From the sequence record NC_047713.1: a stretch of 64,000 nucleotides of DNA; one strand, given 5' to 3'. Numbering within the stretch: the first letter of the stretch is position 1; the number at the start of each line of letters is the position of its first letter. Positions 1-64,000 of the stretch are shown here, in pieces. The notes beneath the pieces were generated by a model, which saw nothing but the letters and a program-made list of their open reading frames with translations, ran no database searches and was not told where the DNA came from. A program made the position numbers and the translations under genes.

Positions 1-2
1 TT

Positions 3-554
3 GATGAGAACTTATTTGAGAACCCACCAGATGAGAACTGTAACCTCTATGGATTCTTCCAGAGTGAAAAGTGGTTCTCACATATCAAAGAAGGTATTAA
101 GAAAGAGTTCACTCTAAAGGATGAATACCGGGAAGTGGCACAACTGATGAGAGAACAACTCTCTGGTCAGGTTGTTGCTATTCATGTTCGTAGAACTGAC
201 TACCTATCCAATCCAAACCACGGAGCATTGGGTTTAGATTACTATGAGAAGGCACTGGAGTTGGTTCCTAATAACCTTACAGTAGTTGTATTCACTGATG
301 ATCCAGAGTGGGCTAAAGAACAACCACTCTTTCCAGATGATAGGTTCTTTGTATCAGAGACAGACTGTCCCTATACAGACCTTGCTCTTATGAGTATGTG
401 TGATTATCATATTATTGCCAACAGTTCATACTCTTGGTGGGGTGCATACTTATCTGATAGTAAGAAAGTAATTGCTCCTAAACAGTGGTTTGGGGAACCA
501 CTTAAAACAAATAACCTGAAAGATCTTTATTGTGATGGGTGGGTGAAACTATGA
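3..554 (+). CDS. Glycosyltransferase family 11 (alpha-1,2-fucosyltransferase-like), 5'-truncated by the window edge
   Basis: Frame is open from base 3 (DENLFENPPDENCNLYGFFQSEKWF...). GT11 motifs GFFQSEKWF, AIHVRRTDY, FTDDPEW, DLALMSMCDYHIIANSSYSWWGAYL. Confidence 0.85.
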   Translation, partial: DENLFENPPDENCNLYGFFQSEKWFSHIKEGIKKEFTLKDEYREVAQLMREQLSGQVVAIHVRRTDYLSNPNHGALGLDYYEKALELVPNNLTVVVFTDDPEWAKEQPLFPDDRFFVSETDCPYTDLALMSMCDYHIIANSSYSWWGAYLSDSKKVIAPKQWFGEPLKTNNLKDLYCDGWVKL

Positions 555-1174
555 GTAACTTTGCAAGTGCTAAACAGTTTATCAAGAATGGTATTGATAC
601 ACAACAGGAGTCTATCTCTGGTGGTGGCAGCACTATGGCTTCCACAGTTGCCTTCAGATACTTCCTACCAAAGTATATCAAACAGTATGGTATTGAGAGT
701 ATCTTAGACATTGGGTGTGGTGACTGGCATTGGATGTCTACTATCAGAGAAGAGTTTCCTGATGTAGACTATGAGGGATGGGATGCCTCTGAGGATATGA
801 TTAATCCCATGACTGAGAAGTATGGAACAGAGAATACCAGGTTTGAGGTAAAGGATATCATTGATAACAAGTATCCCAAAGTGGATTTGGTTATCGCTCG
901 TGATGTTCTATTCCACCTCAAAGAGGATTACCTACAGAAGGTTCTCAAGAATATCAGTAAGGCGGGTGTGAAGTATCTACTAGCAACTACCTTTCCAGGT
1001 TTACCTAAGAACGAAGAACTCACTCCTAAGAAATATGACGGTTGGGGATTCAGACCAATCAATCTGGATATCGAGCCTTATAATATGAAAGATTATTGTA
1101 TTAATGATTTCAAGGAAACCACAGCTCCCAACAGAGGGTATCATCGTCATGTGTATTTGTATGAGGTAAAATGA
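551..1174 (+). CDS. Class I SAM-dependent methyltransferase
   Basis: ILDIGCGD motif I, DLVIARDVLFHL; ATG at 551 overlaps the upstream stop. Confidence 0.75.
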   Translation: MSNFASAKQFIKNGIDTQQESISGGGSTMASTVAFRYFLPKYIKQYGIESILDIGCGDWHWMSTIREEFPDVDYEGWDASEDMINPMTEKYGTENTRFEVKDIIDNKYPKVDLVIARDVLFHLKEDYLQKVLKNISKAGVKYLLATTFPGLPKNEELTPKKYDGWGFRPINLDIEPYNMKDYCINDFKETTAPNRGYHRHVYLYEVK

Positions 1175-1323
1175 AGATCGAAATTGAACTCTCTAAAGAT
1201 GTAGAATACAAAGGAGAGAAACTAGGTGAGTATATCTGGAACCTAGAAGAGGGAATTAATCATGTTACTGGTTTTGGTGATTCACTTGAGGAATGTTTTA
1301 AGGAAATTGTGAGGTTTAGATGA
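1171..1323 (+). CDS. Small hypothetical protein (50 aa)
   Basis: MKIEIELSKDVEYKGEKLGEYIWNLEEG...; fills the gap with overlapping start/stop codons at both ends; below the ORF-track cutoff. Confidence 0.5.
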   Translation: MKIEIELSKDVEYKGEKLGEYIWNLEEGINHVTGFGDSLEECFKEIVRFR

Positions 1324-2051
1324 AGAAAGTAGCTATTATCTTTATTGGAACTGGTAGATACCTAGAGTTTCTACCAAAGTATTATGAACAGGCAGAAGCA
1401 AACCTCTTCCCCGACAGACCCAAACACTACTATGTGTTTACTGATGGTGACTTAGGTAATGAACTACCTGATAATGTAACTGTATACGAACAGGAACACC
1501 TTCAATGGCCATACATCACCCTCTATCGTTTCGGTATTATCCAGAAACACCTAGAGGAGATTGAGAAGGAGTGTGGTTTCCTACTCTTTATGGATGCTGA
1601 TACACAGGTAGTATCCCCTGTATCGTTTGATGAAGTATTCAGGAAGGGAAAACCCTATACAGGTGTTCATCACCCCTGCCACGCCCTGAATATGCCACCA
1701 CACAATGAGTTTCCTGGTAGTCTAGAAACTAATACAGCATCCAAGGCAGCATGTAAACCTGGTGATGACTTCTCTGTATATTGGCAAGGTTGTGTATGGG
1801 GTGGAAACATAAAGGGTGCTCGTAAGATTATTGATACTCTCCACCACAGAACTAAACAAGATGAGGAGAATGGAATCATTGCCAAGTGGCATGATGAAAG
1901 TCATATCAATAGATACTTCCTTGATAACAAAGATAAGGTGAATACCCTATCACCTAGTTTCGCATACCCAGAGTCCTTCACTGAGTATATGGAAGACTAC
2001 GAACCTAAGATTGTACACCTAGCAAAAGAGAATTCTAAGTATCAGGTATGA
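1320..2051 (+). CDS. Glycosyltransferase family 6 (ABO blood-group/alpha-1,3-Gal(NAc) transferase-like)
   Basis: IIFIGTGRYLEF, FMDAD (DXD), YWQGCVWGG, WHDESHINRYF (human ABO has WHDESHLNKY), LAKE. Confidence 0.9.
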   Translation: MKKVAIIFIGTGRYLEFLPKYYEQAEANLFPDRPKHYYVFTDGDLGNELPDNVTVYEQEHLQWPYITLYRFGIIQKHLEEIEKECGFLLFMDADTQVVSPVSFDEVFRKGKPYTGVHHPCHALNMPPHNEFPGSLETNTASKAACKPGDDFSVYWQGCVWGGNIKGARKIIDTLHHRTKQDEENGIIAKWHDESHINRYFLDNKDKVNTLSPSFAYPESFTEYMEDYEPKIVHLAKENSKYQV

Positions 2052-2671
2052 GTTACTTCACAGATTATGACAACGAATTCACAGTATTTGAGGCACCAAA
2101 GAACGGGGGAACTACTCTCCGTCTTTGGATATACTACGCAGGAACAGGGGAGTTGGTGAAGTCAGCGGAGTCTGAATACTACGCTGGAACTGGTGAAACA
2201 TACAAACAACTCCAAGAGTGGGGTTATGTGAATGGGGAATATGAGAACCCTAAGACTCAGATGGTATGTATCAAGAGGGACCCTGTAGATAGGTTTGTAA
2301 GTGCCTTCTATGATAAGGTAATCAAAGAGGGGAGAATCAAAGTAACCATCGATGAGTTTCTCTCAAACTATGAAGAGATACTTGATAAGTCTACCCTCAA
2401 GATGAATGATGGTAAGACTAACTTCATGAAGTTTCACTTTGAGTCACAGACATATCACTTTGGTAAAGATAGAGATCTATATCATAAGGTCTTTGATATC
2501 TCAGAGGTCGGTACTGGTTTGAAGAAGTATCTGGAGGGTAAGTGGAATATAGAACTACCTGATGTCCATGCTAGAAATAGTGGTGGTGGTCGGAAGTTTG
2601 ATCTCTCCAGGGGACAACTGAATAAGGTGAAGGAAATCTACACACAGGACTATTATAATGGCTGGTACTGA
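2048..2671 (+). CDS. Sulfotransferase family 2 protein
   Basis: 5'-PSB-like APKNGGTTL, 3'-PB-like KRDPVDRFVSAF, HFESQT. Confidence 0.7.
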   Translation: MSYFTDYDNEFTVFEAPKNGGTTLRLWIYYAGTGELVKSAESEYYAGTGETYKQLQEWGYVNGEYENPKTQMVCIKRDPVDRFVSAFYDKVIKEGRIKVTIDEFLSNYEEILDKSTLKMNDGKTNFMKFHFESQTYHFGKDRDLYHKVFDISEVGTGLKKYLEGKWNIELPDVHARNSGGGRKFDLSRGQLNKVKEIYTQDYYNGWY

Positions 2672-3443
2672 AGGATATATCCTGATAGGTATTGGTGATA
2701 GGTATCTACAGATGACAGAGAACCTCACTAAAACTCTAAAGAAACATGGAGATAATAGAGGATCCCTAACTATCACAAGATCGGATAATAGGGAACTCTA
2801 TAGTGAGTGCAACACTGAGTTTGAGAGGAATGGAACTCTACCTAAGATTACCTTAGATAGATACTTACCTTTTGATCACAATATATTCCTAGATGCTGAT
2901 ATGTTATGTGTAGGTGATACACAACATGTATGGGATCTATTCAGGAGTAGTGATCAGTTTGTTCAACAGGTAGGATGTTTGGGAAGAGATCCTAACTTCC
3001 ACGCTCACCAGTATGAGAGTGAGTTGGGTTTTGAGATTCCTAGAGTCCATGGTGGTTGTATCTACATCAATAGAGAGAAACTAGACCCAGAGTTCTTTCC
3101 CTATATGAGAGAGTGTTTCCTAAACTATAAACAAATATTTCATAATAGTGGTCTAACCTATAAGAATAGTAGACCAGACCAACCACTATACGCTCTAGCA
3201 AATGGTATGTGGGGATTCAAACCTGTGGATCTATACACTAACCCTATCATGACTATTGTGAATGATAGCACCCCACCCCCACTAGATAGTGTGTTCTTCA
3301 ATAAGAAGAGGGGTCCTAAGTTAGATACTCCTGTTCCTTTTGTTCATGTATTCCGTGGAGAAGAGGGTATGTCTAAGGGTTATACTAGAGGTGACCAGAA
3401 GATGTTGTTGTCCCATTATGATTACTACCTGAACTATGAATAA
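2658..3443 (+). CDS. GT-A fold glycosyltransferase, GT8-like
   Basis: IFLDADML, GGCIYIN, DQPLYAL, FVHV. Confidence 0.55.
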   Translation: MAGTEGYILIGIGDRYLQMTENLTKTLKKHGDNRGSLTITRSDNRELYSECNTEFERNGTLPKITLDRYLPFDHNIFLDADMLCVGDTQHVWDLFRSSDQFVQQVGCLGRDPNFHAHQYESELGFEIPRVHGGCIYINREKLDPEFFPYMRECFLNYKQIFHNSGLTYKNSRPDQPLYALANGMWGFKPVDLYTNPIMTIVNDSTPPPLDSVFFNKKRGPKLDTPVPFVHVFRGEEGMSKGYTRGDQKMLLSHYDYYLNYE

Positions 3444-4224
3444 AACTATATGGATGTGTTGGTTCCAGGGTTGGGATAAGGCACCAGAGATTACAGAGAA
3501 GTGTTTAGAGTCCTGGAAACACTACAATAGTGATTGGGATATTGTTCTACTAGATGAATCCAACTACAAGGATTACATCTCCATTGATAAAGAACTACCA
3601 GGACTGAAGACAAACTATATCTCACTGGGTGATATCCTCCGTCTCTTTCTACTAAAAGAGCATGGTGGAGTATGGGCAGATGCAACTATCTTCTGTAACA
3701 AACCAGTGGATTGGGTTTTGGATTATGAGGATTCTTTCATCTTCACCAGGAAGGATAAGATGATTGCCTCTTGGTTTGTTGCTGCTCAGAAAGATTCCCA
3801 TGTTGTAGATGTATGGTATAATAAGATGTTAGAGTTCTGGAAGTATCGTATGGAAAATACAGATACTTTCGAGCAACAATATGGTTGGATACACGCTTTG
3901 TTCCGTCAGTCCTACGCTCAGGATAAGGGGTTCAGGGATATTGTAGATAGTATGGATAAGATTGATTGCATGAGTGATGGTCAATCTAGAGGTAAGGGTC
4001 CGCACTTCTTTGCACCCTACAGTAAATACTTCTACAACCCTATCAGTGACACGATAAAGAATCGTATAGACTCTAAAGTTGATCCACTATATAAGTTGTC
4101 TTACAAGGCAAACACAGACTGGAGAAGTCCAGAGAACAGGGGTATCCACCCAGCAGACCAAAAGATTATGTTGGAATATCCAACTAACAGTGAACTACAT
4201 TATCTACTCAACACATTAAAATGA
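3436..4224 (+). CDS. Capsular polysaccharide synthesis protein (GT32-like, DXD)
   Basis: KTIWMCWFQG, CLESWKHYN, DILRLFLLKEHGGVWADAT, IASWFVAA. Confidence 0.75.
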   Translation: MNKTIWMCWFQGWDKAPEITEKCLESWKHYNSDWDIVLLDESNYKDYISIDKELPGLKTNYISLGDILRLFLLKEHGGVWADATIFCNKPVDWVLDYEDSFIFTRKDKMIASWFVAAQKDSHVVDVWYNKMLEFWKYRMENTDTFEQQYGWIHALFRQSYAQDKGFRDIVDSMDKIDCMSDGQSRGKGPHFFAPYSKYFYNPISDTIKNRIDSKVDPLYKLSYKANTDWRSPENRGIHPADQKIMLEYPTNSELHYLLNTLK

Positions 4225-5126
4225 CAAATAAATCATTGGTTACCGGTGGCGCGGGTTTCATCGGGTCACATATTGTGGACCGACTTATTACACTAGGACA
4301 TCAAGTCGTAGTGATTGACAATGAATCCTCTGATGGTCATGATGAATACCATTGGAACAGAAGCGGACAAGTACAAAACCATAAGGCAGACATTCGTGAC
4401 TACGATGCAATCAAACACTTGTTTGGTGGAGTCAATAATGTTTTTCACCTTGCCGCTAAAGCATCAGTACAGGCGTCAGTAGATAACCCCCTACCAACTA
4501 TTGCCACACAGGTAATGGGAACCGCCAATGTATTGGAGGCAGCACGACAATCTGGTGTGAGTAAGTTTGTATATTCCTCTACGAGTGCCTGTTACGGCAA
4601 CAACAACCCCATTCCTAATGTAGAAACGATGAGAGAAGACCCTCTCAACGCCTACGCTATTGGTAAGTTATCTGGGGAACAACTAGTTCGTGCCTATCAC
4701 TACCTCTATGGTATGAAGACGGTGGCATTCCGTTATACCAATGTATATGGGGAGAGGGCAAGACATGTAGGACACTATGCTCCTGCTGTTAGTAAGTTCC
4801 TAAAGATGAGAGCACAGGGAGAACCCCTAACTATCTTTGGTGATGGTGCCCAACGCCGGGACTTTATTCATGTATCTGATGTAGTCAACGCTAACTGCTG
4901 TATTACCTATGAGGAACTAGAGCAGTGGGGTGAGACCTATAACATTGGTTATGGTAAGAACTGGAGTATCCAAGAGATCGCAGACTCTATCAGTCAGGAA
5001 CAGATTCACCTATCTGCTCGTACTGGTGAGATGCGTGAGACGCTTGCTGATATTGGGAAGGCAAAGGCAGAGTTGATGTGGAAACCAAAGACTGACATCA
5101 TGGATTGGATTAGGGTACAACTCTGA
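4221..5126 (+). CDS. NAD-dependent nucleotide-sugar epimerase/dehydratase
   Basis: LVTGGAGFIGSH, FHLAA, YAIGK (YxxxK), FRYTNVYG, RDFIHVSD. Confidence 0.9.
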   Translation: MTNKSLVTGGAGFIGSHIVDRLITLGHQVVVIDNESSDGHDEYHWNRSGQVQNHKADIRDYDAIKHLFGGVNNVFHLAAKASVQASVDNPLPTIATQVMGTANVLEAARQSGVSKFVYSSTSACYGNNNPIPNVETMREDPLNAYAIGKLSGEQLVRAYHYLYGMKTVAFRYTNVYGERARHVGHYAPAVSKFLKMRAQGEPLTIFGDGAQRRDFIHVSDVVNANCCITYEELEQWGETYNIGYGKNWSIQEIADSISQEQIHLSARTGEMRETLADIGKAKAELMWKPKTDIMDWIRVQL

Positions 5127-5743
5127 TGCCAGTATTTCAGAAGGACAACAAGAAAGTTCTATTCATCCATGTTCCCAAGACTGCAGGAAGTTCTGTGAAT
5201 AAACTCTTTGTGAATAATGGATATGAAATGTCCTACTATTCTGAGAGTTCTAAAGATCTATACAATGGATTATGTGGACCACAACATCTGGACTCACTTC
5301 TATTGGAAGATGAGTTCCAAGATTTCTCTCAGTTTGATTATATCTTCTCTATCTTCAGAGACCCAGTAGACAGACATCTATCTGAGTTCACCTGGGCACC
5401 CTGGGGACTAATGGGTAGAAACATCTACACACCAGAAAGATTTGATGAGTGGTGTCCTAAGATATTCAGAGCGTATCAGGACTCACCATATAGGATGGAT
5501 AATCACATTAGACCTCAACATGAGTTCTATGTCAATGGATGTGATGTGTATGACTATGAAAATATCAATACACTCACAGAGAAACTATGTGATAAAATAG
5601 GTCTAGATAATAAAGAGATGCCATATGAAAGGTCTTCACGATATGATAGTGAGGATTATGTCATCTATGAAGATACTTACAATTGTATTACTGAATTTTA
5701 CAAAGGAGACTATCAATGGCAAAAGGATTCAGTCCTGTTGTGA
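5126..5743 (+). CDS. Sulfotransferase family 2 protein
   Basis: FIHVPKTAGSSV, FRDPVDRHLSEF, HIRPQHEF. Confidence 0.8.
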   Translation: MPVFQKDNKKVLFIHVPKTAGSSVNKLFVNNGYEMSYYSESSKDLYNGLCGPQHLDSLLLEDEFQDFSQFDYIFSIFRDPVDRHLSEFTWAPWGLMGRNIYTPERFDEWCPKIFRAYQDSPYRMDNHIRPQHEFYVNGCDVYDYENINTLTEKLCDKIGLDNKEMPYERSSRYDSEDYVIYEDTYNCITEFYKGDYQWQKDSVLL

Positions 5744-6594
5744 CTAAGGATAAGAACAAGTCCCAGTTCAAACTACAGGGTGTTCCTAGGATTTACTACA
5801 TCAGTTTAGATGATCATGCTCATCGTCAAGACTATATGGAGTCCCAGTTTGAAGACTGGGGCATCACTAACTTCGAAAGAATCTCTGCTCATGATGGTAG
5901 AGGTGATAATGATCTGAGTGATATTCTCAAAGGATCTTATCCAAAGATGATGAGTTCTGGTGAGGTTGGTTGTGTAACCTCTCACCTAAAGGCACTAAAA
6001 CACTGGTTAGATACTACAGAGGGTGAAGAGTTTCTCCTTATGATGGAGGATGATTGTGATATCTCCACTGCTTCCCACTGGGGGTTCTCCTGGAGAGAGT
6101 TTGTTGGGAATATTCCATCCCATGTAGATTGTGTTCAGTTGGCAGTTATCAACCCGGCAGAACTACATATCAAACTCCATATCAGGTTTGTGAATGATTT
6201 CTCCACTGCCTCATACCTAATCCGTAGATCACACGCAGAGAAGTTAGTTAGACTCTATTGTAGGGGTGATAAGTATAAACTTGATAGTGATATCAAACCC
6301 AGAGCAGTTGCTGATGATCTTATCTACAACTCTGGTGTGACTCTTGCTATGCCTCTATTTGCCTTCAAGATTGCACTAGGTTCCAGTATCCATGATGTCC
6401 ATATCAATACCTTCCACAAGAGTAGTCATGATGGTATCTGGGAGTTTTGGAAGAAAACAGCACCAACTATTGAGAACTGGAAACCATTCTTCAACTATGA
6501 TGCCTATCTGGGAACCCTACCACCCAATGTTGTGGTTCAACAATGGCAGCAAAAACAGGAATCCAAAGCAAAAGATTCAGGGGCTTCGCAATAG
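5716..6594 (+). CDS. Glycosyltransferase family 25 (LPS/LOS biosynthesis-like)
   Basis: IYYISLDD..HR, FERISAHDG, GEVGCVTSHLKAL, MEDD, TASYLI. Confidence 0.8.
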   Translation: MAKGFSPVVTKDKNKSQFKLQGVPRIYYISLDDHAHRQDYMESQFEDWGITNFERISAHDGRGDNDLSDILKGSYPKMMSSGEVGCVTSHLKALKHWLDTTEGEEFLLMMEDDCDISTASHWGFSWREFVGNIPSHVDCVQLAVINPAELHIKLHIRFVNDFSTASYLIRRSHAEKLVRLYCRGDKYKLDSDIKPRAVADDLIYNSGVTLAMPLFAFKIALGSSIHDVHINTFHKSSHDGIWEFWKKTAPTIENWKPFFNYDAYLGTLPPNVVVQQWQQKQESKAKDSGASQ

Positions 6595-6638
6595 AACATA
6601 TATATGTTATAATATTTACATTCACCCATGAGGTTATT

Positions 6639-6758
6639 ATGAAATTTGGTTTTACCCCCGAAGCAGAAATCCTAAACGCTCGTTTGGCAATGTTGGGATT
6701 CGTTATCGCCGTAGGCACTTACTTGACCACAGGTCAGATTATTCCAGGAGTTCTTTGA
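6639..6758 (+). CDS. hli: High-light inducible protein
   Basis: [21 protein letters not shown], chlorophyll-binding ExxNxRxAM motif; extended -10 TGTTATAAT just upstream. Confidence 0.9.
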
Positions 6759-7051
6759 TGGCGTTTTCTGTAACACTTAGATCACCTACTGGTGAAGATA
6801 AAGTTGTAACAGTGGAGGGAGATCAATACATCCTAGATGCCGCAGAGGAAGCGGGTGTAGATCTCCCATATTCATGTAGAGCTGGTGCTTGTTCATCCTG
6901 TGCAGGTAAGATTGTATCTGGAAAGGTGAATCAAGAAGACCAGTCATTCTTAGATGATGATCAGATCGAAGCAGGTTTCGCACTCTTATGTGTAGCTTAT
7001 GCCGAATCTGATTGTGTGATTGAGACGGAAAAAGAGGAAACCCTTTACTGA
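6758..7051 (+). CDS. petF: Plant-type [2Fe-2S] ferredoxin
   Basis: [15 protein letters not shown]...LLCVAY; TGATG overlap with hli. Confidence 0.97.
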
Positions 7052-7056
7052 GACTG

Positions 7057-7206
7057 ATGTCTAATCCAAACGCTCTATATGAAGATATGGAGAAACTGAA
7101 TGCCCTCTACGAAGAACTTTGTTGGGGGCATAACGATGAACTACAATTTTCCCATGACGGGGAGAGCATTATTATTACCAATAAAACCCAGGAGAAACAA
7201 AAATGA
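7057..7206 (+). CDS. Small cyanophage hypothetical protein (49 aa)
   Basis: MSNPNALYEDMEKLNALYEELCWGHNDELQF...; ATGA overlap with the next hli. Confidence 0.6.
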   Translation: MSNPNALYEDMEKLNALYEELCWGHNDELQFSHDGESIIITNKTQEKQK

Positions 7207-7412
7207 CAGTAACAACTGAAGACGGCGGACGCACAAACATGTACGCCACTGAACCCACTATGTTTATTGATCCTTCTTACACTGAGAAGTATGGTTTAGA
7301 AACACACGCTGAACGAGCTGAAACAGCAAACGGGCGTTGGGCAATGATTGGATTTGTTTCTGGTATTGTATCCTATGTTATTACTGGTAACTTCTTCTTT
7401 GGTGTTATCTAA
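7203..7412 (+). CDS. hli: High-light inducible protein
   Basis: AETANGRWAMIGF motif; TTEDGGRTNMYATEP N-terminus typical of phage hli. Confidence 0.9.
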   Translation: MTVTTEDGGRTNMYATEPTMFIDPSYTEKYGLETHAERAETANGRWAMIGFVSGIVSYVITGNFFFGVI

Positions 7413-7418
7413 TATTAG

Positions 7419-7447
7419 AAGGAGGGTTTGATACCCTCCTTTTTTTG
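7419..7447 (+). terminator. Rho-independent terminator
   Basis: AAGGAGGGT-ttgat-ACCCTCCTT followed by a T run. Confidence 0.85.
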
Positions 7448-7453
7448 TGCTCC

Positions 7454-7461
7454 TATAAATA
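7454..7461 (+). promoter_or_regulatory. T4-type late promoter
   Basis: TATAAATA about 30 nt upstream of a fibre gene. Confidence 0.75.
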
Positions 7462-7493
7462 CCTTCTAGGCACCCACACACCTTCGTATCAAA

Positions 7494-9902
7494 ATGGCAT
7501 TTAAGATTAATGGCGTAGTACGCATTGATAATAGTGGCAACGGTTTTCTGGGAATTGTAACCGCTACCGACGCTAATATCACAGGAGTTCTCACTGCCAC
7601 TGAGGTGGATGCGAAAGTATCATCTAAGGCAATAACTGAACAAACAGATGGAACCGTAGATGATGTAACTGGTGCAGATGAACTATTACTATTAGATGCC
7701 GAGACTGGTGGATTACTAAGAGTATCAATAGATGAGTTCGTGCAGGGTTCAGGCATTGGAACTCTAGTAACGGACTTTGATAACTTAACTGTTACTGGTA
7801 TCACAACCGTTGCCACCCTCAAAGGTATTGGATCTAGTAATATCAGTGTAGGAAGTTCACTTTCCTTTGCTGATGGTACAGAGATCATCATGGGTGACTC
7901 TGGTGACTTCAGTATTCATCATGATGGTGATCATACTTACCTAGATGAGACGGGGCAGGGTAATCTAAAACTCCGTACAAATAACTTTAGAGTAACAAAT
8001 ATAGCAGAAACAAAACCAGCTATTACAGCACAGGTTACTTCTGGTGTTGAGTTGTATTTTGATGGTAATAAGAAGATAGAAACTACAAATACTGGTGTTC
8101 TTGTGAGTGGTATGCTCACTGCTGATAGATTAAGATCAGGTGATATTGCTGCTAGAAATGTAATCACACTGGGCATTACCACTATTCAAGATCACCTAGA
8201 GGTGAATGATAGTACTGGTTCTGGTACCGAATACAATCTCAATGTTAAGACCAATGGTAGTTCTACCTTTGGTGTCTTAGGTAATGGAAATATTCTACTT
8301 GGAAACAGTTCCGGTGCTCCATTCATGGCGACGAATGATCACCACGCAACTTCCAAGAAGTATGTGGATGATGCTATTGATGATTCCGTCAGCTACATCG
8401 GCGCTAGTGCTTGGGGTAGTGTTGCTGCTGATGGATCACTTCGGAATGGACTAAACTGCACAACTTCACAAACAAGTGGAGGGGTTTATCAAGTCACGTT
8501 CACAACTCCTCTTCCTAATGCAAACTATGCTATCACTGGAGCATCTAGTGATAGTGCTTTCTGGGTAAAAGATGGTTCAGAAACAGTCAATGGATTTACA
8601 GTTTATATAGTTGATGTAGATGGAAATTCAATAAATAGAGATTTATCCTTCGCCGTCTTCAGTGCCAACGCCATCGTGCCGCCGTCAGGCGTAGGCGCTG
8701 ACGCCTGGGGAACATTCTCTGGAACGACTGGCGACCTGCAAGCTGGGATGAATATCAGCTCAACTACACGTACTGCCCTAGGAGAATATGACGTAGAATT
8801 TATAACCGAGATGCCTTCGGACTCAGAATATGCCGTAACCGCAGTATCTAATGCAAGTCAAGCAAAGTTTATTAATATACGCAATAAGTCTACAAGTGGT
8901 TTTAAGGTTGTAACTAGAGATGGTTCTGGAAATATTTCTGACGGAGCCGTATCCTTTGCCGTCCACGCATCATCAACAGTCACGCCAACCTATACCTGGA
9001 CACGCGACGGCACAACGCTGAAGACTGCTAATGATGGTGATGATGTAGAGGTGAACGGTCGGGGCCTTTTCGAAAGCAGCGAGCCGGCTGACTATGTTGT
9101 GAGAGTAAAAAACACCGACACAGGTACTATCAATCCCGCATGTTTGCTGCTGGACATGCGAGATGTCGATGCTTCTAATAATTATTCAGCCTTAAGGGTA
9201 GTAGGTTACAACACTACAACAGGTCTTGATATAAATTCAGACGGCGCTCTCACGACTCAGGGACAGATAACCGCAAACGTCAGTAACCAAGGCGGAGAGA
9301 ATAGTGCAATCAAGGCAATTCAAACCAACTCCAACGGGTATGCGGTATGGGTTGGTGATGGACCTAACTCTACAGATAGAACCGCTTCTATAGGCCCTGA
9401 TGGAAGAGCCACGTTTTCCTCCGGCAAAATTTCGCTGGGTCCGACCGGCTCGGGGACGTTTGCAGACAATAACATCTTCCTGCAGTCGGACGGACAAGTC
9501 AGATGCACGAACGTAATTACATCTTCAGCTTTGGCAGGCTCAGGCACCAGACCATTATATGCCGACTCATCTGGTGGTTTAACTATCAGCTCTTCTGATC
9601 GTAGTTTGAAGACGAACATCACTACTCTTCCTGATCAGATACAAGTAGTCAAAGCATTAAATCCCGTTTCGTTTAATTGGATAGAGAAAGAAAGACTAGG
9701 TGCAGGTCTTGAAATTGGATTTATTGCTCAAGAAGTAGAAGAAATCGTTCCTGAGGTTGTTCGTAGCACTGCCGGAATACTTTCAGTAGATTATGCAAAA
9801 TTAACCGCAACTTTAACGTCTGCCCTACAGATAGCACTCACCCGCATCGAAGCCCTCGAAGCGAAAGTCCAATCACTCGAAGAAGGTGTGACACCTGACT
9901 AA
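7494..9902 (+). CDS. Tail fibre-like protein with C-terminal intramolecular chaperone (peptidase S74) domain
   Basis: SSDRSLKTNI..LNPVSFNW..IGFIAQEVEEIVPEVV..VDYAKL plus a terminal coiled coil; two tandem AWG...G.Y.V.F.T..P...YA...GF.V...SFAV domains. Confidence 0.8.
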   Translation: MAFKINGVVRIDNSGNGFLGIVTATDANITGVLTATEVDAKVSSKAITEQTDGTVDDVTGADELLLLDAETGGLLRVSIDEFVQGSGIGTLVTDFDNLTVTGITTVATLKGIGSSNISVGSSLSFADGTEIIMGDSGDFSIHHDGDHTYLDETGQGNLKLRTNNFRVTNIAETKPAITAQVTSGVELYFDGNKKIETTNTGVLVSGMLTADRLRSGDIAARNVITLGITTIQDHLEVNDSTGSGTEYNLNVKTNGSSTFGVLGNGNILLGNSSGAPFMATNDHHATSKKYVDDAIDDSVSYIGASAWGSVAADGSLRNGLNCTTSQTSGGVYQVTFTTPLPNANYAITGASSDSAFWVKDGSETVNGFTVYIVDVDGNSINRDLSFAVFSANAIVPPSGVGADAWGTFSGTTGDLQAGMNISSTTRTALGEYDVEFITEMPSDSEYAVTAVSNASQAKFINIRNKSTSGFKVVTRDGSGNISDGAVSFAVHASSTVTPTYTWTRDGTTLKTANDGDDVEVNGRGLFESSEPADYVVRVKNTDTGTINPACLLLDMRDVDASNNYSALRVVGYNTTTGLDINSDGALTTQGQITANVSNQGGENSAIKAIQTNSNGYAVWVGDGPNSTDRTASIGPDGRATFSSGKISLGPTGSGTFADNNIFLQSDGQVRCTNVITSSALAGSGTRPLYADSSGGLTISSSDRSLKTNITTLPDQIQVVKALNPVSFNWIEKERLGAGLEIGFIAQEVEEIVPEVVRSTAGILSVDYAKLTATLTSALQIALTRIEALEAKVQSLEEGVTPD

Positions 9903-9915
9903 CTGGCACAGGGGG

Positions 9916-9944
9916 TTGGCACCCTGGGGAATCTGTGTTATAAT
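9916..9944 (+). promoter_or_regulatory. Sigma70-type promoter for psbA
   Basis: TTGGCA-N17-TATAAT with extended TG. Confidence 0.75.
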
Positions 9945-9983
9945 AAACACATAAATAAGAAATGTAACGTTCTTATTACAACA

Positions 9984-10095
9984 CTTCCATCTAACCGAGA
10001 CCTATGGGGAAGTAAAATACGTCTCTAATACCTACACCGGAGGGTGGTGTAGGAATAATACTATCGTCAGCTCCCCCTGGCACTACTTACCCTTT
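9984..10095 (+). ncRNA. Structured psbA 5' leader, probably the PhotoRC-II RNA motif
   Basis: GAGAC(9997)/GTCTC(10021) pairing, CCTACACC/GGTGTAGG hairpin (10031-10053), possible CTTCC/GGAAG pseudoknot; the position upstream of a cyanophage psbA fits that motif (family assigned from memory, not searched). Confidence 0.55.
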
Positions 10096-10102
10096 TTACA
10101 CA

Positions 10103-11182
10103 ATGGCTTCAACACTTACACGCCGTCAAGGCGCATCTATCTGGGATCAGTTTTGTTCCTGGGTCACATCAACCAACAATCGTCTTTACGTCGGTTGGTT
10201 CGGTGTTCTAATGATTCCTACATTGTTAGCCGCAACTGTATGTTTCATTATCGCTTTCGTGGGTGCTCCCCCAGTGGACATCGACGGAATCCGTGAACCA
10301 GTAGCTGGTTCACTCATGTATGGAAACAACATCATCTCTGGTGCAGTTGTTCCTAGTTCAAACGCAATCGGTCTACACTTCTACCCAATCTGGGAAGCAG
10401 CCACACTCGACGAATGGCTCTACAACGGTGGTCCTTTCCAACTAGTTGTCTTCCACTTCCTTATTGGTATCTACGCCTATATGGGACGTGAGTGGGAACT
10501 CTCTTATCGTTTAGGTATGAGACCTTGGATCTGTGTAGCATACTCTGCACCAGTTGCAGCAGCTTCAGCAGTATTCCTAGTCTATCCTTTCGGTCAAGGT
10601 TCATTCTCAGACGCGATGCCCTTGGGTATCTCTGGAACATTCAACTACATGTTGGTCTTCCAAGCAGAACATAACATCTTGATGCACCCCTTCCACATGT
10701 TGGGAGTCGCAGGTGTCTTCGGTGGTTCATTGTTCTCAGCGATGCATGGTTCACTTGTTACCTCTTCACTTGTCCGTGAGACAACTGAAACTGAGTCACA
10801 GAACTATGGTTACAAGTTCGGCCAAGAAGAAGAGACCTATAACATCGTGGCAGCCCATGGCTACTTCGGTCGTTTGATCTTCCAATACGCTTCATTCAAC
10901 AACTCACGCTCACTCCACTTCTTCTTAGCCGCATGGCCAGTTGTGGGTATCTGGTTCACCGCACTTGGTGTTTCCACAATGGCATTCAACCTCAATGGTT
11001 TCAACTTCAACCAGTCTGTTATCGACGGACAAGGTAGAGTATTGAACACCTGGGCGGATGTTCTTAACAGAGCTGGTCTTGGGATGGAAGTAATGCATGA
11101 GAGAAATGCACACAACTTCCCACTAGATTTGGCAGCAGCTGAGTCCACACCAGTGGCTCTAATTGCACCATCTGTTGGTTGA
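10103..11182 (+). CDS. psbA: Photosystem II D1 protein, intron-free, Gln130 form
   Basis: Full D1 sequence: [34 protein letters not shown]. Confidence 0.99.
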
Positions 11183-11203
11183 TCACTCAACCTGTGGTAT
11201 GAT

Positions 11204-11235
11204 AAAGGGGGACTTCGGTCCCCTTTCTTTTTCTT
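11204..11235 (+). terminator. Rho-independent terminator with cUUCGg tetraloop
   Basis: AAAGGGGGAC-TTCG-GTCCCCTTT followed by a T-rich tail. Confidence 0.85.
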
Positions 11236-11252
11236 TTGTAATGTAAAGTTTT

Positions 11253-11483
11253 ATGTCTCACGATCTAATCGAATTGCTCACTTACTATGTGATCGGTGGT
11301 GCCCTTATCATAGGACCACCCGCTATCTTTCTCATCATTGCTATGATGGCAGCACTCCAAAATACGAAAGGTCGCATGGTTGGATACAAAGATCACAAAA
11401 CTTATGGTGATTCATCCATCTACGATCCGGCACCAAAATTGCCAGTAGATCAAACAAAATTCTTCCTGGAACTTAACAACTGA
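11253..11483 (+). CDS. Small membrane protein between psbA and psbD
   Basis: 76 aa, one hydrophobic helix. Confidence 0.7.
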   Translation: MSHDLIELLTYYVIGGALIIGPPAIFLIIAMMAALQNTKGRMVGYKDHKTYGDSSIYDPAPKLPVDQTKFFLELNN

Positions 11484-11494
11484 GGTAAACAAAA

Positions 11495-12550
11495 ATGACG
11501 ACAAGTACACTTACAACACCACAAAGGGGGTGGTTCGATGTCCTGGATGACTGGGTTAAACGCGATAGGTTTGTCTTTATTGGCTGGTCTGGATTACTAC
11601 TTCTTCCCACTGCTTATCTTGCCATTGGCGGCTGGCTTACTGGCACAACTTTTGTCACGAGTTGGTACACCCATGGTCTTGCTTCTTCCTATCTTGAGGG
11701 TGCTAACTTTCTCACGGCGGCTGTCTCGACTCCTGCTGATGCTATGGGTCATTCTCTTCTTCTACTTTGGGGTCCTGAATCTCAGGGCGACTTCCAGCGG
11801 TGGCTCCAACTTGGAGGGCTTTGGTCCTTTGTTGCTCTCCACGGTGCCTTCGCTTTAATTGGATTCATGCTTCGTCAGTTTGAACTATCACGACTCATTG
11901 GTATCCGTCCCTACAACGCTATTGCATTCAGTGGTCCTATCGCTGTATTTGTCAGTGTGTTTCTTCTATACCCACTAGGTCAATCTTCCTGGTTCTTTGC
12001 CCCCTCCTTTGGTGTGGCAGCAATCTTTAGATTCCTATTGTTTCTTCAGGGTTTCCACAACTGGACACTGAACCCCTTCCATATGATGGGAGTTGCTGGT
12101 ATACTAGGTGGAGCACTACTATCTGCAATCCATGGCGTTACTGTTGAAAATACCCTATATGAAGATGGAGAACAGAATAACACCTTCACTGCGTTCGATT
12201 CCACCCAGGAGGAAGAGACCTATTCGATGGTTACTGCGAACCGCTTCTGGTCGCAAATCTTCGGGGTTGCGTTTAGTAATAAGCGTTGGCTTCACTTCTT
12301 TATGTTGTTTGTTCCTGTCATGGGTCTTTGGGTCTCAAGTATTGGGATCATTGGGCTTGCTCTTAATCTTCGTGCTTATGATTTTGTGAGCCAAGAGATT
12401 AGAGCAGCAGAAGATCCTGAGTTTGAAACTTTCTACACAAAGAACATCCTTCTTAACGAAGGACTAAGAGCATGGATGGCACCTGTGGATCAACCACATG
12501 AGTCATTTGTATTCCCAGAAGAAGTTCTACCTAGAGGTAACGCATTGTGA
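11495..12550 (+). CDS. psbD: Photosystem II D2 protein
   Basis: [35 protein letters not shown]. Confidence 0.99.
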
Positions 12551-12792
12551 TTAACGCACTCTTCACTTTTATATTTGCTGCGGTGATGTGGGTGCAAGTC
12601 CCACAGTGGCAGGATGATTGGTCTAAGTGCGCAGTAGATGTACCTGATGTTCAATGTCATTGGTATATCACAGCACCCGATAGCACCATGGGTGAAGGAT
12701 TTAGTTGGGCGAATGCCCCTTGGTTCAGTGCTGAAGGTCTCCTTGATATTGGAGAACTTCACAACACAGTTCAATCACTTCAGGAGGCATGA
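12547..12792 (+). CDS. Cyanophage hypothetical protein
   Basis: GTG start overlapping the psbD stop; N-terminal hydrophobic segment, Trp-rich. Confidence 0.7.
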
Positions 12793-13004
12793 TGAATATA
12801 TTATTTTTAGTATTATACTTCGTCTGTTTCTGTCTCATTGCAGGTGGTGCCGCAGCTATGATGTATGCAAACATACAATCTATCTGGAACACACCACCCG
12901 CTCCACCTAAACCAATTCATCCTGAGGCACCTGTAGCAGGTGAAGAGGTTATGTATGTCGATCTAACAAGAGAAAAACTGGAAGATTTGTACCATGAACA
13001 TTGA
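12789..13004 (+). CDS. Small membrane protein
   Basis: TM helix followed by HPEAP...EEVMYVDL. Confidence 0.65.
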   Translation: MMNILFLVLYFVCFCLIAGGAAAMMYANIQSIWNTPPAPPKPIHPEAPVAGEEVMYVDLTREKLEDLYHEH

Positions 13005-13116
13005 ATACCTTTTAGGTTGGGTTGCTATTCTTGTTTTGTTTATAGCAACACAGAATACTGATGATGACGATGATCCAGAAGGTGGTATGATGGTTCCTTC
13101 CACTCAATCTACATAA
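12994..13116 (+). CDS. Small membrane peptide (40 aa) with acidic tail
   Basis: MNIEYLLGWVAILVLFIATQNTDDDDDPEGGMMVPSTQST; below the ORF-track cutoff. Confidence 0.6.
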   Translation: MNIEYLLGWVAILVLFIATQNTDDDDDPEGGMMVPSTQST

Positions 13117-13125
13117 CAAAACTAC

Positions 13126-13154
13126 AAGGGGATTGCTAACAATCCTCTTTTTTT
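13126..13154 (+). terminator. Rho-independent terminator
   Basis: AAGGGGATTG-ctaa-CAATCCTCTT followed by a T run. Confidence 0.8.
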
Positions 13155-13238
13155 GTATCGTTATTTTGTTTGATTGTTATATATTGTGTGTATTCTCACA
13201 CAAACCATATACATAGAGTGTAGAACAAGAGGAGTATT

Positions 13239-13439
13239 ATGTTATCGCATAATCTTATTTCGCATAACCAATTAGAAGGTTGGCGAGAATCTTTTCAGAA
13301 GATAGATAAATCTACCAATAGAACAACAGACGAACTAAACCTAATTAATGATTACTATGATTGCTTAATAGAGTGTGATGATAACCAATCAGCATGTAAG
13401 CGTATCTGTAAACATGTATTGACATCTCCACCAATTTAA
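13239..13439 (+). CDS. Small four-cysteine protein
   Basis: YYDCLIECDDNQSACKRICK; GAGGAG Shine-Dalgarno. Confidence 0.75.
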   Translation: MLSHNLISHNQLEGWRESFQKIDKSTNRTTDELNLINDYYDCLIECDDNQSACKRICKHVLTSPPI

Positions 13440-13451
13440 ATATGTTAGAAT

Positions 13452-13478
13452 GGAGGGTATAACAACCCTCCTTTTTTT
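13452..13478 (+). terminator. Rho-independent terminator
   Basis: GGAGGGT-ataaca-ACCCTCC plus T7. Confidence 0.8.
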
Positions 13479-13646
13479 ATGCGCTTTGACTTATCCTTGG
13501 AAGACTACACTATTATCCTCAACGCCTTACACTACTGGAAGAAAGTAGAGAAGCGTGGCAACTTCAAGCAGTATAATGAGGAGCGAGTCAACGATCTTAG
13601 GGACCGAATGGCCCACCAAATCGTCTGGGAACAGGGTGAAGAGTAG
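13479..13646 (+). CDS. Small hypothetical protein (55 aa)
   Basis: MRFDLSLEDYTIILNALHYWKK...; below the ORF-track cutoff. Confidence 0.55.
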   Translation: MRFDLSLEDYTIILNALHYWKKVEKRGNFKQYNEERVNDLRDRMAHQIVWEQGEE

Positions 13647-13761
13647 CAAATACCACCATTTTCAGGAACCTCTCACCAAACCTTTGGGATACACTATGGA
13701 AAAACGGGTTGTTGATCGCCTATAATAAGGGGGTAGAACACAACTGGAGAGAAAATCCACT

Positions 13762-14145
13762 ATGAAAATCCAACAATCAATGCTTCGTCGTCTCGCCGCT
13801 AAGAAGGGGAAGAAGCAGAACGGATTCACACTAATTGAACTGATGGTGGTTGTTGCTATCGTTGGTGTATTGTCGGCTGTTGGTCTCCCTCAGTTATTGA
13901 AAGCACAAGACCGAGCAAAGATCTCAGTAGCACAACAGGAAGCAGTCAACTACGCTAAAGAGTGTTCTATCTCCATCCTTACAGGTGGTGATGGTCCTGT
14001 CGTTGCTAACTTTTCAACAGTTCCTGCCGACCAAACCTGTGCCGCTGGTACTGATGTAACCGCTTTATCTGATACTGAGACAGTAGTAACCTGGACAGTA
14101 GAAATGGAAGGCGGCATCCCTGGCGTTCCTTCTTCCGATGAGTGA
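13762..14145 (+). CDS. pilA: Type IV major pilin-like protein with class III signal peptide
   Basis: Basic leader ...RRLAAKKGKKQNG|FTLIELMVVVAIVGVLSAVGLP (G|F cleavage, Glu+5); two Cys in the globular part. Confidence 0.88.
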   Translation: MKIQQSMLRRLAAKKGKKQNGFTLIELMVVVAIVGVLSAVGLPQLLKAQDRAKISVAQQEAVNYAKECSISILTGGDGPVVANFSTVPADQTCAAGTDVTALSDTETVVTWTVEMEGGIPGVPSSDE

Positions 14146-14151
14146 TCTATT

Positions 14152-14715
14152 ATGAACCTAATGTCCACCATGGTGGGACTTAGCATCATGGGGGCTTCTG
14201 CCCCCGCTATGATGAAAATGTCCATGGCACCATATGAAGCACAACTAAGAGCACAAAACCTAGGTGTAGCCGAAACTGCTGCTGTAGTATTCGCCGCTAC
14301 TTACGAAGGTAAGCTCGAACTCCCAGAAGATACAGACACCTGTGTATCAAAACTACGTGAAGGTACTGCAAACGCTTTTAGCGTTACCTGTACTGAAGGT
14401 GATGGTAGGTATGTTCAGTCTGTAACTCGTGCATTCCGTCTAGCTGTTCCCGATGAAGGACTAGACGGTGGTAATGCAACTGATACAAGCAGAGAGTTTG
14501 CATTTGAAACTCCTACTCGTTTCTCAGGACACCAATGTCCTGGTTATGATTCCTGGGGAGTCAACGGTTACAATGACAAAAACTACTCTGCCTTAGGTGG
14601 AGCTTGTATTCCTAACGATGGATGGAATCAAACTAATTATCAGTTCTCTGATCCAGACGCTTGGCTTTATGACATCAACAACCGTAATGGTTGGGGAGCA
14701 CATCCTGACTACTAA
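14152..14715 (+). CDS. Putative minor-pilin-like protein
   Basis: N-terminus MNLMSTMVGLSIMG aligns to mature pilin FTLIELMVVVAIVG; four Cys; directly after pilA. Confidence 0.5.
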   Translation: MNLMSTMVGLSIMGASAPAMMKMSMAPYEAQLRAQNLGVAETAAVVFAATYEGKLELPEDTDTCVSKLREGTANAFSVTCTEGDGRYVQSVTRAFRLAVPDEGLDGGNATDTSREFAFETPTRFSGHQCPGYDSWGVNGYNDKNYSALGGACIPNDGWNQTNYQFSDPDAWLYDINNRNGWGAHPDY

Positions 14716-14897
14716 TGATTGAGTTACTCGCATCTAGCATTATCATTTACGGTAATGCCAACGGGGTGTGGTCTCCCTCACATCCCGATATTTATCCTTA
14801 TTCAGAACCACCTACACGAGTAGAAAAACCTGAAACTCCAAAAACATCTACGACTAGCGGAAATGGAGATATCATTTTCCCTCAACTATTAGAATAA
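14715..14897 (+). CDS. Small hypothetical protein, third gene of the pilin operon
   Basis: TAATG overlap; MIELLASSIII N-terminus, Pro/Thr-rich. Confidence 0.55.
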   Translation: MIELLASSIIIYGNANGVWSPSHPDIYPYSEPPTRVEKPETPKTSTTSGNGDIIFPQLLE

Positions 14898-14918
14898 CTA
14901 AAACTAGGAAACACACAC

Positions 14919-14941
14919 AGGAGGGCAACCCTCCTTTTTTT
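14919..14941 (+). terminator. Rho-independent terminator
   Basis: AGGAGGG-caa-CCCTCCT followed by a T run. Confidence 0.8.
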
Positions 14942-14974
14942 GTGCTATAATTACTAGTGAGTTGTGAGACTACT

Positions 14975-15256
14975 ATGGATGAAAGAATAAGAACTTTATA
15001 TGTCTTTCAGTCAGAAGAGCGTCTCATAACTCATGACGGGCATGTTCAACTAGGTTGTCACAACATGACTATGGAAGAGTTTATGTCTTTCGATAGGGAG
15101 AATATCCGATACATCGAAACCTACTGGTTGCCTGATGTATTTGGAAATAGGTATAAGCGTTCTAACTTCCAAGCACACCAGAGGGTATCTGGGGAGAAGG
15201 GTGTATTAGAACTATCTAATAACCAACCAGGAAACAGACTTGATAGGTCTGTATAA
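14975..15256 (+). CDS. Hypothetical protein
   Basis: Open frame after extended -10 TGCTATAAT (14943-14951). Confidence 0.6.
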   Translation: MDERIRTLYVFQSEERLITHDGHVQLGCHNMTMEEFMSFDRENIRYIETYWLPDVFGNRYKRSNFQAHQRVSGEKGVLELSNNQPGNRLDRSV

Positions 15257-15284
15257 GGCACCTATATACACAAAAAGGATTCCT

Positions 15285-15494
15285 ATGGGACCTATAATTG
15301 TATTTGCTTGTTTTCTACCTATAGTTGCTATATTCATTGTAATAAAACTAGCTGTTTGGGTAGAAGCTGTTAACTCCGAAACAAACTATGTCAGAGAAGA
15401 ACCTTCAAGACAACGAGGACCTTGGGTGGAAAACCCATATGAGGATATTGATGTTGAGGAAGAGGAGTATGGAGATCGCACAGACTATCGATGA
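15285..15494 (+). CDS. Small membrane protein
   Basis: MGPIIVFACFLPIVAIFIVIKL TM helix, acidic tail. Confidence 0.6.
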   Translation: MGPIIVFACFLPIVAIFIVIKLAVWVEAVNSETNYVREEPSRQRGPWVENPYEDIDVEEEEYGDRTDYR

Positions 15495-15621
15495 AGCGAT
15501 TAACGACTATTATTCGCTTCATGGACTCCCTGTTCCCGATTGGAAACTGAAAAAGAATCCAGACTGGTGGATTGAATACTTACTTTCTCTTGGATTAACT
15601 GATAACAATGAACCCCTTTAA
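15469..15621 (+). CDS. Small hypothetical protein (50 aa)
   Basis: GAGGAG SD then MEIAQTIDEAINDYY...DWWIEYL. Confidence 0.6.
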   Translation: MEIAQTIDEAINDYYSLHGLPVPDWKLKKNPDWWIEYLLSLGLTDNNEPL

Positions 15622-15778
15622 GATACTCGGACCTTTCCTGAACCTATTGGTGGTGTATAGTCTATGGTATTCTGACTTATACAGTAGGAATCGATACTAC
15701 GCATATGGTATTGTACTACTACACATTCTCGTACTGGCATCAATTCCAACCATACCCGCAATTCTATATTGGTATTAA
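15608..15778 (+). CDS. Small membrane protein (56 aa)
   Basis: MNPFKILGPFLNLLVVYSLWY...HILVLASIPTIPAILYWY; two hydrophobic segments; fills the gap before talC. Confidence 0.5.
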   Translation: MNPFKILGPFLNLLVVYSLWYSDLYSRNRYYAYGIVLLHILVLASIPTIPAILYWY

Positions 15779-15780
15779 TT

Positions 15781-16431
15781 ATGAAGATCTTTTTAGACAC
15801 TGCTGACTTGAATGAGATCAGAGAAGCATCATCCACTGGTTTGATTGATGGGGTGACTACCAACCCAACACTCATTCTAAAGAGTGGTAATGACCTATAC
15901 TCCACTGCAAAACTATTACAACTAGAATACCCCACATTTGAGAGTATCTCCACTGAGGTGGTTGCAGACACCGCAGAGGAGATGGTAGAACAGGCACGTC
16001 AGTATCTTAATATTGGATCTGCAATCACTGTTAAGGTTCCTTGTACTGTAGAGGGTCTTAAGGCGTGTAGAACACTCTCAGAGGAGGGTGTGAAGACCAA
16101 TGTGACCCTTGTGTTCTCTGTATCCCAGGCTATCCTGGCAGCTAAGTCAGGAGCCACCTACGTGTCTCCCTTTGTTGGTAGGGTGAATGATAACTCCTTC
16201 AGTGGAGTTGCACTTATCCAAGCTATCTCAGAGACCTTCTCCCTACACAGGGTGAAGACAGAGGTATTGGCAGCTTCAGTTCGTGAAGCAAACCAAGTAG
16301 GACGTTGTTTTGCAGCTGGTGCTGACATTTGCACCATCCCAACTAAAGTATTCTGGAAGATGTACGAGCACATTCTCACAGAGAAAGGTTTAGAACTCTT
16401 CCAAAAGGACTGGGAGAACTCAGTACGATAA
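15781..16431 (+). CDS. talC: Transaldolase (TalC/Fsa family)
   Basis: MKIFLDTAD, GVTTNPTLI, VKVP (Schiff-base Lys), NVTLVFS, YVSPFVGR. Confidence 0.97.
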   Translation: MKIFLDTADLNEIREASSTGLIDGVTTNPTLILKSGNDLYSTAKLLQLEYPTFESISTEVVADTAEEMVEQARQYLNIGSAITVKVPCTVEGLKACRTLSEEGVKTNVTLVFSVSQAILAAKSGATYVSPFVGRVNDNSFSGVALIQAISETFSLHRVKTEVLAASVREANQVGRCFAAGADICTIPTKVFWKMYEHILTEKGLELFQKDWENSVR

Positions 16432-16459
16432 AGTGTGAATATCCACACTTTAAGTATTA

Positions 16460-16467
16460 TATAAATA
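16460..16467 (+). promoter_or_regulatory. T4-type late promoter
   Basis: TATAAATA. Confidence 0.65.
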
Positions 16468-16494
16468 TTAAAGAATACATATTTCTTTGCATAA

Positions 16495-16701
16495 ATGAAA
16501 CGTCCAGCCTTTTATTTGGTTGCGAGTGTTGTTATTGTTCAGATGTTAATGGCGGCGGGGGTATTATTTGGTTGTTTTGCACGACCGGATCCCCGTTGTA
16601 CCGGAGATAAGGCATCTGATTTACTGAATAATATTATTGTACAAACTTTCGCACTCTATGCGGCTGAGAAAGTTTCCCATAAAGATGATAAACAAGTATA
16701 G
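16495..16701 (+). CDS. Small membrane protein
   Basis: 68 aa, N-terminal TM helix, two Cys. Confidence 0.6.
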   Translation: MKRPAFYLVASVVIVQMLMAAGVLFGCFARPDPRCTGDKASDLLNNIIVQTFALYAAEKVSHKDDKQV

Positions 16702-16710
16702 TGTGGTAGA

Positions 16711-16740
16711 ATAGGGGAGAACACCTCCACCTATTTTTTT
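16711..16740 (+). terminator. Probable Rho-independent terminator
   Basis: ATAGGGGAG...CTCCACCTAT (one bulge) followed by a T run. Confidence 0.6.
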
Positions 16741-17229
16741 ATGCCTATCAATAAAGAGTATTATGATAAATGGTATGGGATATGGAGTTCCCAGTCAGAA
16801 GATGTATTGGAAGTTACTGCCTTAGTTAGAGCTATTGAATGTACTAATGGGTGTATTCAGTGGGCGTTTAGGGACGATGATGACAGGTCACTACCCATTG
16901 AGAAGACCAGAGAGGCTATGAAACTCTCCATGGGTGTGATGAAGAATAAGGTTTTACCATTCCCTGATGGTGGGAAGTTTGTTATCCCAGAGGATGTAGT
17001 TCCCCTCATGGATAAGTCCAGAGATATTTACATTAGAGGATTCAAACAAGGTGATGAGGATGCCTACCAAGAGTTTATGGCACTATCCAAGTCACACTTT
17101 GTTGTAATGGGTAGAGAGAGGATGGATAGAAACTTCCAGAAGGTGAAGGATCATTTCATAGATGTGTTTAGTGACTACTGGATTGAGATGGGTAGGGGAT
17201 ATGTTTATGCCCTTGGGGAGTATGTATAA
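16741..17229 (+). CDS. Hypothetical protein
   Basis: 162-aa ORF with phage-like codon use. Confidence 0.7.
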   Translation: MPINKEYYDKWYGIWSSQSEDVLEVTALVRAIECTNGCIQWAFRDDDDRSLPIEKTREAMKLSMGVMKNKVLPFPDGGKFVIPEDVVPLMDKSRDIYIRGFKQGDEDAYQEFMALSKSHFVVMGRERMDRNFQKVKDHFIDVFSDYWIEMGRGYVYALGEYV

Positions 17230-17232
17230 ATA
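17225..17232 (+). promoter_or_regulatory. T4-type late promoter
   Basis: TATAAATA overlapping the stop codon. Confidence 0.55.
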
Positions 17233-17253
17233 TCTGGTATCGCTTCTCCTCCA

Positions 17254-17445
17254 ATGGACGAAAATAGTGCATCACGTATTTTAGATTCAGCAGGAAAAGG
17301 TGGGCATGTTAATCCTACCGCCCTGGCTGTTACCATACGTGCCGCAGTGAAGGAATGTCTAGACCATAATGGTATGGTTAGTATGTCATCCCTCTACGAA
17401 CTCAGTTGTCAGTTGGAAAAGAAGGGAAAAGAGTGGTATGATTAG
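17254..17445 (+). CDS. Hypothetical protein
   Basis: 63-aa ORF in a tightly packed series. Confidence 0.55.
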   Translation: MDENSASRILDSAGKGGHVNPTALAVTIRAAVKECLDHNGMVSMSSLYELSCQLEKKGKEWYD

Positions 17446-17465
17446 TAAACTTATTTGGTGATGTC

Positions 17466-17666
17466 ATGAGTGAAAAACTTTGGGTGAAGATGGCGGAAGT
17501 ATTCTACAATAAGGATGCCGAGACCGCAGAGCGAATGGGAGTTGAGAACTTCTTCAATAAAGCAGCATCTAGAATGATTGCAGTTGTTGCTGAGAGTATT
17601 GATGGGGAGGAGAGACTATACCTAGAAGAGCAATCCAAAATAGCAGAGGCTGAGCAACGAGTATGA
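17466..17666 (+). CDS. Hypothetical protein
   Basis: 66-aa ORF. Confidence 0.55.
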   Translation: MSEKLWVKMAEVFYNKDAETAERMGVENFFNKAASRMIAVVAESIDGEERLYLEEQSKIAEAEQRV

Positions 17667-17890
17667 ACACTTACTATGTGATAGTATACACACTAGTATT
17701 CTTTGTTGGTGTGTGTATTATTGAACCCAACCTACTCAAGTGGATAGAACTCCAGTTTAAGTGGGCAGGTATAAACGTTAGAAGAGCTATACTTATCGTT
17801 CAATTTCATCCACGTAACTTTGTTACCAACTGGATAATTCGTAGGAAGTTTCAGAAGATTATCAGAGAACATAGTCAACCTAAAGAGTAG
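17663..17890 (+). CDS. Small membrane protein
   Basis: N-terminal TM helix; ATGA overlap. Confidence 0.6.
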   Translation: MNTYYVIVYTLVFFVGVCIIEPNLLKWIELQFKWAGINVRRAILIVQFHPRNFVTNWIIRRKFQKIIREHSQPKE

Positions 17891-17899
17891 GAGTTAGTT

Positions 17900-18076
17900 G
17901 TGATTGAGACTTTGGCATTTGTTTTCCTTTCATGCCAAGATGCACGTCAGGTTGCAGATCGTGCAATGAATACTGAGAGTATTACCAAAGAAGTAGCCAT
18001 AGAAGTTATTATTGAACTTGATATAGCTTCTGGCGGCAAATGTAACTTACCTGGAATAACTGATGGGCATGTTTGA
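17900..18076 (+). CDS. Small hypothetical protein (58 aa)
   Basis: AGGAG SD, GTG start, MIETLAFVFLSCQDA...KCNL. Confidence 0.5.
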   Translation: MIETLAFVFLSCQDARQVADRAMNTESITKEVAIEVIIELDIASGGKCNLPGITDGHV

Positions 18077-18452
18077 TACTATAAGATGCTCCTATGATAT
18101 TGGAGAACTCACTGATGTAGAATGTCAGTCTAAGAATATAGATGATTGGGGAGGCACTATGTCTTTCTATTGGGTAGATCCTAATGGGAGGTTGTGGTCT
18201 CCCAGTTATGCTGGAACCTATGACTTTGTTCCTGAAGAAGGACCCTTCCCTGAGCTTGGAAAGGGGAAGCTTAGTCATGTACAATATTTGGGTACTAAAC
18301 CTAATGGAACTCATGGGAAGTATCAGTTCATACCTATGACACGATGTATAGAAATATATGATACAAAAACACATGCGGATGGGTATGTAGAGTTTGTGAC
18401 ATGTTACTTGTCATTCTACCAAGGACTACTGAGAGATTACTTTTATAAATAA
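18063..18452 (+). CDS. Phage hypothetical protein
   Basis: MGMFDTIRC..QSKNID..YWVDPNGRLW. Confidence 0.7.
   Translation: MGMFDTIRCSYDIGELTDVECQSKNIDDWGGTMSFYWVDPNGRLWSPSYAGTYDFVPEEGPFPELGKGKLSHVQYLGTKPNGTHGKYQFIPMTRCIEIYDTKTHADGYVEFVTCYLSFYQGLLRDYFYK
18444..18451 (+). promoter_or_regulatory. T4-type late promoter
   Basis: TATAAATA 27 nt before the ATG. Confidence 0.75.
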
Positions 18453-18477
18453 GTCCATACAGAGTTGTTTTTAACCA

Positions 18478-19950
18478 ATGGATCTCCAATCATATATCCA
18501 ACTTAAAGAGGCGTACACCAACGTCCACTCCCCAAAGGTAGAAGTCACTAGAGAAGAAGTTGATTCTTTCATTGATGCCTTATTGGAAGAAGGATACGAT
18601 CTAAGTGAGTTTACTTGGGAAGAAGTCCGTGATGCTTACCTAGAAGAGGGTATTGCTAATAATCCTCGTTATGGAGTTATTGGTCAAGGTGCAAGACTTC
18701 TTCAGAAAGGTTTTGGTAACAAACAACAGGGAGATGCTGCTAGGGATTATGAGACATCTGTAAATAATATTAATAGTCGTAGAAATCAAAATTCTAGTAC
18801 ATCAACTGCAACTGCTAACGAGATTGCAGCAGAAACCAAAGGTAGGAAAGCTCAGACAGGTGGTGGATCTAGTTCTAGTGGATCAGGTGGATCAGGTGGA
18901 TCAAGTCTCTCTGATTCTGTTGCTAGAAAACAGAAAGAGGCTGATGCCAAACGCGCAAGACAAAGGGAGACTGGTGGAACTGGAGCCACCGACAATAAGC
19001 CCGCTGGTGGTTCTGGCGGTTCTGGTGGCTCCGGTGGCTCCGGTGGTTCTGGTGGATCCGGTGGCGGCAGTAATAGACCAGTAGCAAAGGCTAAGCCAGT
19101 ACAGACAGCACAACAGAAGGCAGACTCTTCTACTAACGCACAGTATGACAAGTTGAGGAAGTCTGATCCAGCTGCCGCTAAGAAGTTTGGTATGGCTGCA
19201 TCACAGAAGAAGTTTGGTAATCAACTAAAGCCAAAGACTCCAAATCCATTGATGAGGGGTATGAATACTGCTTCTACTAAGCCAGCAACTACTCCCAAAC
19301 CAGCAACTACTCCTAAGCCAACAACTCCAGTAGCAGACTCATCTCCTGTTAGGGCAATGAGTAAGACTACCCCCACACCAGCTGCCTCCAAGCCAAAGGC
19401 AACACCCATCAAGTCAAGTCGCCTAAACAAGGCACTATCCAGTGTTGGTGAAGCAGTGGAATTTGATTCCTTTGATATCATCCTAGAATACCTAGTTGAT
19501 TCTGGTTTCCCACAACAGGAAGCTCTCGTCATCATGGCGGAAATGCCTGAAGAGAAACGCGAAGAGATTCTCGAAGCTATGAAGCATCGTGACGCCAAGA
19601 CTGGTGAAGTCACAGACAAGCCTGAAATTGGCAAGACATACTACCCCCATGGTGAGCGTCAGAAGTCTTCTGTAGCTCTTCGCAAAGAGAAGGAGAGGGC
19701 AGATGCTAAAAAGAAATCAGTGAAGGAGGATAGAGCTTCCCTCGCAGATGCCTATCGGGCAGTTTATTCTGAGGAAGCTTCCGATACTAAAAAGGATAAG
19801 CACCTAGAGCGTGGTGGTCACTCTGCTAAGACTGACTATAGTAAGCCACCTTCTACTGGTAACACCTTCGGTAAGAAGCCATCTATGAGTGAGGAAGATC
19901 GTAGTGAGGCTATGGCTAAGATTGTGGCTAGAATGAAAGGTAAGAAATAA
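18478..19950 (+). CDS. Late low-complexity protein, probably virion-internal
   Basis: Acidic helical modules (LKEAY, LLEEGY, ILEYLV) separated by GGS and KPATTP tracts; late promoter. Confidence 0.65.
   Translation: MDLQSYIQLKEAYTNVHSPKVEVTREEVDSFIDALLEEGYDLSEFTWEEVRDAYLEEGIANNPRYGVIGQGARLLQKGFGNKQQGDAARDYETSVNNINSRRNQNSSTSTATANEIAAETKGRKAQTGGGSSSSGSGGSGGSSLSDSVARKQKEADAKRARQRETGGTGATDNKPAGGSGGSGGSGGSGGSGGSGGGSNRPVAKAKPVQTAQQKADSSTNAQYDKLRKSDPAAAKKFGMAASQKKFGNQLKPKTPNPLMRGMNTASTKPATTPKPATTPKPTTPVADSSPVRAMSKTTPTPAASKPKATPIKSSRLNKALSSVGEAVEFDSFDIILEYLVDSGFPQQEALVIMAEMPEEKREEILEAMKHRDAKTGEVTDKPEIGKTYYPHGERQKSSVALRKEKERADAKKKSVKEDRASLADAYRAVYSEEASDTKKDKHLERGGHSAKTDYSKPPSTGNTFGKKPSMSEEDRSEAMAKIVARMKGKK
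19006..19068 (+). repeat. Coding 9-bp tandem repeat (Gly-Gly-Ser)n
   Basis: ggtggttct ggcggttct ggtggctcc ggtggctcc ggtggttct ggtggatcc... Confidence 0.9.
19279..19329 (+). repeat. Coding tandem repeat (KPATTP) about x3
   Basis: aagccagcaactactccc aaaccagcaactactcct aagccaacaactcca. Confidence 0.85.
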
Positions 19951-19962
19951 TAGTGTTATAAT

Positions 19963-19995
19963 AACCCCATAGGTCCATTCCCATGGGGTTTTTTG
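19963..19995 (+). terminator. Rho-independent terminator
   Basis: AACCCCAT...ATGGGGTT followed by a T run. Confidence 0.75.
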
Positions 19996-20028
19996 TTATG
20001 AATACATAAAACTAAATGGACTTACTCC

Positions 20029-20403
20029 ATGAATACATATGGTTCTCCCGAAGGTTATCTCTTTAACCTTCATACCTGCTCAGCATCAGAAGCGAAGCGA
20101 ATGTGGAAAGAATCTATAAAGAATGATTGGAAACATAAATGTGCTTATTGTGGATCAGAACATGAAATTACTTTAGATCATATAGTACCCAAAGCAAAAG
20201 GGGGCACTAGTCACACAACCAATATCGTAGCCTGCTGTCGTTCTTGTAACGCCAGTAAGGCATATGAGGATTGGATTATCTGGTATATTCAACAGCCATT
20301 CTTCACTGAAGAGAGGAGGGAGGCTATTGAAAAGTGGATGGAGAAGGGTCTCCTCAACAATAACTTAGTTGCATATCCACCCAGAAGAAATGTCGTTTAT
20401 TGA
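20029..20403 (+). CDS. HNH endonuclease
   Basis: CAYCG..TLDHIVPKAKGG..NIVACCRSCNASK. Confidence 0.9.
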   Translation: MNTYGSPEGYLFNLHTCSASEAKRMWKESIKNDWKHKCAYCGSEHEITLDHIVPKAKGGTSHTTNIVACCRSCNASKAYEDWIIWYIQQPFFTEERREAIEKWMEKGLLNNNLVAYPPRRNVVY

Positions 20404-20409
20404 GTCTTT

Positions 20410-20538
20410 ATGGATTCCTATCACCCGTCTAGGGCAGATCAAGAACTAGAACTAGAACAGCAAGAACTAAAAACAATCATAGGAGGATCTATACTATCCT
20501 TCTTCACTGTACTTATACCTTTTATTATACTTCTCTAA
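20410..20538 (+). CDS. Small membrane peptide (42 aa)
   Basis: MDSYHPSRADQELELEQQELKTIIGGSILSFFTVLIPFIILL. Confidence 0.45.
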   Translation: MDSYHPSRADQELELEQQELKTIIGGSILSFFTVLIPFIILL

Positions 20539-20557
20539 AACCTTTCAGTTCAGGCGA

Positions 20558-20565
20558 TATAAATA
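20558..20565 (+). promoter_or_regulatory. T4-type late promoter
   Basis: TATAAATA upstream of the giant structural gene. Confidence 0.75.
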
Positions 20566-20619
20566 AACCTAAGAAGAGTATATGCGTTCTTCGTCGGATA
20601 GCCTGAATCGACAAAAGAG

Positions 20620-23600
20620 ATGATCTCAACAGCGACTAAGATTAAATTTAAAAGGTCTGGTGTAGCCGGACGTAGACCCTCCTTAGCTGATCTTCAGTTA
20701 GGTGAATTGGGGATCAATTATAACGATGGTAAACTATTTTTCCGACAGGAAAATGAAGTAGTTGGCTCTCGTATCATTGAACCTGGACAGGGTGATGTAA
20801 TCGGTAAGACTATTTTCGTATCCACAAAGGGTAACGATAACAATAGTGGTCTTAACGAAAGGGATGCCAAGAGAACTGTTAAAGCGGCCGCCGCAGTAGC
20901 AGAACCTGGTGACTCCATCAAACTGTATCCAGGTCAGTACATCGAAGATAACCCTATCGTATTTAAGGATAGGGTATCTGTAGAGGGTATGGAGCTTCGT
21001 AACGTTCTCGTTACTCCAGCCAACCCCAGTAAAGACTTGTATCAAGTTGGTGAGGCGTTCCACGCTACCAACCATTCCTTTGTGTCCAATAGGGATTCAA
21101 CAGATGGTGCCTCTATTATCACCTATCGTCCTCTAGAGGGAACTGCGTCTGACAGGTATTTTGACGCGGCTAGACTCATCAGGGACAATCTTAGCTTCAT
21201 TGCTAACGAGACAGTAGGTTTCCTAACCAGTGGATATTCAGGCTTTGCCGCTGGTCAGAGATCACAGGACGCTGCTCGTGCTCTAGAACTAAACAAGAAC
21301 TTCATAGTAGAAGAAGCATTTCAATATATCAACTCTCCTGATTATACAGGAGCCACATACTTCAACCCAGACCCAGCACAGTGTAAGAGAGACCTAGGAA
21401 ATATCATTGATGGTTGGAGATATGATCTCATCTCTGATGGTAACACCAGATCTACTGGTCTTGGTCTAACCTACTACGCACCTATTCCCTTTGTGAATAG
21501 TGCTAATGTTGCTGACCTTGTATACAACAGAAATAACGGTGATGTTCTAATTGAAACCGACGTAGATACACAGGTTTCAGTTGGTGAGAAGATCAAACTA
21601 CAGGATATCAGACTAGAGTGTGGTTCCTACAACAACGATTTCCTCATCACTGGTTTCAAGTATGATAATACCAGTGGTATTGGAACAGTCAATCTACCAT
21701 TCATTCATAACGTCAAGGTTGGAGACCTTGTTAAGTTTGATGGTTTAGAGTTTGATTGTCCTGCCTATGGTGCCATTGAATATGGTATCCAAGACTTCAA
21801 GTATAATGAAACTACTGGTGGAAGTGTTGTCACACTCACCGAAGATCACGATCTAAAGATTGGTGACACCATTGAACTAAGAGACCTTCAGTTCGATTGT
21901 CCCGCCTATGGTGGTGACTTCACTAACATCATCAACCTAGAATACAATAAGACCAGTGGTCAGGGTGTTATCACATATGACAAACCCGCCGATCTCAAGT
22001 CTGGTGACGTTGTTATCCTCTATGACCTCACACTAACTTGTGATGCTTATGGTAACGCTATCTCAGTTACTGATTTCTCTTATGATAACTTCACTGGTAT
22101 CACTGAAGTAGAAGTAAATAGACCCCACAACCTCCGTCCCGGAGACCTAATCAAACTAGAGAACCTTAAGTTCTCTTGTGATTCCTACCTTAATGAAACA
22201 TACAAGGTCTCTAACTTTGTATATAATGAGAGCACTGGTGATAGTGTCCTCACCCTAACTGAACCACATAGTTTAGTTGCTGGTAAGAACGTCAGACTTG
22301 CTGACCTAGTTTTCTCCTGTAACTCCTATGTTCCAACCGCCAAAGCAATCTCTGATTTCCAGTATGATGAAGTAGTTGGTATCTCTACTATTACTCTAGC
22401 ATCTCCACACAACTTATCAGTTGGTGAGCAGTTCAGACTAGAGGACCTAGTATTCTCCTGTAACTCATACTCCTTCACTGATATTCCTATCATTGATGCA
22501 CCATATGATAATGTAACTGGTTATGTAACCCTATCGTTCTCTGGTGACCACGGACAACAGGTTGGTGAGAGAGTAAGACTCAGAGATATTGAGTACTCCT
22601 GCCCTGGTGGTTCAGGTATCACTACAACCTTGTTCCCTGATGGAACCTTTGGTTATGAGTTTGAAATCCTAAGTGTTCCAAACACTAAGAAGATGATTCT
22701 TAATGTTGGCACCTCCACTATTGAACACTCCTATGTGAGTGGTGGTACTGCTACCGTTGGTATTACAACTACTATCTTCCCTGATGGAACACAAGGTTTC
22801 GACTTCAATGTATCCAGTGTTAATAGTTCCACTGTTATCGAAGCAAGTGTTGGTATTTCTACCATCGCTCACAACTATGTTTCTGGTGGATCATTATTCG
22901 TTGGTTTCACTACCACAGTATTCCCCGATGGAACACAAGGTGATACCTTCAGAGTTAATTCTATCCCTTCTAGCACTCAAATCAGTGTTAATGTTGGTGT
23001 ATCTTCTATCGCCCATACTTTCGTATCTGGTGGTACAGCAACTGACCTAGACTCTTTCATCCCTGTATCTGGTTTCACCTACAATGAAGGTGACGGAACT
23101 GGACTAGTATCCCTAGACAAGGCACACAACCTAGTGGTTGGTGACTCTTTTGTTCTAGAGGATCTTAAGTTCAACTGTAACTCCTACAGAACAGGTGGTA
23201 CTTCTACTATTGATATCACTAACTTTGAGTATGATAAGGTAACCGGACTATCTACAGTCACACTATCTTCTTCACACAACCTACATGTTAATGATACCGT
23301 AGCACTATATGATATCAAGTTCTCTTGTCCTGGTGGTTCAGGTATTACAACTAATATCTTCCCCGATGGAACCAGAGACAACTTCTATGATGTAGTTGCT
23401 GACCTAAACCCCAACCAGATTATTGTTCGTGTTGGTAAGTCTGACATTACTCACACATACGCTAGTGGTGGTAGTCTATCCGTTGGTATCACTACTAACA
23501 TCTTCCCTGATGGAACTAGACCTTCTGGTGACTTCTTCCAGGTTATCTCTGTTCCTTCTACCAAGTCTGTTCTAACTCAGGTTGGTCTATCCTCTATCGC

Positions 23601-26600
23601 CCACTCATACGCAAGTGGTGGTAAGTTCTACACTGGTATCACTACTAATGTATTCCCACAGGTATTCACCGACCCCAACATCAAGGTAACCAACGCTGTA
23701 TATGACGAAGTATCTGGTGTTATCACCATTACTACTAACAAGGCACACGGACTCACTGCTACCGCACCTGTTCTACTACAGGACCTAAACTTCTCTTGCC
23801 TCTCTGGTGGTGTAGGAAACACCCCAGGCAACCTTGTGTTCCCCAGGAACCAGGAAGTTTATGATGTTGTATCCGTTCTATCCCCCACCCAATATACGAT
23901 CAATGTAGGTCCTTCTGACTTCGCTCACACTTATGTTGATGGTGGTACTTCTACTACACAGAACATCACTAAGGCATCCTACAACAAAGGAACTGGTGAT
24001 CTAACAGTAACCCTAGACAAGCAACACGGTTATTCAGTTGGTGATCGTGCTAGTGTGGTTGATCTCCTCTTCTCCTGTCAGTCTGGTGGTCCTAACAACC
24101 AACCTGGAACACTTCTATTCCCCAGACCTACTGATGAGTATGAAGTTCTATCTGCAAGTGGTAAGACACTCACAGTTAATGTTGGAGCGTTCCCATCACT
24201 AGTTCATACCTATAAGAATGGTGGATCACTAACCTATAGTTCTACTGTACTTCCTGTAAGTAACGCAGTTTATGATCAATCAACTGGAGTTCTAACACTT
24301 ACCACATCAGTTGCACTAGGGGCACCAGTTGGTTCTACCATTAAGATGCAGGGTCTAAACTTCTCCTGTGCTTCTGGTGGTCCTGGTAATGACGCTGGTG
24401 CTATTGTATTCCCAAGACTAGACACCCCTACCTTCAAGGTTAAGGAAGTCAAGAGTGGTGTATCCTATGTTATTAATGTAGGGACCTCTACACTCTCACA
24501 CACATATACATCTGGTGGTTTCTCCTCACTCAAGAAGTTGAAGAACGACCCCAATATTTTCAAAGTTATCGACACCCCATCACCTAGTAAGGTTATTACT
24601 AATGTAGGTGTCTCATCTATCGCTCATGACTATGTGAGTGGTGGTAATATGTTTGTGGGTATCACCACTAATGTATTCCCTGATGGAACTCGCCCTGATG
24701 GAAGTAGGTTCGAAGTTATCTCCGCCCTATCACCCAACCAGGCACTCATCAACATCGGTGTTTCTACTATCACCCACAACTACGATAGTGGTGGTAGGAT
24801 GCAGTATGGTACTACCAATGAGAGACCTGTTCTAGACTTCCTATACGATGGTCAGACTGGTATCTCCACTGTAACTATTAGAGGAACTCATGGTTTGAAC
24901 CAGGGTGACCTAGTGAAACTCAGAGGTCTTGAGTTCGCTTGTACTAACTCACCTGGTATTACAACTACTATCTTCCCAGATGGAACTGCCGCTGGTCTCA
25001 ATATCTACAAGGTTACTGAGATTATTAGTAACAGTACCTTCAAGACAAATGTAGGTAGAGTTGGATTCGATCATACTTACATCCAAGGTGGTTCCGCTTT
25101 CGTTGGTATCACTACTAACATCTTCCCAGATGGAACACAAGGTTACAACTATACAGTTGCCGCCATTCCTAATAAGAATCAGGTAACAGTTGATGTGGGT
25201 ATCTCCAGTATCCAACATGATTATATTCGTGGTGGATCACTATTCTCTGGTAAGACTAACGAGAGAGATATCGCAGACTTCAAGTATGATCACATCTCTG
25301 GTGATGCGGTTCTTACCTTCAGAAAGGCACAGAACTTATTCACACAAGATCTAGTAAAACTTAAGAACCTTCAGTTTGATTGTCCAAACTCTACTGGTAT
25401 CACTACTACTCTCTTCCCAGACGGAACCAGAAGTAACCTCTTCCTAATCAAGGAGAGACTAAACCCAACACAGTTCAAACTCAATGTTGGCACTTCACCA
25501 TTCGGTCATGACTATGTGAGAGGAACAGGTCAGGCATTCGTTGGTATCACTACTAACATCTTCCCTGATACCAAGACACAACCAAGTAAGTTATTCAAGG
25601 TTGTTGATGTCCCAACTCCTACTACTATCTCCGCCAAGATTGGTGTATCCACTATCTCCCACTCATATGTTAAGGGTGGTAAGGTATTCGTTGGTATTAA
25701 CACTGATATCTTCCCTGGAGATGAGCAAGTATCACCACTAGGTGACACATATACAGTTCAGAGTATCACCAAAGATGGTGAGTTGGTTATCAATGTTGGA
25801 CTATCTTCTATCAGTCACTCTTATGGTGGCGGTGGTAAGGTTCTATATGGACAGAGTTCTGGTAACAACCTACAACATATCACTGGTCCTGGTGTCCTAG
25901 ATGCAACCATCGCCGCTGTGGACTTCGAGAAACAGGTAGCAATCAACGCACTAAACAACAGACCTTGGGGTTCATTCGTTCCTGAAGAGACTGCTGTTGT
26001 GGAGGCGTTCGCCTATGATAACCAGACTGGTTTCGGAACAGTAACTGCTAGAGGAATCAACGTCAACACTGGTGACACCATCAGAATGAGTGACATTCAG
26101 TTTGTTTGTTCTGAGGAGTACGCCGGTGTAACCACTACCTTCTTCCCTGATAATACTAGACCAGAGGGTCAGTACTTTAGAGTAGAAAGAAGAATCAACA
26201 TCGATGAGTTTGAAGTTAATATTGGTGTTTCTACTATCAAACACGTATTCAACTACGAAACAGGTGGTAACGTATATCGTTACAGACAGTCTATTCTAGA
26301 TGTTAACTACGATAGATCCAGTGGTATCACTAGTATCCGAGCAACCAAGCATGGTTACAAGGCGAAAGATATCGTGGAACTAGGTGATATCGAGTTCGAT
26401 TGCCCCGTATTCAAACCTCAATATGATATTGAGAACTTTGTTTATGATAACACAACTGGTCTATCCACAGTTACTACTACTGTAGATAACACCATCAAGG
26501 TAGGTGACAATGTAAAACTAGCAGACATCAAACTAGAGTGTCCTCCATATGGTAACCAGAGAGTTATTGATAACTTTGTTTATGATAATAAGAGTGGTCT

Positions 26601-29600
26601 TTCCACCATATCACTAACAGCAGCACACGGACTCAACCTAAGACCTAGACCTTCTGTTTCTATCTCTACCGCCCTCTATGATAACCAGACTGGTATCCTA
26701 ACCGTTACCACCAATGCTGACATCAACTTCACCGATAGAAGTGGTCAGGGTGTTCAACTCAGTGGTCTAAGGTTCTCCTGTGACTCCGCTGGTTTCCCTG
26801 GAACTCTCACCTACCCTGAAGAGAATCTAGTTTATGATATCCTAGAGATTCAGTCTCCTAGTAAGTTTAAGATTAATGTTGGTCTCTCCACTATCGCTCA
26901 CGAGTATGTGAATGGTGGTGCCGCTACTAAGGTTGATAGATTCGATGTGAAACTACAGGGTATCAAGTTTGATTGTCCCGCCTATGGAAACACAATCGAT
27001 GTTACTAACTTCCTATACGATCAGAGAAGTGGTAACTCACTAGTTACCGTAGATAAGGCACACAAACTATCTGTTGGTGATAACATCAAACTAGCGGATC
27101 TCAAGTTCCAATGTGCTCCATATGGTAACGATTACAATGTTCTAAACGCAGATTACGACAACACAACTGGTATTATTACAGTAACCACTAACCAAAACAT
27201 CAACGGTGTTGGTGTTGGTGATACTATTCGCCTCTCCAGACTACAGTTTGATTGTGTAGGTAGTGGTCCTGAGTATAATATCACTAACGTATTCTTCAAT
27301 ACTGGTAACAGATCAGTTATTCTCACAGTTCCTGAAAGACCAATTGGTCTAAACCCAGGTGATGACATTAAACTAACCAATATGTCATACCTAGAAGGTG
27401 GTAGTGGTAATGTAGTTGCGTATCCAGATGGAAGAGATTCAAGTCTAAACATCTTCCGTATCAATGATGTTCAACCTAACTCCATTCTCCCTGGATACTT
27501 CGATGTAACCACAGCGTTCCCCAATGTTAAGGATCCTTTCGCGATCTTCAACAATACTGGTAGACTAACCACTGGTATTACTACTAACATCTACCCTGAG
27601 AATGTAGGTGCTGAAGGTGGTTTCTATGAAGTTATCCGTCTAAGACAAGATAACCAGTTTGAGATTCAGGTAGGAACCTCTACTATCACTCACAACTATG
27701 TGAGACAAGGACAGATGTTTACTGGTGTAACCACCAACTTCTTCCCTGGTAACCTACAGAACTCACCTAGAGGAAACATCTTTGAGATTGTGGAAGTTCC
27801 CACAGCAACACAGGTGAGAATCAATGTAGGTGTATCTTCTATCTCTCATAGTTATGATAGTGGTGGTCAGATGTTTGTTGGTATTACTACTAACATCTTC
27901 CCTGATGGAACCAGAGGTAACCTATTCCCAGTTGTTGGAGTGGCAAATACTCTCACCCTAAGAATCGACGCTGGTGTATCCAGTATTCCTCACAACTATG
28001 TTTCTGGTGGAGAACTATTCGTAGGTATTACAACTAATATCTTCCCTGGTAACTCACAGAACTCACCAAGAGGTAGTATCTTCAAGGTTCTATCTAAGGA
28101 TAATGAGTGTGGTTCTGATAGATTCACTATCAACGTTGGTGTATCTTCTATCACTCACGGTTATGTTGAGGGTGGAACAGTCACCACTGGTGTTACAACT
28201 AATAAGTTCCCTGATGGAACACACGGATTCAAGTTCCCTGTTATCGATGTTCTAGATGACAACTACTTCACCGTGAATGTTGGTACTTCTACCATCACTC
28301 ACACTTACCTCTCTGGTGGTTTCACTAGAAGACTTGAAGTTCCTATCAATAGTTTCGTATATGATAGAGTTTCTGGTCTATCCACAGTGGGTATCCAAAG
28401 TCACAGAATGAATATCGGTGACCTTGTGAAACTTCGTGATGTGAAGTTCAACTGTGATCCATATGGTGGAGAAAAGACTATCTCTGGTGTTGTTTATGAT
28501 AATACCTCTGGTAGAATGACCGTTAACACCACTGGTTCTCATAGTCTAAACATCAATGATGTTGTGAAACTCTCCAATATTCAGTTGGATTGTTCCCCAT
28601 ATGGTAACGAGAGAACTATTACCGCCGCCACCTACAACAGAAACAATGGAAACCTAAGTGTTCAGGTATCTGAACCTCACAACCTCAAGATTAGTGAGAA
28701 TGTGAAACTCAAAGGTTTGGAGTTCTCCTGTTCCTCAGAACACGCAGGTGTGACAACAACAATCTTCCCAGATTCAACCGCACCTTCTCTAAACATCTAC
28801 GCCATCCAGAGTATCACCAACTCCACAACCTTCATGGTTAATGTTGGAACCTCTACTATCAGTCACAACTATGTTTCTGGTGGTTCCGCTTTCGTAGGTA
28901 TCACAACTAACATCTTCCCAGGTGATAGCCAGAACTCCCCCAGAGGTTCTTTCCTCAGTGTGGTAGATATCCCAGCATCAGACGCCTTCGTGGTGAATGT
29001 AGGGGTTTCTACTATCTCTCACGGGTATGTTAGAGGTGGATTGGTTCAGACAGGTATTACAACTGATGTATTCCCTGATGGAACACAGAGTGATTTCTTC
29101 AAGATTGAAGATGTCCCTAGTAATAATACAGTTGTAATCAACGCAGGTATCTCTTCTATCATCCACAGATACAACTCTGGTGGTTTCGCCGCCAAGTATG
29201 TTACCTATCAGTCCAATAACTCACAACTACTTGATAGTTCTGTTATTAGAGTGAGTGGTGATTGTATGGCAGTTGGTGAGAGAGTTGAAGAACTCGCAGG
29301 TATTGTTACCTCCATCATCAAGAATGGTCCTTCAATCGCACCTGGTGGTATTCCAGTAGATGTGGTAAGTGCATCCTACGACCAGTCTGGTGGAGCACTA
29401 TCAGTCACAGTCAAAGACGCAATTGACCTCACACCAACTAACATAGTTAGAATCGAAGGTCTTATCTTCGAGTGTGAGTCCTCTGGTGTAACAAACACTC
29501 GTGTATATCCTGATAATAAGGTATTCAACTATGAGGTTCTATCAGTTCAGTCTCCAACAACCTTCACTATCAATGTAGGTTCTCAGGCAGATATCCCACA

Positions 29601-32523
29601 CACATATGTGAATGGTGGAACTGTAAGACCAGGTAACAAGTTTGATGTGGCAACCGCAACCTACAATACTGAAAATGGTATTGTTAGAGTTACTACCACT
29701 GAAGATAACTACTTGGTTCTTGGTAGAGGAGTTAACCTACAGGGTCTAAACTTCTCCTGTACCTCTGGTGGTCCTAACAACAAACCTGGAACACTAACCT
29801 TCCCCGACAAAACACCAACCAATGTAACCGCCGCCACATATGATAGTGTGACTGGTGTATTACGTATCACAACCAACAGACCTCACCAAGCATACAAGGA
29901 CGCGTTTGTATCCCTAAACGGACTAACCTTCACTTGTGATCCAGGTGGTCCTCTAGTATTCCCTAGAAACCCTGATACTAAGTCCTTCAGAGTTACTAAG
30001 AGAGTTGATGACTACACATATGAGTGTCAGTTGGCACCGACCAATAAGGTTCATACTTATCTAAGTGGTGGTACTTCCTCCACAGGAAACGGAAACTTCA
30101 GAGTTTCTCGTCTCATTGATACAAAGACCTTCGAAGTCACAATGGTTCCTCTAGATCTACCACATACCTATGTAAATGGTGGTTCCGCCGCTAGTGTATT
30201 CACTAGACAGATCATTGATGGAATCAACATCAACACTAGGAAGTGTGCTAGAGACGTTAGACGTATCTACCTCGCAGTGGCACACGATATCACTCGTGGT
30301 GGTAACTGGAAGTGTGTTGAAGGAGCGAAACTCTACTACGATAACGTGGGTCAAACCAAGTTTATCTCTGGTGGTGAAGTAAATCAAACCGTTGAGGCAC
30401 TTGACTTCTCCCTAAACATTGTTAGATGTTTAATCAACAACGTAACATGGGGTGGAGTTCCAAGAGGATATCTCACTAAGGGTGAGAGAAGTGAACTAAG
30501 AATTCCATCTTCAGCTAAGACTTCAGTGGTTGGTTTCAGACAACAACTACTTTCCAACCAATACACTACTCAGAAGAAGAGTATTTCTGGTATGGTATAC
30601 GATAACCTTACGGGTATCGCAACCGTCACCACTAAACTCTCACATGAACTCATCAAGTATGATGGTATTCAACTCTCAGATATTGAGATGAGATGTACTG
30701 GTAGTCCAAGGATTACCACCAATGTATTCCCTGATGGAACACAAGGTGAGATCTTTGAGGTTATGGAAACTCTAGATGATAGAGTAGCATACATCGTAAC
30801 TGACGCGTCATACACCAACACCACTGGTAAGTTGGTAGTAACAACAACAGGAAACAATGATATTCCTGTTGGATCAAGAGCAAAACTAGATGGTCTACTC
30901 TGGACTTGTTCATACGATCCCTCAAAACAACTTAAGTTCCCAGAGAACAGGAAGTTCCGTTATGAGGTTATCGCAAAACCAGATGGTACAACACTAGAGT
31001 TCAATGTTGGTATCTCTACGATTCCACACACATTTGTTCCAGCTCCTATAGATGTTGAATACACAGTCAAGGAGGATCCAGTTAAGTTTAAGGTTCATGT
31101 TGGTACAGTTTCCTTCCCACACACCTACTTCGGTGGTGGAACAGTATGGCACAAACTACCATTCACTCCACCTTTCACCCAAACACAGATCAAGGACGTA
31201 TCACAACAGAAAGATCCAGTCCAGTTCTCTAACAATACTCCTAACGGATGTGCTAATGTATTCTCCGCTATCAGTAATTGTATTGGTGTTGTTACTAGTA
31301 TCGTAGCAAATGGATTAGAAGGATCAGGTATCTCCACAACTTATCCAGGTAATGATGGTAAAGGTGTTCCAACTATGGATGAGATGCCTTCACAGGGTGT
31401 TGGTAACATTATCAAAGGTCCATACATCAGAAACTGTACGAACTTCGTTCCCAAGTCTATTGGTATGAGAATGGATGGTTTCGACGCGGAACCTGGTGAT
31501 GAAATCTCCAATGGTGTTCAAGGTTCATCTAACGTTGACTCCTTCACCCAGTTCAACCCTGGTGGTGTTGGTTGTTCCATCTCTAACGGAACCTACCAAC
31601 AGTTGGTTTCTATCTTCACTATCTGTTGTGATGAAGCAATCGTATGTGACTCTGGAGCACAACTCGACCTCACTAACTCCAACTCTTCCTTCGGTAGATT
31701 GGGTCTAGTCGCAAGAGGTATTGGTGATAAACTCTCCAAGTGTATCGACAGATATACTGGTATCGTCGCTAAAGAGGCATCTATTGAAGATGACTTAGTT
31801 GTTGTGAAGGGTATTGGTGATAAGAGACCTTACGATGGTCAGGGTATCTTCTTCGGAGAACTCTTCAGGGATGTGGTTAGTATCGAAGTTCTGGACGGTG
31901 GTTCAGGTTATAACGATGATATTCCACCTAACGCGTTTGTCGCAGAACCTACTGGTCCCGCTGGTATTAAGGCGGAAGTTTCACCAACAGTCAGAGATGG
32001 TGTTGTTGTTTCTATCGAGGTTATCGCAAATGGTAACCAATACAGAGAGAAATTCCCTGAGGTTGTAATATCACCTCCTAAGAGTCCTCTTGGTAGAACC
32101 GCAAAAGCAAGGGCAATTACCGAACCTCTCTACTATAATGTAGAAAGTTCTTCCCCACCTGAAGAGGGTACAACTAGTATCATTTTCAAACAGCGTCTAA
32201 ATAATACCGTATCGGTAGGCACAACTGTATTCTTCTCTAGATTAAGTCTACAGATTGCCTCCTCTCACTCCTTCGAATACATTGGTGCTGGTAACAGCAT
32301 TAACGGAGCAAGACCTTCTGAAGGTGGAGTTCCAATTAAGGAAAATGAGATCGTGAAGGAAGACGGTGGTTCAATTGTCTATACCTCCACTGACCAGGCA
32401 GGTAACTTTAACATTGGTGACGATTTCGTTATCAACCAGTTCACTGGTACTATCACTGGTAGATCGTTCGATCAATCAGTCCTAAATAAAGTTACTCCAC
32501 TCATCATCGCCCTAGACAGTTAA
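20620..32523 (+). CDS. Giant (3967 aa) virion structural/fibre protein with 31 nested beta-domain repeats
   Basis: Fibre-attachment N-terminus IKFKRS..P..L..GELGINYNDGKLFF; beta-helix start FVSTKGNDNNSG..PGQYIE; repeats YD..TG..T....H....GD...L....F.C and GITT..FP..F.V..NVG.S...H.Y..GG. Confidence 0.85.
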   Translation: MISTATKIKFKRSGVAGRRPSLADLQLGELGINYNDGKLFFRQENEVVGSRIIEPGQGDVIGKTIFVSTKGNDNNSGLNERDAKRTVKAAAAVAEPGDSIKLYPGQYIEDNPIVFKDRVSVEGMELRNVLVTPANPSKDLYQVGEAFHATNHSFVSNRDSTDGASIITYRPLEGTASDRYFDAARLIRDNLSFIANETVGFLTSGYSGFAAGQRSQDAARALELNKNFIVEEAFQYINSPDYTGATYFNPDPAQCKRDLGNIIDGWRYDLISDGNTRSTGLGLTYYAPIPFVNSANVADLVYNRNNGDVLIETDVDTQVSVGEKIKLQDIRLECGSYNNDFLITGFKYDNTSGIGTVNLPFIHNVKVGDLVKFDGLEFDCPAYGAIEYGIQDFKYNETTGGSVVTLTEDHDLKIGDTIELRDLQFDCPAYGGDFTNIINLEYNKTSGQGVITYDKPADLKSGDVVILYDLTLTCDAYGNAISVTDFSYDNFTGITEVEVNRPHNLRPGDLIKLENLKFSCDSYLNETYKVSNFVYNESTGDSVLTLTEPHSLVAGKNVRLADLVFSCNSYVPTAKAISDFQYDEVVGISTITLASPHNLSVGEQFRLEDLVFSCNSYSFTDIPIIDAPYDNVTGYVTLSFSGDHGQQVGERVRLRDIEYSCPGGSGITTTLFPDGTFGYEFEILSVPNTKKMILNVGTSTIEHSYVSGGTATVGITTTIFPDGTQGFDFNVSSVNSSTVIEASVGISTIAHNYVSGGSLFVGFTTTVFPDGTQGDTFRVNSIPSSTQISVNVGVSSIAHTFVSGGTATDLDSFIPVSGFTYNEGDGTGLVSLDKAHNLVVGDSFVLEDLKFNCNSYRTGGTSTIDITNFEYDKVTGLSTVTLSSSHNLHVNDTVALYDIKFSCPGGSGITTNIFPDGTRDNFYDVVADLNPNQIIVRVGKSDITHTYASGGSLSVGITTNIFPDGTRPSGDFFQVISVPSTKSVLTQVGLSSIAHSYASGGKFYTGITTNVFPQVFTDPNIKVTNAVYDEVSGVITITTNKAHGLTATAPVLLQDLNFSCLSGGVGNTPGNLVFPRNQEVYDVVSVLSPTQYTINVGPSDFAHTYVDGGTSTTQNITKASYNKGTGDLTVTLDKQHGYSVGDRASVVDLLFSCQSGGPNNQPGTLLFPRPTDEYEVLSASGKTLTVNVGAFPSLVHTYKNGGSLTYSSTVLPVSNAVYDQSTGVLTLTTSVALGAPVGSTIKMQGLNFSCASGGPGNDAGAIVFPRLDTPTFKVKEVKSGVSYVINVGTSTLSHTYTSGGFSSLKKLKNDPNIFKVIDTPSPSKVITNVGVSSIAHDYVSGGNMFVGITTNVFPDGTRPDGSRFEVISALSPNQALINIGVSTITHNYDSGGRMQYGTTNERPVLDFLYDGQTGISTVTIRGTHGLNQGDLVKLRGLEFACTNSPGITTTIFPDGTAAGLNIYKVTEIISNSTFKTNVGRVGFDHTYIQGGSAFVGITTNIFPDGTQGYNYTVAAIPNKNQVTVDVGISSIQHDYIRGGSLFSGKTNERDIADFKYDHISGDAVLTFRKAQNLFTQDLVKLKNLQFDCPNSTGITTTLFPDGTRSNLFLIKERLNPTQFKLNVGTSPFGHDYVRGTGQAFVGITTNIFPDTKTQPSKLFKVVDVPTPTTISAKIGVSTISHSYVKGGKVFVGINTDIFPGDEQVSPLGDTYTVQSITKDGELVINVGLSSISHSYGGGGKVLYGQSSGNNLQHITGPGVLDATIAAVDFEKQVAINALNNRPWGSFVPEETAVVEAFAYDNQTGFGTVTARGINVNTGDTIRMSDIQFVCSEEYAGVTTTFFPDNTRPEGQYFRVERRINIDEFEVNIGVSTIKHVFNYETGGNVYRYRQSILDVNYDRSSGITSIRATKHGYKAKDIVELGDIEFDCPVFKPQYDIENFVYDNTTGLSTVTTTVDNTIKVGDNVKLADIKLECPPYGNQRVIDNFVYDNKSGLSTISLTAAHGLNLRPRPSVSISTALYDNQTGILTVTTNADINFTDRSGQGVQLSGLRFSCDSAGFPGTLTYPEENLVYDILEIQSPSKFKINVGLSTIAHEYVNGGAATKVDRFDVKLQGIKFDCPAYGNTIDVTNFLYDQRSGNSLVTVDKAHKLSVGDNIKLADLKFQCAPYGNDYNVLNADYDNTTGIITVTTNQNINGVGVGDTIRLSRLQFDCVGSGPEYNITNVFFNTGNRSVILTVPERPIGLNPGDDIKLTNMSYLEGGSGNVVAYPDGRDSSLNIFRINDVQPNSILPGYFDVTTAFPNVKDPFAIFNNTGRLTTGITTNIYPENVGAEGGFYEVIRLRQDNQFEIQVGTSTITHNYVRQGQMFTGVTTNFFPGNLQNSPRGNIFEIVEVPTATQVRINVGVSSISHSYDSGGQMFVGITTNIFPDGTRGNLFPVVGVANTLTLRIDAGVSSIPHNYVSGGELFVGITTNIFPGNSQNSPRGSIFKVLSKDNECGSDRFTINVGVSSITHGYVEGGTVTTGVTTNKFPDGTHGFKFPVIDVLDDNYFTVNVGTSTITHTYLSGGFTRRLEVPINSFVYDRVSGLSTVGIQSHRMNIGDLVKLRDVKFNCDPYGGEKTISGVVYDNTSGRMTVNTTGSHSLNINDVVKLSNIQLDCSPYGNERTITAATYNRNNGNLSVQVSEPHNLKISENVKLKGLEFSCSSEHAGVTTTIFPDSTAPSLNIYAIQSITNSTTFMVNVGTSTISHNYVSGGSAFVGITTNIFPGDSQNSPRGSFLSVVDIPASDAFVVNVGVSTISHGYVRGGLVQTGITTDVFPDGTQSDFFKIEDVPSNNTVVINAGISSIIHRYNSGGFAAKYVTYQSNNSQLLDSSVIRVSGDCMAVGERVEELAGIVTSIIKNGPSIAPGGIPVDVVSASYDQSGGALSVTVKDAIDLTPTNIVRIEGLIFECESSGVTNTRVYPDNKVFNYEVLSVQSPTTFTINVGSQADIPHTYVNGGTVRPGNKFDVATATYNTENGIVRVTTTEDNYLVLGRGVNLQGLNFSCTSGGPNNKPGTLTFPDKTPTNVTAATYDSVTGVLRITTNRPHQAYKDAFVSLNGLTFTCDPGGPLVFPRNPDTKSFRVTKRVDDYTYECQLAPTNKVHTYLSGGTSSTGNGNFRVSRLIDTKTFEVTMVPLDLPHTYVNGGSAASVFTRQIIDGININTRKCARDVRRIYLAVAHDITRGGNWKCVEGAKLYYDNVGQTKFISGGEVNQTVEALDFSLNIVRCLINNVTWGGVPRGYLTKGERSELRIPSSAKTSVVGFRQQLLSNQYTTQKKSISGMVYDNLTGIATVTTKLSHELIKYDGIQLSDIEMRCTGSPRITTNVFPDGTQGEIFEVMETLDDRVAYIVTDASYTNTTGKLVVTTTGNNDIPVGSRAKLDGLLWTCSYDPSKQLKFPENRKFRYEVIAKPDGTTLEFNVGISTIPHTFVPAPIDVEYTVKEDPVKFKVHVGTVSFPHTYFGGGTVWHKLPFTPPFTQTQIKDVSQQKDPVQFSNNTPNGCANVFSAISNCIGVVTSIVANGLEGSGISTTYPGNDGKGVPTMDEMPSQGVGNIIKGPYIRNCTNFVPKSIGMRMDGFDAEPGDEISNGVQGSSNVDSFTQFNPGGVGCSISNGTYQQLVSIFTICCDEAIVCDSGAQLDLTNSNSSFGRLGLVARGIGDKLSKCIDRYTGIVAKEASIEDDLVVVKGIGDKRPYDGQGIFFGELFRDVVSIEVLDGGSGYNDDIPPNAFVAEPTGPAGIKAEVSPTVRDGVVVSIEVIANGNQYREKFPEVVISPPKSPLGRTAKARAITEPLYYNVESSSPPEEGTTSIIFKQRLNNTVSVGTTVFFSRLSLQIASSHSFEYIGAGNSINGARPSEGGVPIKENEIVKEDGGSIVYTSTDQAGNFNIGDDFVINQFTGTITGRSFDQSVLNKVTPLIIALDS

Positions 32524-32527
32524 GATC

Positions 32528-32878
32528 ATGGCAGCAGTTGCTTTAAATACGTTCAAAACGGTCAGGCATTTAGTTTCTGATTCCAATGTGGGGATTTATA
32601 CATCCCCCATTGGTGTTGCCTCTATTGTCCTATACGCTCAGGCGACACACGTTGCGAACGATGAAAGTGTATATTTCATTAACTTTTCACATGCTCGTCC
32701 CGACGAGGATCCTGTGCAGTTTGAAATCATTAAGGATGGTCCAGTTATCCCTAATGACGCACTAAACCTATTAACAGGTAGATTAGTTCTCGAAACTGGA
32801 GACGAACTTAGAGTATCAGGAAATACGACCGGAGATGTGAAGGTTGTTGTTTCTATTCTAGAGACTGCAAAGTCTTAA
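32528..32878 (+). CDS. Small virion-associated beta protein
   Basis: 116 aa, ..GRLVLETGDELRVS..VVSILE; co-transcribed with the giant gene. Confidence 0.65.
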   Translation: MAAVALNTFKTVRHLVSDSNVGIYTSPIGVASIVLYAQATHVANDESVYFINFSHARPDEDPVQFEIIKDGPVIPNDALNLLTGRLVLETGDELRVSGNTTGDVKVVVSILETAKS

Positions 32879-32910
32879 TAGCATAACACACACACCCAAA
32901 GCGTAGACCA

Positions 32911-35900
32911 ATGCCTCTAAATTATCTTACCGGAAGAGTAAGTAGATTACAAGTTGGATTTCCAGGGTTTTCAACAGCAAAGGACCTTACAGTTGATGTA
33001 GCAGGTGCCATTGGTATTGATACCCAAAACCCAAGAGCAGCTGCCGACTTCCCAGATGTCAGTATCCGTGGTGATATTGTTGACTCTGTTGGATTTACCG
33101 GTGGTATTGGGTATTTTCTAGCGCAAGATGTTCAGGGTGTTCGGTGGGTAGAGGCTCCACCTATCAACTCTAATGCCATCTTAGTGTTAGACAATGGAGT
33201 TATCGTTGGTGCTGGATCATTCATTGGTCTAAACTTTGACTCTGGTAAGGATGAGGACTTCCTCTCGGTTGTTCCTGACCCACTAAACCCACAGATTGCA
33301 AAGATTGCATATGATGTTCGTTGGGTAAGATATAATTACGGTAATAATAAAGGTATCTCCACAGGTTTTGGAGATAATGGTGACTACTCCTCTATCCCTG
33401 GTTATGGAACCACAGAGGCAGTTGGTGTTACCTCAGTTGGTATTGGTACTAACCAACCACTAGATGACTTCCAAGTTGGTATTGGATCTACTGGTGTTAC
33501 TATCAACGGACCTCTAGGTCTAGTTGATGCAGAAATTATTAAAGCAAAATCAATCTCGGTTGAAGGAAACCTAGAGGTTGAATCACTTATTGTTAGACCT
33601 GGTGTTGCCACTCTAACCACTCTAGATGTATTGAACGAGGCGTTCATACCAGTAGAGTATGTTGGTTTCTCCAGCATTCAAGATGCAAATATTGATGCTC
33701 TCTTTGCTAATCAGTTACTAGCAGGTATTACTACCCTAGGTTTCGGTGGTGAAGATGTATTCATCCTCAACGACTTATATGTTCAGGGTGGTTTAGGTAC
33801 CTTCGATGGCGACGTATTCGTTGGTGGAGACCTAACTGTTAAGGGTGAGACGTTCTTCAACCAGATTAACGCAGTCAACTTATCAGTATCTGGTATTGCC
33901 ACTATCGTCCAAGCGGAGATAGCTGTTGGTTTAGTTACCGATCTAAAAGTATCTGGTTTCTCTACACTATCAGATTTCTCATTCAACATTGGTGTTGGTA
34001 CATACCTAGAACTAGAAGATCTAGATGTATCTGGTGTTGGTAGTTTTGGTGTTGTCAACTCTGGTGATATTAATGTTAGTGGTGGTTTAACCGCTAGTGA
34101 GATTGATGCAGATAAGGGATACATTGGTATTCTCACAGCAGACTCTATTGTATCTGGTGCAGGTACTATTGGTTCTATCGAGTCTGATGGGAACCTAACA
34201 ACACTTAATGATATTATTGTTGGTGGTGCTTCAACCTTCGTTGGTTTGGGTACTTTCCAAGACGATCTCTTTGTTGGTGGTGACCTCTTTGTTAGAGGTG
34301 ATGTTACCTTTAAGAACATTAATGGTGAACAACTACTAATCAGTGGTATTGGTACCATCAAGGAACTAGTCTTTGATAGTGGTATTGGAACCTCACTAGA
34401 AGTGAGAGATCAGATTACGACTGGTATATCTACGATCAATGAAGCAGATATTCAAGATGCCGCTGTTGAGAGACTTACTGTTGGTGATGCAGAGATCATC
34501 GGTATCGCAACTATTACCGAGATTGATGTAGATAGAGGTAGAGTTGGTATCCTAACTGGTACAGACCTCTCCTATGCTGGTATCGGTACTATCACGGAGA
34601 TTGATGTTGACCAGGGTAGAGTTGGTCTAGTCACTGGTGACACACTACTATACTACGAACAGTCTAGGATCAATAGAGTTACCTTCTTTGATAACTACCT
34701 ATCAGTTAATCAGAGTCTAAGAGTTTCTGGTCTCTCCACCTTTGTTGGAACAGGTACATTCTTCAATGACTTGTATGTTGGTGGTGACCTATATGTTGCT
34801 GGTGAACTAAACTTCAAACAACTCAATGGTGAGAACCTATACCTAACTGGTGTTGGTACCATCTATGATTTACGTAACACTGTTGGTTTCATTACTAACC
34901 TCTACGTAGAAGAGTCTGTAACTGGTTTAGCAACCATCAGTAGTCTAGTTGGTTCTTCCGCCACTATCACAGACTTCACTGGTGAGTCACTACTCATCCA
35001 GAATCCATTCAACCCAATGCCTTTGGATCCAACTGGGATCCCAGGACAGGGTGTTATTGATAGTCTCCTAGTTAGAAACCTAACTTCTTCTAACAACATT
35101 CTAGCCAATGACATTGATGCCAACTTCGTTGACACCGATGATCTAAAGGCTGGTGTTGGTACTATCACTGACCTAGAGTGGACTACCGCTGTTGGTGATG
35201 ACACTACTACCAATACTCTACAGGTTACTGATACAGCAACCATTAACATCATCGATGCCAATCAGATCGATGCCGAAGATGCCAACATTGGAGTTGCCAC
35301 CCTCTCTAGTCTCCTAGTAACTGGTGTCACTACCTTTAAGGGTCAGGTTGATATTGAGGATATTGAGTTCGTTGACCAGAGTGTCACCGGTATTTCCTCC
35401 ATCAACATCCTCAAGTTCAATGTTGGTTATGGAACCTACCTAGAGGTTACTGACTCAGTAACTGGTGTTGGAACTATTGGTCTTGCCAGTATCACAACCG
35501 CTCAGGTATCCTTCCTAGATGTAAGAGATGAGGTAGTTGGAGCATCCACTATTGGTGTTCTAACAGTAACTGAAGGATTTGCAGTAACTGGTTTCTCCAC
35601 CTTCGTTGGTTTCACTACCTATAAAGGAGATGTATTTGTTGATGGTAACTTAACTGTTACTGGTTTCGTTAGTTTCACACAACTAAACGCTGATCAATCA
35701 CAGATTGGTATCCTAACTGTATTCGATGCGTTAGACGCTAGAACGGGTGTTGGTACATTCAAACACCTAGAGACAGTAGATAGTGCAGTTCTATCAGGTG
35801 TATCTACCATTGGACTCACAACCTTCAAGAATGGTGATGTTAATATCAACCGCAACTTAACAGTTGGTGGTATCACTACCTTCATTGGTAATGTTTTCAT

Positions 35901-38517
35901 TGAGGATACTGAGTTTGTAGAACTAAGTGTTACCAATCAGGCTAACATTAACAAACTATTTGTAAACTCTGGTGTTGCAACTCAGTTTAGTATTGGTGTT
36001 GCTACTATCACCCAGTCACTAACAGGTATCGCCACTATTGGTGACCTCAATGTAACTGGTCTTTCTACCTTCGTTGGTCTCGCTACCTTCCAGGGTGATG
36101 TTTATGTTGATAGTTACCTAGAAGTATCTAAGGATGTTGTAGTTGGTTCAGCACTAACAGTTCCTAACCTTACATTCACTGATGGTGATGGACAGTTCCT
36201 CAATATTCAGGAAGAGGTTGTTGGTGTATCCACTATTGGTTTTGCTAGTATTACAGATGAGATAGTAGGAACTTCCACTATCTTTAGATCCAATATTCGT
36301 GACCTAGCAGTATCCGGTCTCTCCACCTTTATTGGTGATGTGTTGATGGGTTCCAACCTAGATGTGGTTGGTGATATATCTGGAACTAATATATCAATTG
36401 CACAATCAGTAACCTCCGACACCCTATTCACTAGGTTTGCTGATATTGAGGGATCCAATACTGGTGTTGCTACTATTGGTTTCGCCACTATAACCGAACT
36501 CTTCACTGAGGATCTAACGGTTGTAGGAACCTCCACCTTCGTTGGTTTCACAACGATGACGGGAGACCTAAACATTGAGGGTAACCTTAATGTAACTGGT
36601 GTTGTTACCTTCCAACAGTTAGACGCAACTCAGTCACAGATTGGTATCCTAACGGTATTCAACTACCTAGACAACCAAGGAGACCTAAGAGTAGTTGGTT
36701 TCTCCACACTCGGTGACTTCTCAGCCAACTCCGGTATCCTTACCAGTATTGAATCTGGTGAGATTGATGTAACCGGTGATGTTTCTATCGGTGGAACACT
36801 AGGTGTTGCTGGTGAAGTTGGTTTCTCTAGTAACTTCTATACCGTTGGTATTACTACCCTCGCTTCTGGAACTGGTATTGTTACTACTGGTGGTGACCTC
36901 TATGTTGGTGGTAACCTATTCGTATATAACGATATTGTATATGATGAAATCATTGGTCGTAACCTAGACATCAGTGGTATTGGTACTATCGCAGACCTCA
37001 GAGTGGGTCTTGGTAGTATCGCAGACCTTAGAGGTACAACACTCAGGTATCAGACTGGTATTATTACTTCACTCAGAGCAGAAGATTCTGAAGTTGGAAG
37101 ACACATTGGTACTTCAGTTGTTGTAGAGAACATAACTGCAACAGGTCCTTCTACTTTCGTTGGTGTTGTTACTACTACTAACGAACTCTTTGTTGGAACT
37201 AACCTATTCGTAGGTAACAACGCAGATATCCAAGGTGATATCTTCGGTAGAAACCTAACACTCGAACTAAACGCCTCTGGTACTACACTAGACTTTGATT
37301 CAGGTCAGATCGATGACCTTATCTCACAGTATATACTCTCTGATGACTTGTTTGTCACTGGTATTACTACTTCAGTTGCGGCACAAATCAACTTCCTGAA
37401 TGTATCTGGTGTAACTACTTCACCTATCATTAACTCCACACTACTAACCAACTCTGGTTTAGTTACAACTGGTAGTCTATATGTTCAGGGTCTAGCACAG
37501 GTAGAAACAACTCTACTTGTAGATGGTAACTCCATCTTCAATGGTCCAGCACTCTTCAATGATACAGTTACAGTCAATGACGACATTAATGTAACAGGTG
37601 ATATCACCTTCAACGATATCAGTGGTATTAATGGTAACTTCGCTGGTATTGTTACCGCAACGAAACTCAAGTCCAACTTCCTAGAGGTTAATGGTCAAAC
37701 AGCCATTACTGGTTTGGCTACCTTCTTCAGTGGATTGAATGTAAGAGGTGGTCCTCTAGTAGTAGATAATCAGATCTTCGCTAACTCTGGTTTCGTTACT
37801 ACCATTCAGGGTACTGACTTAACATATACTGATGGTATTTTCTTAGGTGATCTACAGGTCAATAAGGATACAACCATCAACCAGAACCTAAGAGTTGTTG
37901 GTATCACTACCTCAACCAACTTAGATGTATCAGCACAAACTGAAACCTCACTACTAAGTGTAACGGGTGTAGGTACCATTCCAATCTTATACTCCACCAA
38001 TGGTGAGTTTAAGACTTCACTCAAGACGGATCAACTCTTCTTTAATACTGGTTTAGGTACATACCTCAGTGTTACTGATCTAAATGTTGTTGGTGTTGCT
38101 ACTATCCCAACACTAGACATTGAATTCCTAGAAGCTGACAGAGCTGAAATTGGTATTCTAACCGTCACAAATAGAACTGATATCAGTGATACTTCCAGTA
38201 TCTTTAGTTACAGACTAACTACATCTGGATCAGCCACCAACGTAACTCTCTACGACTCCTCAGTTTATAGAAGTTTCGAGGCAAATATCCAAGTATCCAC
38301 TGGTAGTAGTTTCCAATCTAGTAAGATGCATGGTTTGAGTGATGATAACTCTACACCAAATGTACTCTTCAATGAAACTTCTTACCTCTCTAATGGTGGT
38401 GAGTTGGCTGAGTTTGATGTATCAGGTTCCGCTGGTAACAATGTTATCCTAACAGTTACTCCATATACCGTTGGAATTACAACCTATATACTTTCAGTAA
38501 CCGCGGTGAGAGTCTAA
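32911..38517 (+). CDS. Long repetitive fibre-like structural protein (1868 aa)
   Basis: Dozens of L.VSGI.T / G.ST..G..TF..DL.VGG.L.V repeats; globular C-terminus (YRSFEANIQV..LTVTP). Confidence 0.75.
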   Translation: MPLNYLTGRVSRLQVGFPGFSTAKDLTVDVAGAIGIDTQNPRAAADFPDVSIRGDIVDSVGFTGGIGYFLAQDVQGVRWVEAPPINSNAILVLDNGVIVGAGSFIGLNFDSGKDEDFLSVVPDPLNPQIAKIAYDVRWVRYNYGNNKGISTGFGDNGDYSSIPGYGTTEAVGVTSVGIGTNQPLDDFQVGIGSTGVTINGPLGLVDAEIIKAKSISVEGNLEVESLIVRPGVATLTTLDVLNEAFIPVEYVGFSSIQDANIDALFANQLLAGITTLGFGGEDVFILNDLYVQGGLGTFDGDVFVGGDLTVKGETFFNQINAVNLSVSGIATIVQAEIAVGLVTDLKVSGFSTLSDFSFNIGVGTYLELEDLDVSGVGSFGVVNSGDINVSGGLTASEIDADKGYIGILTADSIVSGAGTIGSIESDGNLTTLNDIIVGGASTFVGLGTFQDDLFVGGDLFVRGDVTFKNINGEQLLISGIGTIKELVFDSGIGTSLEVRDQITTGISTINEADIQDAAVERLTVGDAEIIGIATITEIDVDRGRVGILTGTDLSYAGIGTITEIDVDQGRVGLVTGDTLLYYEQSRINRVTFFDNYLSVNQSLRVSGLSTFVGTGTFFNDLYVGGDLYVAGELNFKQLNGENLYLTGVGTIYDLRNTVGFITNLYVEESVTGLATISSLVGSSATITDFTGESLLIQNPFNPMPLDPTGIPGQGVIDSLLVRNLTSSNNILANDIDANFVDTDDLKAGVGTITDLEWTTAVGDDTTTNTLQVTDTATINIIDANQIDAEDANIGVATLSSLLVTGVTTFKGQVDIEDIEFVDQSVTGISSINILKFNVGYGTYLEVTDSVTGVGTIGLASITTAQVSFLDVRDEVVGASTIGVLTVTEGFAVTGFSTFVGFTTYKGDVFVDGNLTVTGFVSFTQLNADQSQIGILTVFDALDARTGVGTFKHLETVDSAVLSGVSTIGLTTFKNGDVNINRNLTVGGITTFIGNVFIEDTEFVELSVTNQANINKLFVNSGVATQFSIGVATITQSLTGIATIGDLNVTGLSTFVGLATFQGDVYVDSYLEVSKDVVVGSALTVPNLTFTDGDGQFLNIQEEVVGVSTIGFASITDEIVGTSTIFRSNIRDLAVSGLSTFIGDVLMGSNLDVVGDISGTNISIAQSVTSDTLFTRFADIEGSNTGVATIGFATITELFTEDLTVVGTSTFVGFTTMTGDLNIEGNLNVTGVVTFQQLDATQSQIGILTVFNYLDNQGDLRVVGFSTLGDFSANSGILTSIESGEIDVTGDVSIGGTLGVAGEVGFSSNFYTVGITTLASGTGIVTTGGDLYVGGNLFVYNDIVYDEIIGRNLDISGIGTIADLRVGLGSIADLRGTTLRYQTGIITSLRAEDSEVGRHIGTSVVVENITATGPSTFVGVVTTTNELFVGTNLFVGNNADIQGDIFGRNLTLELNASGTTLDFDSGQIDDLISQYILSDDLFVTGITTSVAAQINFLNVSGVTTSPIINSTLLTNSGLVTTGSLYVQGLAQVETTLLVDGNSIFNGPALFNDTVTVNDDINVTGDITFNDISGINGNFAGIVTATKLKSNFLEVNGQTAITGLATFFSGLNVRGGPLVVDNQIFANSGFVTTIQGTDLTYTDGIFLGDLQVNKDTTINQNLRVVGITTSTNLDVSAQTETSLLSVTGVGTIPILYSTNGEFKTSLKTDQLFFNTGLGTYLSVTDLNVVGVATIPTLDIEFLEADRAEIGILTVTNRTDISDTSSIFSYRLTTSGSATNVTLYDSSVYRSFEANIQVSTGSSFQSSKMHGLSDDNSTPNVLFNETSYLSNGGELAEFDVSGSAGNNVILTVTPYTVGITTYILSVTAVRV

Positions 38518-38537
38518 AACACCTCTCCCACTCCCTC

Positions 38538-38545
38538 TATAAATA
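38538..38545 (+). promoter_or_regulatory. T4-type late promoter
   Basis: TATAAATA. Confidence 0.75.
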
Positions 38546-38588
38546 TCTGTATATCTAACACTGCAGATTATAGGGGGAATGTGAACCC

Positions 38589-41500
38589 GTGGCGAATCAG
38601 AATTTTCGTGTCAAAAAAGGTATAGAAGTTGGCTTAGGTGCCACTTTTCTATACGCAGACGACAGTGGAGTTGGCATTAATAGTGCTAGCCCACGATCAA
38701 ACCTAGACGTTCGAGGTAGATCCCAAACAGAGGAACTACTGGTAGACAACTATGCAGAGGTGCAAGGACCCTCTACATTCGTTGGACTAGGTACCTTTGG
38801 GGGTGATCTATATGTTGGGAATGATCTATATGTAAAGGGCAACCTATCATTCACCAGTTTTGAATCTGAGACTGGTAATGTAACAGGTGTTCTTACCACA
38901 AGAGACTTTAATGTAACCGGATTATCTACGTTTGCGGGAGACGCCACCTTCCAAAGTGACGTAAATATCTCTGGTGCTTCTTCAATTACTGGAAACTTAG
39001 TAGTTTCTGGTGCCTCTACGCTCACAGGTATCGTCACAACTGGCGATGACCTCTATGTGGGTGGTAGTTTATATGTATTCAATGATATCTTCTATGATGA
39101 GATTACTGGTAGAAACCTCAGTATCTCTGGTATTGCCACACTCAGACAGTTAGAAATCCAACAGGACCTAGAAGTTGCAGGTCTCTCCACATTTGTTGGT
39201 TTAGTATCGTTCAGAGATGCAGTAGGTACAAACCTAACAGTTTATAATCTTTCCGCCAATACTGGTAACTTCGTAGAGATTAACGTCGATGGTGGAGGAG
39301 GCGGCGGTGGCGGTACTGGTATCGATAGTACCTCCGTCAATACCGAGTTCTTAAACGTCACTGGTGTTGCAACATTTAACAATGGTATTGCCACCAACTT
39401 CAGTGCAGAGTTTATTGACGCTGGTGTAACCACAACTACCGACCTCCACTTCACTAATGGTTACGGTGTCAATCTCAATATGAGTGGCATCACAACTGTT
39501 GGTATTCTAACAGTCTATGAGAATATCTATGACTCTAGAAACCAAGTTGGCTATGGTGACTCACTACTAGTCACACAGGGTGGGAAACTAGTATGGACTA
39601 GACCTGATATTGCAGGTATTGCCACTTCATTCCAACCAGGTTCTACCTTCTATGTAAGTGAGAATGGTAGTAATACCAATGATGGTAGAAGTCCAGAGAA
39701 AGCATGGAGCTCTATTGCATATGCCGTATCACAGATTGGAGATACTTCTCACGATATTCTAGAGGTTACTGCTGGTGAATACACAGAAACCTTCCCTATC
39801 ACAGTCCCTAAAGGTCTAACCATTTCTGGTGCTGGACAAAGGGCAACCATTGTCAGACCGTCACAGGCAACCGAAACCAATGATGGTTTCCTACTAAACG
39901 ATAGATCCACTATCCATAACATCACAGTTACTGGATTCTACAAACCACAAGGTTCTATCAACTACGCCTTCAAGTTTAGTGTTGGAGCAGCAATCACCAG
40001 TAGAAGTCCTTATGTTGATAAGGTCACGGTCATCAACAAAGGTACTCAGACAAGTGCCAGTGACCCATATGGTTATGGTTCAGCTGACTCCTACCCAACC
40101 ACAGCACCTGGTGGTGCTGGTGTTTTAGTTGATGGTAGTGTAGTTGCAACCAACTCACTAGAAGCAGCAATTCTCCTCAATGAGGTTACACTATTCACTG
40201 CTGGCAACCAAGGTATTAAGATTACCAATGGTGGTAGAGTAGAGTGGTTGAATGGTTTCATCTACTTCGCTTCTGAAGCACTTGTAGGTCTTAGTGATAA
40301 GACTACTGGTTTAGCGGGTGCTGGTAAGGCAAGACTAACCCTAGAGAACGCCTCTGGTGGATTGGTTGGTGGTAATACCGTTCAATACTATGATAGTGAT
40401 GGAACCACAGTTCTTGCTTCTGGTACCATTGATAATGTATCTGGTAGTTATGTAACACTAACCAACGCTGGTGTTGGTACATTCACAACTCCTAGAAATA
40501 GAACAGCCAAGAAGGTTGACTTTGTTAATGGAGCACAACTATCCACAGCACAGGCAAGGTTCGGTACATCCTCACTAGATGTAACTGGTGCCGGAACTGA
40601 TAACATCACAGTTGATTCCACTTCAGACTTTGGGTTTGGAACTGGAGACTTCACCGTTGAATTCTGGATATACAGAACTGGTAATATTAATGGTAAGGTA
40701 ATCTGTGACTTCAGAGATACCGCCGCTACAGATCAGGCAATTACTATCCAAGGTGATGGTGGTAATGAGACTGATGTTTATATTGGTACTACATCCGTTG
40801 TCACTGGTACAGTTCCTACCACACTGAATGCTTGGAACCATATCGCTGTTTGTAGAGTTGGTTCTACCATCACTCAGTATATTGATGGTGCTGTTTCTGG
40901 TAGTGGAACTGCTGCTACTGATCTAGGTGTTGCTAGACAACTAACCTTTGGTGATAGGTACGACAATAGTAACAACGGTCCTACAGCATACCTAGATGAA
41001 CTTCGTGTCACTAAGGGGGCAGCAAAATACACAGGAGCATTCACTTCACCTTCAGTAGCACTCACAGGTGATAAGGATACTTCTATCCTACTACACTTTG
41101 ATGGTATCAATGGAGCAACCTCCACTACAGATGATATCATTGTCCTCCAGGATATTCGTATCACTGGTGGCAACACAGCAGATAAAGTTACCCTAGCAGA
41201 CTACAGTCAGTTTGGTGCTGACCTCAGGTCTATCGCTTGTGCCATTGAATATGGTAACCAGGGTATGATTGGTGATGGTGATGGAGTAACTCTCCGTGCT
41301 ATCTCTATCAACTTCAACCATGTAGGTGCTCTTGGTGATATCACTAACGATCCTAACCTAGCGATTCAATCGAACGAGGTTATCGAACTCAATGGTGGTC
41401 AAGTATCCTATGTAAGTATTGACCAGAAGGGTGACTTCAGAGTTGGTGAAGCATTCTATGTGAATCAGGAGACTGGTGAAGTATCCTTTACAGATACTGT

Positions 41501-44500
41501 AACAGACCTAACTGCCCTATCCTCACTCACTATTACTGATGGCACTAACAGTAGTATCATTACTCCTACTTCCGGTAGGTTTGGTAATGTTCTTATCAGT
41601 GGTCAGAGTGTAGAGAGTGTAACCGGAGACCTCAACATTAAGACTGGTGGTTCCGGTGAGATCAATATCTTTGGTAACACCAATGTTATTGGTATTCTAA
41701 CCGCTCAGATCATTGAGATTAATGCTATTCAGAAGGGCGATACAGCAATCGCTCTAGATGATACTGGAACTGATGGGACTATCCGTTTCATCACAGACGG
41801 ACAAGAAGCACAACGTATTACAAACCAACAGAGAGTTGGTATTAACACCACCACCCCAGTTACTCAGTTAGAAGTTAAGGGTGGAACACAACTAGAGAAC
41901 TTAAATGTAACTGGTATTGCCACACTTAATGGTGTTGGTATTGCTACTATCGGTGGTGATCCTGACTTCAGAAACTTAAATATCACTGGACTATCGACGT
42001 TCGCTGGTGTTGGTACTTTCCTCAGTGATTTGTATGTTGGTGGTAACCTCAGTGTCCTAGGTGATATCAAGTTTGATGAAGTTGATGCGAGAAACGCTAA
42101 CATCTCAGGTATCGCCACAGTTGGTTTCGCCTCTATCACAGATGCCAGAGTTGGAAGTGCCCTTACTAACTTGGGTCACACTCAACTCAATACTCTGAAT
42201 GTAAGTGGAGTATCTACACTATCACTACTAGAAGTCAGTGGTAACTCAGTATTTACTGGTATCTCTACCTTCAACAACAATGTAACTATCAATGGTGACC
42301 TCACCATTAATGGTTCTCAGAATGTAGATAGTTTTGGAACTGGTGATTTAATAGTTAGTGGTATTGCTAGTATCAACCAGGCGAAGATCGCCACTGGTAT
42401 TGTTACCACACTAACTGCCACTAGAACAGAGTCAGCAGAACTAAAAGTAACTGGTCTCTCCACCTTTGTTGGTGTTGCTACCTTTGCTAACGATGTATTC
42501 GTGGCAGGTAACCTCAATGTTCTAGGAGATATTGCATATGATGAAGTCACTGGTAGAAACCTAAACATCTCCGGTATCGCAACCATCGGGTTCGCCTCTA
42601 TCACAGACGCCAAGATTGGTGTCGCCACTATTACAAAACTTGATGTCACTGAGATCAATGTAGATGGTGGAACAGGTATTGATGATAACTCAGTAACTAC
42701 AGAGAACCTAGTTGTTAGTGGTATCGCTACCATCAACTCAGGTATCTTCACAACCCTCCAGGCGGAGGTAGGAAGTATCACAAACCTCACCGCTGGTGTT
42801 TCTACCTTTACTGGTATTGTAACCACTACAGAGGATCTATACGTTGGTGGAAACCTCTACGTATTCAATGATATCTTCTATGATGAAATCACTGGTAGGA
42901 ACCTTTCTATCTCTGGAGTATCTACATTAGGTTTCGCTTCTGTTAGAGATCTAAGAGTATCTGGTGTCGCTACATTCCTTGGTGATGTGGAGATCAGTGG
43001 ATCACAGATTGTTGACTCACTAATAACTGGTGACTTGGAAGTTACTGGTGTTACTACAACTAAGGAACTAAGATTTACAGACGCTGTTGGTGTAGGACTC
43101 ACACTCACCAATCTAGTTGTAACTGGTAACGCGGAACTCAATGGTTCTGGTATTGTTACCGCTGGTCAAGACATCAACTTCAGAAACCTAGAAGTCACTG
43201 GTCTATCAACCTTTGTTGGTCTCCAGTCCTTCATGTCAGCAGTTGGAACATCACTCACAGTATTCAACCTAACAGTTCCAGATAATGGTATTGTTTCACT
43301 ACCTGGTATTCCTGTTTCTGGTGGAGACGCTGAGTTTAGAAACCTCAATATCACTGGTGTATCCTCCTTCGCTGGAGTATCTACCTTCGGTAGTGACCTC
43401 TATGTGGATGGAAACCTATTTGTTTCTGGTCTAGACTTCAGAGAGACACTTGCTGGTGAGAACCTATTAGTTGCTGGTGTTGGTACTGTTAATAATCTCA
43501 ATAGTAATATTGGTATTATCACTCATCTACAGGCAGGTATATCAACCTTCACTGGTATCACCACCTTCCAGAGTGATGCCTCCTTCTTGAGTGATGTATA
43601 TGTAGATGGAAACCTTAATGTTACGGGTGACATTAGATATGATGAGGTGAATGGTAGGAACTTGAATATCAGTGGTATCGCTACCATTGGTTACTCCTCT
43701 ATCACAGACGCCAAGATTGGTGTTGCTACTATCTCCACACTATCCTTTGGTGATGGTGTTGGAACAGCACTCACACTTACAGACCTCACGGTAACAGGTG
43801 ACGCCAACCTCAATGGTTCTGGTATTGTAACCGCTGGTTCTGATGTAGCGTTTAGAAATCTAGAAGTAACTGGACTATCTACCTTCACTGGTGTTGGTAC
43901 TTTCCTCAGTGACTTGTATGTTGGTGGTGACCTCTTTGTATTCAATGATATCAAGTATGATGAGATTAATGGTAGAAACCTAAACATCTCTGGTATCTCC
44001 ACACTTGGTTTCACTTCTATCTCCGACATCAGAGTATCTGGTGGTTCTACCTTCTTAGGTAATGTAGAGATTGATGGAAACCTAGATGTAACTGGTGACC
44101 TAACCTTTGATGAGTTTGATGCCACTAACGCTAACATCACTGGTATTGCCACTATTGGTAACCTACTAGCGGGTGTGGGAACTATCACCACACTATCATC
44201 TACTGATGGTGAGATTACAACACTAACCTCTACTGATACTGTTGTTGGAACTCTAACTGCTACTGATGCCACTATCACTACACTAGGTGTTACTGATGGT
44301 ATTGTTGGAACTGCCACTATTACCACACTCAGTGTTACTGATAGTGTAGTTGGAACTTCTACTATCACAACACTCAACTTCACTGATGGTGTTGGAGTAG
44401 CACTCACACTCACTGACCTCAATGTTCTAGGTGAAGCTAACCTCAATGGTTCTGGTATCGCAACCGCTGGTTCTGATATAGAGTTTAGGAACCTCAGTAT

Positions 44501-46145
44501 TACTGGTCTCTCCACCTTTGTTGGTGTAGCAACCTTCCAAGATGACTTGTATGTGGCAGGTAACCTGAATGTATTGGGTGACCTAACCTATGATGAAGTG
44601 AATGGTAGAAACCTTAACATCTCTGGTATCGCTACCATTGGTTTCGCCTCTATCACAGACCTAAGAGTATCTGGTGTAACTACCTTCCTCGGTCCTGTTA
44701 ATATCGATGGTGGTCAGCAAACCGACTTCATTCAAACCACAGACTTGATTGTCACTGGTGTTGCCACTATTGGTTACGCAACTGTCACTAAGTTGATCGC
44801 TGATCACAGTGATATGAGGAACCTGAATGTATCAGGTATCGCCACTATTGGTAGTCTCGTATCAGATGGTAATGGTGGAATCATAGTAGATGGTGCTGTA
44901 TCCATTAGTGGTATTGTTACTATTGGTGAAAACTCTATCATTCTCGATGGTAGAAAGGATGTAGAAGCAATCTACTTGGGTGATACTGGAAGAGCAATCG
45001 TCTCTGGTATTACTACTGATGGTAAGAGAACTTATGTCAAATTTGATGATGGTAGATTTGATAGACTAAATGTATCTGGTATCTCTACCTTCAATGATGT
45101 AGTATCCACATCATCTACTATCACTAACCTAGATGTAACCACAGCAACTGTTGGTTTCCTAACCGCAACTCAGGGTTATGTTGGAGTTCTAACTGTAGGA
45201 ACATTCACCAATGATGGTGGTGGTTCTGTTATTGGTGACGATATCACAACCAGAAACCTGAATGTAACTGGTGTATCTACCTTCGCAGGTATTGTTACTA
45301 CTACTGGTGACCTCTATGTGGGTGGTGACCTCTTTGTATTCAATGATATCTTCTATGATGAGATCAATGGTAGAAACCTGAATATCACGGGTGTCGCCAC
45401 TATCGGTTACTCCTCTATCACTGATGTTAGAGTATCTGGTGTAGCAACATTCCTAGGTGATGTGAATATCTCTGGTGTTACTTCTGTAACCACACTGGAG
45501 GCAACTGGCATTGATGCCTATCGGGTTACTACTCAGAGATTGATCGTACCTGATGATGGTTTCGTACAACTACCTGGTATCCCAGTTAGTGGTGGTTCCG
45601 CTGAGTTCTCAGAACTATTAATAACTGGTATATCTAGTTTCGTTGGAGTCGCCACCTTCAAGGATGATGTGTATATCGATGGTGACTTTATTGTTGGTGG
45701 ATCTCAGGTTATTGATAATGTTGCTACTGAGAACATTATCATCAGTGGTATTGCTACAATAAGAACAGGTGAGATCACTGAACTAAATGTAGGAATTGCT
45801 ACAGTTGGATTCCTCACAGCCACTGATGGATACATTGGAGTTCTAACAGCTCAGAACTACACTTCACTCTCTGATGAGAGACTCAAGTCTAACATTGAAA
45901 CTATTGATGATGCTCTAGCGGGTGTTCTCAGACTCGATGGTGTAATGTTCCAGTGGAATAATACTGGCAAAACTGATATGGGTGTTATCGCCCAACAGGT
46001 GGAGGCGGTATTCCCCGAGATCGTACATGGGGATGATACAAAGGGAGTCAATTATAACGGTCTTATTGGTGTACTGATCGAAGCAGTCAAGGAACTCAAA
46101 GTAGAAAACGATAGTCTCAGAGAGAGACTAGACAGACTGGAGTGA
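38589..46145 (+). CDS. Tail fibre-like protein (2518 aa): beta-helix, LamG/ConA-like domain, repeat shaft, S74 chaperone
   Basis: FYVSENGSNTNDG; FGTGDFTVEFWIY..WNHIAV..LDELRVTKG..Y; SDERLKSNI..MGVIAQQVE..VNYNGLIGVLIEAVKEL. Confidence 0.85.
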   Translation: MANQNFRVKKGIEVGLGATFLYADDSGVGINSASPRSNLDVRGRSQTEELLVDNYAEVQGPSTFVGLGTFGGDLYVGNDLYVKGNLSFTSFESETGNVTGVLTTRDFNVTGLSTFAGDATFQSDVNISGASSITGNLVVSGASTLTGIVTTGDDLYVGGSLYVFNDIFYDEITGRNLSISGIATLRQLEIQQDLEVAGLSTFVGLVSFRDAVGTNLTVYNLSANTGNFVEINVDGGGGGGGGTGIDSTSVNTEFLNVTGVATFNNGIATNFSAEFIDAGVTTTTDLHFTNGYGVNLNMSGITTVGILTVYENIYDSRNQVGYGDSLLVTQGGKLVWTRPDIAGIATSFQPGSTFYVSENGSNTNDGRSPEKAWSSIAYAVSQIGDTSHDILEVTAGEYTETFPITVPKGLTISGAGQRATIVRPSQATETNDGFLLNDRSTIHNITVTGFYKPQGSINYAFKFSVGAAITSRSPYVDKVTVINKGTQTSASDPYGYGSADSYPTTAPGGAGVLVDGSVVATNSLEAAILLNEVTLFTAGNQGIKITNGGRVEWLNGFIYFASEALVGLSDKTTGLAGAGKARLTLENASGGLVGGNTVQYYDSDGTTVLASGTIDNVSGSYVTLTNAGVGTFTTPRNRTAKKVDFVNGAQLSTAQARFGTSSLDVTGAGTDNITVDSTSDFGFGTGDFTVEFWIYRTGNINGKVICDFRDTAATDQAITIQGDGGNETDVYIGTTSVVTGTVPTTLNAWNHIAVCRVGSTITQYIDGAVSGSGTAATDLGVARQLTFGDRYDNSNNGPTAYLDELRVTKGAAKYTGAFTSPSVALTGDKDTSILLHFDGINGATSTTDDIIVLQDIRITGGNTADKVTLADYSQFGADLRSIACAIEYGNQGMIGDGDGVTLRAISINFNHVGALGDITNDPNLAIQSNEVIELNGGQVSYVSIDQKGDFRVGEAFYVNQETGEVSFTDTVTDLTALSSLTITDGTNSSIITPTSGRFGNVLISGQSVESVTGDLNIKTGGSGEINIFGNTNVIGILTAQIIEINAIQKGDTAIALDDTGTDGTIRFITDGQEAQRITNQQRVGINTTTPVTQLEVKGGTQLENLNVTGIATLNGVGIATIGGDPDFRNLNITGLSTFAGVGTFLSDLYVGGNLSVLGDIKFDEVDARNANISGIATVGFASITDARVGSALTNLGHTQLNTLNVSGVSTLSLLEVSGNSVFTGISTFNNNVTINGDLTINGSQNVDSFGTGDLIVSGIASINQAKIATGIVTTLTATRTESAELKVTGLSTFVGVATFANDVFVAGNLNVLGDIAYDEVTGRNLNISGIATIGFASITDAKIGVATITKLDVTEINVDGGTGIDDNSVTTENLVVSGIATINSGIFTTLQAEVGSITNLTAGVSTFTGIVTTTEDLYVGGNLYVFNDIFYDEITGRNLSISGVSTLGFASVRDLRVSGVATFLGDVEISGSQIVDSLITGDLEVTGVTTTKELRFTDAVGVGLTLTNLVVTGNAELNGSGIVTAGQDINFRNLEVTGLSTFVGLQSFMSAVGTSLTVFNLTVPDNGIVSLPGIPVSGGDAEFRNLNITGVSSFAGVSTFGSDLYVDGNLFVSGLDFRETLAGENLLVAGVGTVNNLNSNIGIITHLQAGISTFTGITTFQSDASFLSDVYVDGNLNVTGDIRYDEVNGRNLNISGIATIGYSSITDAKIGVATISTLSFGDGVGTALTLTDLTVTGDANLNGSGIVTAGSDVAFRNLEVTGLSTFTGVGTFLSDLYVGGDLFVFNDIKYDEINGRNLNISGISTLGFTSISDIRVSGGSTFLGNVEIDGNLDVTGDLTFDEFDATNANITGIATIGNLLAGVGTITTLSSTDGEITTLTSTDTVVGTLTATDATITTLGVTDGIVGTATITTLSVTDSVVGTSTITTLNFTDGVGVALTLTDLNVLGEANLNGSGIATAGSDIEFRNLSITGLSTFVGVATFQDDLYVAGNLNVLGDLTYDEVNGRNLNISGIATIGFASITDLRVSGVTTFLGPVNIDGGQQTDFIQTTDLIVTGVATIGYATVTKLIADHSDMRNLNVSGIATIGSLVSDGNGGIIVDGAVSISGIVTIGENSIILDGRKDVEAIYLGDTGRAIVSGITTDGKRTYVKFDDGRFDRLNVSGISTFNDVVSTSSTITNLDVTTATVGFLTATQGYVGVLTVGTFTNDGGGSVIGDDITTRNLNVTGVSTFAGIVTTTGDLYVGGDLFVFNDIFYDEINGRNLNITGVATIGYSSITDVRVSGVATFLGDVNISGVTSVTTLEATGIDAYRVTTQRLIVPDDGFVQLPGIPVSGGSAEFSELLITGISSFVGVATFKDDVYIDGDFIVGGSQVIDNVATENIIISGIATIRTGEITELNVGIATVGFLTATDGYIGVLTAQNYTSLSDERLKSNIETIDDALAGVLRLDGVMFQWNNTGKTDMGVIAQQVEAVFPEIVHGDDTKGVNYNGLIGVLIEAVKELKVENDSLRERLDRLE

Positions 46146-46203
46146 TAAATACAAATACGGCTCAATGAGCCCTTTTGTACGTACACAAAGGAGAAAAACC
46201 TAA

Positions 46204-49200
46204 ATGGCATATTTACTTTCTAATGGGGGCGTTATTATTAACGACTCCAGAGAAATCGTAAATGCTGGGGTTGTAACTGCTACTGCGTTCTTTGGGGACG
46301 GTTCTGGTTTATCTGGAATCGCAACCATTTCTGATGGGGGAATCTCCATCGGCGACGCAAACATCACTGGAAACTTAAATGTTTCTGGTATTTCTACCGT
46401 AGAATTCTTAAACGCTTCTGACATTAATGTCGGCGGTGCTTTAACAGTCACAGGTGATCTATCTGTCGGTGGTGATTTATCTTTTGATGAGGTTTCTGGT
46501 AGAAACCTAAACATCACTGGTATTTCCACACTCGGAACAGTTAAGATTTCAAATGGCATTGTAACCGCCACTAGTGGCGTTGTTACATATTACGGTGATG
46601 GTAGCAATCTAACCGGCATTGACATCACAGATAGTGATGTAAGACTCAGAAACCTTTCGGTTACTGGTGTCTCTACATTCACAGGTGATGTATCTTTTGG
46701 AGCAAACGCTTCTCTAGTAGGCGACCTAACTTCTGGTCGTAACGCAAACCTTTCAGGTATTGCGACAGTAAATGATATCTATATTGATAACTTACTTTAT
46801 GATTCCAACAATAATGTTGGAGCAGCTGGTTCAATTCTTGTAACCGCAGGTGGAAAGTTACAGTGGCTACCGCCCGATCAAGCGGGTATTGCTACAGTAT
46901 TCCAACCAGGAAATACATTCTTTGTTTCTAAGAATGGTGATGATAGTAGTGATGGTCTCTCCATGGAGAAATCATTTGCTACCATTTCCTACGCTCTGTC
47001 TCAGATTTCATCAGGGACAAACAACGTTCTCTTAATCACCGCTGGTGATTATGAAGAAGTATTCCCACTATCAGTTCCCGATGGACTGACTGTTAAGGGT
47101 GTTGGACAACGTGCGGTTCTAGTTAGACCCACTTCAGCTACAGAAACCAACGATGGTTTCCAACTTGGTAACGCATCCACAGTTGAAGATTTGACCATTG
47201 GTCAGATGTTTAAACCTCAAGGTGCTTCCAATAATAACTACGCTTTCACATATAGAAGTGGTGCTACCATTTCATCTCGTGGACCTTATGTTTCTAGAGT
47301 TACGGTTCTAAACAAAGGTAGCGTAACTTCTACCTCTGACCCATTTGGATATGGTTCAGCTGATGCTTATCCAACGACTGCCCCTGGTGGTGCTGGTGTA
47401 TTGGCTGATGGTAGTGTTCTTAACTCCGCCTCACTAGAAGCCTCATTCCTACTTAACGAAGTCACCACCTTCACTGCCGGTAACATCGGTATTGATATGG
47501 TCAACGGTGCTCGTGTTGAGTGGTTGAATGGTTTCTCCTACTTCGCATCCGAGGGTGTTAAAGGTAGAGCTGACCAGTCAACTGGTTTGTATGGTGCAGG
47601 TAAGACGAGACTAAGAGTTGAGAACGCCTCTGGTGGTCTAGTCAATGGTAATACCATTGAACTCTATGATATTGATGGCACGACTAGCCTTGCTAGTGGT
47701 ACTATTGACGGCACCAGTGGTGCATACACGACCCTGACTACTGGTGGTACTGGTACCTTCGCTATTGCAGGAAGTCGTAAGGCGAAAGCTGCCTCATTCG
47801 TTGATACAGCCTCTCTATCTACAACACAAGCCAAATTCGGGAATGCTTCACTAGATGTAACTGGTCAGTCTACTGATTGTATCAATGTTGATCCAAGCAG
47901 TGACTTCGGTTTCGGTACTGGTGACTTTACAGCTGAATTCTGGTTGTATAGAACATCAGCTACTGCTGGTGCTACTATTCTCGATATGAGAGATGCAGCT
48001 GATACTGATTCAGCTCTATCTATTAGAGAGAACACTAGTGATGTTATTGAAGTTCTTGTCGGCAACTCTGTTGTTCTAACTTCATCCACAAGTGCTATTG
48101 GTAATGCCGCTTGGTATCACATTGCTGTTGCCCGTTTGGGTAGCACAATGGAACTATTCATTAATGGTGCCCAGGAAGCTTCAGCATCCAATTCATCTGA
48201 CTTAGGTCTAAGCCAGTCACTCACCTTTGGTGCTGACTATGCTAACGCCAATGGTACTATTGCGTTCTTAGATGAACTCCGTATCGAGAAGGGTGCTGCT
48301 AAGTACACGAATCCGTTTACTCCTTCCACTGTACCCCTTGAGGGTGACCGTGGTACAGCTATCCTACTCCACTTTGATGGATCAAATGGAGCAACTGAAG
48401 CTCCTGATGATATTCAGATATTCCAGGATATCCGTATCAGTGGTGGTAACACAGCTGATAGACTATCACTTGCTGACTACAGTCAGTTTGGTGCTGAGTT
48501 GCGTTCCTCTGGTTGTGCTGTTGAGTATGGTAACAAAGGTGTCGTCGGAGACGGTGCTGGTGTTGCTCTAAGACTCATCGGTATTAACTTCAGTTTCGTA
48601 GGTGCCCTAGGTGATCTAACTAACGATCCAAACCTAGCCGTTCAGGCTAATGAAGTTACAGAAACTAACAATGCTGAGGTATCTTTCACCAGTATTGATC
48701 AAGGTGGTGACTTCCGTGTTGGTGAATCCTTCTATGTTAACCAGGAAACTGGTGATGTATCATTCAACAACACAACAACTGATCTAACCTCACTATCTAG
48801 TCTAACCATCACTGATGGTACTAACAACTCACTTATCACTCCTACCTCTGGTAGATTTGGTAATGTTCAGATCTCTGGACAGCAAGTTGCTTCTGTATCT
48901 GGTGACCTAGACCTAGTAACCGCTGGTGGTGGTGAAGTTAACATCTACGGTAATACTAACGTTGTTGGTATTCTAACCGCACAGGTTGTTGAGATCAACG
49001 CTATCCAGAAGGGTGATACTTCTATCGCTCTAGATGATACCGGTACTGATGGTACTATCCGGTTTAACACCGATGGTTCTGAGGCAGGTAGATTCACTAA
49101 GGATAACGACCTTGCAGTAACACACAACTTCCGCGTTGGTGGAATTGGTACTATTCCAAACTTGGTAAGTACTACTGCAACCATCACAACTCTAAATGTT

Positions 49201-52074
49201 GAGAACCTTGTCAGTAGTGGTAGCACTAGTGGCGGTGGCGGAACTGGTATCGGTTCTACCGCTATCAATTCACCTAACCTTAATATTTCTGGTCAGGCAA
49301 ACTTCAACAACGTCAACGTTTCTGGTGTTGCCACGGTTCCTGATCTAACTGTAACCAACTCCTTTACTAATACTGGTTATTCAACCATCACTGGTGACGC
49401 CGAAGTTGGTGGAAATCTATGGTTGAAGGGTGACCTCAATGTTATCGGTTCCCAGAATGTTAGCGAGTTCTTCGCTACCAATATGGAGATCTCTGGTATC
49501 GCTACCTTCGGTACCGTAAAGGTCAACAGTAATGTCCATTGTGACGATACTGTATTTGTTGGCGGTGCTGTAACAATCACTGGTCCAATCACAGCAGTGG
49601 ATATCTTTGCCACTGGTATTGGAACCATTCCTGTAGCAGATGTTGGACATGCCGATGTTGATTCTATCAATGTCACTGGTATCTCTACTATCTCTCAGGT
49701 TGATATCGGTAAGATTACCGTAGGTGACTTCACTGTAACTGGATTTGCAACTGTCACTGACGGACTTGAAGTTATCGGTCCTGTCTCATTTGGTGGTTCT
49801 ATCACACAACTACCTCTACCAACTGGTCAAGGTGGTGTTTGGTTTGACAACTCTGTTGTGGGTGTCGGCACACTACTCGCCACTAATGCATCAATTAGCG
49901 GACTCCTCGGAGTTGGTAATTCATTGGGTGTTGCTGGTGATGCCTACATCGATGGAAACATCATTGGTTCTGGTGGTACTATCTCTAATTACAACGAGAT
50001 TATTACACCTCTCCTAACCGCAACTGATATCGATGCAGCTACACTCGATGTTAGTGGTAACGTAACCATTGATGGAAACGTAGACCTTGGTGACACATCT
50101 GCCGACTTCGTTAGAATCAACGGTAGAGTAAGTACTTCCTTTATTCCTTCTACTGATAGTGCAACTGACTTAGGTAGCAATGGTCTCAGGTGGAAAGAAC
50201 TCTTCGTTGATAAACTCACCCTCACAGATGATGCTGCTATTGGTGGTGATCTATCTGTTGGTGGTAGTGTATCTGCCGATTATGTAGATACTACTGAACT
50301 CAATGTCAGTGGTGTTGCAACCTTCGCTCAGATTTCAATTGGTGGTGGCGGCGGTGGTATTAGTACCAACGGCGTTATTATTAACAATGTTACTGTTACT
50401 GACCAGAGTACTCTTAACAACCTCATTGTTTCTGGTGTATCAACCTTCGTTGGTGTTTCTACCTTCAAGGGTGATGTCTATATCGATGGTAACCTAATCA
50501 TTGATGGTGATAACAGTCAGGATCTAATCAGTGGTACTAACCTACTCGTCAGTGGTATTGCTACCATCGGCACACTAGGTGTAACTACAAACTTAACTGT
50601 TGGTGGTGATGTACTTGTCAGTGGTGCTATGACCGCTGGTTCATACAATGGTGATGGTTCTCAGTTAGATAATCTACCTGCAGCATCAATCACAACCTCC
50701 ATAACACCTACAACTAGGGTGAATGGTGATACACTACAGACTGGTGATCTATGGTATGACTCTTCTGAGTTACGCCAGTATACTTACTATGATGATGGTG
50801 GATCCGTTCAGTGGGTACCTTCAGCCCCAGAACCTACTATTCCTGATTTTACCTACGCAGGTAACACAGGTATTGGTACTCTATCCTTAGGGGATGATAC
50901 TTTCTCTGTTGTTGGTGATGGTACAAACGTAGTCACTACTGCAAGTGGTGTAACTACTACCGTAACCATTTCACTATCCGATAGTGTGGCAATCGCCGGT
51001 TCTATGACCGCTGGTAGCTTCCTTGGTGAGAACCTCAATGTTTCTGGTGTATCAACCTTCGTTGGCGTTACAACCTTCAGAGGTGATGTCTTCATCGAAG
51101 GTAACCTAATCATTGATGGTGATGAGAGTCAGGATCTAGTCAGTGGTACTAACCTAATTATTACTGGTATTGCTACCATTGGTACATTAGGAGTAACTAC
51201 TACTACTACCAATACTCTCACCGTACTCGATACCTTCACTCTAGATAACCCAGTCAATTCTATCGGAATTAGTTCTGATCTAGGTGGAGCCGGTGCTGCT
51301 CACACAGCTCTTGCTTCCCAGTTAGCAATCAAACAATACATTGATGCTAATAACTCAGATCAAAACCTAAACTTCACTGGTGATACTGGTTCTGGCTCGA
51401 TTGGTCTTGGTACTGAATCCCTAGAGGTTCGTGGTACAGCACAACAGGTTACAACCATTGGTGTTGGTAACAGTGTTGTTATTGGACTACCTAACACAGT
51501 AAGAGTACCACAGAGACTATATGTTGGTGGTGGTGCCTTTACTCAGGTTATGGATGCCAACTCCGCTTCTGGTGTGGTATTTGCCAATAAGATTGTTACG
51601 ATCAACAAAGGTCTAACCCTCAGTAGTAGTGACCTAACCGGAGTTCGTAACCTAGTTCAGACTGGTATTGCAACTCTTGGTACAGTTAACTTCTCTGGTG
51701 TAACAACCACTGTAGGTAACGCATTCGTTGGTAATGACTTAAGTGTCTTAGGCACAGTCAACGCTAATGACTTCAACTCTACTTCTGACGCTACTAGAAA
51801 AGAAGACGTAGTTGAGATTGAAGATGCACTCGCTAAGGTCCTAGACCTACGTGGTGTAACATTCAACTGGAAGAATGGTGAAGGATCATCTGCTGGTGTT
51901 CTTGCACAAGAAGTTCAGATGGTTCTACCTGAGATTGTTAAGGGTGATGTAGGCAATATGTCCGTTCAGTATAACGGTATTATAGCACTTCTCGTCCAAG
52001 CAGTCAAGGAACTATCTTCTGAAGTTGAAGAACTCAAGAGAACCAAGAGTGACAAGAGAAGGAAGAAATCCTGA
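46204..52074 (+). CDS. Tail fibre-like protein (1956 aa), paralogue of the previous gene, with S74 chaperone
   Basis: Same core (FFVSKNGDDSSDG, GSADAYPTTAPGGAG, FGTGDFTAEFWLY, IQKGDTSIALDDTGTDGTIRF); SDATRKEDV..GVLAQEVQ..VQYNGII. Confidence 0.85.
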   Translation: MAYLLSNGGVIINDSREIVNAGVVTATAFFGDGSGLSGIATISDGGISIGDANITGNLNVSGISTVEFLNASDINVGGALTVTGDLSVGGDLSFDEVSGRNLNITGISTLGTVKISNGIVTATSGVVTYYGDGSNLTGIDITDSDVRLRNLSVTGVSTFTGDVSFGANASLVGDLTSGRNANLSGIATVNDIYIDNLLYDSNNNVGAAGSILVTAGGKLQWLPPDQAGIATVFQPGNTFFVSKNGDDSSDGLSMEKSFATISYALSQISSGTNNVLLITAGDYEEVFPLSVPDGLTVKGVGQRAVLVRPTSATETNDGFQLGNASTVEDLTIGQMFKPQGASNNNYAFTYRSGATISSRGPYVSRVTVLNKGSVTSTSDPFGYGSADAYPTTAPGGAGVLADGSVLNSASLEASFLLNEVTTFTAGNIGIDMVNGARVEWLNGFSYFASEGVKGRADQSTGLYGAGKTRLRVENASGGLVNGNTIELYDIDGTTSLASGTIDGTSGAYTTLTTGGTGTFAIAGSRKAKAASFVDTASLSTTQAKFGNASLDVTGQSTDCINVDPSSDFGFGTGDFTAEFWLYRTSATAGATILDMRDAADTDSALSIRENTSDVIEVLVGNSVVLTSSTSAIGNAAWYHIAVARLGSTMELFINGAQEASASNSSDLGLSQSLTFGADYANANGTIAFLDELRIEKGAAKYTNPFTPSTVPLEGDRGTAILLHFDGSNGATEAPDDIQIFQDIRISGGNTADRLSLADYSQFGAELRSSGCAVEYGNKGVVGDGAGVALRLIGINFSFVGALGDLTNDPNLAVQANEVTETNNAEVSFTSIDQGGDFRVGESFYVNQETGDVSFNNTTTDLTSLSSLTITDGTNNSLITPTSGRFGNVQISGQQVASVSGDLDLVTAGGGEVNIYGNTNVVGILTAQVVEINAIQKGDTSIALDDTGTDGTIRFNTDGSEAGRFTKDNDLAVTHNFRVGGIGTIPNLVSTTATITTLNVENLVSSGSTSGGGGTGIGSTAINSPNLNISGQANFNNVNVSGVATVPDLTVTNSFTNTGYSTITGDAEVGGNLWLKGDLNVIGSQNVSEFFATNMEISGIATFGTVKVNSNVHCDDTVFVGGAVTITGPITAVDIFATGIGTIPVADVGHADVDSINVTGISTISQVDIGKITVGDFTVTGFATVTDGLEVIGPVSFGGSITQLPLPTGQGGVWFDNSVVGVGTLLATNASISGLLGVGNSLGVAGDAYIDGNIIGSGGTISNYNEIITPLLTATDIDAATLDVSGNVTIDGNVDLGDTSADFVRINGRVSTSFIPSTDSATDLGSNGLRWKELFVDKLTLTDDAAIGGDLSVGGSVSADYVDTTELNVSGVATFAQISIGGGGGGISTNGVIINNVTVTDQSTLNNLIVSGVSTFVGVSTFKGDVYIDGNLIIDGDNSQDLISGTNLLVSGIATIGTLGVTTNLTVGGDVLVSGAMTAGSYNGDGSQLDNLPAASITTSITPTTRVNGDTLQTGDLWYDSSELRQYTYYDDGGSVQWVPSAPEPTIPDFTYAGNTGIGTLSLGDDTFSVVGDGTNVVTTASGVTTTVTISLSDSVAIAGSMTAGSFLGENLNVSGVSTFVGVTTFRGDVFIEGNLIIDGDESQDLVSGTNLIITGIATIGTLGVTTTTTNTLTVLDTFTLDNPVNSIGISSDLGGAGAAHTALASQLAIKQYIDANNSDQNLNFTGDTGSGSIGLGTESLEVRGTAQQVTTIGVGNSVVIGLPNTVRVPQRLYVGGGAFTQVMDANSASGVVFANKIVTINKGLTLSSSDLTGVRNLVQTGIATLGTVNFSGVTTTVGNAFVGNDLSVLGTVNANDFNSTSDATRKEDVVEIEDALAKVLDLRGVTFNWKNGEGSSAGVLAQEVQMVLPEIVKGDVGNMSVQYNGIIALLVQAVKELSSEVEELKRTKSDKRRKKS

Positions 52075-52078
52075 TAAC

Positions 52079-52107
52079 TTGCCATACTCCTTCTGATCCT
52101 GTATAAT
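52079..52107 (+). promoter_or_regulatory. Sigma70-type promoter
   Basis: TTGCCA-N17-TATAAT. Confidence 0.65.
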
Positions 52108-52142
52108 ACCTTTGTGGAGGATCAGAAGTTGGCTCTAAGCTT

Positions 52143-52166
52143 AGACCCCTTATGGGGTCTTTTTTT
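52143..52166 (+). terminator. Rho-independent terminator
   Basis: AGACCCC-ttat-GGGGTCT plus T6. Confidence 0.85.
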
Positions 52167-52205
52167 ATGCCATAATAAATAGAAGTGATAACTCCATGAA
52201 GACAC

Positions 52206-52586
52206 ATGTCTCTTTCAATTACTACTGCCACTACTACACATGATGGTGTAGTTACTGATGTACAATGGGCTTATACTACATCTGAAGGTATTATCTCAGG
52301 TGGTCACACAATGCAAGGAACACCTGGTAGTGTTACATTAGAAAATGTTAATGAATCTGTTATATCTGGTTGGTTAGAAGAACAGATGGATACCTCACAC
52401 TTTGATAGACTTTGTTCTGAAAGAGGTTTTCCAACAGAAGAGGAAGAAGAAGACAGAACCTTCAACTTCTCAGAAACAGGTACAATGGAAGAAGTAGTTG
52501 CACCTGAGCCTGAGCCTGAGCCTGAACCTGAACCTGAAGATAATGTTGGTATTGCAACCGATGGTTCATCTGGTATTTCAACTTAG
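52206..52586 (+). CDS. Acidic hypothetical protein, tail-associated context
   Basis: VTDVQWAY..ISGWLEEQM; (PE)6 tract. Confidence 0.6.
   Translation: MSLSITTATTTHDGVVTDVQWAYTTSEGIISGGHTMQGTPGSVTLENVNESVISGWLEEQMDTSHFDRLCSERGFPTEEEEEDRTFNFSETGTMEEVVAPEPEPEPEPEPEDNVGIATDGSSGIST
52503..52538 (+). repeat. Coding hexanucleotide repeat (CCTGAR)6 encoding (Pro-Glu)6
   Basis: cctgag x3, cctgaa x3. Confidence 0.95.
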
Positions 52587-52622
52587 AAACTTTTAATCTT
52601 CCAAAAGAACAAAATTATTCTA

Positions 52623-53297
52623 ATGTCTCAAATCAATTTCCCAAATATCCCATCAGATGGTGATGAGTTTTTGGCACCCAATGGTACAACTTACCAATAT
52701 GATTCCGACACAGGTCAGTGGAAGATTCTATTAGGTCCTGGTGCCGATGGTCCCAAGGGTCCTATAGGTCCTGAAGGTGCTACTGGATCCACAGGTCCCG
52801 ATGGTCCTACTGGTGCTACTGGAACGGATGCTACAAGAATAACTGGTGAGATTATTGCATTTGGTGGAACTACTGTTCCATCTGGTTGGCTTGAATGTAA
52901 TGGTCAAGCTGCTCCTAGTGCTCTTGCTGCTGTATTAGGTATATCTAATGTACCAGACTTACGTGGTGAGTTTATAAGAGGATTTGATAACGGTAGAGGT
53001 GTTGATAGTGGCCGTGCCATTCTCACCGCTCAGGGTGATGAATTTGAGAGTCACACACACATTCAAAATTCCCATAACCATACACAAAATCCACACACTC
53101 ACCAAGCAAATTACACACCCTTAACCTATGTGGCGGGGCAACCACAAGCAAATGGATTGGTTACCGCGGTAACAGCTCTAACAAACATTTCCACAAACAC
53201 AGCAACTAATATTGCAAACACAGCAACCAACCAAAGCACAGGTGGCACTGAAACCCGTCCACGCAACATATCTCTGATGTACATCATTAAAACCTAA
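52623..53297 (+). CDS. Tail-collar domain fibre protein with short collagen-like segment
   Basis: GPKGPIGPEGATG; GEIIAFGG..VPSGWLECNG..VPDLRGEFIRGFDNGRGVD; HxH motifs; ETRPRNISLMYIIKT. Confidence 0.85.
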   Translation: MSQINFPNIPSDGDEFLAPNGTTYQYDSDTGQWKILLGPGADGPKGPIGPEGATGSTGPDGPTGATGTDATRITGEIIAFGGTTVPSGWLECNGQAAPSALAAVLGISNVPDLRGEFIRGFDNGRGVDSGRAILTAQGDEFESHTHIQNSHNHTQNPHTHQANYTPLTYVAGQPQANGLVTAVTALTNISTNTATNIANTATNQSTGGTETRPRNISLMYIIKT

Positions 53298-53301
53298 ACC
53301 C

Positions 53302-53949
53302 ATGTCTCAAATTAATTTCCCAAATAGCCCATCCGATGGTGAAGAGTTTCTAGCATCTAATGGAACTACGTATCGATACGATAGTTCTACGGGTCAGTGG
53401 AAGATTCTATCAGGTCCTGGTGTTCAGGGACCCGCTGGTAATACAGGTCCTACTGGATCTATTATTATGTGGGGAACTTCAACACTACCAGAGGGATATA
53501 TCGAATGTAATGGTCAATCTACTTCTGGATATACAGCTTTAGCTGCGTTATATGGTTCCAATGTCCCAGATCTTCGTGGTGAGTTTGTAAGGGGTTGGGA
53601 TAACGGTAAGGGTACTGATAGTGGTCGGGCTCTATTGGGTAGTCAAGGCGAATCGTTTAAAAGCCACACACACACTCAGAATTCACACAATCACAGTCAG
53701 AATTCACACAATCACACACAGAATCCCCACAAACACACGCAACAACTGGGTGGAACTATTTCATCTGACCTTTTGCAATCCGGGAGTTATCGGATTGGTA
53801 ACGCAAATTCTGCATCAGTTAGTAATACCACAGCAACCAATAAATCTACTACAGCAACCAATAATGCAGCCACAGCAACCAACCAAAGCACAGGTGATAC
53901 TGAAACCCGTCCACGCAACATATCTTTGATGTATATTATTAAGACCTAG
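53302..53949 (+). CDS. Tail-collar domain fibre protein, paralogue
   Basis: GSIIMWG..LPEGYIECNG..VPDLRGEFVRGWD; HxH motifs; identical C-terminus ETRPRNISLMYIIKT. Confidence 0.85.
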   Translation: MSQINFPNSPSDGEEFLASNGTTYRYDSSTGQWKILSGPGVQGPAGNTGPTGSIIMWGTSTLPEGYIECNGQSTSGYTALAALYGSNVPDLRGEFVRGWDNGKGTDSGRALLGSQGESFKSHTHTQNSHNHSQNSHNHTQNPHKHTQQLGGTISSDLLQSGSYRIGNANSASVSNTTATNKSTTATNNAATATNQSTGDTETRPRNISLMYIIKT

Positions 53950-53985
53950 TGTGATATAATAAATACACTGTAAGAATACTATATT

Positions 53986-54219
53986 ATGTACACCCTATAC
54001 TCCAAACTAAACTGTTCTCATTGTAAAGCAATTGAGAATGTATTTGATCTAAAGAACATTCCATACACCAAGAAAACACTAGGTCTAGACTTCACTAAGG
54101 TGGAGTTTATGGAACAATTTGGTAGAACTACTTTCCCCAGAGTAGTCAGTAATGAAGGAGTGGTATTGGGTGGTGCTAGTGAAACTGTTAAAATCCTAAA
54201 AGAACAAGGTATCCTTTAA
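53986..54219 (+). CDS. Glutaredoxin
   Basis: LYSKLNCSHC, TFPRV, LGG. Confidence 0.85.
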   Translation: MYTLYSKLNCSHCKAIENVFDLKNIPYTKKTLGLDFTKVEFMEQFGRTTFPRVVSNEGVVLGGASETVKILKEQGIL

Positions 54220-54431
54220 TGTCTCAAATTAATTTTCCAAGTTCACCAGATAATGGTGATGAGTTTTTAGCCGGTAATGGCACAACATATCAATATGATA
54301 GTGCAACAGGTCAGTGGAAGATTCTATCAGGTCCTGGATCTCAAGGTCCTATAGGTCCTGCAGGTCCTCTTGGATCTACAGGTGCTACTGGACCTACCAT
54401 TGATATTGGTGCCCTACCAGAACTTAGTTGA
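54219..54431 (+). CDS. Short protein: MSQINFP module plus collagen-like segment
   Basis: Same first ~40 aa as the two collar proteins; GPIGPAGPLGSTGATGPT. Confidence 0.7.
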   Translation: MSQINFPSSPDNGDEFLAGNGTTYQYDSATGQWKILSGPGSQGPIGPAGPLGSTGATGPTIDIGALPELS

Positions 54432-54465
54432 TATGTTATAATGTATCATAGTAACTCTATGATAT

Positions 54466-55224
54466 ATGGCTGCCCCTGTTGTTAAGATTTTGACTCCTGC
54501 ATATATGGGTCAAGTGACCACACAATATATGCATAGTCTTATTGAATTTATACCATATGCTATGAGTAATGGTATAAATGTAACCTTTGAGACAATGCCC
54601 AACTGTTCTCTCATCAGTTTGGGTAGGAATGTGATGCAGTCTAGAGCACTCAGAGATCCCACATGGACTCATCTAATGTGGATTGATTCTGATATTAGAT
54701 TTCCAAAGGAAGCTATTATCAGTATGTTATTTGATGATAAACCTATTATGGGTGGTTTCTATCCAAAGAAGTCACTACCCATTGACATGGCAAGTTCTCC
54801 CATGCCTGGTGGTGAAGAAACTGAGCAACTATTTGAAACTGATTATGTTGCCACTGGTTTCATGTTAATTAAACGTGAAGTCATTGAGAAGATGCAAGAT
54901 TCATACCCCGAACGTAAGTTTTTCTATCAGGGTAGTGACGAATATTATGATTTATATGCACCTTACATCGATGAAGATTCACCTAATAGATTATTTCTCA
55001 CTGAAGACTATGCCTTCTGTCGTCTAGCACGTAAGATTGGTTATAAGTCATATATGTCCAAGAGATTTACTCTAGGTCATATTGGTGTTTATGAGTTTAA
55101 TTGGAATACAGAACAAAATCTATCACAAGCATATATTCAAAAGTATGCACAACCAAAACAAAAACTAGAAAAGGTTGAAGGTGATAGTGAAGATTACAAT
55201 AAACTAGATGATCTTCCACAATAA
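54466..55224 (+). CDS. GT-A fold glycosyltransferase-like protein
   Basis: ILTPAY, SLISLGRN, THLMWIDSDI (DXD), ATGFMLIKR, LTEDYAFCR. Confidence 0.65.
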   Translation: MAAPVVKILTPAYMGQVTTQYMHSLIEFIPYAMSNGINVTFETMPNCSLISLGRNVMQSRALRDPTWTHLMWIDSDIRFPKEAIISMLFDDKPIMGGFYPKKSLPIDMASSPMPGGEETEQLFETDYVATGFMLIKREVIEKMQDSYPERKFFYQGSDEYYDLYAPYIDEDSPNRLFLTEDYAFCRLARKIGYKSYMSKRFTLGHIGVYEFNWNTEQNLSQAYIQKYAQPKQKLEKVEGDSEDYNKLDDLPQ

Positions 55225-55252
55225 ATACTAACACTAGAACTACCACAAACAA

Positions 55253-56407
55253 ATGTCTATAAGAACTGCTTATTACTTAATGCAAAGAAGTGGCGTTAAT
55301 TATAAGGTTTCAGGATTAGATCTTATAAACAGAGACACTTCCATACTTAATGCTGGTGATGTATTTTTGGTTGAAAGGAGTGGAACTGCATACAAATTTA
55401 CAGTATCACTTGATGCAGGAGGGGATGTAGATACATCTAGCATTCAAGATGATGATCTGTTTGTTTGTTTTATTGATGGATCTGAAAAGAAAATTAATGG
55501 ATTAGAGTTTAGTGCTCTAGTTAGTCCGAACGTATGGGAAACCAAAGACAGTTGGACTCATATTATTACAGATATAGAATACGAATGGCAAAGCGTATAT
55601 GGTTATGATCATGATGGTGTCTATCGATTAGATGGAACATTAATAGCTGCTGCTGCTTCCAGCACCGAGCTCACGACTGAATCAGAATTTGTGATCACTG
55701 GTAATAGTTCTACTGTGAGTGCAGGCGGCATTGATGTTAGAGTAGAGTGGCTTAGTAACATAGGCACAAGAACAGACTTAAGTCGTGCGTTCCAAGATCT
55801 ACCCGATCTGACTTTATTTGATGGGTATTGGGATATGACCAACGTTACAAACATGGCACAGATGTTCTACAACGTTGGACCTTTTACAGCTGACGTTAGT
55901 AGTTGGAATACATCTAATGTGACTAATATGTCGGATATGTTCTATCGCTCGGGTTGGGGTGATTACACCTTCAATGTTACAGGGGTTTCTTCCTGGGATA
56001 CAACGAATGTCACATGTATGTCGTTTATGTTTGAAGGCATTGATCTAACTGAAGATATTACTGGTTGGGATGTTTCTAATGTAACTAATATGGCGGGTAT
56101 GTTCGAGTTCGGTATCTTCAACCAAAACATTGGTGGTTGGGATGTTTCTAATGTAACTAATATGAGTTATATGTTCCACGAGAGTAACACCTTCAATCAA
56201 AACATTGGTGGTTGGGATGTTGCTAATGTAACTAATATGGATGCTATGTTCTATTACTATAGTGGTGGACAATTTGCTGGACAATTCAACCAAAACCTAA
56301 GTGGATGGTGTGTAACTAACATTGGATCTAAACCTAATGACTTCGATACTAATTCTGGTTTCGCAGGTCAGACCGCCCTACAACCACAGTGGGGTACTTG
56401 CCCATAA
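55253..56407 (+). CDS. DUF285/BspA-type leucine-rich repeat protein
   Basis: About six WDVSNVTNMxxMF repeats; FNQNLSGWCV terminus. Confidence 0.85.
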   Translation: MSIRTAYYLMQRSGVNYKVSGLDLINRDTSILNAGDVFLVERSGTAYKFTVSLDAGGDVDTSSIQDDDLFVCFIDGSEKKINGLEFSALVSPNVWETKDSWTHIITDIEYEWQSVYGYDHDGVYRLDGTLIAAAASSTELTTESEFVITGNSSTVSAGGIDVRVEWLSNIGTRTDLSRAFQDLPDLTLFDGYWDMTNVTNMAQMFYNVGPFTADVSSWNTSNVTNMSDMFYRSGWGDYTFNVTGVSSWDTTNVTCMSFMFEGIDLTEDITGWDVSNVTNMAGMFEFGIFNQNIGGWDVSNVTNMSYMFHESNTFNQNIGGWDVANVTNMDAMFYYYSGGQFAGQFNQNLSGWCVTNIGSKPNDFDTNSGFAGQTALQPQWGTCP

Positions 56408-57024
56408 TGAGTAAGGTTGATATTGTTATTCCTTGTCATGAGTTATATGAAATTCTTGGAGAATGTATTGAATCAGTTTTAGAAACCAAATCTCACAATC
56501 CAAATACCTTCGGTCAAGTTATTCTAGTTGATGATGACTCCTCATCAGAGGGAACACTAGAAGAATACTTCAGTGACAAATATCCTGATGTTAAATACGT
56601 CAGGAATCCAAACAGGATGTATTTTAGTGGAACTGTTAATCATGGTTCTGACTATGTTACATCCAAATACTTTATGATGCTAAATTCTGATACTCTAATT
56701 GAAACTCCAAATTGGTTGGAGGTTATGGTAGAGGAATATAACTCTGATGATAAGATTAAGATTATTAGTGCAAACTTTAATGATCGCAAACCATACTTTT
56801 CTGGAGGACCATTTGTGTGTGGTGTTTGTCTTATGATGGAGATTGATTTGTTCAGACAAATAGGAAAGTTAAAATCTGATGGTAAATTCATTCACTGGCA
56901 TAGTGATAAGAAATTACAGAATGATGTACGTCGTATGGGATATTTGAATGCTTTATCCACTGCTAAGATAAAACATTTGGGAGGCAGATCCCGCGGATAT
57001 ATTCCTACTGAATTGGAAAGATGA
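56407..57024 (+). CDS. Glycosyltransferase family 2
   Basis: VDIVIPCH..CIESV..ILVDDDS..FMMLNSDT; TAATG overlap. Confidence 0.85.
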   Translation: MSKVDIVIPCHELYEILGECIESVLETKSHNPNTFGQVILVDDDSSSEGTLEEYFSDKYPDVKYVRNPNRMYFSGTVNHGSDYVTSKYFMMLNSDTLIETPNWLEVMVEEYNSDDKIKIISANFNDRKPYFSGGPFVCGVCLMMEIDLFRQIGKLKSDGKFIHWHSDKKLQNDVRRMGYLNALSTAKIKHLGGRSRGYIPTELER

Positions 57025-58013
57025 AAAGAGTTCTTGTGACAGGTGGTGCTGGTTTCATCGCTCACCATCTAATCTTAATGATATTAGAAACTACAGACTG
57101 GGAGATTATTAGTTTAGATAGATTAGACTTCAGTGGTAATTTGAATAGGTTATATGATATTCTATTAGAATCTCCTCATAAGTCTAGAGTTAAGATAGTA
57201 TATCATGACCTAAAGGCACCTATCAATCCATTGGTGGCATCAGATATTGGAAAGGTAGATTATATTCTACACCTTGCTGCTGGATCACATGTTGATCGTA
57301 GTATTGAGTATCCTTTAGAGTTTGTTATGGATAATGTTGTGGGAACCTGCAACATATTAGACTTTGCTAGAACACAGGATCTGATTCGGTTTATCTACTT
57401 TGGAACTGATGAAGTGTTCGGTCCCGCTCCTACAGGTGTAAGTTATAAGGAGAATGATAGATACAACTCAACCAATCCATATAGTGCCAGTAAGGCAGGT
57501 GGTGAGGAACTAGCAGTATCATTTCAAAATACCTATGGTGTTCCAGTGTATATCACACACACTATGAATGTATTTGGACAGAGACAACACCCAGAGAAGT
57601 TCATACCTATGTGTATTAAACGCATCAGGGACGGTCAAGTTGTAACTATTCATAGTGATGAGACTAAAACCATACCAGGATCTAGACACTACATTCATGC
57701 GGAGGATGTATCTGATGCTATTATGTTCCTCCTATCCTATGAGAGTGATGAGAAGTGTCCCAAGTTTAATATTGTAGGAACAGAAGAGTTGAATAACTTA
57801 CAACTAGCACAGATCATTGCTGAAATTCAAGGAAAGGAATTAAACTATGAGATGGTTGATTTCCACACATCAAGACCGGGACATGATCTTCGATACTCAT
57901 TGTGTGGGGAGAAAATGAAGTCATTGGGTTGGGAACCAAAGAATATAAGAGATAGGATTGAAGAAGTTGTTGATTGGACACTTGATAATGAACGTTGGAT
58001 TAGTGTGTTATAA
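57021..58013 (+). CDS. rfbB: dTDP-glucose 4,6-dehydratase-like (RmlB/RfbB)
   Basis: VLVTGGAGFI, LHLAAGSHVDRSI, GTDEVFG, PYSASK, RPGHDLRYSL. Confidence 0.85.
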   Translation: MKRVLVTGGAGFIAHHLILMILETTDWEIISLDRLDFSGNLNRLYDILLESPHKSRVKIVYHDLKAPINPLVASDIGKVDYILHLAAGSHVDRSIEYPLEFVMDNVVGTCNILDFARTQDLIRFIYFGTDEVFGPAPTGVSYKENDRYNSTNPYSASKAGGEELAVSFQNTYGVPVYITHTMNVFGQRQHPEKFIPMCIKRIRDGQVVTIHSDETKTIPGSRHYIHAEDVSDAIMFLLSYESDEKCPKFNIVGTEELNNLQLAQIIAEIQGKELNYEMVDFHTSRPGHDLRYSLCGEKMKSLGWEPKNIRDRIEEVVDWTLDNERWISVL

Positions 58014-58028
58014 TAATGAGGTTAGGGG

Positions 58029-58036
58029 TATAAATA
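58029..58036 (+). promoter_or_regulatory. T4-type late promoter
   Basis: TATAAATA, with TGTTATAAT just upstream. Confidence 0.65.
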
Positions 58037-58059
58037 ACTAAAAATAGGAGGCTATTAAG

Positions 58060-58290
58060 ATGCTTACCGTATCAATTGTGTTTGGGGTTATCCTACTCCA
58101 AATGTTCCTCCTCCTAGGTGGTGTTATCGGGTACCTAGCTTATGGGTACCTATCAATACAAGCCTCCCAGCTACCCAATCATCCTGAATTCTACGATGAA
58201 GAAGGAAACGTACTACCAGATGAAATTCTTGCTATTCGTTTTGAGCATAGCTATGGTCAGGATGGAGAGTGGATTGGTGAAGAGGATTAA
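58060..58290 (+). CDS. Small membrane protein, DUF2973-like
   Basis: TM helix then HPEFYDEEGNVLPDEILAIRF. Confidence 0.6.
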   Translation: MLTVSIVFGVILLQMFLLLGGVIGYLAYGYLSIQASQLPNHPEFYDEEGNVLPDEILAIRFEHSYGQDGEWIGEED

Positions 58291-58313
58291 ACTATTACTT
58301 TTTGGAAAACATT

Positions 58314-58919
58314 ATGACAGAAGCGACAGAAACCAAGAAACCGCGTAGCGCACGAAAGGCACGCAAACCAGCGGCACCCAAAGTCCCTACCTCCCTACCA
58401 AACAATCCTTTGATGTTTGAGATTCTTGACATGGCATCCCGTACTAGGGGTACTGAAAAGAAGGTAGATGTTCTCAAGAGATACGGGTGTGGTGCTCTAA
58501 AGGCACTATTCATCTGGAACTTTGATGAAACTGTAGAGTCTGCTCTACCACCAGGTGAGGTTCCCTACTCTGGATATGAAGAACAGCATGTATACAGTGG
58601 AACACTAACTGATAAGATTGAAGAGTCTTCACGTCAGATGTATGAGAATGGAAGTTTCTCATTGGGTTCTACTGATGCCAACGCTAAGACTACACTAAGG
58701 GCACAATGGAAGAACCTCTATCACTTTGTTGAGGGTGGTAATGGTGGTCTATCTAAAACACGTCGTGAGATGATGTTTATCAACCTCCTAGAATCTGTTC
58801 ATCCCCTGGAAGCAGAGATCCTCATCCTAGTCAAGGATAAGGAACTTGACACCAAGTATAAGGTTCCCTTTGAGGTTGTAGAAGAAGCATTCCCCGAGAT
58901 CCAATGGGGAGGACGTTGA
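58314..58919 (+). CDS. Conserved T4-like cyanophage hypothetical protein
   Basis: LKALFIWNFD..LPPGEVPY..REMMFINLLESVHPLEAEILILVKDK. Confidence 0.7.
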   Translation: MTEATETKKPRSARKARKPAAPKVPTSLPNNPLMFEILDMASRTRGTEKKVDVLKRYGCGALKALFIWNFDETVESALPPGEVPYSGYEEQHVYSGTLTDKIEESSRQMYENGSFSLGSTDANAKTTLRAQWKNLYHFVEGGNGGLSKTRREMMFINLLESVHPLEAEILILVKDKELDTKYKVPFEVVEEAFPEIQWGGR

Positions 58920-58936
58920 CATAAATACAAAGGATA

Positions 58937-58945
58937 TGTTATAAT
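58937..58945 (+). promoter_or_regulatory. Extended -10 promoter
   Basis: TGTTATAAT; predicted start about 58951, just before the riboswitch. Confidence 0.7.
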
Positions 58946-58952
58946 ATCCACA

Positions 58953-59040
58953 CGTTCAACCCACTTCGGTGGGTCGCAAGTAAGTCGCGGAACGGATTCG
59001 TTCATCCAGGAAACTGGACGCAAACGACTGAAGGAACGGG
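58953..59040 (+). ncRNA. Tandem glutamine riboswitch-like elements (glnA / Downstream-peptide class)
   Basis: Two CGTTCA-hairpin-CGCAA...GGAACG units (UUCG and GAAA tetraloops) upstream of a YRG-motif peptide. Confidence 0.75.
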
Positions 59041-59072
59041 TTTTAACTAACCTCAACTTCAGGAGTACTACT

Positions 59073-59240
59073 ATGAACACTCTCGCACTCATCAAAAAGC
59101 AGATCAACAAAGCTGCCGCACTTCACAACGCTCAGATTTCTCACACCGCCTATCGTGGTGTTGAGTATGATACTCATTGTGTAGAGTCTTCCGAGACACA
59201 CGGCACTTTCTGCTACCGCGGACGCACTTACAATAAGTGA
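59073..59240 (+). CDS. DUF4278-type small peptide (55 aa)
   Basis: MNTLALIKKQINKAAALHNAQISHTAYRGVEY...FCYRGRTYNK; two YRG motifs; AGGAG SD; absent from the ORF track. Confidence 0.8.
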   Translation: MNTLALIKKQINKAAALHNAQISHTAYRGVEYDTHCVESSETHGTFCYRGRTYNK

Positions 59241-59261
59241 GTTCTAACTGAATAGTGTAGG

Positions 59262-59292
59262 AAGGGGAAGGACTTGTTTCTTCCCCTTTTTT
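59262..59292 (+). terminator. Rho-independent terminator
   Basis: AAGGGGAAG...CTTCCCCTT followed by a T run. Confidence 0.8.
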
Positions 59293-59323
59293 GTGCTATA
59301 ATATAAACAAGTATTCTATCATC

Positions 59324-59503
59324 ATGGACACAGACAAAGTAAAGTTTCTCATTCAATCCATAGAGGTTCTCATTGATGAACTAAAATCAGAAGTATATGC
59401 TGAGGGTGAAACTTTTAAAGTAAGTGAAACCCAGTACTCAGAGGAATCAGAAATTCCAACGACTATAACAAACTTTTATCCTGAAGTGACGGACGATCTA
59501 TGA
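59324..59503 (+). CDS. Conserved cyanophage hypothetical protein
   Basis: MDTDKVKFLIQSIEVLIDELKSEVY. Confidence 0.65.
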   Translation: MDTDKVKFLIQSIEVLIDELKSEVYAEGETFKVSETQYSEESEIPTTITNFYPEVTDDL

Positions 59504-60252
59504 AACCAGTCAAGGCAGATACACTCCTCAAACTAGATCCTCACCAGAAGGTTGAGATGATCCGTTGTACTCCCAACCCACAGCAACTTGTGTTTATGGG
59601 TGGTAAGAATGACTATAGTGAGTTACCTATTGAAGACACTGACATTCCTCAAGAGAAGGAGTGTGGTGAGTGGGTTATTGAGCAACTCTTAGCGAACGAG
59701 AGAGGACACTGGGGACCCCTAGAACACCCCTCTATCACCTTCTCCTGTAGTGGGTTCGTTCATAATGTTATCGTTCAGGCAAGAACCCATAGAGTAGGTA
59801 TTAGTTTTGATGTACAATCACAACGATATACCTGCAAGAGAATCATAAAGGTAGCAGAGGGGAAACTATCACCCCAGTCAGTATTCTATGTGAGACCTCC
59901 TGGTTTCTATACTAATAGGAAGGGGAAGAAGTACGAATGGATAGACGCAGACTATCAAACTCAGTTAGGTCTCTGTCAGGCTGCAGCTGAACGATTTGCT
60001 CGTCAGTTTGAGAATGGTGTATCTGAAGAACACGCTCGTGATTATCTACCACAGAATATTCGTCAGAACTTTGTAGTCACCTTTAGTCTTCGTTCTCTCC
60101 TACACTTCCTAGATCTTCGAGCTAAACTAGATGCTCAGTTGGAAATCCAAGCTCTATGTGAGGCTATGATTGAACCTACTAAGACCTGGATTCCTGAAAT
60201 CTTTGAATACTACTCAGAGAAAAGACTACACAGGGCAAGACTTGCCCCCTAA
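59500..60252 (+). CDS. thyX: FAD-dependent thymidylate synthase
   Basis: GHWGPLEH, QARTHRVGISFDVQSQRY, EHARDYLP, LRSLLHFLDLR, AQLEI. Confidence 0.93.
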   Translation: MKPVKADTLLKLDPHQKVEMIRCTPNPQQLVFMGGKNDYSELPIEDTDIPQEKECGEWVIEQLLANERGHWGPLEHPSITFSCSGFVHNVIVQARTHRVGISFDVQSQRYTCKRIIKVAEGKLSPQSVFYVRPPGFYTNRKGKKYEWIDADYQTQLGLCQAAAERFARQFENGVSEEHARDYLPQNIRQNFVVTFSLRSLLHFLDLRAKLDAQLEIQALCEAMIEPTKTWIPEIFEYYSEKRLHRARLAP

Positions 60253-60280
60253 ATATTTTTATGTCTAATGGAGGACTATT

Positions 60281-60523
60281 TTGGCGAAATTTGATGTGAT
60301 CAATAAAGACACTGGGGAGACTAAAATCATTGATGTTAGTGTCCATGAAATCACCCAGTGGTATGAAGATAATAAACCTTGGGTTCGTGACTGGTCACAG
60401 GGATGTGCTGGTGGAGGTGAGATTGGTGACTGGAGAGACACTCTAAGAAAGAAAGCACCAGGTTGGAATGATGTATTGGGTGTAGCCGCCTCACAGAGAG
60501 GCTCCCGAGTCAAGAAGCTCTGA
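60281..60523 (+). CDS. Conserved hypothetical protein
   Basis: GGAGG SD with TTG start; INKDTGE..WVRDWSQG..GDWRDTL. Confidence 0.65.
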   Translation: MAKFDVINKDTGETKIIDVSVHEITQWYEDNKPWVRDWSQGCAGGGEIGDWRDTLRKKAPGWNDVLGVAASQRGSRVKKL

Positions 60524-60548
60524 TTTTTAGTATTATTGTATAGTTATT

Positions 60549-61316
60549 ATGGCCGCTAGAAAGAAAAGAACATCTGCGAACTCCAACATTGGGGTAGGAC
60601 TTACTACCAAGCAGATGAAGAGGAAGAAACCAATCAATAGTGACTTCCTCACCAGAATTGAACCCATGACGGATAACCAGAAGTTGTTATTCGATGAGTA
60701 TGATAAGGGACAACACATTGTTGCCTATGGTTCTGCTGGTACTGGTAAGACCTTTGTAACCCTCTACAAGGCGTTGAAAGAGGTTTTGGATGAGAGATCC
60801 CCGTATGAGAAAGTATATCTCGTCAGGTCTCTTGTAGCAACCAGAGAGATTGGTTTCCTTCCTGGTGACCATGATGATAAGGTAGCTATCTATCAGATTC
60901 CATATAAGAATATGGTGAAGTATATGTTTGCAATGCAGACAGACTCTGACTTTGAAATGTTATATGGAAACCTAAAGTCACAAGAGACTCTAAGTTTCTG
61001 GAGTACCTCATTCCTTCGTGGTACTACACTAGACAAGGCAGTTATCATCGTAGATGAGTTCCAGAACCTCAACGCACACGAACTTGATTCCATTATGACT
61101 CGTGTTGGTGAGGATACTAAGATTCATTTCTGTGGTGATGCAACTCAGTCTGACCTTACCAAGGCGTCAGAAAGGACAGGTATCATGGACTTCATGGCTA
61201 TTCTAGAAAGAATGCCCTCTATCAGTAAGATTGAGTTTGGTCTAGATGATATTGTTAGATCTGGTTTGGTTAAAGAATACCTAACTGCTAAGGCAGAGTC
61301 TGGTATTGAGATCTGA
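60549..61316 (+). CDS. phoH: PhoH-like ATPase
   Basis: GSAGTGKT, GFLPG, FLRGTTLD, IIVDEFQN, GDATQSDL, DIVRSGLV. Confidence 0.95.
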   Translation: MAARKKRTSANSNIGVGLTTKQMKRKKPINSDFLTRIEPMTDNQKLLFDEYDKGQHIVAYGSAGTGKTFVTLYKALKEVLDERSPYEKVYLVRSLVATREIGFLPGDHDDKVAIYQIPYKNMVKYMFAMQTDSDFEMLYGNLKSQETLSFWSTSFLRGTTLDKAVIIVDEFQNLNAHELDSIMTRVGEDTKIHFCGDATQSDLTKASERTGIMDFMAILERMPSISKIEFGLDDIVRSGLVKEYLTAKAESGIEI

Positions 61317-61346
61317 TGTGGTATAATAGTATTGTCTTTACTATAG

Positions 61347-62027
61347 ATGATGCCATTTATTCACAGCCCTATTGATCTACCAAACCTTGAGAGGTACCCT
61401 ATCAACGGGGTTCGGTATTATAAAGTACCAGATGGAGATACACTACACACTCTAGTGTCAGTAACCTCTGTAACTTCACACTGGAAGGCAGACTTCTTCC
61501 GTAAGTGGAGAGCAAAGGTTGGTGAAGAGGAAGCTAATCGTATAACAAATAGAGCAACAACTAGGGGTACAGACATGCACCTACTAACTGAACACTATTT
61601 GAGGAACGAGACTCTACCAAAGGCAAAGGTTCCTATTGCCGATCTCCTATTCAAGATAGCTAAACCAGAGTTGGATAAGATCAACAATATCATTGTCCAA
61701 GAACAGGCAATGTATAGTTTGAAACTTGGTATCGCTGGTACTCCTGATTGTATTGCTGACTACAATGGGGAGTTATCCATCATTGACTTTAAGACATCAG
61801 CCAGACCCAAACCCAGAGAGTGGATTGAAGGTTACTTTGTTCAGGCATCAGCATACGCTTGTATGTTGTATGAACTCACAGGACTAAAGGCTAAGAACCT
61901 AGTTATTATTATGGCGTGTGAAGATGGTGAGTGTGTGGTATATGAAGAGCGTGATATAATGAAGTACGCAAGACTACTTCACCAATACATTACCAAATTT
62001 GTAAACGACAAACTAGAGGAACTATGA
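61347..62027 (+). CDS. PD-(D/E)XK exonuclease (Cas4-like / T4-like exonuclease A)
   Basis: SVTSVT, RGTDMH, IAGTPDCIA..IIDFKTS, QASAYA. Confidence 0.85.
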   Translation: MMPFIHSPIDLPNLERYPINGVRYYKVPDGDTLHTLVSVTSVTSHWKADFFRKWRAKVGEEEANRITNRATTRGTDMHLLTEHYLRNETLPKAKVPIADLLFKIAKPELDKINNIIVQEQAMYSLKLGIAGTPDCIADYNGELSIIDFKTSARPKPREWIEGYFVQASAYACMLYELTGLKAKNLVIIMACEDGECVVYEERDIMKYARLLHQYITKFVNDKLEEL

Positions 62028-62287
62028 GCAAAGAAGAGTTTAATAAAGTATTGGAGGAGAAGTTTATCACCCCCATTCATTTCTCCTATGAGGTGGAGAA
62101 GATTGTATTGAAGGAAAAGGTTAACTATATTGATGGTATCCTTCTCTATTGTGAGAGGGAAAGTATTGAGGTAGAAGCTATTCCCAAACTGATGACTAAA
62201 CCCCTCAAGGAGAAGCTGAAAATTGATGCCAATCGCTTGAACTTTATGAAGTCCAGAAACTTCTCTATGGCAAAGTTACCACTCTGA
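62024..62287 (+). CDS. 33: Late transcription coactivator gp33
   Basis: VEKIV..YIDGILLYCE..IEVE..KPLKEKLKIDA..LNFMK; conserved position before gene 59. Confidence 0.85.
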   Translation: MSKEEFNKVLEEKFITPIHFSYEVEKIVLKEKVNYIDGILLYCERESIEVEAIPKLMTKPLKEKLKIDANRLNFMKSRNFSMAKLPL

Positions 62288-62300
62288 TCTTTATTATTAT

Positions 62301-62915
62301 ATGATGTACATTCGAGGAACAGGTACAGTGAAACCATTTGAAGTTTATACAACATACCTGGCTCTGAAACGCCATTTTAGTAGTTCCTACGATTATTTTA
62401 AGTATAGGGGAAAAACAAGGTGTTCTGAATCTTCCTTCTACTCCCGCAAAGACCGATACTTCTTCGAGCGCATGAGTAGGAAGCTTAGCGACGAAGAAGT
62501 AAAACTCTACTTCCTCTCTTGTTTCTTAGCAACTGATAACCCCTCTTCTATTTGGGTTGGTGAGATCATGAGAACCGGGGAGGATAACTTTAGAGAACTA
62601 GTCAAGAGGCATCAAAGTATGTCTTACATATTCACACAGGAGTGTGAGTCAATTTTTTCGGAACATAAGCTCCCAGAGGCATTCGACGCCACAATGGGTC
62701 ACCCCCCAATTTTGAAGGGATATCTACGGGGAGAGGTGAGTATTGAGACTTTAGTGATACTCGAAATGATCTTTGGGTTCTCCAAGAACTTAGATCGTAA
62801 ACTAAAAGATCCTGTATGGGACATAGTGTGTATGAAAATGAAGAAATATAGACCCTTCCTAAATATTGAACTAGATAAGTTTAAGAAGATTCTAAGGAAT
62901 ATAGTGTATGTCTGA
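62301..62915 (+). CDS. 59: Helicase loader gp59
   Basis: YLALKRHFSS.YDYFKYRGK..RKDRYFFERM..ETLVIL..KKYRPFL. Confidence 0.85.
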   Translation: MMYIRGTGTVKPFEVYTTYLALKRHFSSSYDYFKYRGKTRCSESSFYSRKDRYFFERMSRKLSDEEVKLYFLSCFLATDNPSSIWVGEIMRTGEDNFRELVKRHQSMSYIFTQECESIFSEHKLPEAFDATMGHPPILKGYLRGEVSIETLVILEMIFGFSKNLDRKLKDPVWDIVCMKMKKYRPFLNIELDKFKKILRNIVYV

Positions 62916-63276
62916 GTTTTTCGATTCCGAACAAGTACAGAAAGCTCTAAGCGAAATAGCTTTCCTACAGAATAAGGTGATGATGTTCACTGCTGTTGCT
63001 GCCTTCGCTGATGAAGAAGAACAGAGAGAGAATATCATGACACTCAGATTACTTCTGAGCAAACAGGAAAACATGTATAACAGATGTGCTCTGAGCGATA
63101 GTGAAGAAGCTAAAGAGTTAATGATAGAAGTGATGAAACACTTCTCTGAGCATGATATTCCTACAAATCAACCAATGGGTGAAGTATTCAAAGCAATCCG
63201 TGAAAGGGTTGATGAGATAGAAAACGATCTCAACCGGTTCATAGAAGAAGGGGAAACAGATCCCTGGTTCTTCTGA
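62908..63276 (+). CDS. DUF1825-like protein
   Basis: FFDSEQVQ..L..QENMYNRCALSDSEEAKE. Confidence 0.65.
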   Translation: MSEFFDSEQVQKALSEIAFLQNKVMMFTAVAAFADEEEQRENIMTLRLLLSKQENMYNRCALSDSEEAKELMIEVMKHFSEHDIPTNQPMGEVFKAIRERVDEIENDLNRFIEEGETDPWFF

Positions 63277-63294
63277 GGTGTGTTATAATATAGT

Positions 63295-63837
63295 ATGAAA
63301 CACTATGTTTATCTCTCTTATGAAGTAGAGGGTAGAATGTATATTGGTAGTCGGAGTAGTGAAGATCCAGAGAAGGATACTAACTACTTCGGTTCGTATG
63401 CAGATAAAACATTCAAACCTACTGAGAAGAAAATTCTTAGGTTGTTCCCTACCAGAGAAAAAGCGTTATACTATGAGTGTCAGTTACACGAACACTTTGG
63501 AGTAGATACTAACCCTAAGTTTGCCAATAAATCTAAGCAAACAACAGAGAAGTTCTATTACTCCGCTCCTGGTGATACTAATCCCGCTAAGTGTCCTGAG
63601 GTTCGTAAGAAACTCTCTGAGTCCAAGAAAGGTGATAGAAACCCCTCTAAGAGACCAGATGTTCGTAAGAAACTTGTAGAGGGCGTCAAGAAAAGACCTC
63701 CTATTAGTGATGAAACTCGTGCTAAAATGCGTGAATCACACTTGGGGCAATCCAGTCCTCGTGGTATGCTAGGTAAGAAACATTCAGAAGAAACAAAGAA
63801 GAAAATGCGTGAGTCCAGAAGAATGAGAACCAAATAA
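63295..63837 (+). CDS. Free-standing GIY-YIG homing endonuclease with NUMOD3-like repeats (Seg-like)
   Basis: HYVYLSY..MYIGSR..YFGS..EKALYYE..FAN; C-terminal KHSEETKKKMRES, SDETRAKMRES. Confidence 0.85.
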   Translation: MKHYVYLSYEVEGRMYIGSRSSEDPEKDTNYFGSYADKTFKPTEKKILRLFPTREKALYYECQLHEHFGVDTNPKFANKSKQTTEKFYYSAPGDTNPAKCPEVRKKLSESKKGDRNPSKRPDVRKKLVEGVKKRPPISDETRAKMRESHLGQSSPRGMLGKKHSEETKKKMRESRRMRTK

Positions 63838-63855
63838 ATAAGTGGTCTATGGGGC

Positions 63856-63884
63856 TTGGCAACCCCGGTGTTATATGCTATAAT
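63856..63884 (+). promoter_or_regulatory. Sigma70-type promoter for gene 32
   Basis: TTGGCA-N17-TATAAT with extended TG. Confidence 0.7.
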
Positions 63885-63925
63885 ACTAAAGTTCAGCCGT
63901 TTATCCAACGAATCTAAAACATCCT

Positions 63926-64000
63926 ATGTCATTCGCCAATTTAAAGAAGCAATCTTCCTTAGGTTCTCTCACTGAGAAGCTAGTAAAGGAAGTAGAGAAG
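63926..64000 (+). CDS. 32: Single-stranded DNA-binding protein gp32, N-terminal fragment
   Basis: MSFANLKKQSSLGSLTEKLVKEVEK; conserved synteny after 33-59. Confidence 0.8.
   Translation, partial: MSFANLKKQSSLGSLTEKLVKEVEK

What the first reader, a model, noticed from the sequence alone, without database searches (positions are those of the whole stretch)
21480..31150. 'Matryoshka' protein: 31 split domains nested like balanced parentheses in the 3967-aa virion protein
Seen: the repeats are not simple tandem copies. Each ~95-aa unit has an A half (I..F.YD..TG...T....H.L..GD...L..L.F.C) and a B half (GITT..FP...F.V....F.VNVG.S.I.H.Y..GG). Writing A as '(' and B as ')', my manual parse gives block 1 (21480-25845) = (((((((( ))) (( )) ()()() ) ) () ) () ) ), with 15 A, 15 B and depth 8. 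Block 2 (25990-29193) = () ((( () ((( )))))) ((())), 11/11. Block 3 (29350-30192) = () ( () ). Block 4 (30574-31150) = ( () ). The count never goes negative and each block closes at zero. Last-in-first-out pairing matches like with like: two similar A halves (VGDNVKLADIKLEC, VGDNIKLADLKFQC) both pair with B halves carrying the rare NSPRG insertion. Inference: each domain sits in a loop of the previous one, so one chain runs out and back and branches, making a tree- or antler-shaped appendage. I know of no description of recursive domain insertion this deep. The unit loosely resembles FCCH-like beta-barrels seen in phage proteins (unverified).
Basis: partly seen in the sequence, partly recalled or inferred. 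Interest (0 to 1): 0.92.

Follow-up and report, generated by a model that had tools for sequence, protein, structure and literature searches.

The report
Nested split-barrel domains in cyanophage fibre
A 3967-residue tail-fibre-like protein of a marine cyanophage seems to be built from 31 small beta-barrel domains inserted inside one another up to eight levels deep, the most extreme case of recursive domain insertion I could find, though the principle is already known from cyanobacterial RNA polymerase.

Summary
ORF 20620-32523 of Synechococcus phage ACG-2014f carries 31 A halves (46 aa) and 31 B halves (48 aa). They form four blocks, each a balanced-parenthesis word, with maximum depth 8. One B is degenerate. 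Four halves are themselves split and resume exactly after complete inserted AB units.

The nesting is a family trait. Among 50 distinct balanced architectures in homologues, 44 are Dyck words (balanced at the end, never negative) against 8.6 expected by chance. Non-repeat spacers sit at depth 0.

AlphaFold2 supports last-in-first-out pairing. In A4-A8+B1-B3, only A6-A8 form their third strand. Deleting B3 removes that strand from A6 alone, about 190 residues away. No coordinates were available, so this is indirect.

The A+B unit resembles the FCCH barrel of E1 enzymes (Foldseek). My covariation tests were inconclusive.

The protein is a fibre or baseplate-associated virion protein by synteny and homology. 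Conserved N and C termini flank a variable nested array.

Cyanobacterial RNA polymerase Si3 has solved discontinuous, nested SBHM domains, reported as six levels. I rate this a new and more extreme variant of a known kind. The tree-like shape and the function are inferred, not shown.

The parts
20620..32523 (+). Giant ORF, 3967 aa (AIX21586, annotated 'hypothetical protein'); tail-fibre-like virion protein
   Evidence: PHROG 3442, plus tail-fibre PHROGs 17885 and 5342
20620..21498 (+). N-terminal region, aa 1-293, shared with shorter cyanophage fibres. Sub-threshold DUF1565 (beta-helix) match at aa 70-126. Helical segment at about aa 170-293.
   Evidence: tblastn to 91 phage records; 37-54% identity to Sf-CH5, S-SKS1 and S-SCSM1 homologues; Pfam DUF1565 at 17.4 bits, below the 20.3 cutoff
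21499..25848 (+). Block 1, aa 294-1743: 15 domains in a single root, word (((((((()))(())()()()))())())), depth 8. Domain 1 is closed by halves 1450 aa apart.
21916..23046 (+). Fragment folded with AlphaFold2 (aa 433-809: A4-A8, B1-B3). A second job lacked B3 (aa 433-761).
   Evidence: and 50/61. The third strand of A6 is present only when B3 is present.
22480..22758 (+). Domain 8 (aa 621-713): the deepest, contiguous A+B unit (depth 8)
23635..23676 (+). N-piece of the split B half of domain 5 (GITTNVFP...). It is followed by three complete AB units.
24538..24657 (+). C-piece of the split B half of domain 5 (HMM positions 13-48). It resumes after the three inserted units.
25849..25989 (+). Spacer 1 (aa 1744-1790), non-repeat, at nesting depth 0
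25990..29196 (+). Block 2, aa 1791-2859: 11 domains, word ()(((()((()))))) ((())); three roots
26557..26643 (+). N-piece of the split A half of domain 19 (HMM positions 3-27). It is followed by one complete AB unit (aa 2012-2104).
   Evidence: S-CAM7-type orthologues carry AABB at this site.
26941..26991 (+). C-piece of the split A half of domain 19 (HMM positions 31-46)
27271..27573 (+). Domain 23 (aa 2218-2318): degenerate tip unit. Its A lacks the Cys. Its B lacks the VNVG..H.Y..GG motif and is detected only at a relaxed threshold.
   Evidence: B hit at 2268-2288, E 0.015. It is needed for block 2 to balance.
29197..29352 (+). Spacer 2 (aa 2860-2911), non-repeat, depth 0
29353..30195 (+). 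Block 3, aa 2912-3192: 3 domains, ()(()). Domain 28 has a split B (pieces 29776-29814 and 30079-30195).
30196..30573 (+). Spacer 3 (aa 3193-3318), probably helical, depth 0. It is paralogous to the segment before block 1 and homologous to S-SKS1 aa 213-330.
30574..31152 (+). Block 4, aa 3319-3511: 2 domains, (()). Domain 30 has a B half split near column 24 (pieces 30709-30786 and 31051-31152).
31153..32520 (+). C-terminal region, aa 3512-3967. This is the most conserved part across genera (55-59% identity). Fold unknown.
   Evidence: no PDB, Pfam or NCBIfam match
32528..32878 (+). Conserved 116-aa ORF immediately downstream. It is syntenic in S-SCSM1 (annotated virion protein), Sf-CH5 and S-SKS1. 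It may be a fibre partner or assembly factor.
   Evidence: (phrog_1276); no similarity to the giant protein

Best explanation
The gene encodes a fibre or baseplate-associated virion protein. Conserved N- and C-terminal parts (about 290 and 455 aa) flank a 3200-aa array of 31 FCCH-like beta-barrel domains of about 95 aa each.

Each barrel is made of a three-stranded N-terminal half (A) and a three- to four-stranded C-terminal half (B). The barrel tolerates insertions in four surface loops, mainly the A|B junction. Copies of the same barrel have been inserted there repeatedly.

As a result, the chain runs outward through a series of A halves and comes back through the matching B halves, and each A closes with its last-in-first-out B partner. 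Consecutive barrels are therefore joined by two antiparallel linkers. Every completed nest returns the chain to where it started. Several inserts in one host barrel create branch points: domain 5 hosts five children.

The outcome would be seven root barrels carrying rods and branches up to eight barrels long, hung on a core made of the termini and three spacers.

Shown (in silico): the balanced order, the split halves, family-wide conservation of the grammar, the dependence of A6 on B3 in AlphaFold2, and the FCCH-like fold.

Inferred: the rod or antler shape, the stiffness conferred by double tethering, attachment to the baseplate, and a role in reaching or adhering to the host surface.
For: 1. 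HMM mapping gives 31 A and 31 B in four Dyck words, depth 8.

2. Four halves are interrupted and resume at the right HMM position after 3, 1, 1 and 1 complete AB units.

3. Family level: 253 homologues have at least 4 halves. They give 149 distinct words, of which 50 are balanced and 44 are Dyck, against 8.6 expected; none of 200000 simulations reached 44. Of 101 spacers longer than 40 aa, 79 lie at depth 0, although depth 0 accounts for only 131 of 1557 inter-token positions.

4. Orthologues at about 60% identity differ by balanced changes only, for example versus () inside the split A, or () versus (()). Short homologues have one AB (Sf-CH5), ABAB (S-SKS1) or (()) (S-SCSM1) between the same termini.

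5. AlphaFold2 on A4-A8+B1-B3: A6, A7 and A8 form the third strand (E125-135, E172-182, E219-228). The orphans A4 and A5 form only the first hairpin.

6. The same fragment without B3: A6 loses that strand and its pLDDT falls from 78/86/89/86/66 to 72/82/84/78/60. A7 and A8 are unchanged.

7. Foldseek: Uba1/Uba6 E1 enzymes with probability 1.00 over about 130-150 columns. A BFVD hit is named 'E1 FCCH domain containing protein'. PF16190 is precomputed on two homologues.

8. Register-specific feature match: the A motif K-[LF]-x-[DN] goes with a long FP loop in the LIFO partner (odds ratio 11). The association is lost when the pairing is shifted by one.

9. Virion or fibre context: the gene sits in the structural module next to baseplate-wedge genes. 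The S-SCSM1 homologue is annotated 'long tail fiber protein (virion protein)' from a proteome study (PMC9602691).
Against: - No coordinates, contact map or PAE were available. Pairing is inferred from DSSP and pLDDT differences between two single best models, built on a shallow alignment of 19 sequences (mean pLDDT 78-79, pTM 0.36).
- Only one pair (A6-B3, about 190 aa apart) was tested. Closure over 1450 aa (domain 1) is untested.
- The covariation test was not significant on representatives below 50% identity: mean difference 0.9, 95% CI -2.3 to 4.0. A mirror-similarity test was also not significant.
- 141 of 253 homologues parse as unbalanced. This is attributable to gene fragments and divergent B halves missed by my HMM, but I did not prove that for each case.
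- One B in the window is degenerate, and balance depends on counting it.
- The units do not reach Pfam FCCH by sequence.
- Leaf and stem barrels are equally conserved, 0.61 versus 0.63. There is therefore no sign that the tips are the variable, host-contacting parts.
Confidence: 0.75

Rival explanations
1. Trimeric fold-back fibre. The protein is a homotrimer, as most tail fibres are. A and B segments are layers of an inter-chain beta-structure in which each chain runs out and back, as in the needle domain of T4 gp37. In this reading, A(i) and B(i) lie at the same height but do not form autonomous monomeric barrels.
For: An out-and-back chain also predicts LIFO order and balanced counts. Some AB-containing homologues carry Peptidase_S74 (PF13884) and Mtd_N (PF18454) domains, which are typical of trimeric fibres. 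The pTM of the monomer models is low, 0.36.
Against: Monomer AlphaFold2 already gives strands and pLDDT of 80-92 for complete A+B units. Its best structural matches are monomeric FCCH barrels. Plain tandem arrays and single AB units are common, and a fold-back layer model does not need them. Branching words such as (()) are hard to fit into a single coaxial shaft. A trimeric core with monomeric nested side branches would be compatible with the best explanation.
Confidence: 0.12
2. Evolutionary relic. The nesting records how the gene grew by insertion of AB copies, but today only the short-range (innermost) pairs fold as barrels. Far-separated outer halves would then be linkers or pack in another way.
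For: Only a pair about 190 aa apart was tested. Covariation for nested pairs is weak. Orphan A halves still show pLDDT of 75-82, so they may be partly stable alone.
Against: Outer halves keep the full invariant signature (Y, G, C / P, NVG, H, Y, GG) with HMM scores as high as inner ones. They are as conserved among orthologues as leaf domains. Balance is maintained across about 40% sequence divergence. That would not be selected if the outer halves no longer needed partners.
Confidence: 0.08
3. Two independent repeat families. A and B are separate small modules amplified in runs by tandem duplication. In this reading, balanced counts are coincidental or a by-product of my parsing.
For: Runs of A followed by runs of B look superficially like two tandem arrays. 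Many distant homologues parse with an excess of A.
Against: 44 of 50 balanced words are Dyck against 8.6 expected. Spacers lie at depth 0. Split halves resume after balanced inserts. The third strand of A depends on a distant B in AlphaFold2. Excess-A proteins contain unassigned segments of about 40 aa after each A, consistent with divergent B halves. DNA repeats are only 60-75% identical, so there is no recent tandem amplification.
Confidence: 0.05

Closest known systems
Si3 insertion of cyanobacterial RNA polymerase beta' (rpoC2): eight sandwich-barrel hybrid motifs, four of them discontinuous (crystal and cryo-EM structures, PMC10895346; described as six-level recursive insertion in PMC13114784)
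   Same: A small beta-rich domain is inserted repeatedly into copies of itself. The polypeptide folds back over itself. Discontinuous domains are assembled from distant segments. The result is an elongated rod (150 A), with branch points where one host carries several inserts.
   Different: The fold differs (SBHM, not FCCH-like; no RNAP among the Foldseek hits). The scale differs: 8-12 domains and 4-6 levels against 31 domains and 8 levels. The context differs: an insertion in an enzyme's trigger loop against a phage virion appendage. Si3 is solved experimentally, whereas this case is predicted only.
FCCH domain of ubiquitin-activating enzyme E1 (Pfam PF16190), and FCCH-like decoration domains of siphovirus tail-tube proteins (PMC13576161)
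   Same: A small antiparallel beta-barrel of about 90 aa (described as six-stranded with Greek-key topology in PMC13576161), found on the outside of phage tail-tube proteins. It is the best Foldseek match to the A+B unit.
   Different: Sequence similarity is below Pfam thresholds for the window's units. Known FCCH domains are single and continuous. None is described as hosting copies of itself.
Giant fibre and baseplate proteins of T4-like cyanophages, e.g. S-SCSM1 ORF26 'long tail fiber protein', S-T4 4749-aa 'baseplate wedge subunit' with YHYH domain, S-CAM7 4168-aa protein
   Same: These are homologues carrying the same A/B units in Dyck order. They share the N and C termini and the same structural gene neighbourhood.
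   Different: They are annotated only as hypothetical, fibre or wedge proteins. I found no description of the nested grammar. The number and arrangement of units differ: 1 to about 35 units, depth 1-8.
Tandem Ig-like, FN3 or BIg domain arrays in phage fibres and bacterial adhesins
   Same: Many copies of a small beta domain build a long surface appendage.
   Different: Those are beads on a single string, with one linker between neighbours and the chain end at the tip. Here neighbours are joined by two linkers and the chain returns to its origin, so arrays are side branches that close on themselves.

Membership tests
Recursive (nested) homotypic domain insertion, as in RNAP Si3 | The same domain family acts both as host and as insert | tested here: met
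   All 62 halves match the same two HMMs. Complete AB units lie inside interrupted AB units.
Recursive (nested) homotypic domain insertion, as in RNAP Si3 | The order of half-domains is a balanced, never-negative (LIFO) word | tested here: met
   Window: 31/31 in four Dyck blocks. Family: 44 of 50 balanced words are Dyck against 8.6 expected.
Recursive (nested) homotypic domain insertion, as in RNAP Si3 | Discontinuous halves physically assemble into one domain | tested here: inconclusive
   The AlphaFold2 deletion test supports the A6-B3 pairing. No coordinates and no experiment were available. The covariation test was not significant.
Recursive (nested) homotypic domain insertion, as in RNAP Si3 | SBHM fold (needed for membership of the Si3 family itself) | tested here: not met
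   The Foldseek top specific hits are E1 FCCH barrels, not RNAP. The case therefore works like Si3 but is not a member of that family.
E1_FCCH-like beta-barrel (PF16190 / fold level) | Structural similarity to the FCCH barrel of Uba1 | tested here: met
   Foldseek probability 1.00 to about 30 Uba1/Uba6 chains over 130-150 columns, with weak E-values of about 8e-3. A BFVD hit is named as an FCCH-containing protein.
E1_FCCH-like beta-barrel (PF16190 / fold level) | Sequence match to Pfam PF16190 above its threshold | tested here: not met
   None of 13 AB units hit it at E<=10, and the whole protein has no Pfam hit. Only precomputed hits exist, on homologues P0014 and P0058.
E1_FCCH-like beta-barrel (PF16190 / fold level) | About six antiparallel strands in about 90 residues | tested here: met
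   DSSP of the models gives 3 strands per complete A and 3-4 per B.
Phage tail fibre or baseplate-attached fibre of T4-like cyanophages | Encoded in the tail/baseplate structural module | tested here: met
   The gene is followed by ORFs of 1868, 2518 and 1956 aa. The first matches baseplate-wedge PHROGs and the second is annotated 'baseplate wedge initiator'. A 'tail fiber' CDS lies upstream.
Phage tail fibre or baseplate-attached fibre of T4-like cyanophages | Present in purified virions | not testable with these tools
   Only by homology. S-SCSM1 ORF26 (N terminus 37% and C terminus 52% identical) is annotated as a virion protein, from the proteome in PMC9602691.
Phage tail fibre or baseplate-attached fibre of T4-like cyanophages | Homotrimeric assembly and receptor binding | not tested
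   No multimer prediction was available. No S74 chaperone domain is present in the window protein, although some homologues have one.
Simple tandem repeat protein | Head-to-tail copies of one unit | tested here: not met
   Runs such as AAAAAAAABBB occur. Only 7 of 31 units sit at depth 1.

The most novel reading that the evidence does not exclude
A family of phage virion proteins (at least 622 clusters at 50% identity) uses a self-inserting FCCH-like barrel as a construction grammar. Recursive insertion of a domain into its own loops would build double-tethered, branched rods. The window protein would be the deepest and largest example known: 31 domains, 8 levels, and a domain closed across 1450 residues. 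If real, it poses an extreme folding problem, because outer domains cannot close until more than 1000 residues of inner domains have been made. It would also offer a natural blueprint for rigid branched protein scaffolds.
Probability: 0.6. Interest if true: 0.85.

Novelty: new variant of a known kind. Interest (0 to 1): 0.76.

Why it matters
Domain insertion is usually one level deep. The record described so far is the six-level SBHM nest in cyanobacterial RNA polymerase Si3.

This case would show the same principle used independently, with another fold, as the main building rule of a whole family of phage appendages, and pushed to 31 domains and 8 levels with branching.

It would make three questions testable:
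- How does a domain whose halves are more than 1000 residues apart fold, whether co-translationally or with help from a chaperone?
- Does double tethering give stiffer rods than beads-on-a-string arrays?
- What do the enormous, unannotated 'hypothetical' fibre genes of marine cyanophages look like and do in host recognition?

It also warns annotators and structure-prediction pipelines that cutting such proteins into consecutive pieces, as BFVD does for the homologues, separates the halves of most domains.

Tried and rejected
Database searches that found nothing:
- Pfam on the whole protein, on 13 AB units, on the termini and on three short homologues gave no family above threshold. There was only a sub-threshold DUF1565 match at aa 70-126.
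- NCBIfam gave nothing useful.
- PDB by sequence found nothing for the AB profile, the N terminus, the C terminus or a C-terminal profile.
With a single fragment it returned only 3 viral loci. Genome contigs gave no relatives.

Covariation tests:
- A statistical potential trained on 881 adjacent AB pairs gave a peak at the LIFO offset when all proteins were used.
- The effect disappeared on representatives below 50% identity, and a mirror-similarity test was not significant. I therefore do not count covariation as evidence.
- Likely causes are missed degenerate halves, which shift the pairing, and few independent nests.

Other negative results:
- Leaf barrels are as conserved as stem barrels, 0.61 versus 0.63, so 'variable tips' is rejected.
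- hhalign finds no homology between A and B, probability 0.2%, so internal pseudo-symmetry is rejected.
- DNA repeats are only 60-75% identical, so recent tandem amplification is rejected.
- The downstream 116-aa ORF shows no similarity to the giant protein, so it is not a free AB unit.
- Model files are not exposed in /data, so contacts could not be read.
Full report
**What the window is**

The finding lies in one ORF, 20620-32523 (+), 3967 aa with no internal stop. The DNA is 100% identical to Synechococcus phage ACG-2014f_Syn7803C8 (KJ019058; Kyanoviridae, a T4-like cyanomyovirus). There the ORF is AIX21586, annotated 'hypothetical protein'.

The gene sits in the structural module:
- Upstream are a 'tail fiber' CDS, psbA/psbD and an HNH endonuclease.
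- Downstream are a 116-aa ORF and three more giant ORFs of 1868, 2518 and 1956 aa. The first matches baseplate-wedge PHROGs and the second is annotated 'baseplate wedge initiator'.

The whole protein has no Pfam family. It matches its own PHROG and two 'tail fiber protein' PHROGs.

**Checking the observation**

I seeded two HMMs from the sequence, A (46 positions) and B (48 positions), and iterated them on the protein. They gave 32 A and 32 B hits, mostly with per-domain E-values of 1e-15 to 1e-23. Nothing else in the six-frame translation of the window matched.

The hits include partial ones that turned out to be informative:
- A B half stops after 'GITTNVFP' (aa 1006-1019) and resumes at HMM position 13 (aa 1307-1346) after three complete AB units.
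- An A half stops at HMM position 27 (aa 1980-2008) and resumes at position 31 (aa 2108-2124) after one complete AB unit.
- Two more B halves (domains 28 and 30) are split by one AB unit each.
- One B (aa 2265-2318) is degenerate and detectable only at a relaxed threshold.

A stack parse yields 31 domains, 7 roots and maximum depth 8. Domain 5 is a hub with five children, and the halves of domain 1 span 1450 residues.

Chance is unlikely. P(Dyck) is 1/32 for 31+31 tokens. All three long spacers lie at depth 0, where only 6 of 61 internal positions lie. All four interrupted halves enclose balanced inserts.

They are the A|B junction, two B loops and one A loop.

**Is it a family property?**

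Short homologues share the N terminus (37-54% identity) and the C terminus (41-52% over the BLASTP matches, which for S-SKS1 also span spacer 3 and block 4). Between these they carry one AB (Sf-CH5, 836 aa), ABAB (S-SKS1, 928 aa) or (()) (S-SCSM1, 1478 aa). S-CAM7 (4168 aa) has the window's grammar with extra balanced pairs.

A large protein search returned 137 homologues. A profile search of 1.84 billion representatives found 622 proteins at E<=1e-3.

After retraining the HMMs on these, 253 proteins had at least four halves:
- 112 were balanced, and 106 of those never went negative.
- Counting distinct architectures only, there were 149 words, 50 balanced and 44 Dyck, against 8.6 expected if order were random. 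None of 200000 simulations reached 44.
- The six exceptions are short proteins that begin with ')', which I read as probable gene fragments.
- Spacers longer than 40 aa lie at depth 0 in 79 of 101 cases, although depth 0 makes up only 131 of 1557 inter-token positions.
- Orthologues at about 60% identity differ only by balanced changes.

Proteins with a large excess of A, such as P0127, have unassigned segments of about 40 aa after each A. These look like divergent B halves that my model misses. The unbalanced parses are therefore not clean counter-examples, but they are also not resolved.

The units also occur in the 4500-5500-aa YHYH-domain 'baseplate wedge subunit' proteins, for example in phage S-T4.

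**Do LIFO partners form one domain?**

I had two structure predictions and no access to coordinates, so I designed a readout based on secondary structure.

Job 1 folded aa 433-809 (A4-A8, B1-B3) with 19 aligned homologues that all cover the full fragment. Mean pLDDT was 77.7.
- The three A halves that have LIFO partners (A6, A7, A8) each form three strands, including the 'V.L..L.F.C' strand (E125-135, E172-182, E219-228).
- The orphans A4 and A5 form only the first hairpin.

Job 2 used the same alignment cut before B3.
- A6 alone changed. Its third strand vanished, leaving it like A4 and A5.
- Its pLDDT fell from 78/86/89/86/66 to 72/82/84/78/60.
- A7 and A8 kept their strands.

So in the model a segment about 190 residues downstream is needed for A6 to complete its fold. 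This is what LIFO pairing predicts and what FIFO pairing or independent folding does not. It is one pair and one best model per job, and therefore indirect.

**Other pairing tests**

A statistical potential trained on adjacent AB pairs scored LIFO partners above neighbours when all proteins were pooled. The effect was not significant on representatives below 50% identity, nor in a mirror-similarity test. I treat covariation as inconclusive.

A narrower feature does hold. A halves with K-[LF]-x-[DN] pair with B halves carrying the long 'NSPRG-type' FP loop (odds ratio 11), and the link disappears if the pairing is shifted by one. However, the motif was chosen after looking at the data, and the orthologues are not independent.

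**What the domain is**

- Foldseek of the model against the PDB gave no hit at E<=0.001. About 30 chains of ubiquitin-activating enzymes Uba1/Uba6 matched with probability 1.00 over 130-150 columns.
- That corresponds to the FCCH beta-barrel, described as six-stranded with Greek-key topology in PMC13576161.
- Two homologues carry precomputed PF16190 hits. BFVD returned an 'E1 FCCH domain containing protein' from an uncultured phage alongside the family's own members.
- The window's units do not reach Pfam FCCH by sequence.
- FCCH-like domains are already known as outward-facing decorations on siphovirus tail tubes (PMC13576161).
- A and B are not detectably homologous to each other.

**How it probably works**

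Shown: the grammar and its conservation. Shown in silico: completion of one A by its distant B. The rest is inference.

A barrel whose termini lie together, with permissive loops on its surface, can host a copy of itself. My recollection is that FCCH is itself an inserted domain in E1, which would fit adjacent termini, but I did not check this here. I could not check where the permissive loops sit without coordinates. Repeating the insertion gives a chain of barrels joined by two antiparallel linkers, ending in a contiguous tip barrel. Several inserts in one host give branches.

Every closed nest returns the chain to its entry point. The four blocks would therefore behave as side branches on a core formed by the conserved termini and the spacers, which look helical by eye and were not tested. 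Arrays of any size could be gained or lost without disturbing that core. This fits the range from 1 to about 35 units seen between identical termini.

By synteny and homology the protein is a fibre or baseplate appendage. The S-SCSM1 homologue is annotated as a virion protein on the basis of a proteome study (PMC9602691). A role in reach or adhesion to the host surface is plausible but untested. Tip barrels are not more variable than stem barrels, and the C terminus is the most conserved part.

**Comparison with what is known**

The closest system is the Si3 insertion of cyanobacterial RNA polymerase. [quoted passage not shown] A 2026 survey of 2.7 million domains singles it out as a six-level recursive insertion (PMC13114784).

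This case works the same way but is not a member of that family, because the fold differs. It is larger and deeper (31 domains, 8 levels). In my searches I found no paper describing this grammar in phage fibres or FCCH-like domains. The library excludes most subscription journals, so absence is not proof.

**Verdict**

The novelty is real but is one of degree and context, not of kind. Remaining rivals are a trimeric fold-back shaft, and a 'relic' in which only the inner pairs still fold. Separating them needs coordinates or experiments.

Noticed in passing
window 20029-20403 (+): A 124-aa HNH endonuclease ORF (PHROG 2214, E 1e-37) lies about 200 nt upstream of the giant gene. It may be a homing endonuclease next to a highly variable structural gene.
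   Followed up: no
window 32528-32878 (+): A 116-aa ORF (phrog_1276) starts 5 nt after the giant gene's stop. Small ORFs of 112-114 aa occupy the same position in S-SCSM1 (annotated virion protein), Sf-CH5 and S-SKS1; I did not compare their sequences. It has no similarity to the A/B units. It is a candidate fibre partner or assembly factor.
   Followed up: partly
every A/B unit, e.g. window 22600-22602 (Cys of A8) and the His of each B half: Each barrel keeps one invariant Cys at the end of A ('F.C') and one invariant His plus Tyr in B ('H.Y..GG'). That makes about 30 apparently unpaired Cys in an extracellular protein. This could reflect a metal site or a covalent A-B cross-link. It is unexplained.
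   Followed up: no
window 27271-27573 (aa 2218-2318): The tip unit of the six-deep nest is degenerate. Its A lacks the Cys (it reads 'MSYLEGGSGN') and its B lacks the VNVG..H.Y..GG motif. It may be a decaying or re-purposed tip domain.
   Followed up: partly
window 20827-20997 (aa 70-126), and the C-terminal region at about 31300-32000: The N terminus has a sub-threshold DUF1565 (right-handed beta-helix) match, and by eye the C-terminal region looks beta-helix-like. If the two parts form one domain, the whole 3200-aa array would itself be an insertion, an outermost shell.
   Followed up: partly
window 21379-21444 (aa 254-275) and 30244-30309 (aa 3209-3230): The segments before block 1 and before block 4 share a motif, C[KA]RD....I......D[IL]..GGN. 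This suggests that 'spacer + block' modules were duplicated as units.
   Followed up: no
orthologues P0014-P0025, positions aligned to window 22480-22758 (domain 8): In several orthologues the innermost unit A8-B1 belongs to a different subtype ('YSCNTGTEVYPDVAGG...' or 'SCGFGT.VYP...' instead of 'YSCPGGSGITTTLFPDGT'). The tip unit was exchanged while the outer shells stayed in place.
   Followed up: no
window 32911-52074: Three further giant ORFs (1868, 2518 and 1956 aa) follow. The first matches baseplate-wedge PHROGs and the second is annotated 'baseplate wedge initiator'. They contain no A/B units. Together with the 3967-aa gene, they account for about 31 kb of this 64-kb window.
   Followed up: partly
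BFVD entries A0A0E3G4F4_1..3 and A0A0E3G2L9_1..2: The public predicted-structure library splits these giant proteins into consecutive pieces. With a nested architecture, this separates the two halves of most domains, so those models cannot be right for the outer shells.
   Followed up: no

Follow-up and report, generated by a model that had tools for sequence, protein, structure and literature searches.

Two glutamine riboswitch cores in a cyanophage leader are probably nested through a common P3 helix with swapped P1 strands

Two glutamine aptamer units that precede a 55-aa peptide gene in Synechococcus phage ACG-2014f (Kyanoviridae, Atlauavirus) probably form a nested double aptamer, in which P1 strands are swapped between the units and one P3 helix and one expression platform are held in common, the whole serving as a glutamine-responsive translational ON switch. 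The window, that is the whole stretch of DNA analysed, comprises 64,000 nt of NC_047713.1, and the region is 100% identical to KJ019037 and many sister isolates; all features given below lie on the (+) strand. The units occupy 58953-58994 (unit 1) and 58999-59038 (unit 2), with a 4-nt linker between them. Comparison with relatives shows an arrangement in which the outer aptamer would be assembled from the 5′ half of unit 1 and the last GGAACG, and the inner aptamer from the 5′ half of unit 2 and the first GGAACG, with the linker as a hairpin loop. That the P1 strands are swapped in this way is concluded from the covariation of the linchpin pairs in relatives.

The first-pass annotation had proposed a glutamine riboswitch leader before a DUF4278-type YRG peptide, directly 3′ of a strong promoter, and this proposal stands. 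A check of the sequence placed the two units, AGTCG (58983-58987), CGACT (59025-59029) and the extended −10 exactly where that annotation had put them. The sigma-70-type promoter (58916-58945) consists of a −35 TTGACA at 58916-58921, an 18-nt spacer and an extended −10 TGT-TATAAT at 58937-58945; its hexamers match the consensus at 12 of 12 positions, plus the TG, and the DUF6433 gene upstream has its stop codon (58917-58919) within the −35. When the whole 64-kb window was compared with all Rfam families, RF01739 (Glutamine) matched at 41.1 bits, above its gathering score of 35 (E = 1.6e-05). The match describes one aptamer only, 58951-59042, spanning both units and covering all 53 positions of the model, with the CGUUC of unit 1 paired with the GGAACG of unit 2 and AGU...ACU forming a P3 that carries a 41-nt insert; in the terms of the model, a spanning fold is favoured over two separate aptamers. 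RF01704 (Glutamine-II, also called Downstream-peptide) aligned to unit 2 alone (58996-59046) at 32.1 bits against a cut-off of 33, with non-standard pairs in the 3′ hairpin and the 59019-59024 stretch aligned to the CGCA core. The covariance-model search suggested earlier for both families was therefore positive for RF01739, as a spanning match, and fell just short for RF01704. The same window also holds a PhotoRC-II RNA (RF01717) at 9971-10066 (+), a known cyanophage photosystem-associated leader, with 69.5 bits against a cut-off of 39.

The folding energy of the region is better than that of 200 of 200 shuffles (z = −3.9), and relatives of the region were found in 397 phage records. GenBank KJ019037 has no riboswitch or other RNA feature annotated at the locus, and RF01739 gave no match in the nearest record, G001. 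Among the matches listed, at least 120 and uninformative on cyanobacterial genomes, none was a real doublet in a cellular genome contig. Tandem glutamine riboswitches are already known, with 157 doublets described and called pseudo-cooperative (Sherlock et al. 2022), and the ACG-2014f locus is almost certainly a member of this published tandem aptamer class.

How the two cores are connected can be read from the linchpin, the long-range pair of x, the third letter of the junction (CG-x), with the letter 3′ to GGAACG (C19:G41 in glutamine-II), which closes the pocket in the crystal structures of both type 1 and glutamine-II (Huang 2019, PMC6698751). The Rfam consensus sequences of the two types carry it in opposite orientations, CGG...GGAACGC versus CGC...GGAACGG. 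We denote the letter of the unit 1 junction x1, that after the first GGAACG y1, that of the unit 2 junction x2 and that after the second GGAACG y2. Pattern scans of viral contigs yielded 238 distinct double-core leaders, after many chance matches from a loose first pattern had been removed with a script filter. In these, x1,y1,x2,y2 read C,G,C,G in 124, G,G,C,C in 62, C,C,G,G in 28 and G,C,G,C in 4, with a few having A or U at y1, while the combinations required by local closure of each unit (G,C,C,G and C,G,G,C) occurred in 0 of the 238. Among 100 model-aligned doublets, x1:y2 is G-C or C-G in every one and x2:y1 in 91, in both orientations, whereas the side-by-side pairs x1:y1 and x2:y2 form in only 37 each; all 54 sequences that discriminate between the topologies are in favour of nesting. 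In a 94-sequence alignment the outer linchpin is CG in 51 and GC in 43 and never unpaired, as expected of a type-1 linchpin. This pattern was not built into the search, since no scan fixed more than one of the four letters. The inner linchpin was counted by script from sequence positions, as y1 is spread over more than one column in both the MAFFT and the covariance-model alignments. It is the relatives that make the case for nesting, because the window's own letters (C,G,C,G) fit both topologies, and the P1 partners cannot be read directly from covariation because the P1 strands are invariant.

The second, independent line of evidence is the helix between the units. The complementarity of AGUCG and CGACU noted in the first-pass annotation is a real helix, P3, which covaries in relatives, and the structural coupling of the two aptamers that it had suggested follows from this covariation. 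Compensatory variants include AGUCG/CGACU, AGUCA/UGACU, GGUCG/CGACU and GGACGG/CCGCCC, together with AGCCGACA/UGCCGACU, AGCCGACU/AGCCGACU, AGCCGACG/CGCCGACU, GGACGACG/CGCCGCCC and AGACGACG/CGCCGCCU. At the two ends of P3 in the 94-sequence alignment, the pairs are AU 64, GC 21, GU 4 and CG 3, and GC 43, UA 22 and AU 6. The covariation score of the whole structure is 0.306, compared to 0.091 after shuffling and no more than 0.07 with slid partners. An 8-bp form of P3 keeps two conserved A-C mismatches; it is found in many viral-contig doublets of other samples (loci L385, L387, L399, L235 and others), in which the inner P2 hairpin UUCGCUAUUCGCAAAUAGCGAA is nearly invariant, a striking conservation for a stem that is otherwise variable. 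A local mini-hairpin P3 (AG-CCGA-CU), drawn by Rfam in some relatives, was considered and rejected, as the AGCCGACA/UGCCGACU relatives pair between the units and not locally. P3 points away to one side in the crystal structure of type 1 (Huang 2019, PMC6698751), so this helix should be able to carry an insert. Two parts of the earlier description have to be revised accordingly: it had closed each unit locally (CGUUC...GGAACG within each), whereas the linchpin covariation points to swapped strands, and it had treated the pairing between units as an addition to two tandem aptamers, where P3 is instead the common helix of the nested fold.

Laid out in this way, the outer core would be a type-1 (glnA-type) three-way junction. 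Its P1 would pair CGUUC (58953-58957) with GAACG (59034-59038), as in the RF01739 alignment, and its P2 would be the hairpin ACCCAC-UUCG-GUGGGU (58959-58974), in which all four scored pairs covary and which is 100% paired in 94 relatives; locus L001 has a different, longer hairpin at this place. Its P3 would pair AGUCG (58983-58987) with CGACU (59025-59029) and be common to both three-way junctions, which lie at opposite ends of this one helix. The outer junction CGCAAGUA (58975-58982) fits the Rfam type-1 consensus CGGAAGUA, with G58976 as the pocket G, C58977 as linchpin letter x1 (partner G59039, y2) and AGUA at 58979-58982 as the 5′ half of the E-loop, the 3′ half being GAA (59030-59032), after which G59033 precedes P1. 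P3 would have no terminal loop and would lead on to another three-way junction, in which the core is repeated as a circularly permuted copy. The P1 of this copy would be the hairpin at 58989-59003 (GGAACG 58989-58994, loop GAUU 58995-58998, CGUUC 58999-59003), which is present in the minimum-free-energy fold, and its P2 would be UCCAG-GAAA-CUGGA (59005-59018), with four of five pairs covarying and 99.6% paired. The inner junction CGCAAA (59019-59024) provides C59021 as linchpin base x2, and G58995 is its partner y1. Each core would thus keep the pocket letters CGUUCA, CG-x and GGAACG-y and a linchpin of its own (C58977:G59039 outer, C59021:G58995 inner).

The E-loop, whose letters we take from the Rfam consensus and the usual form of loop E, is complete only when the fold is nested, with AGUA coming from unit 1 and GAA from unit 2; a type-1 three-way junction (P1, P2 and P3, with AGUA and GAA flanking P3) is likewise found in this reading only. 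The search patterns fixed AAGUA in unit 1, and the restriction of AGUA to unit 1 is thus partly by construction, although an unbiased scan agrees. Apart from the two single linchpin pairs, the nested fold contains no pseudoknot. By nearest-neighbour energy it is at −30.2 kcal/mol, compared to −21.7 for the side-by-side fold and −30.5 for the minimum without constraints. No natural form is shorter than the ACG-2014f leader, in which both P2 stems end in tetraloops.

Three other accounts of these data were weighed. That the units are two independent aptamers lying side by side, each with a local P1 in a 'pseudo-cooperative' tandem and with AGUCG/CGACU incidental or a minor kissing contact, is suggested by their direct-repeat look, by Sherlock et al. 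2022, who count 157 doublets of this riboswitch as pseudo-cooperative, and by the ability of unit 1 to close on itself co-transcriptionally before unit 2 exists. We consider it highly improbable, as both linchpins would be mismatched in 54 of 100 relatives with 0 favouring this topology, an E-loop would be missing from both units, with no GAA in unit 1 and no AGUA in unit 2, the linker, only 4 nt long, contains no expression platform, the fold is 8.5 kcal/mol weaker than the nested one, and P3 covaries. The two arrangements might also be taken up in turn, unit 1 closing locally first and then being strand-exchanged into the nested form, the identical P1 strands acting as a kinetic timer and not only as a thermodynamic switch. 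Such an exchange is possible, the two CGUUC and the two GGAACG strands being identical, and the glutamine-II RNA is domain-swapped through the same helix in crystals (Huang 2019, PMC6698751). The local fold would be without a linchpin in 54% of relatives, however, which would make it a transient intermediate at most, and we give this account as slim a chance as the side-by-side one.

Somewhat better placed, but still unlikely, is the proposal that there is one working type-1 aptamer, with a P3 insert that is structured but inert and an inner copy that is a non-binding scaffold or folding aid. This matches the reading of the Rfam model, and the inner junction has no E-loop, 9% of relatives have no inner linchpin, and the inner P2 loop of most relatives contains a whole ORF, through which ribosomes would translate; tandem glutamine aptamers, moreover, reportedly show no cooperative binding in vitro (Ruff et al. 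2016, PMC5066625, citing Ames and Breaker 2011). On the other hand, 94 relatives show no variation in the inner CGUUCA, CG-x and GGAACG letters, and the two letters of the inner linchpin change together, as C:G or G:C, in 91 of 100, which is hard to explain without selection for a ligand-bound tertiary pair. For the nested double aptamer that we prefer, these same points nevertheless indicate that the inner site may not always be a working one, the 9 of 100 relatives lacking a Watson-Crick inner linchpin being candidates for its loss, and that the inner junction, having no E-loop and only 2-5 nt from its linchpin to P1, may be sterically tight.

The relatives also vary in what the loops contain. 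In most related phages the inner P2 loop contains a conserved ORF of ~55-60 aa where ACG-2014f has a GAAA tetraloop, and one scan found a long inner P2 of this kind in 96 of 127 distinct doublets. Loci L019, L014, L017, L004, L025, L038 and L060 bear such an ORF, at ~735-960 in each locus, numbered with the peptide ATG at locus position 1001. Its consensus is M-L/I/F-E-L-L...ELVET-V/L-K...PEC..YWDA-N/H-D*. The AUG lies in UCCC-AUG on the P2 5′ strand and the stop inside CGACU-G/A-A on the P3 3′ strand, and the final five codons of the ORF (WDAND) fall in the invariant aptamer core; the likely Shine-Dalgarno (SD) sequence of this ORF is the GGAG of a 3-nt linker region. In L006 (826-970), a close relative, a long non-coding hairpin of ~60 nt replaces the GAAA-capped inner P2, indicating that the inner P2 loop tolerates insertions. 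In L008 (800-1000), a different upstream gene, with an HNH-endonuclease-like C-terminus as judged by eye, extends into the outer aptamer, where it stops (...EMKSEWDASRA*); within 80 nt there is no CGUUC, the outer P2 loop may hold that gene, and P3 takes a further covarying form, GAGCAUA/UAUGCUC. L031 (859-970), when compared to L038, looks recombinant, with unit 1 joined at GGAAC to the last 22 codons of the inner-loop ORF and the inner CGUUC absent; RF01739 still scores 41.6 bits there, as one aptamer with a 65-nt insert.

Downstream of the double aptamer, the SD region CUUCAGGAGU (59057-59066, with the SD AGGAG at 59061-59065) is paired in the predicted OFF fold with the strand at 59024-59033 (ACGACUGAAG), forming eight Watson-Crick pairs around a tandem G-A. 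The minimum-free-energy fold contains 59028-59033 paired with 59057-59062, and 59024-59025 with 59065-59066. This anti-SD helix is the consensus structure given by RNAalifold for 36 leaders, and it covaries, its variable pair being GC in 16, AU in 14, GU in 6 and broken in 0, and an A-with-C mismatch was found in none of 194 distinct leaders. The minimum-free-energy (OFF) fold also contains a small hairpin, GGGUU/AACCU (59038-59053; 59038-59042 with 59049-59053), which occupies G59038 and the linchpin G59039; relatives have GGA...UCC or GGG...CCC at this place, by eye. Because the anti-SD strand is also the 3′ half of P3 together with the GAA of the E-loop, the aptamer and the SD-sequestering helix are mutually exclusive. 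The strand 59024-59033 would thus pair either with AGUCG and AGUA in the aptamer fold or with the SD region in the OFF fold, and glutamine would stabilise the aptamer fold, leave the ribosome site free and turn translation of the 55-aa peptide ON. The competing helices imply a translational ON switch of this kind, and its direction is consistent with reporter assays in which both glutamine riboswitch types act as ON switches (Klahn 2018, PMC6212724). By an energy model that includes neither tertiary contacts nor ligand, the best aptamer-enforced fold is ~10.7 kcal/mol less stable than the predicted OFF fold, a gap that is large for a millimolar ligand and that tertiary contacts and ligand must close. 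A further complementarity links the 5′ GUUCA (58954-58958) to UGAAC at the start codon (59074-59078), the two being paired in the minimum-free-energy fold; most relatives have AAC as codon 2 and some have AAU, and the pairing may be a second initiation lock or chance.

The peptide gene itself (59073-59240, stop included) is DUF4278-like and carries two YRGxxY motifs, YRGVEY (residues 27-32) and YRGRTY (residues 48-53), both invariant in 15 homologues. The peptide reaches 23.1 bits with Pfam DUF4278 (PF14105), under the cut-off of 25.3 (E = 9.4e-05), and all 15 phage homologues match this family (best E = 2.2e-05); at least 591 relatives of the peptide are found in viral contigs. The first-pass annotation had reported the peptide as missed by the ORF track, and the ORF is indeed at the position given; GenBank does hold it, as hypothetical protein AIX16799.1 (KJ019037). 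YRGxxY is typical of peptides downstream of these RNAs and resembles the T-loop of PII, and a decoy role has been suggested (Weinberg 2010 supplement). The idea that the peptide acts on or inhibits glutamine synthetase is a weak one, and a guess, since DUF4278 corresponds to an N-terminal part of IF17 that is called dispensable for IF17 function (review PMC6316151).

After the gene lies an intrinsic terminator (59259-59292), with a 14-bp stem (59259-59272 with 59278-59291) followed by a U-run; its hairpin has −18 kcal/mol (z = −3.4), and it is missing from the list of a simple terminator scanner. Promoter, leader, peptide gene and terminator together make a monocistronic, self-contained unit of ~340 nt. 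A second extended −10 (TG-C-TATAAT, window 59291-59302) is situated directly 3′ of the terminator and precedes the next small ORF, whose ATG GenBank places at 59325, and thyX (59500-60252); with a promoter on either flank, the peptide unit appears as its own cassette. Metatranscriptome contigs from four RNA libraries of four studies fall on the unit. One, 58952-59223, has an apparent sequencing-adapter remnant directly before its 5′ end, one covers 58943-59238, and another ends at 59291, the end of the terminator hairpin, while the immediate flanks are without coverage in two of the RNA runs. These contigs fit a short, abundant transcript and, being assembled contigs from RNA libraries, which can carry DNA, are supportive only. 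In RNA runs X4 and X16 there are short contigs whose match is limited to the conserved aptamer cores (58975-59007 and 59016-59044), the sequence between these being different; they are relatives of the leader within the same RNA libraries, some with a 157-nt ORF insert, and in X4 the word depths of two of these core-only contigs (56.8 and 75) exceed those of the longer contigs.

The cooperative or switch-like behaviour suggested in the first-pass annotation is so far unsupported. According to Ruff et al. 2016 (PMC5066625), in its account of Ames and Breaker 2011, tandem glutamine aptamers lie a few nucleotides apart, bind non-cooperatively in vitro, and have no identified expression platform and no known benefit. 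A single anti-SD/SD helix follows the double aptamer here, so that two aptamers would serve a single expression platform, as in the glycine type; an expression platform for each aptamer, as in a pseudo-cooperative tandem, is not found, the two cores having a 4-nt linker, swapped strands and a common P3. That both sites bind glutamine, that the switch acts in the ON direction and that the sites may be coupled are inferences. A bolder proposal, which we advance tentatively and hold to be rather doubtful, is that the leader is a true two-site sensor: the pockets would exist only with the common P3 formed, P3 would compete with the anti-SD helix, and binding at one site would pay the switching cost for the other, giving a steep, near-digital translational response. 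If so, aptamer-only constructs would not show the steep response. Insertion of a circularly permuted aptamer copy into its own stem would then be a new way to build a cooperative riboswitch, and the 92-nt phage version would be a minimal natural example.

Among the known systems close to the leader is the type-1 glutamine riboswitch (glnA RNA, RF01739), with which it has in common P1 CGUUC/GGAACG, a variable P2, the CG-x-AAGUA junction, GAA before GGAACG, the linchpin and the three-way junction. Like type 1, for which this is shown in the case of gifB (Klahn 2018, PMC6212724), it is a predicted translational ON switch, here before a DUF4278 gene. It differs in that P3 leads into a circularly permuted copy of the core and not into a capped hairpin, and in that its junction reads CGC...G, the type-2 linchpin orientation, where type 1 has CGG...C. 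A crystal structure of the type-1 riboswitch was reportedly determined by Ren et al. in 2015. Glutamine-II (RF01704; structure 6QN3) resembles unit 2 in the CGCA junction, the absence of an E-loop, the YRG peptide downstream and a GGAACG strand inside a larger hairpin with downstream sequence. Unit 2 is nevertheless below the cut-off of that family, its GGAACG has the CGUUC of unit 1 as partner, and the enclosing helix is here the anti-SD helix, which we read as the OFF state. The leader has two cores a few nucleotides apart, as do the tandem glutamine aptamers of Ames and Breaker 2011 (cited in PMC5066625) and the 157 doublets of Sherlock et al. 2022, although the literature accessible to us describes separate aptamers or complete riboswitches in series, as opposed to a common P3 and swapped P1 strands. 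The tandem glycine riboswitch, too, has two homologous, joined ligand sites and one expression platform, but its aptamers lie side by side with tertiary contacts, whereas here a helix of one core takes up the other core and belongs to both. In the accessible literature there is no mention of swapped strands or a common helix in these RNAs, and an earlier description is possible.

In cyanophages at least, then, natural sequence variation indicates that the two riboswitch cores have one helix in common and exchange their P1 strands. For annotation this matters in that Rfam gives one aptamer with an insert, or misses the locus when the insert is long. The nested topology would also bear on the choice of constructs for tests of cooperativity and on how variants with genes inside their loops can work, and the ACG-2014f leader, as the shortest form and with tetraloops on both P2 stems, is well suited to structure determination and mutant rescue. 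If glutamine is bound, an abundant marine phage would tie the production of a conserved small protein to the glutamine level of its host, which is a report on nitrogen status.
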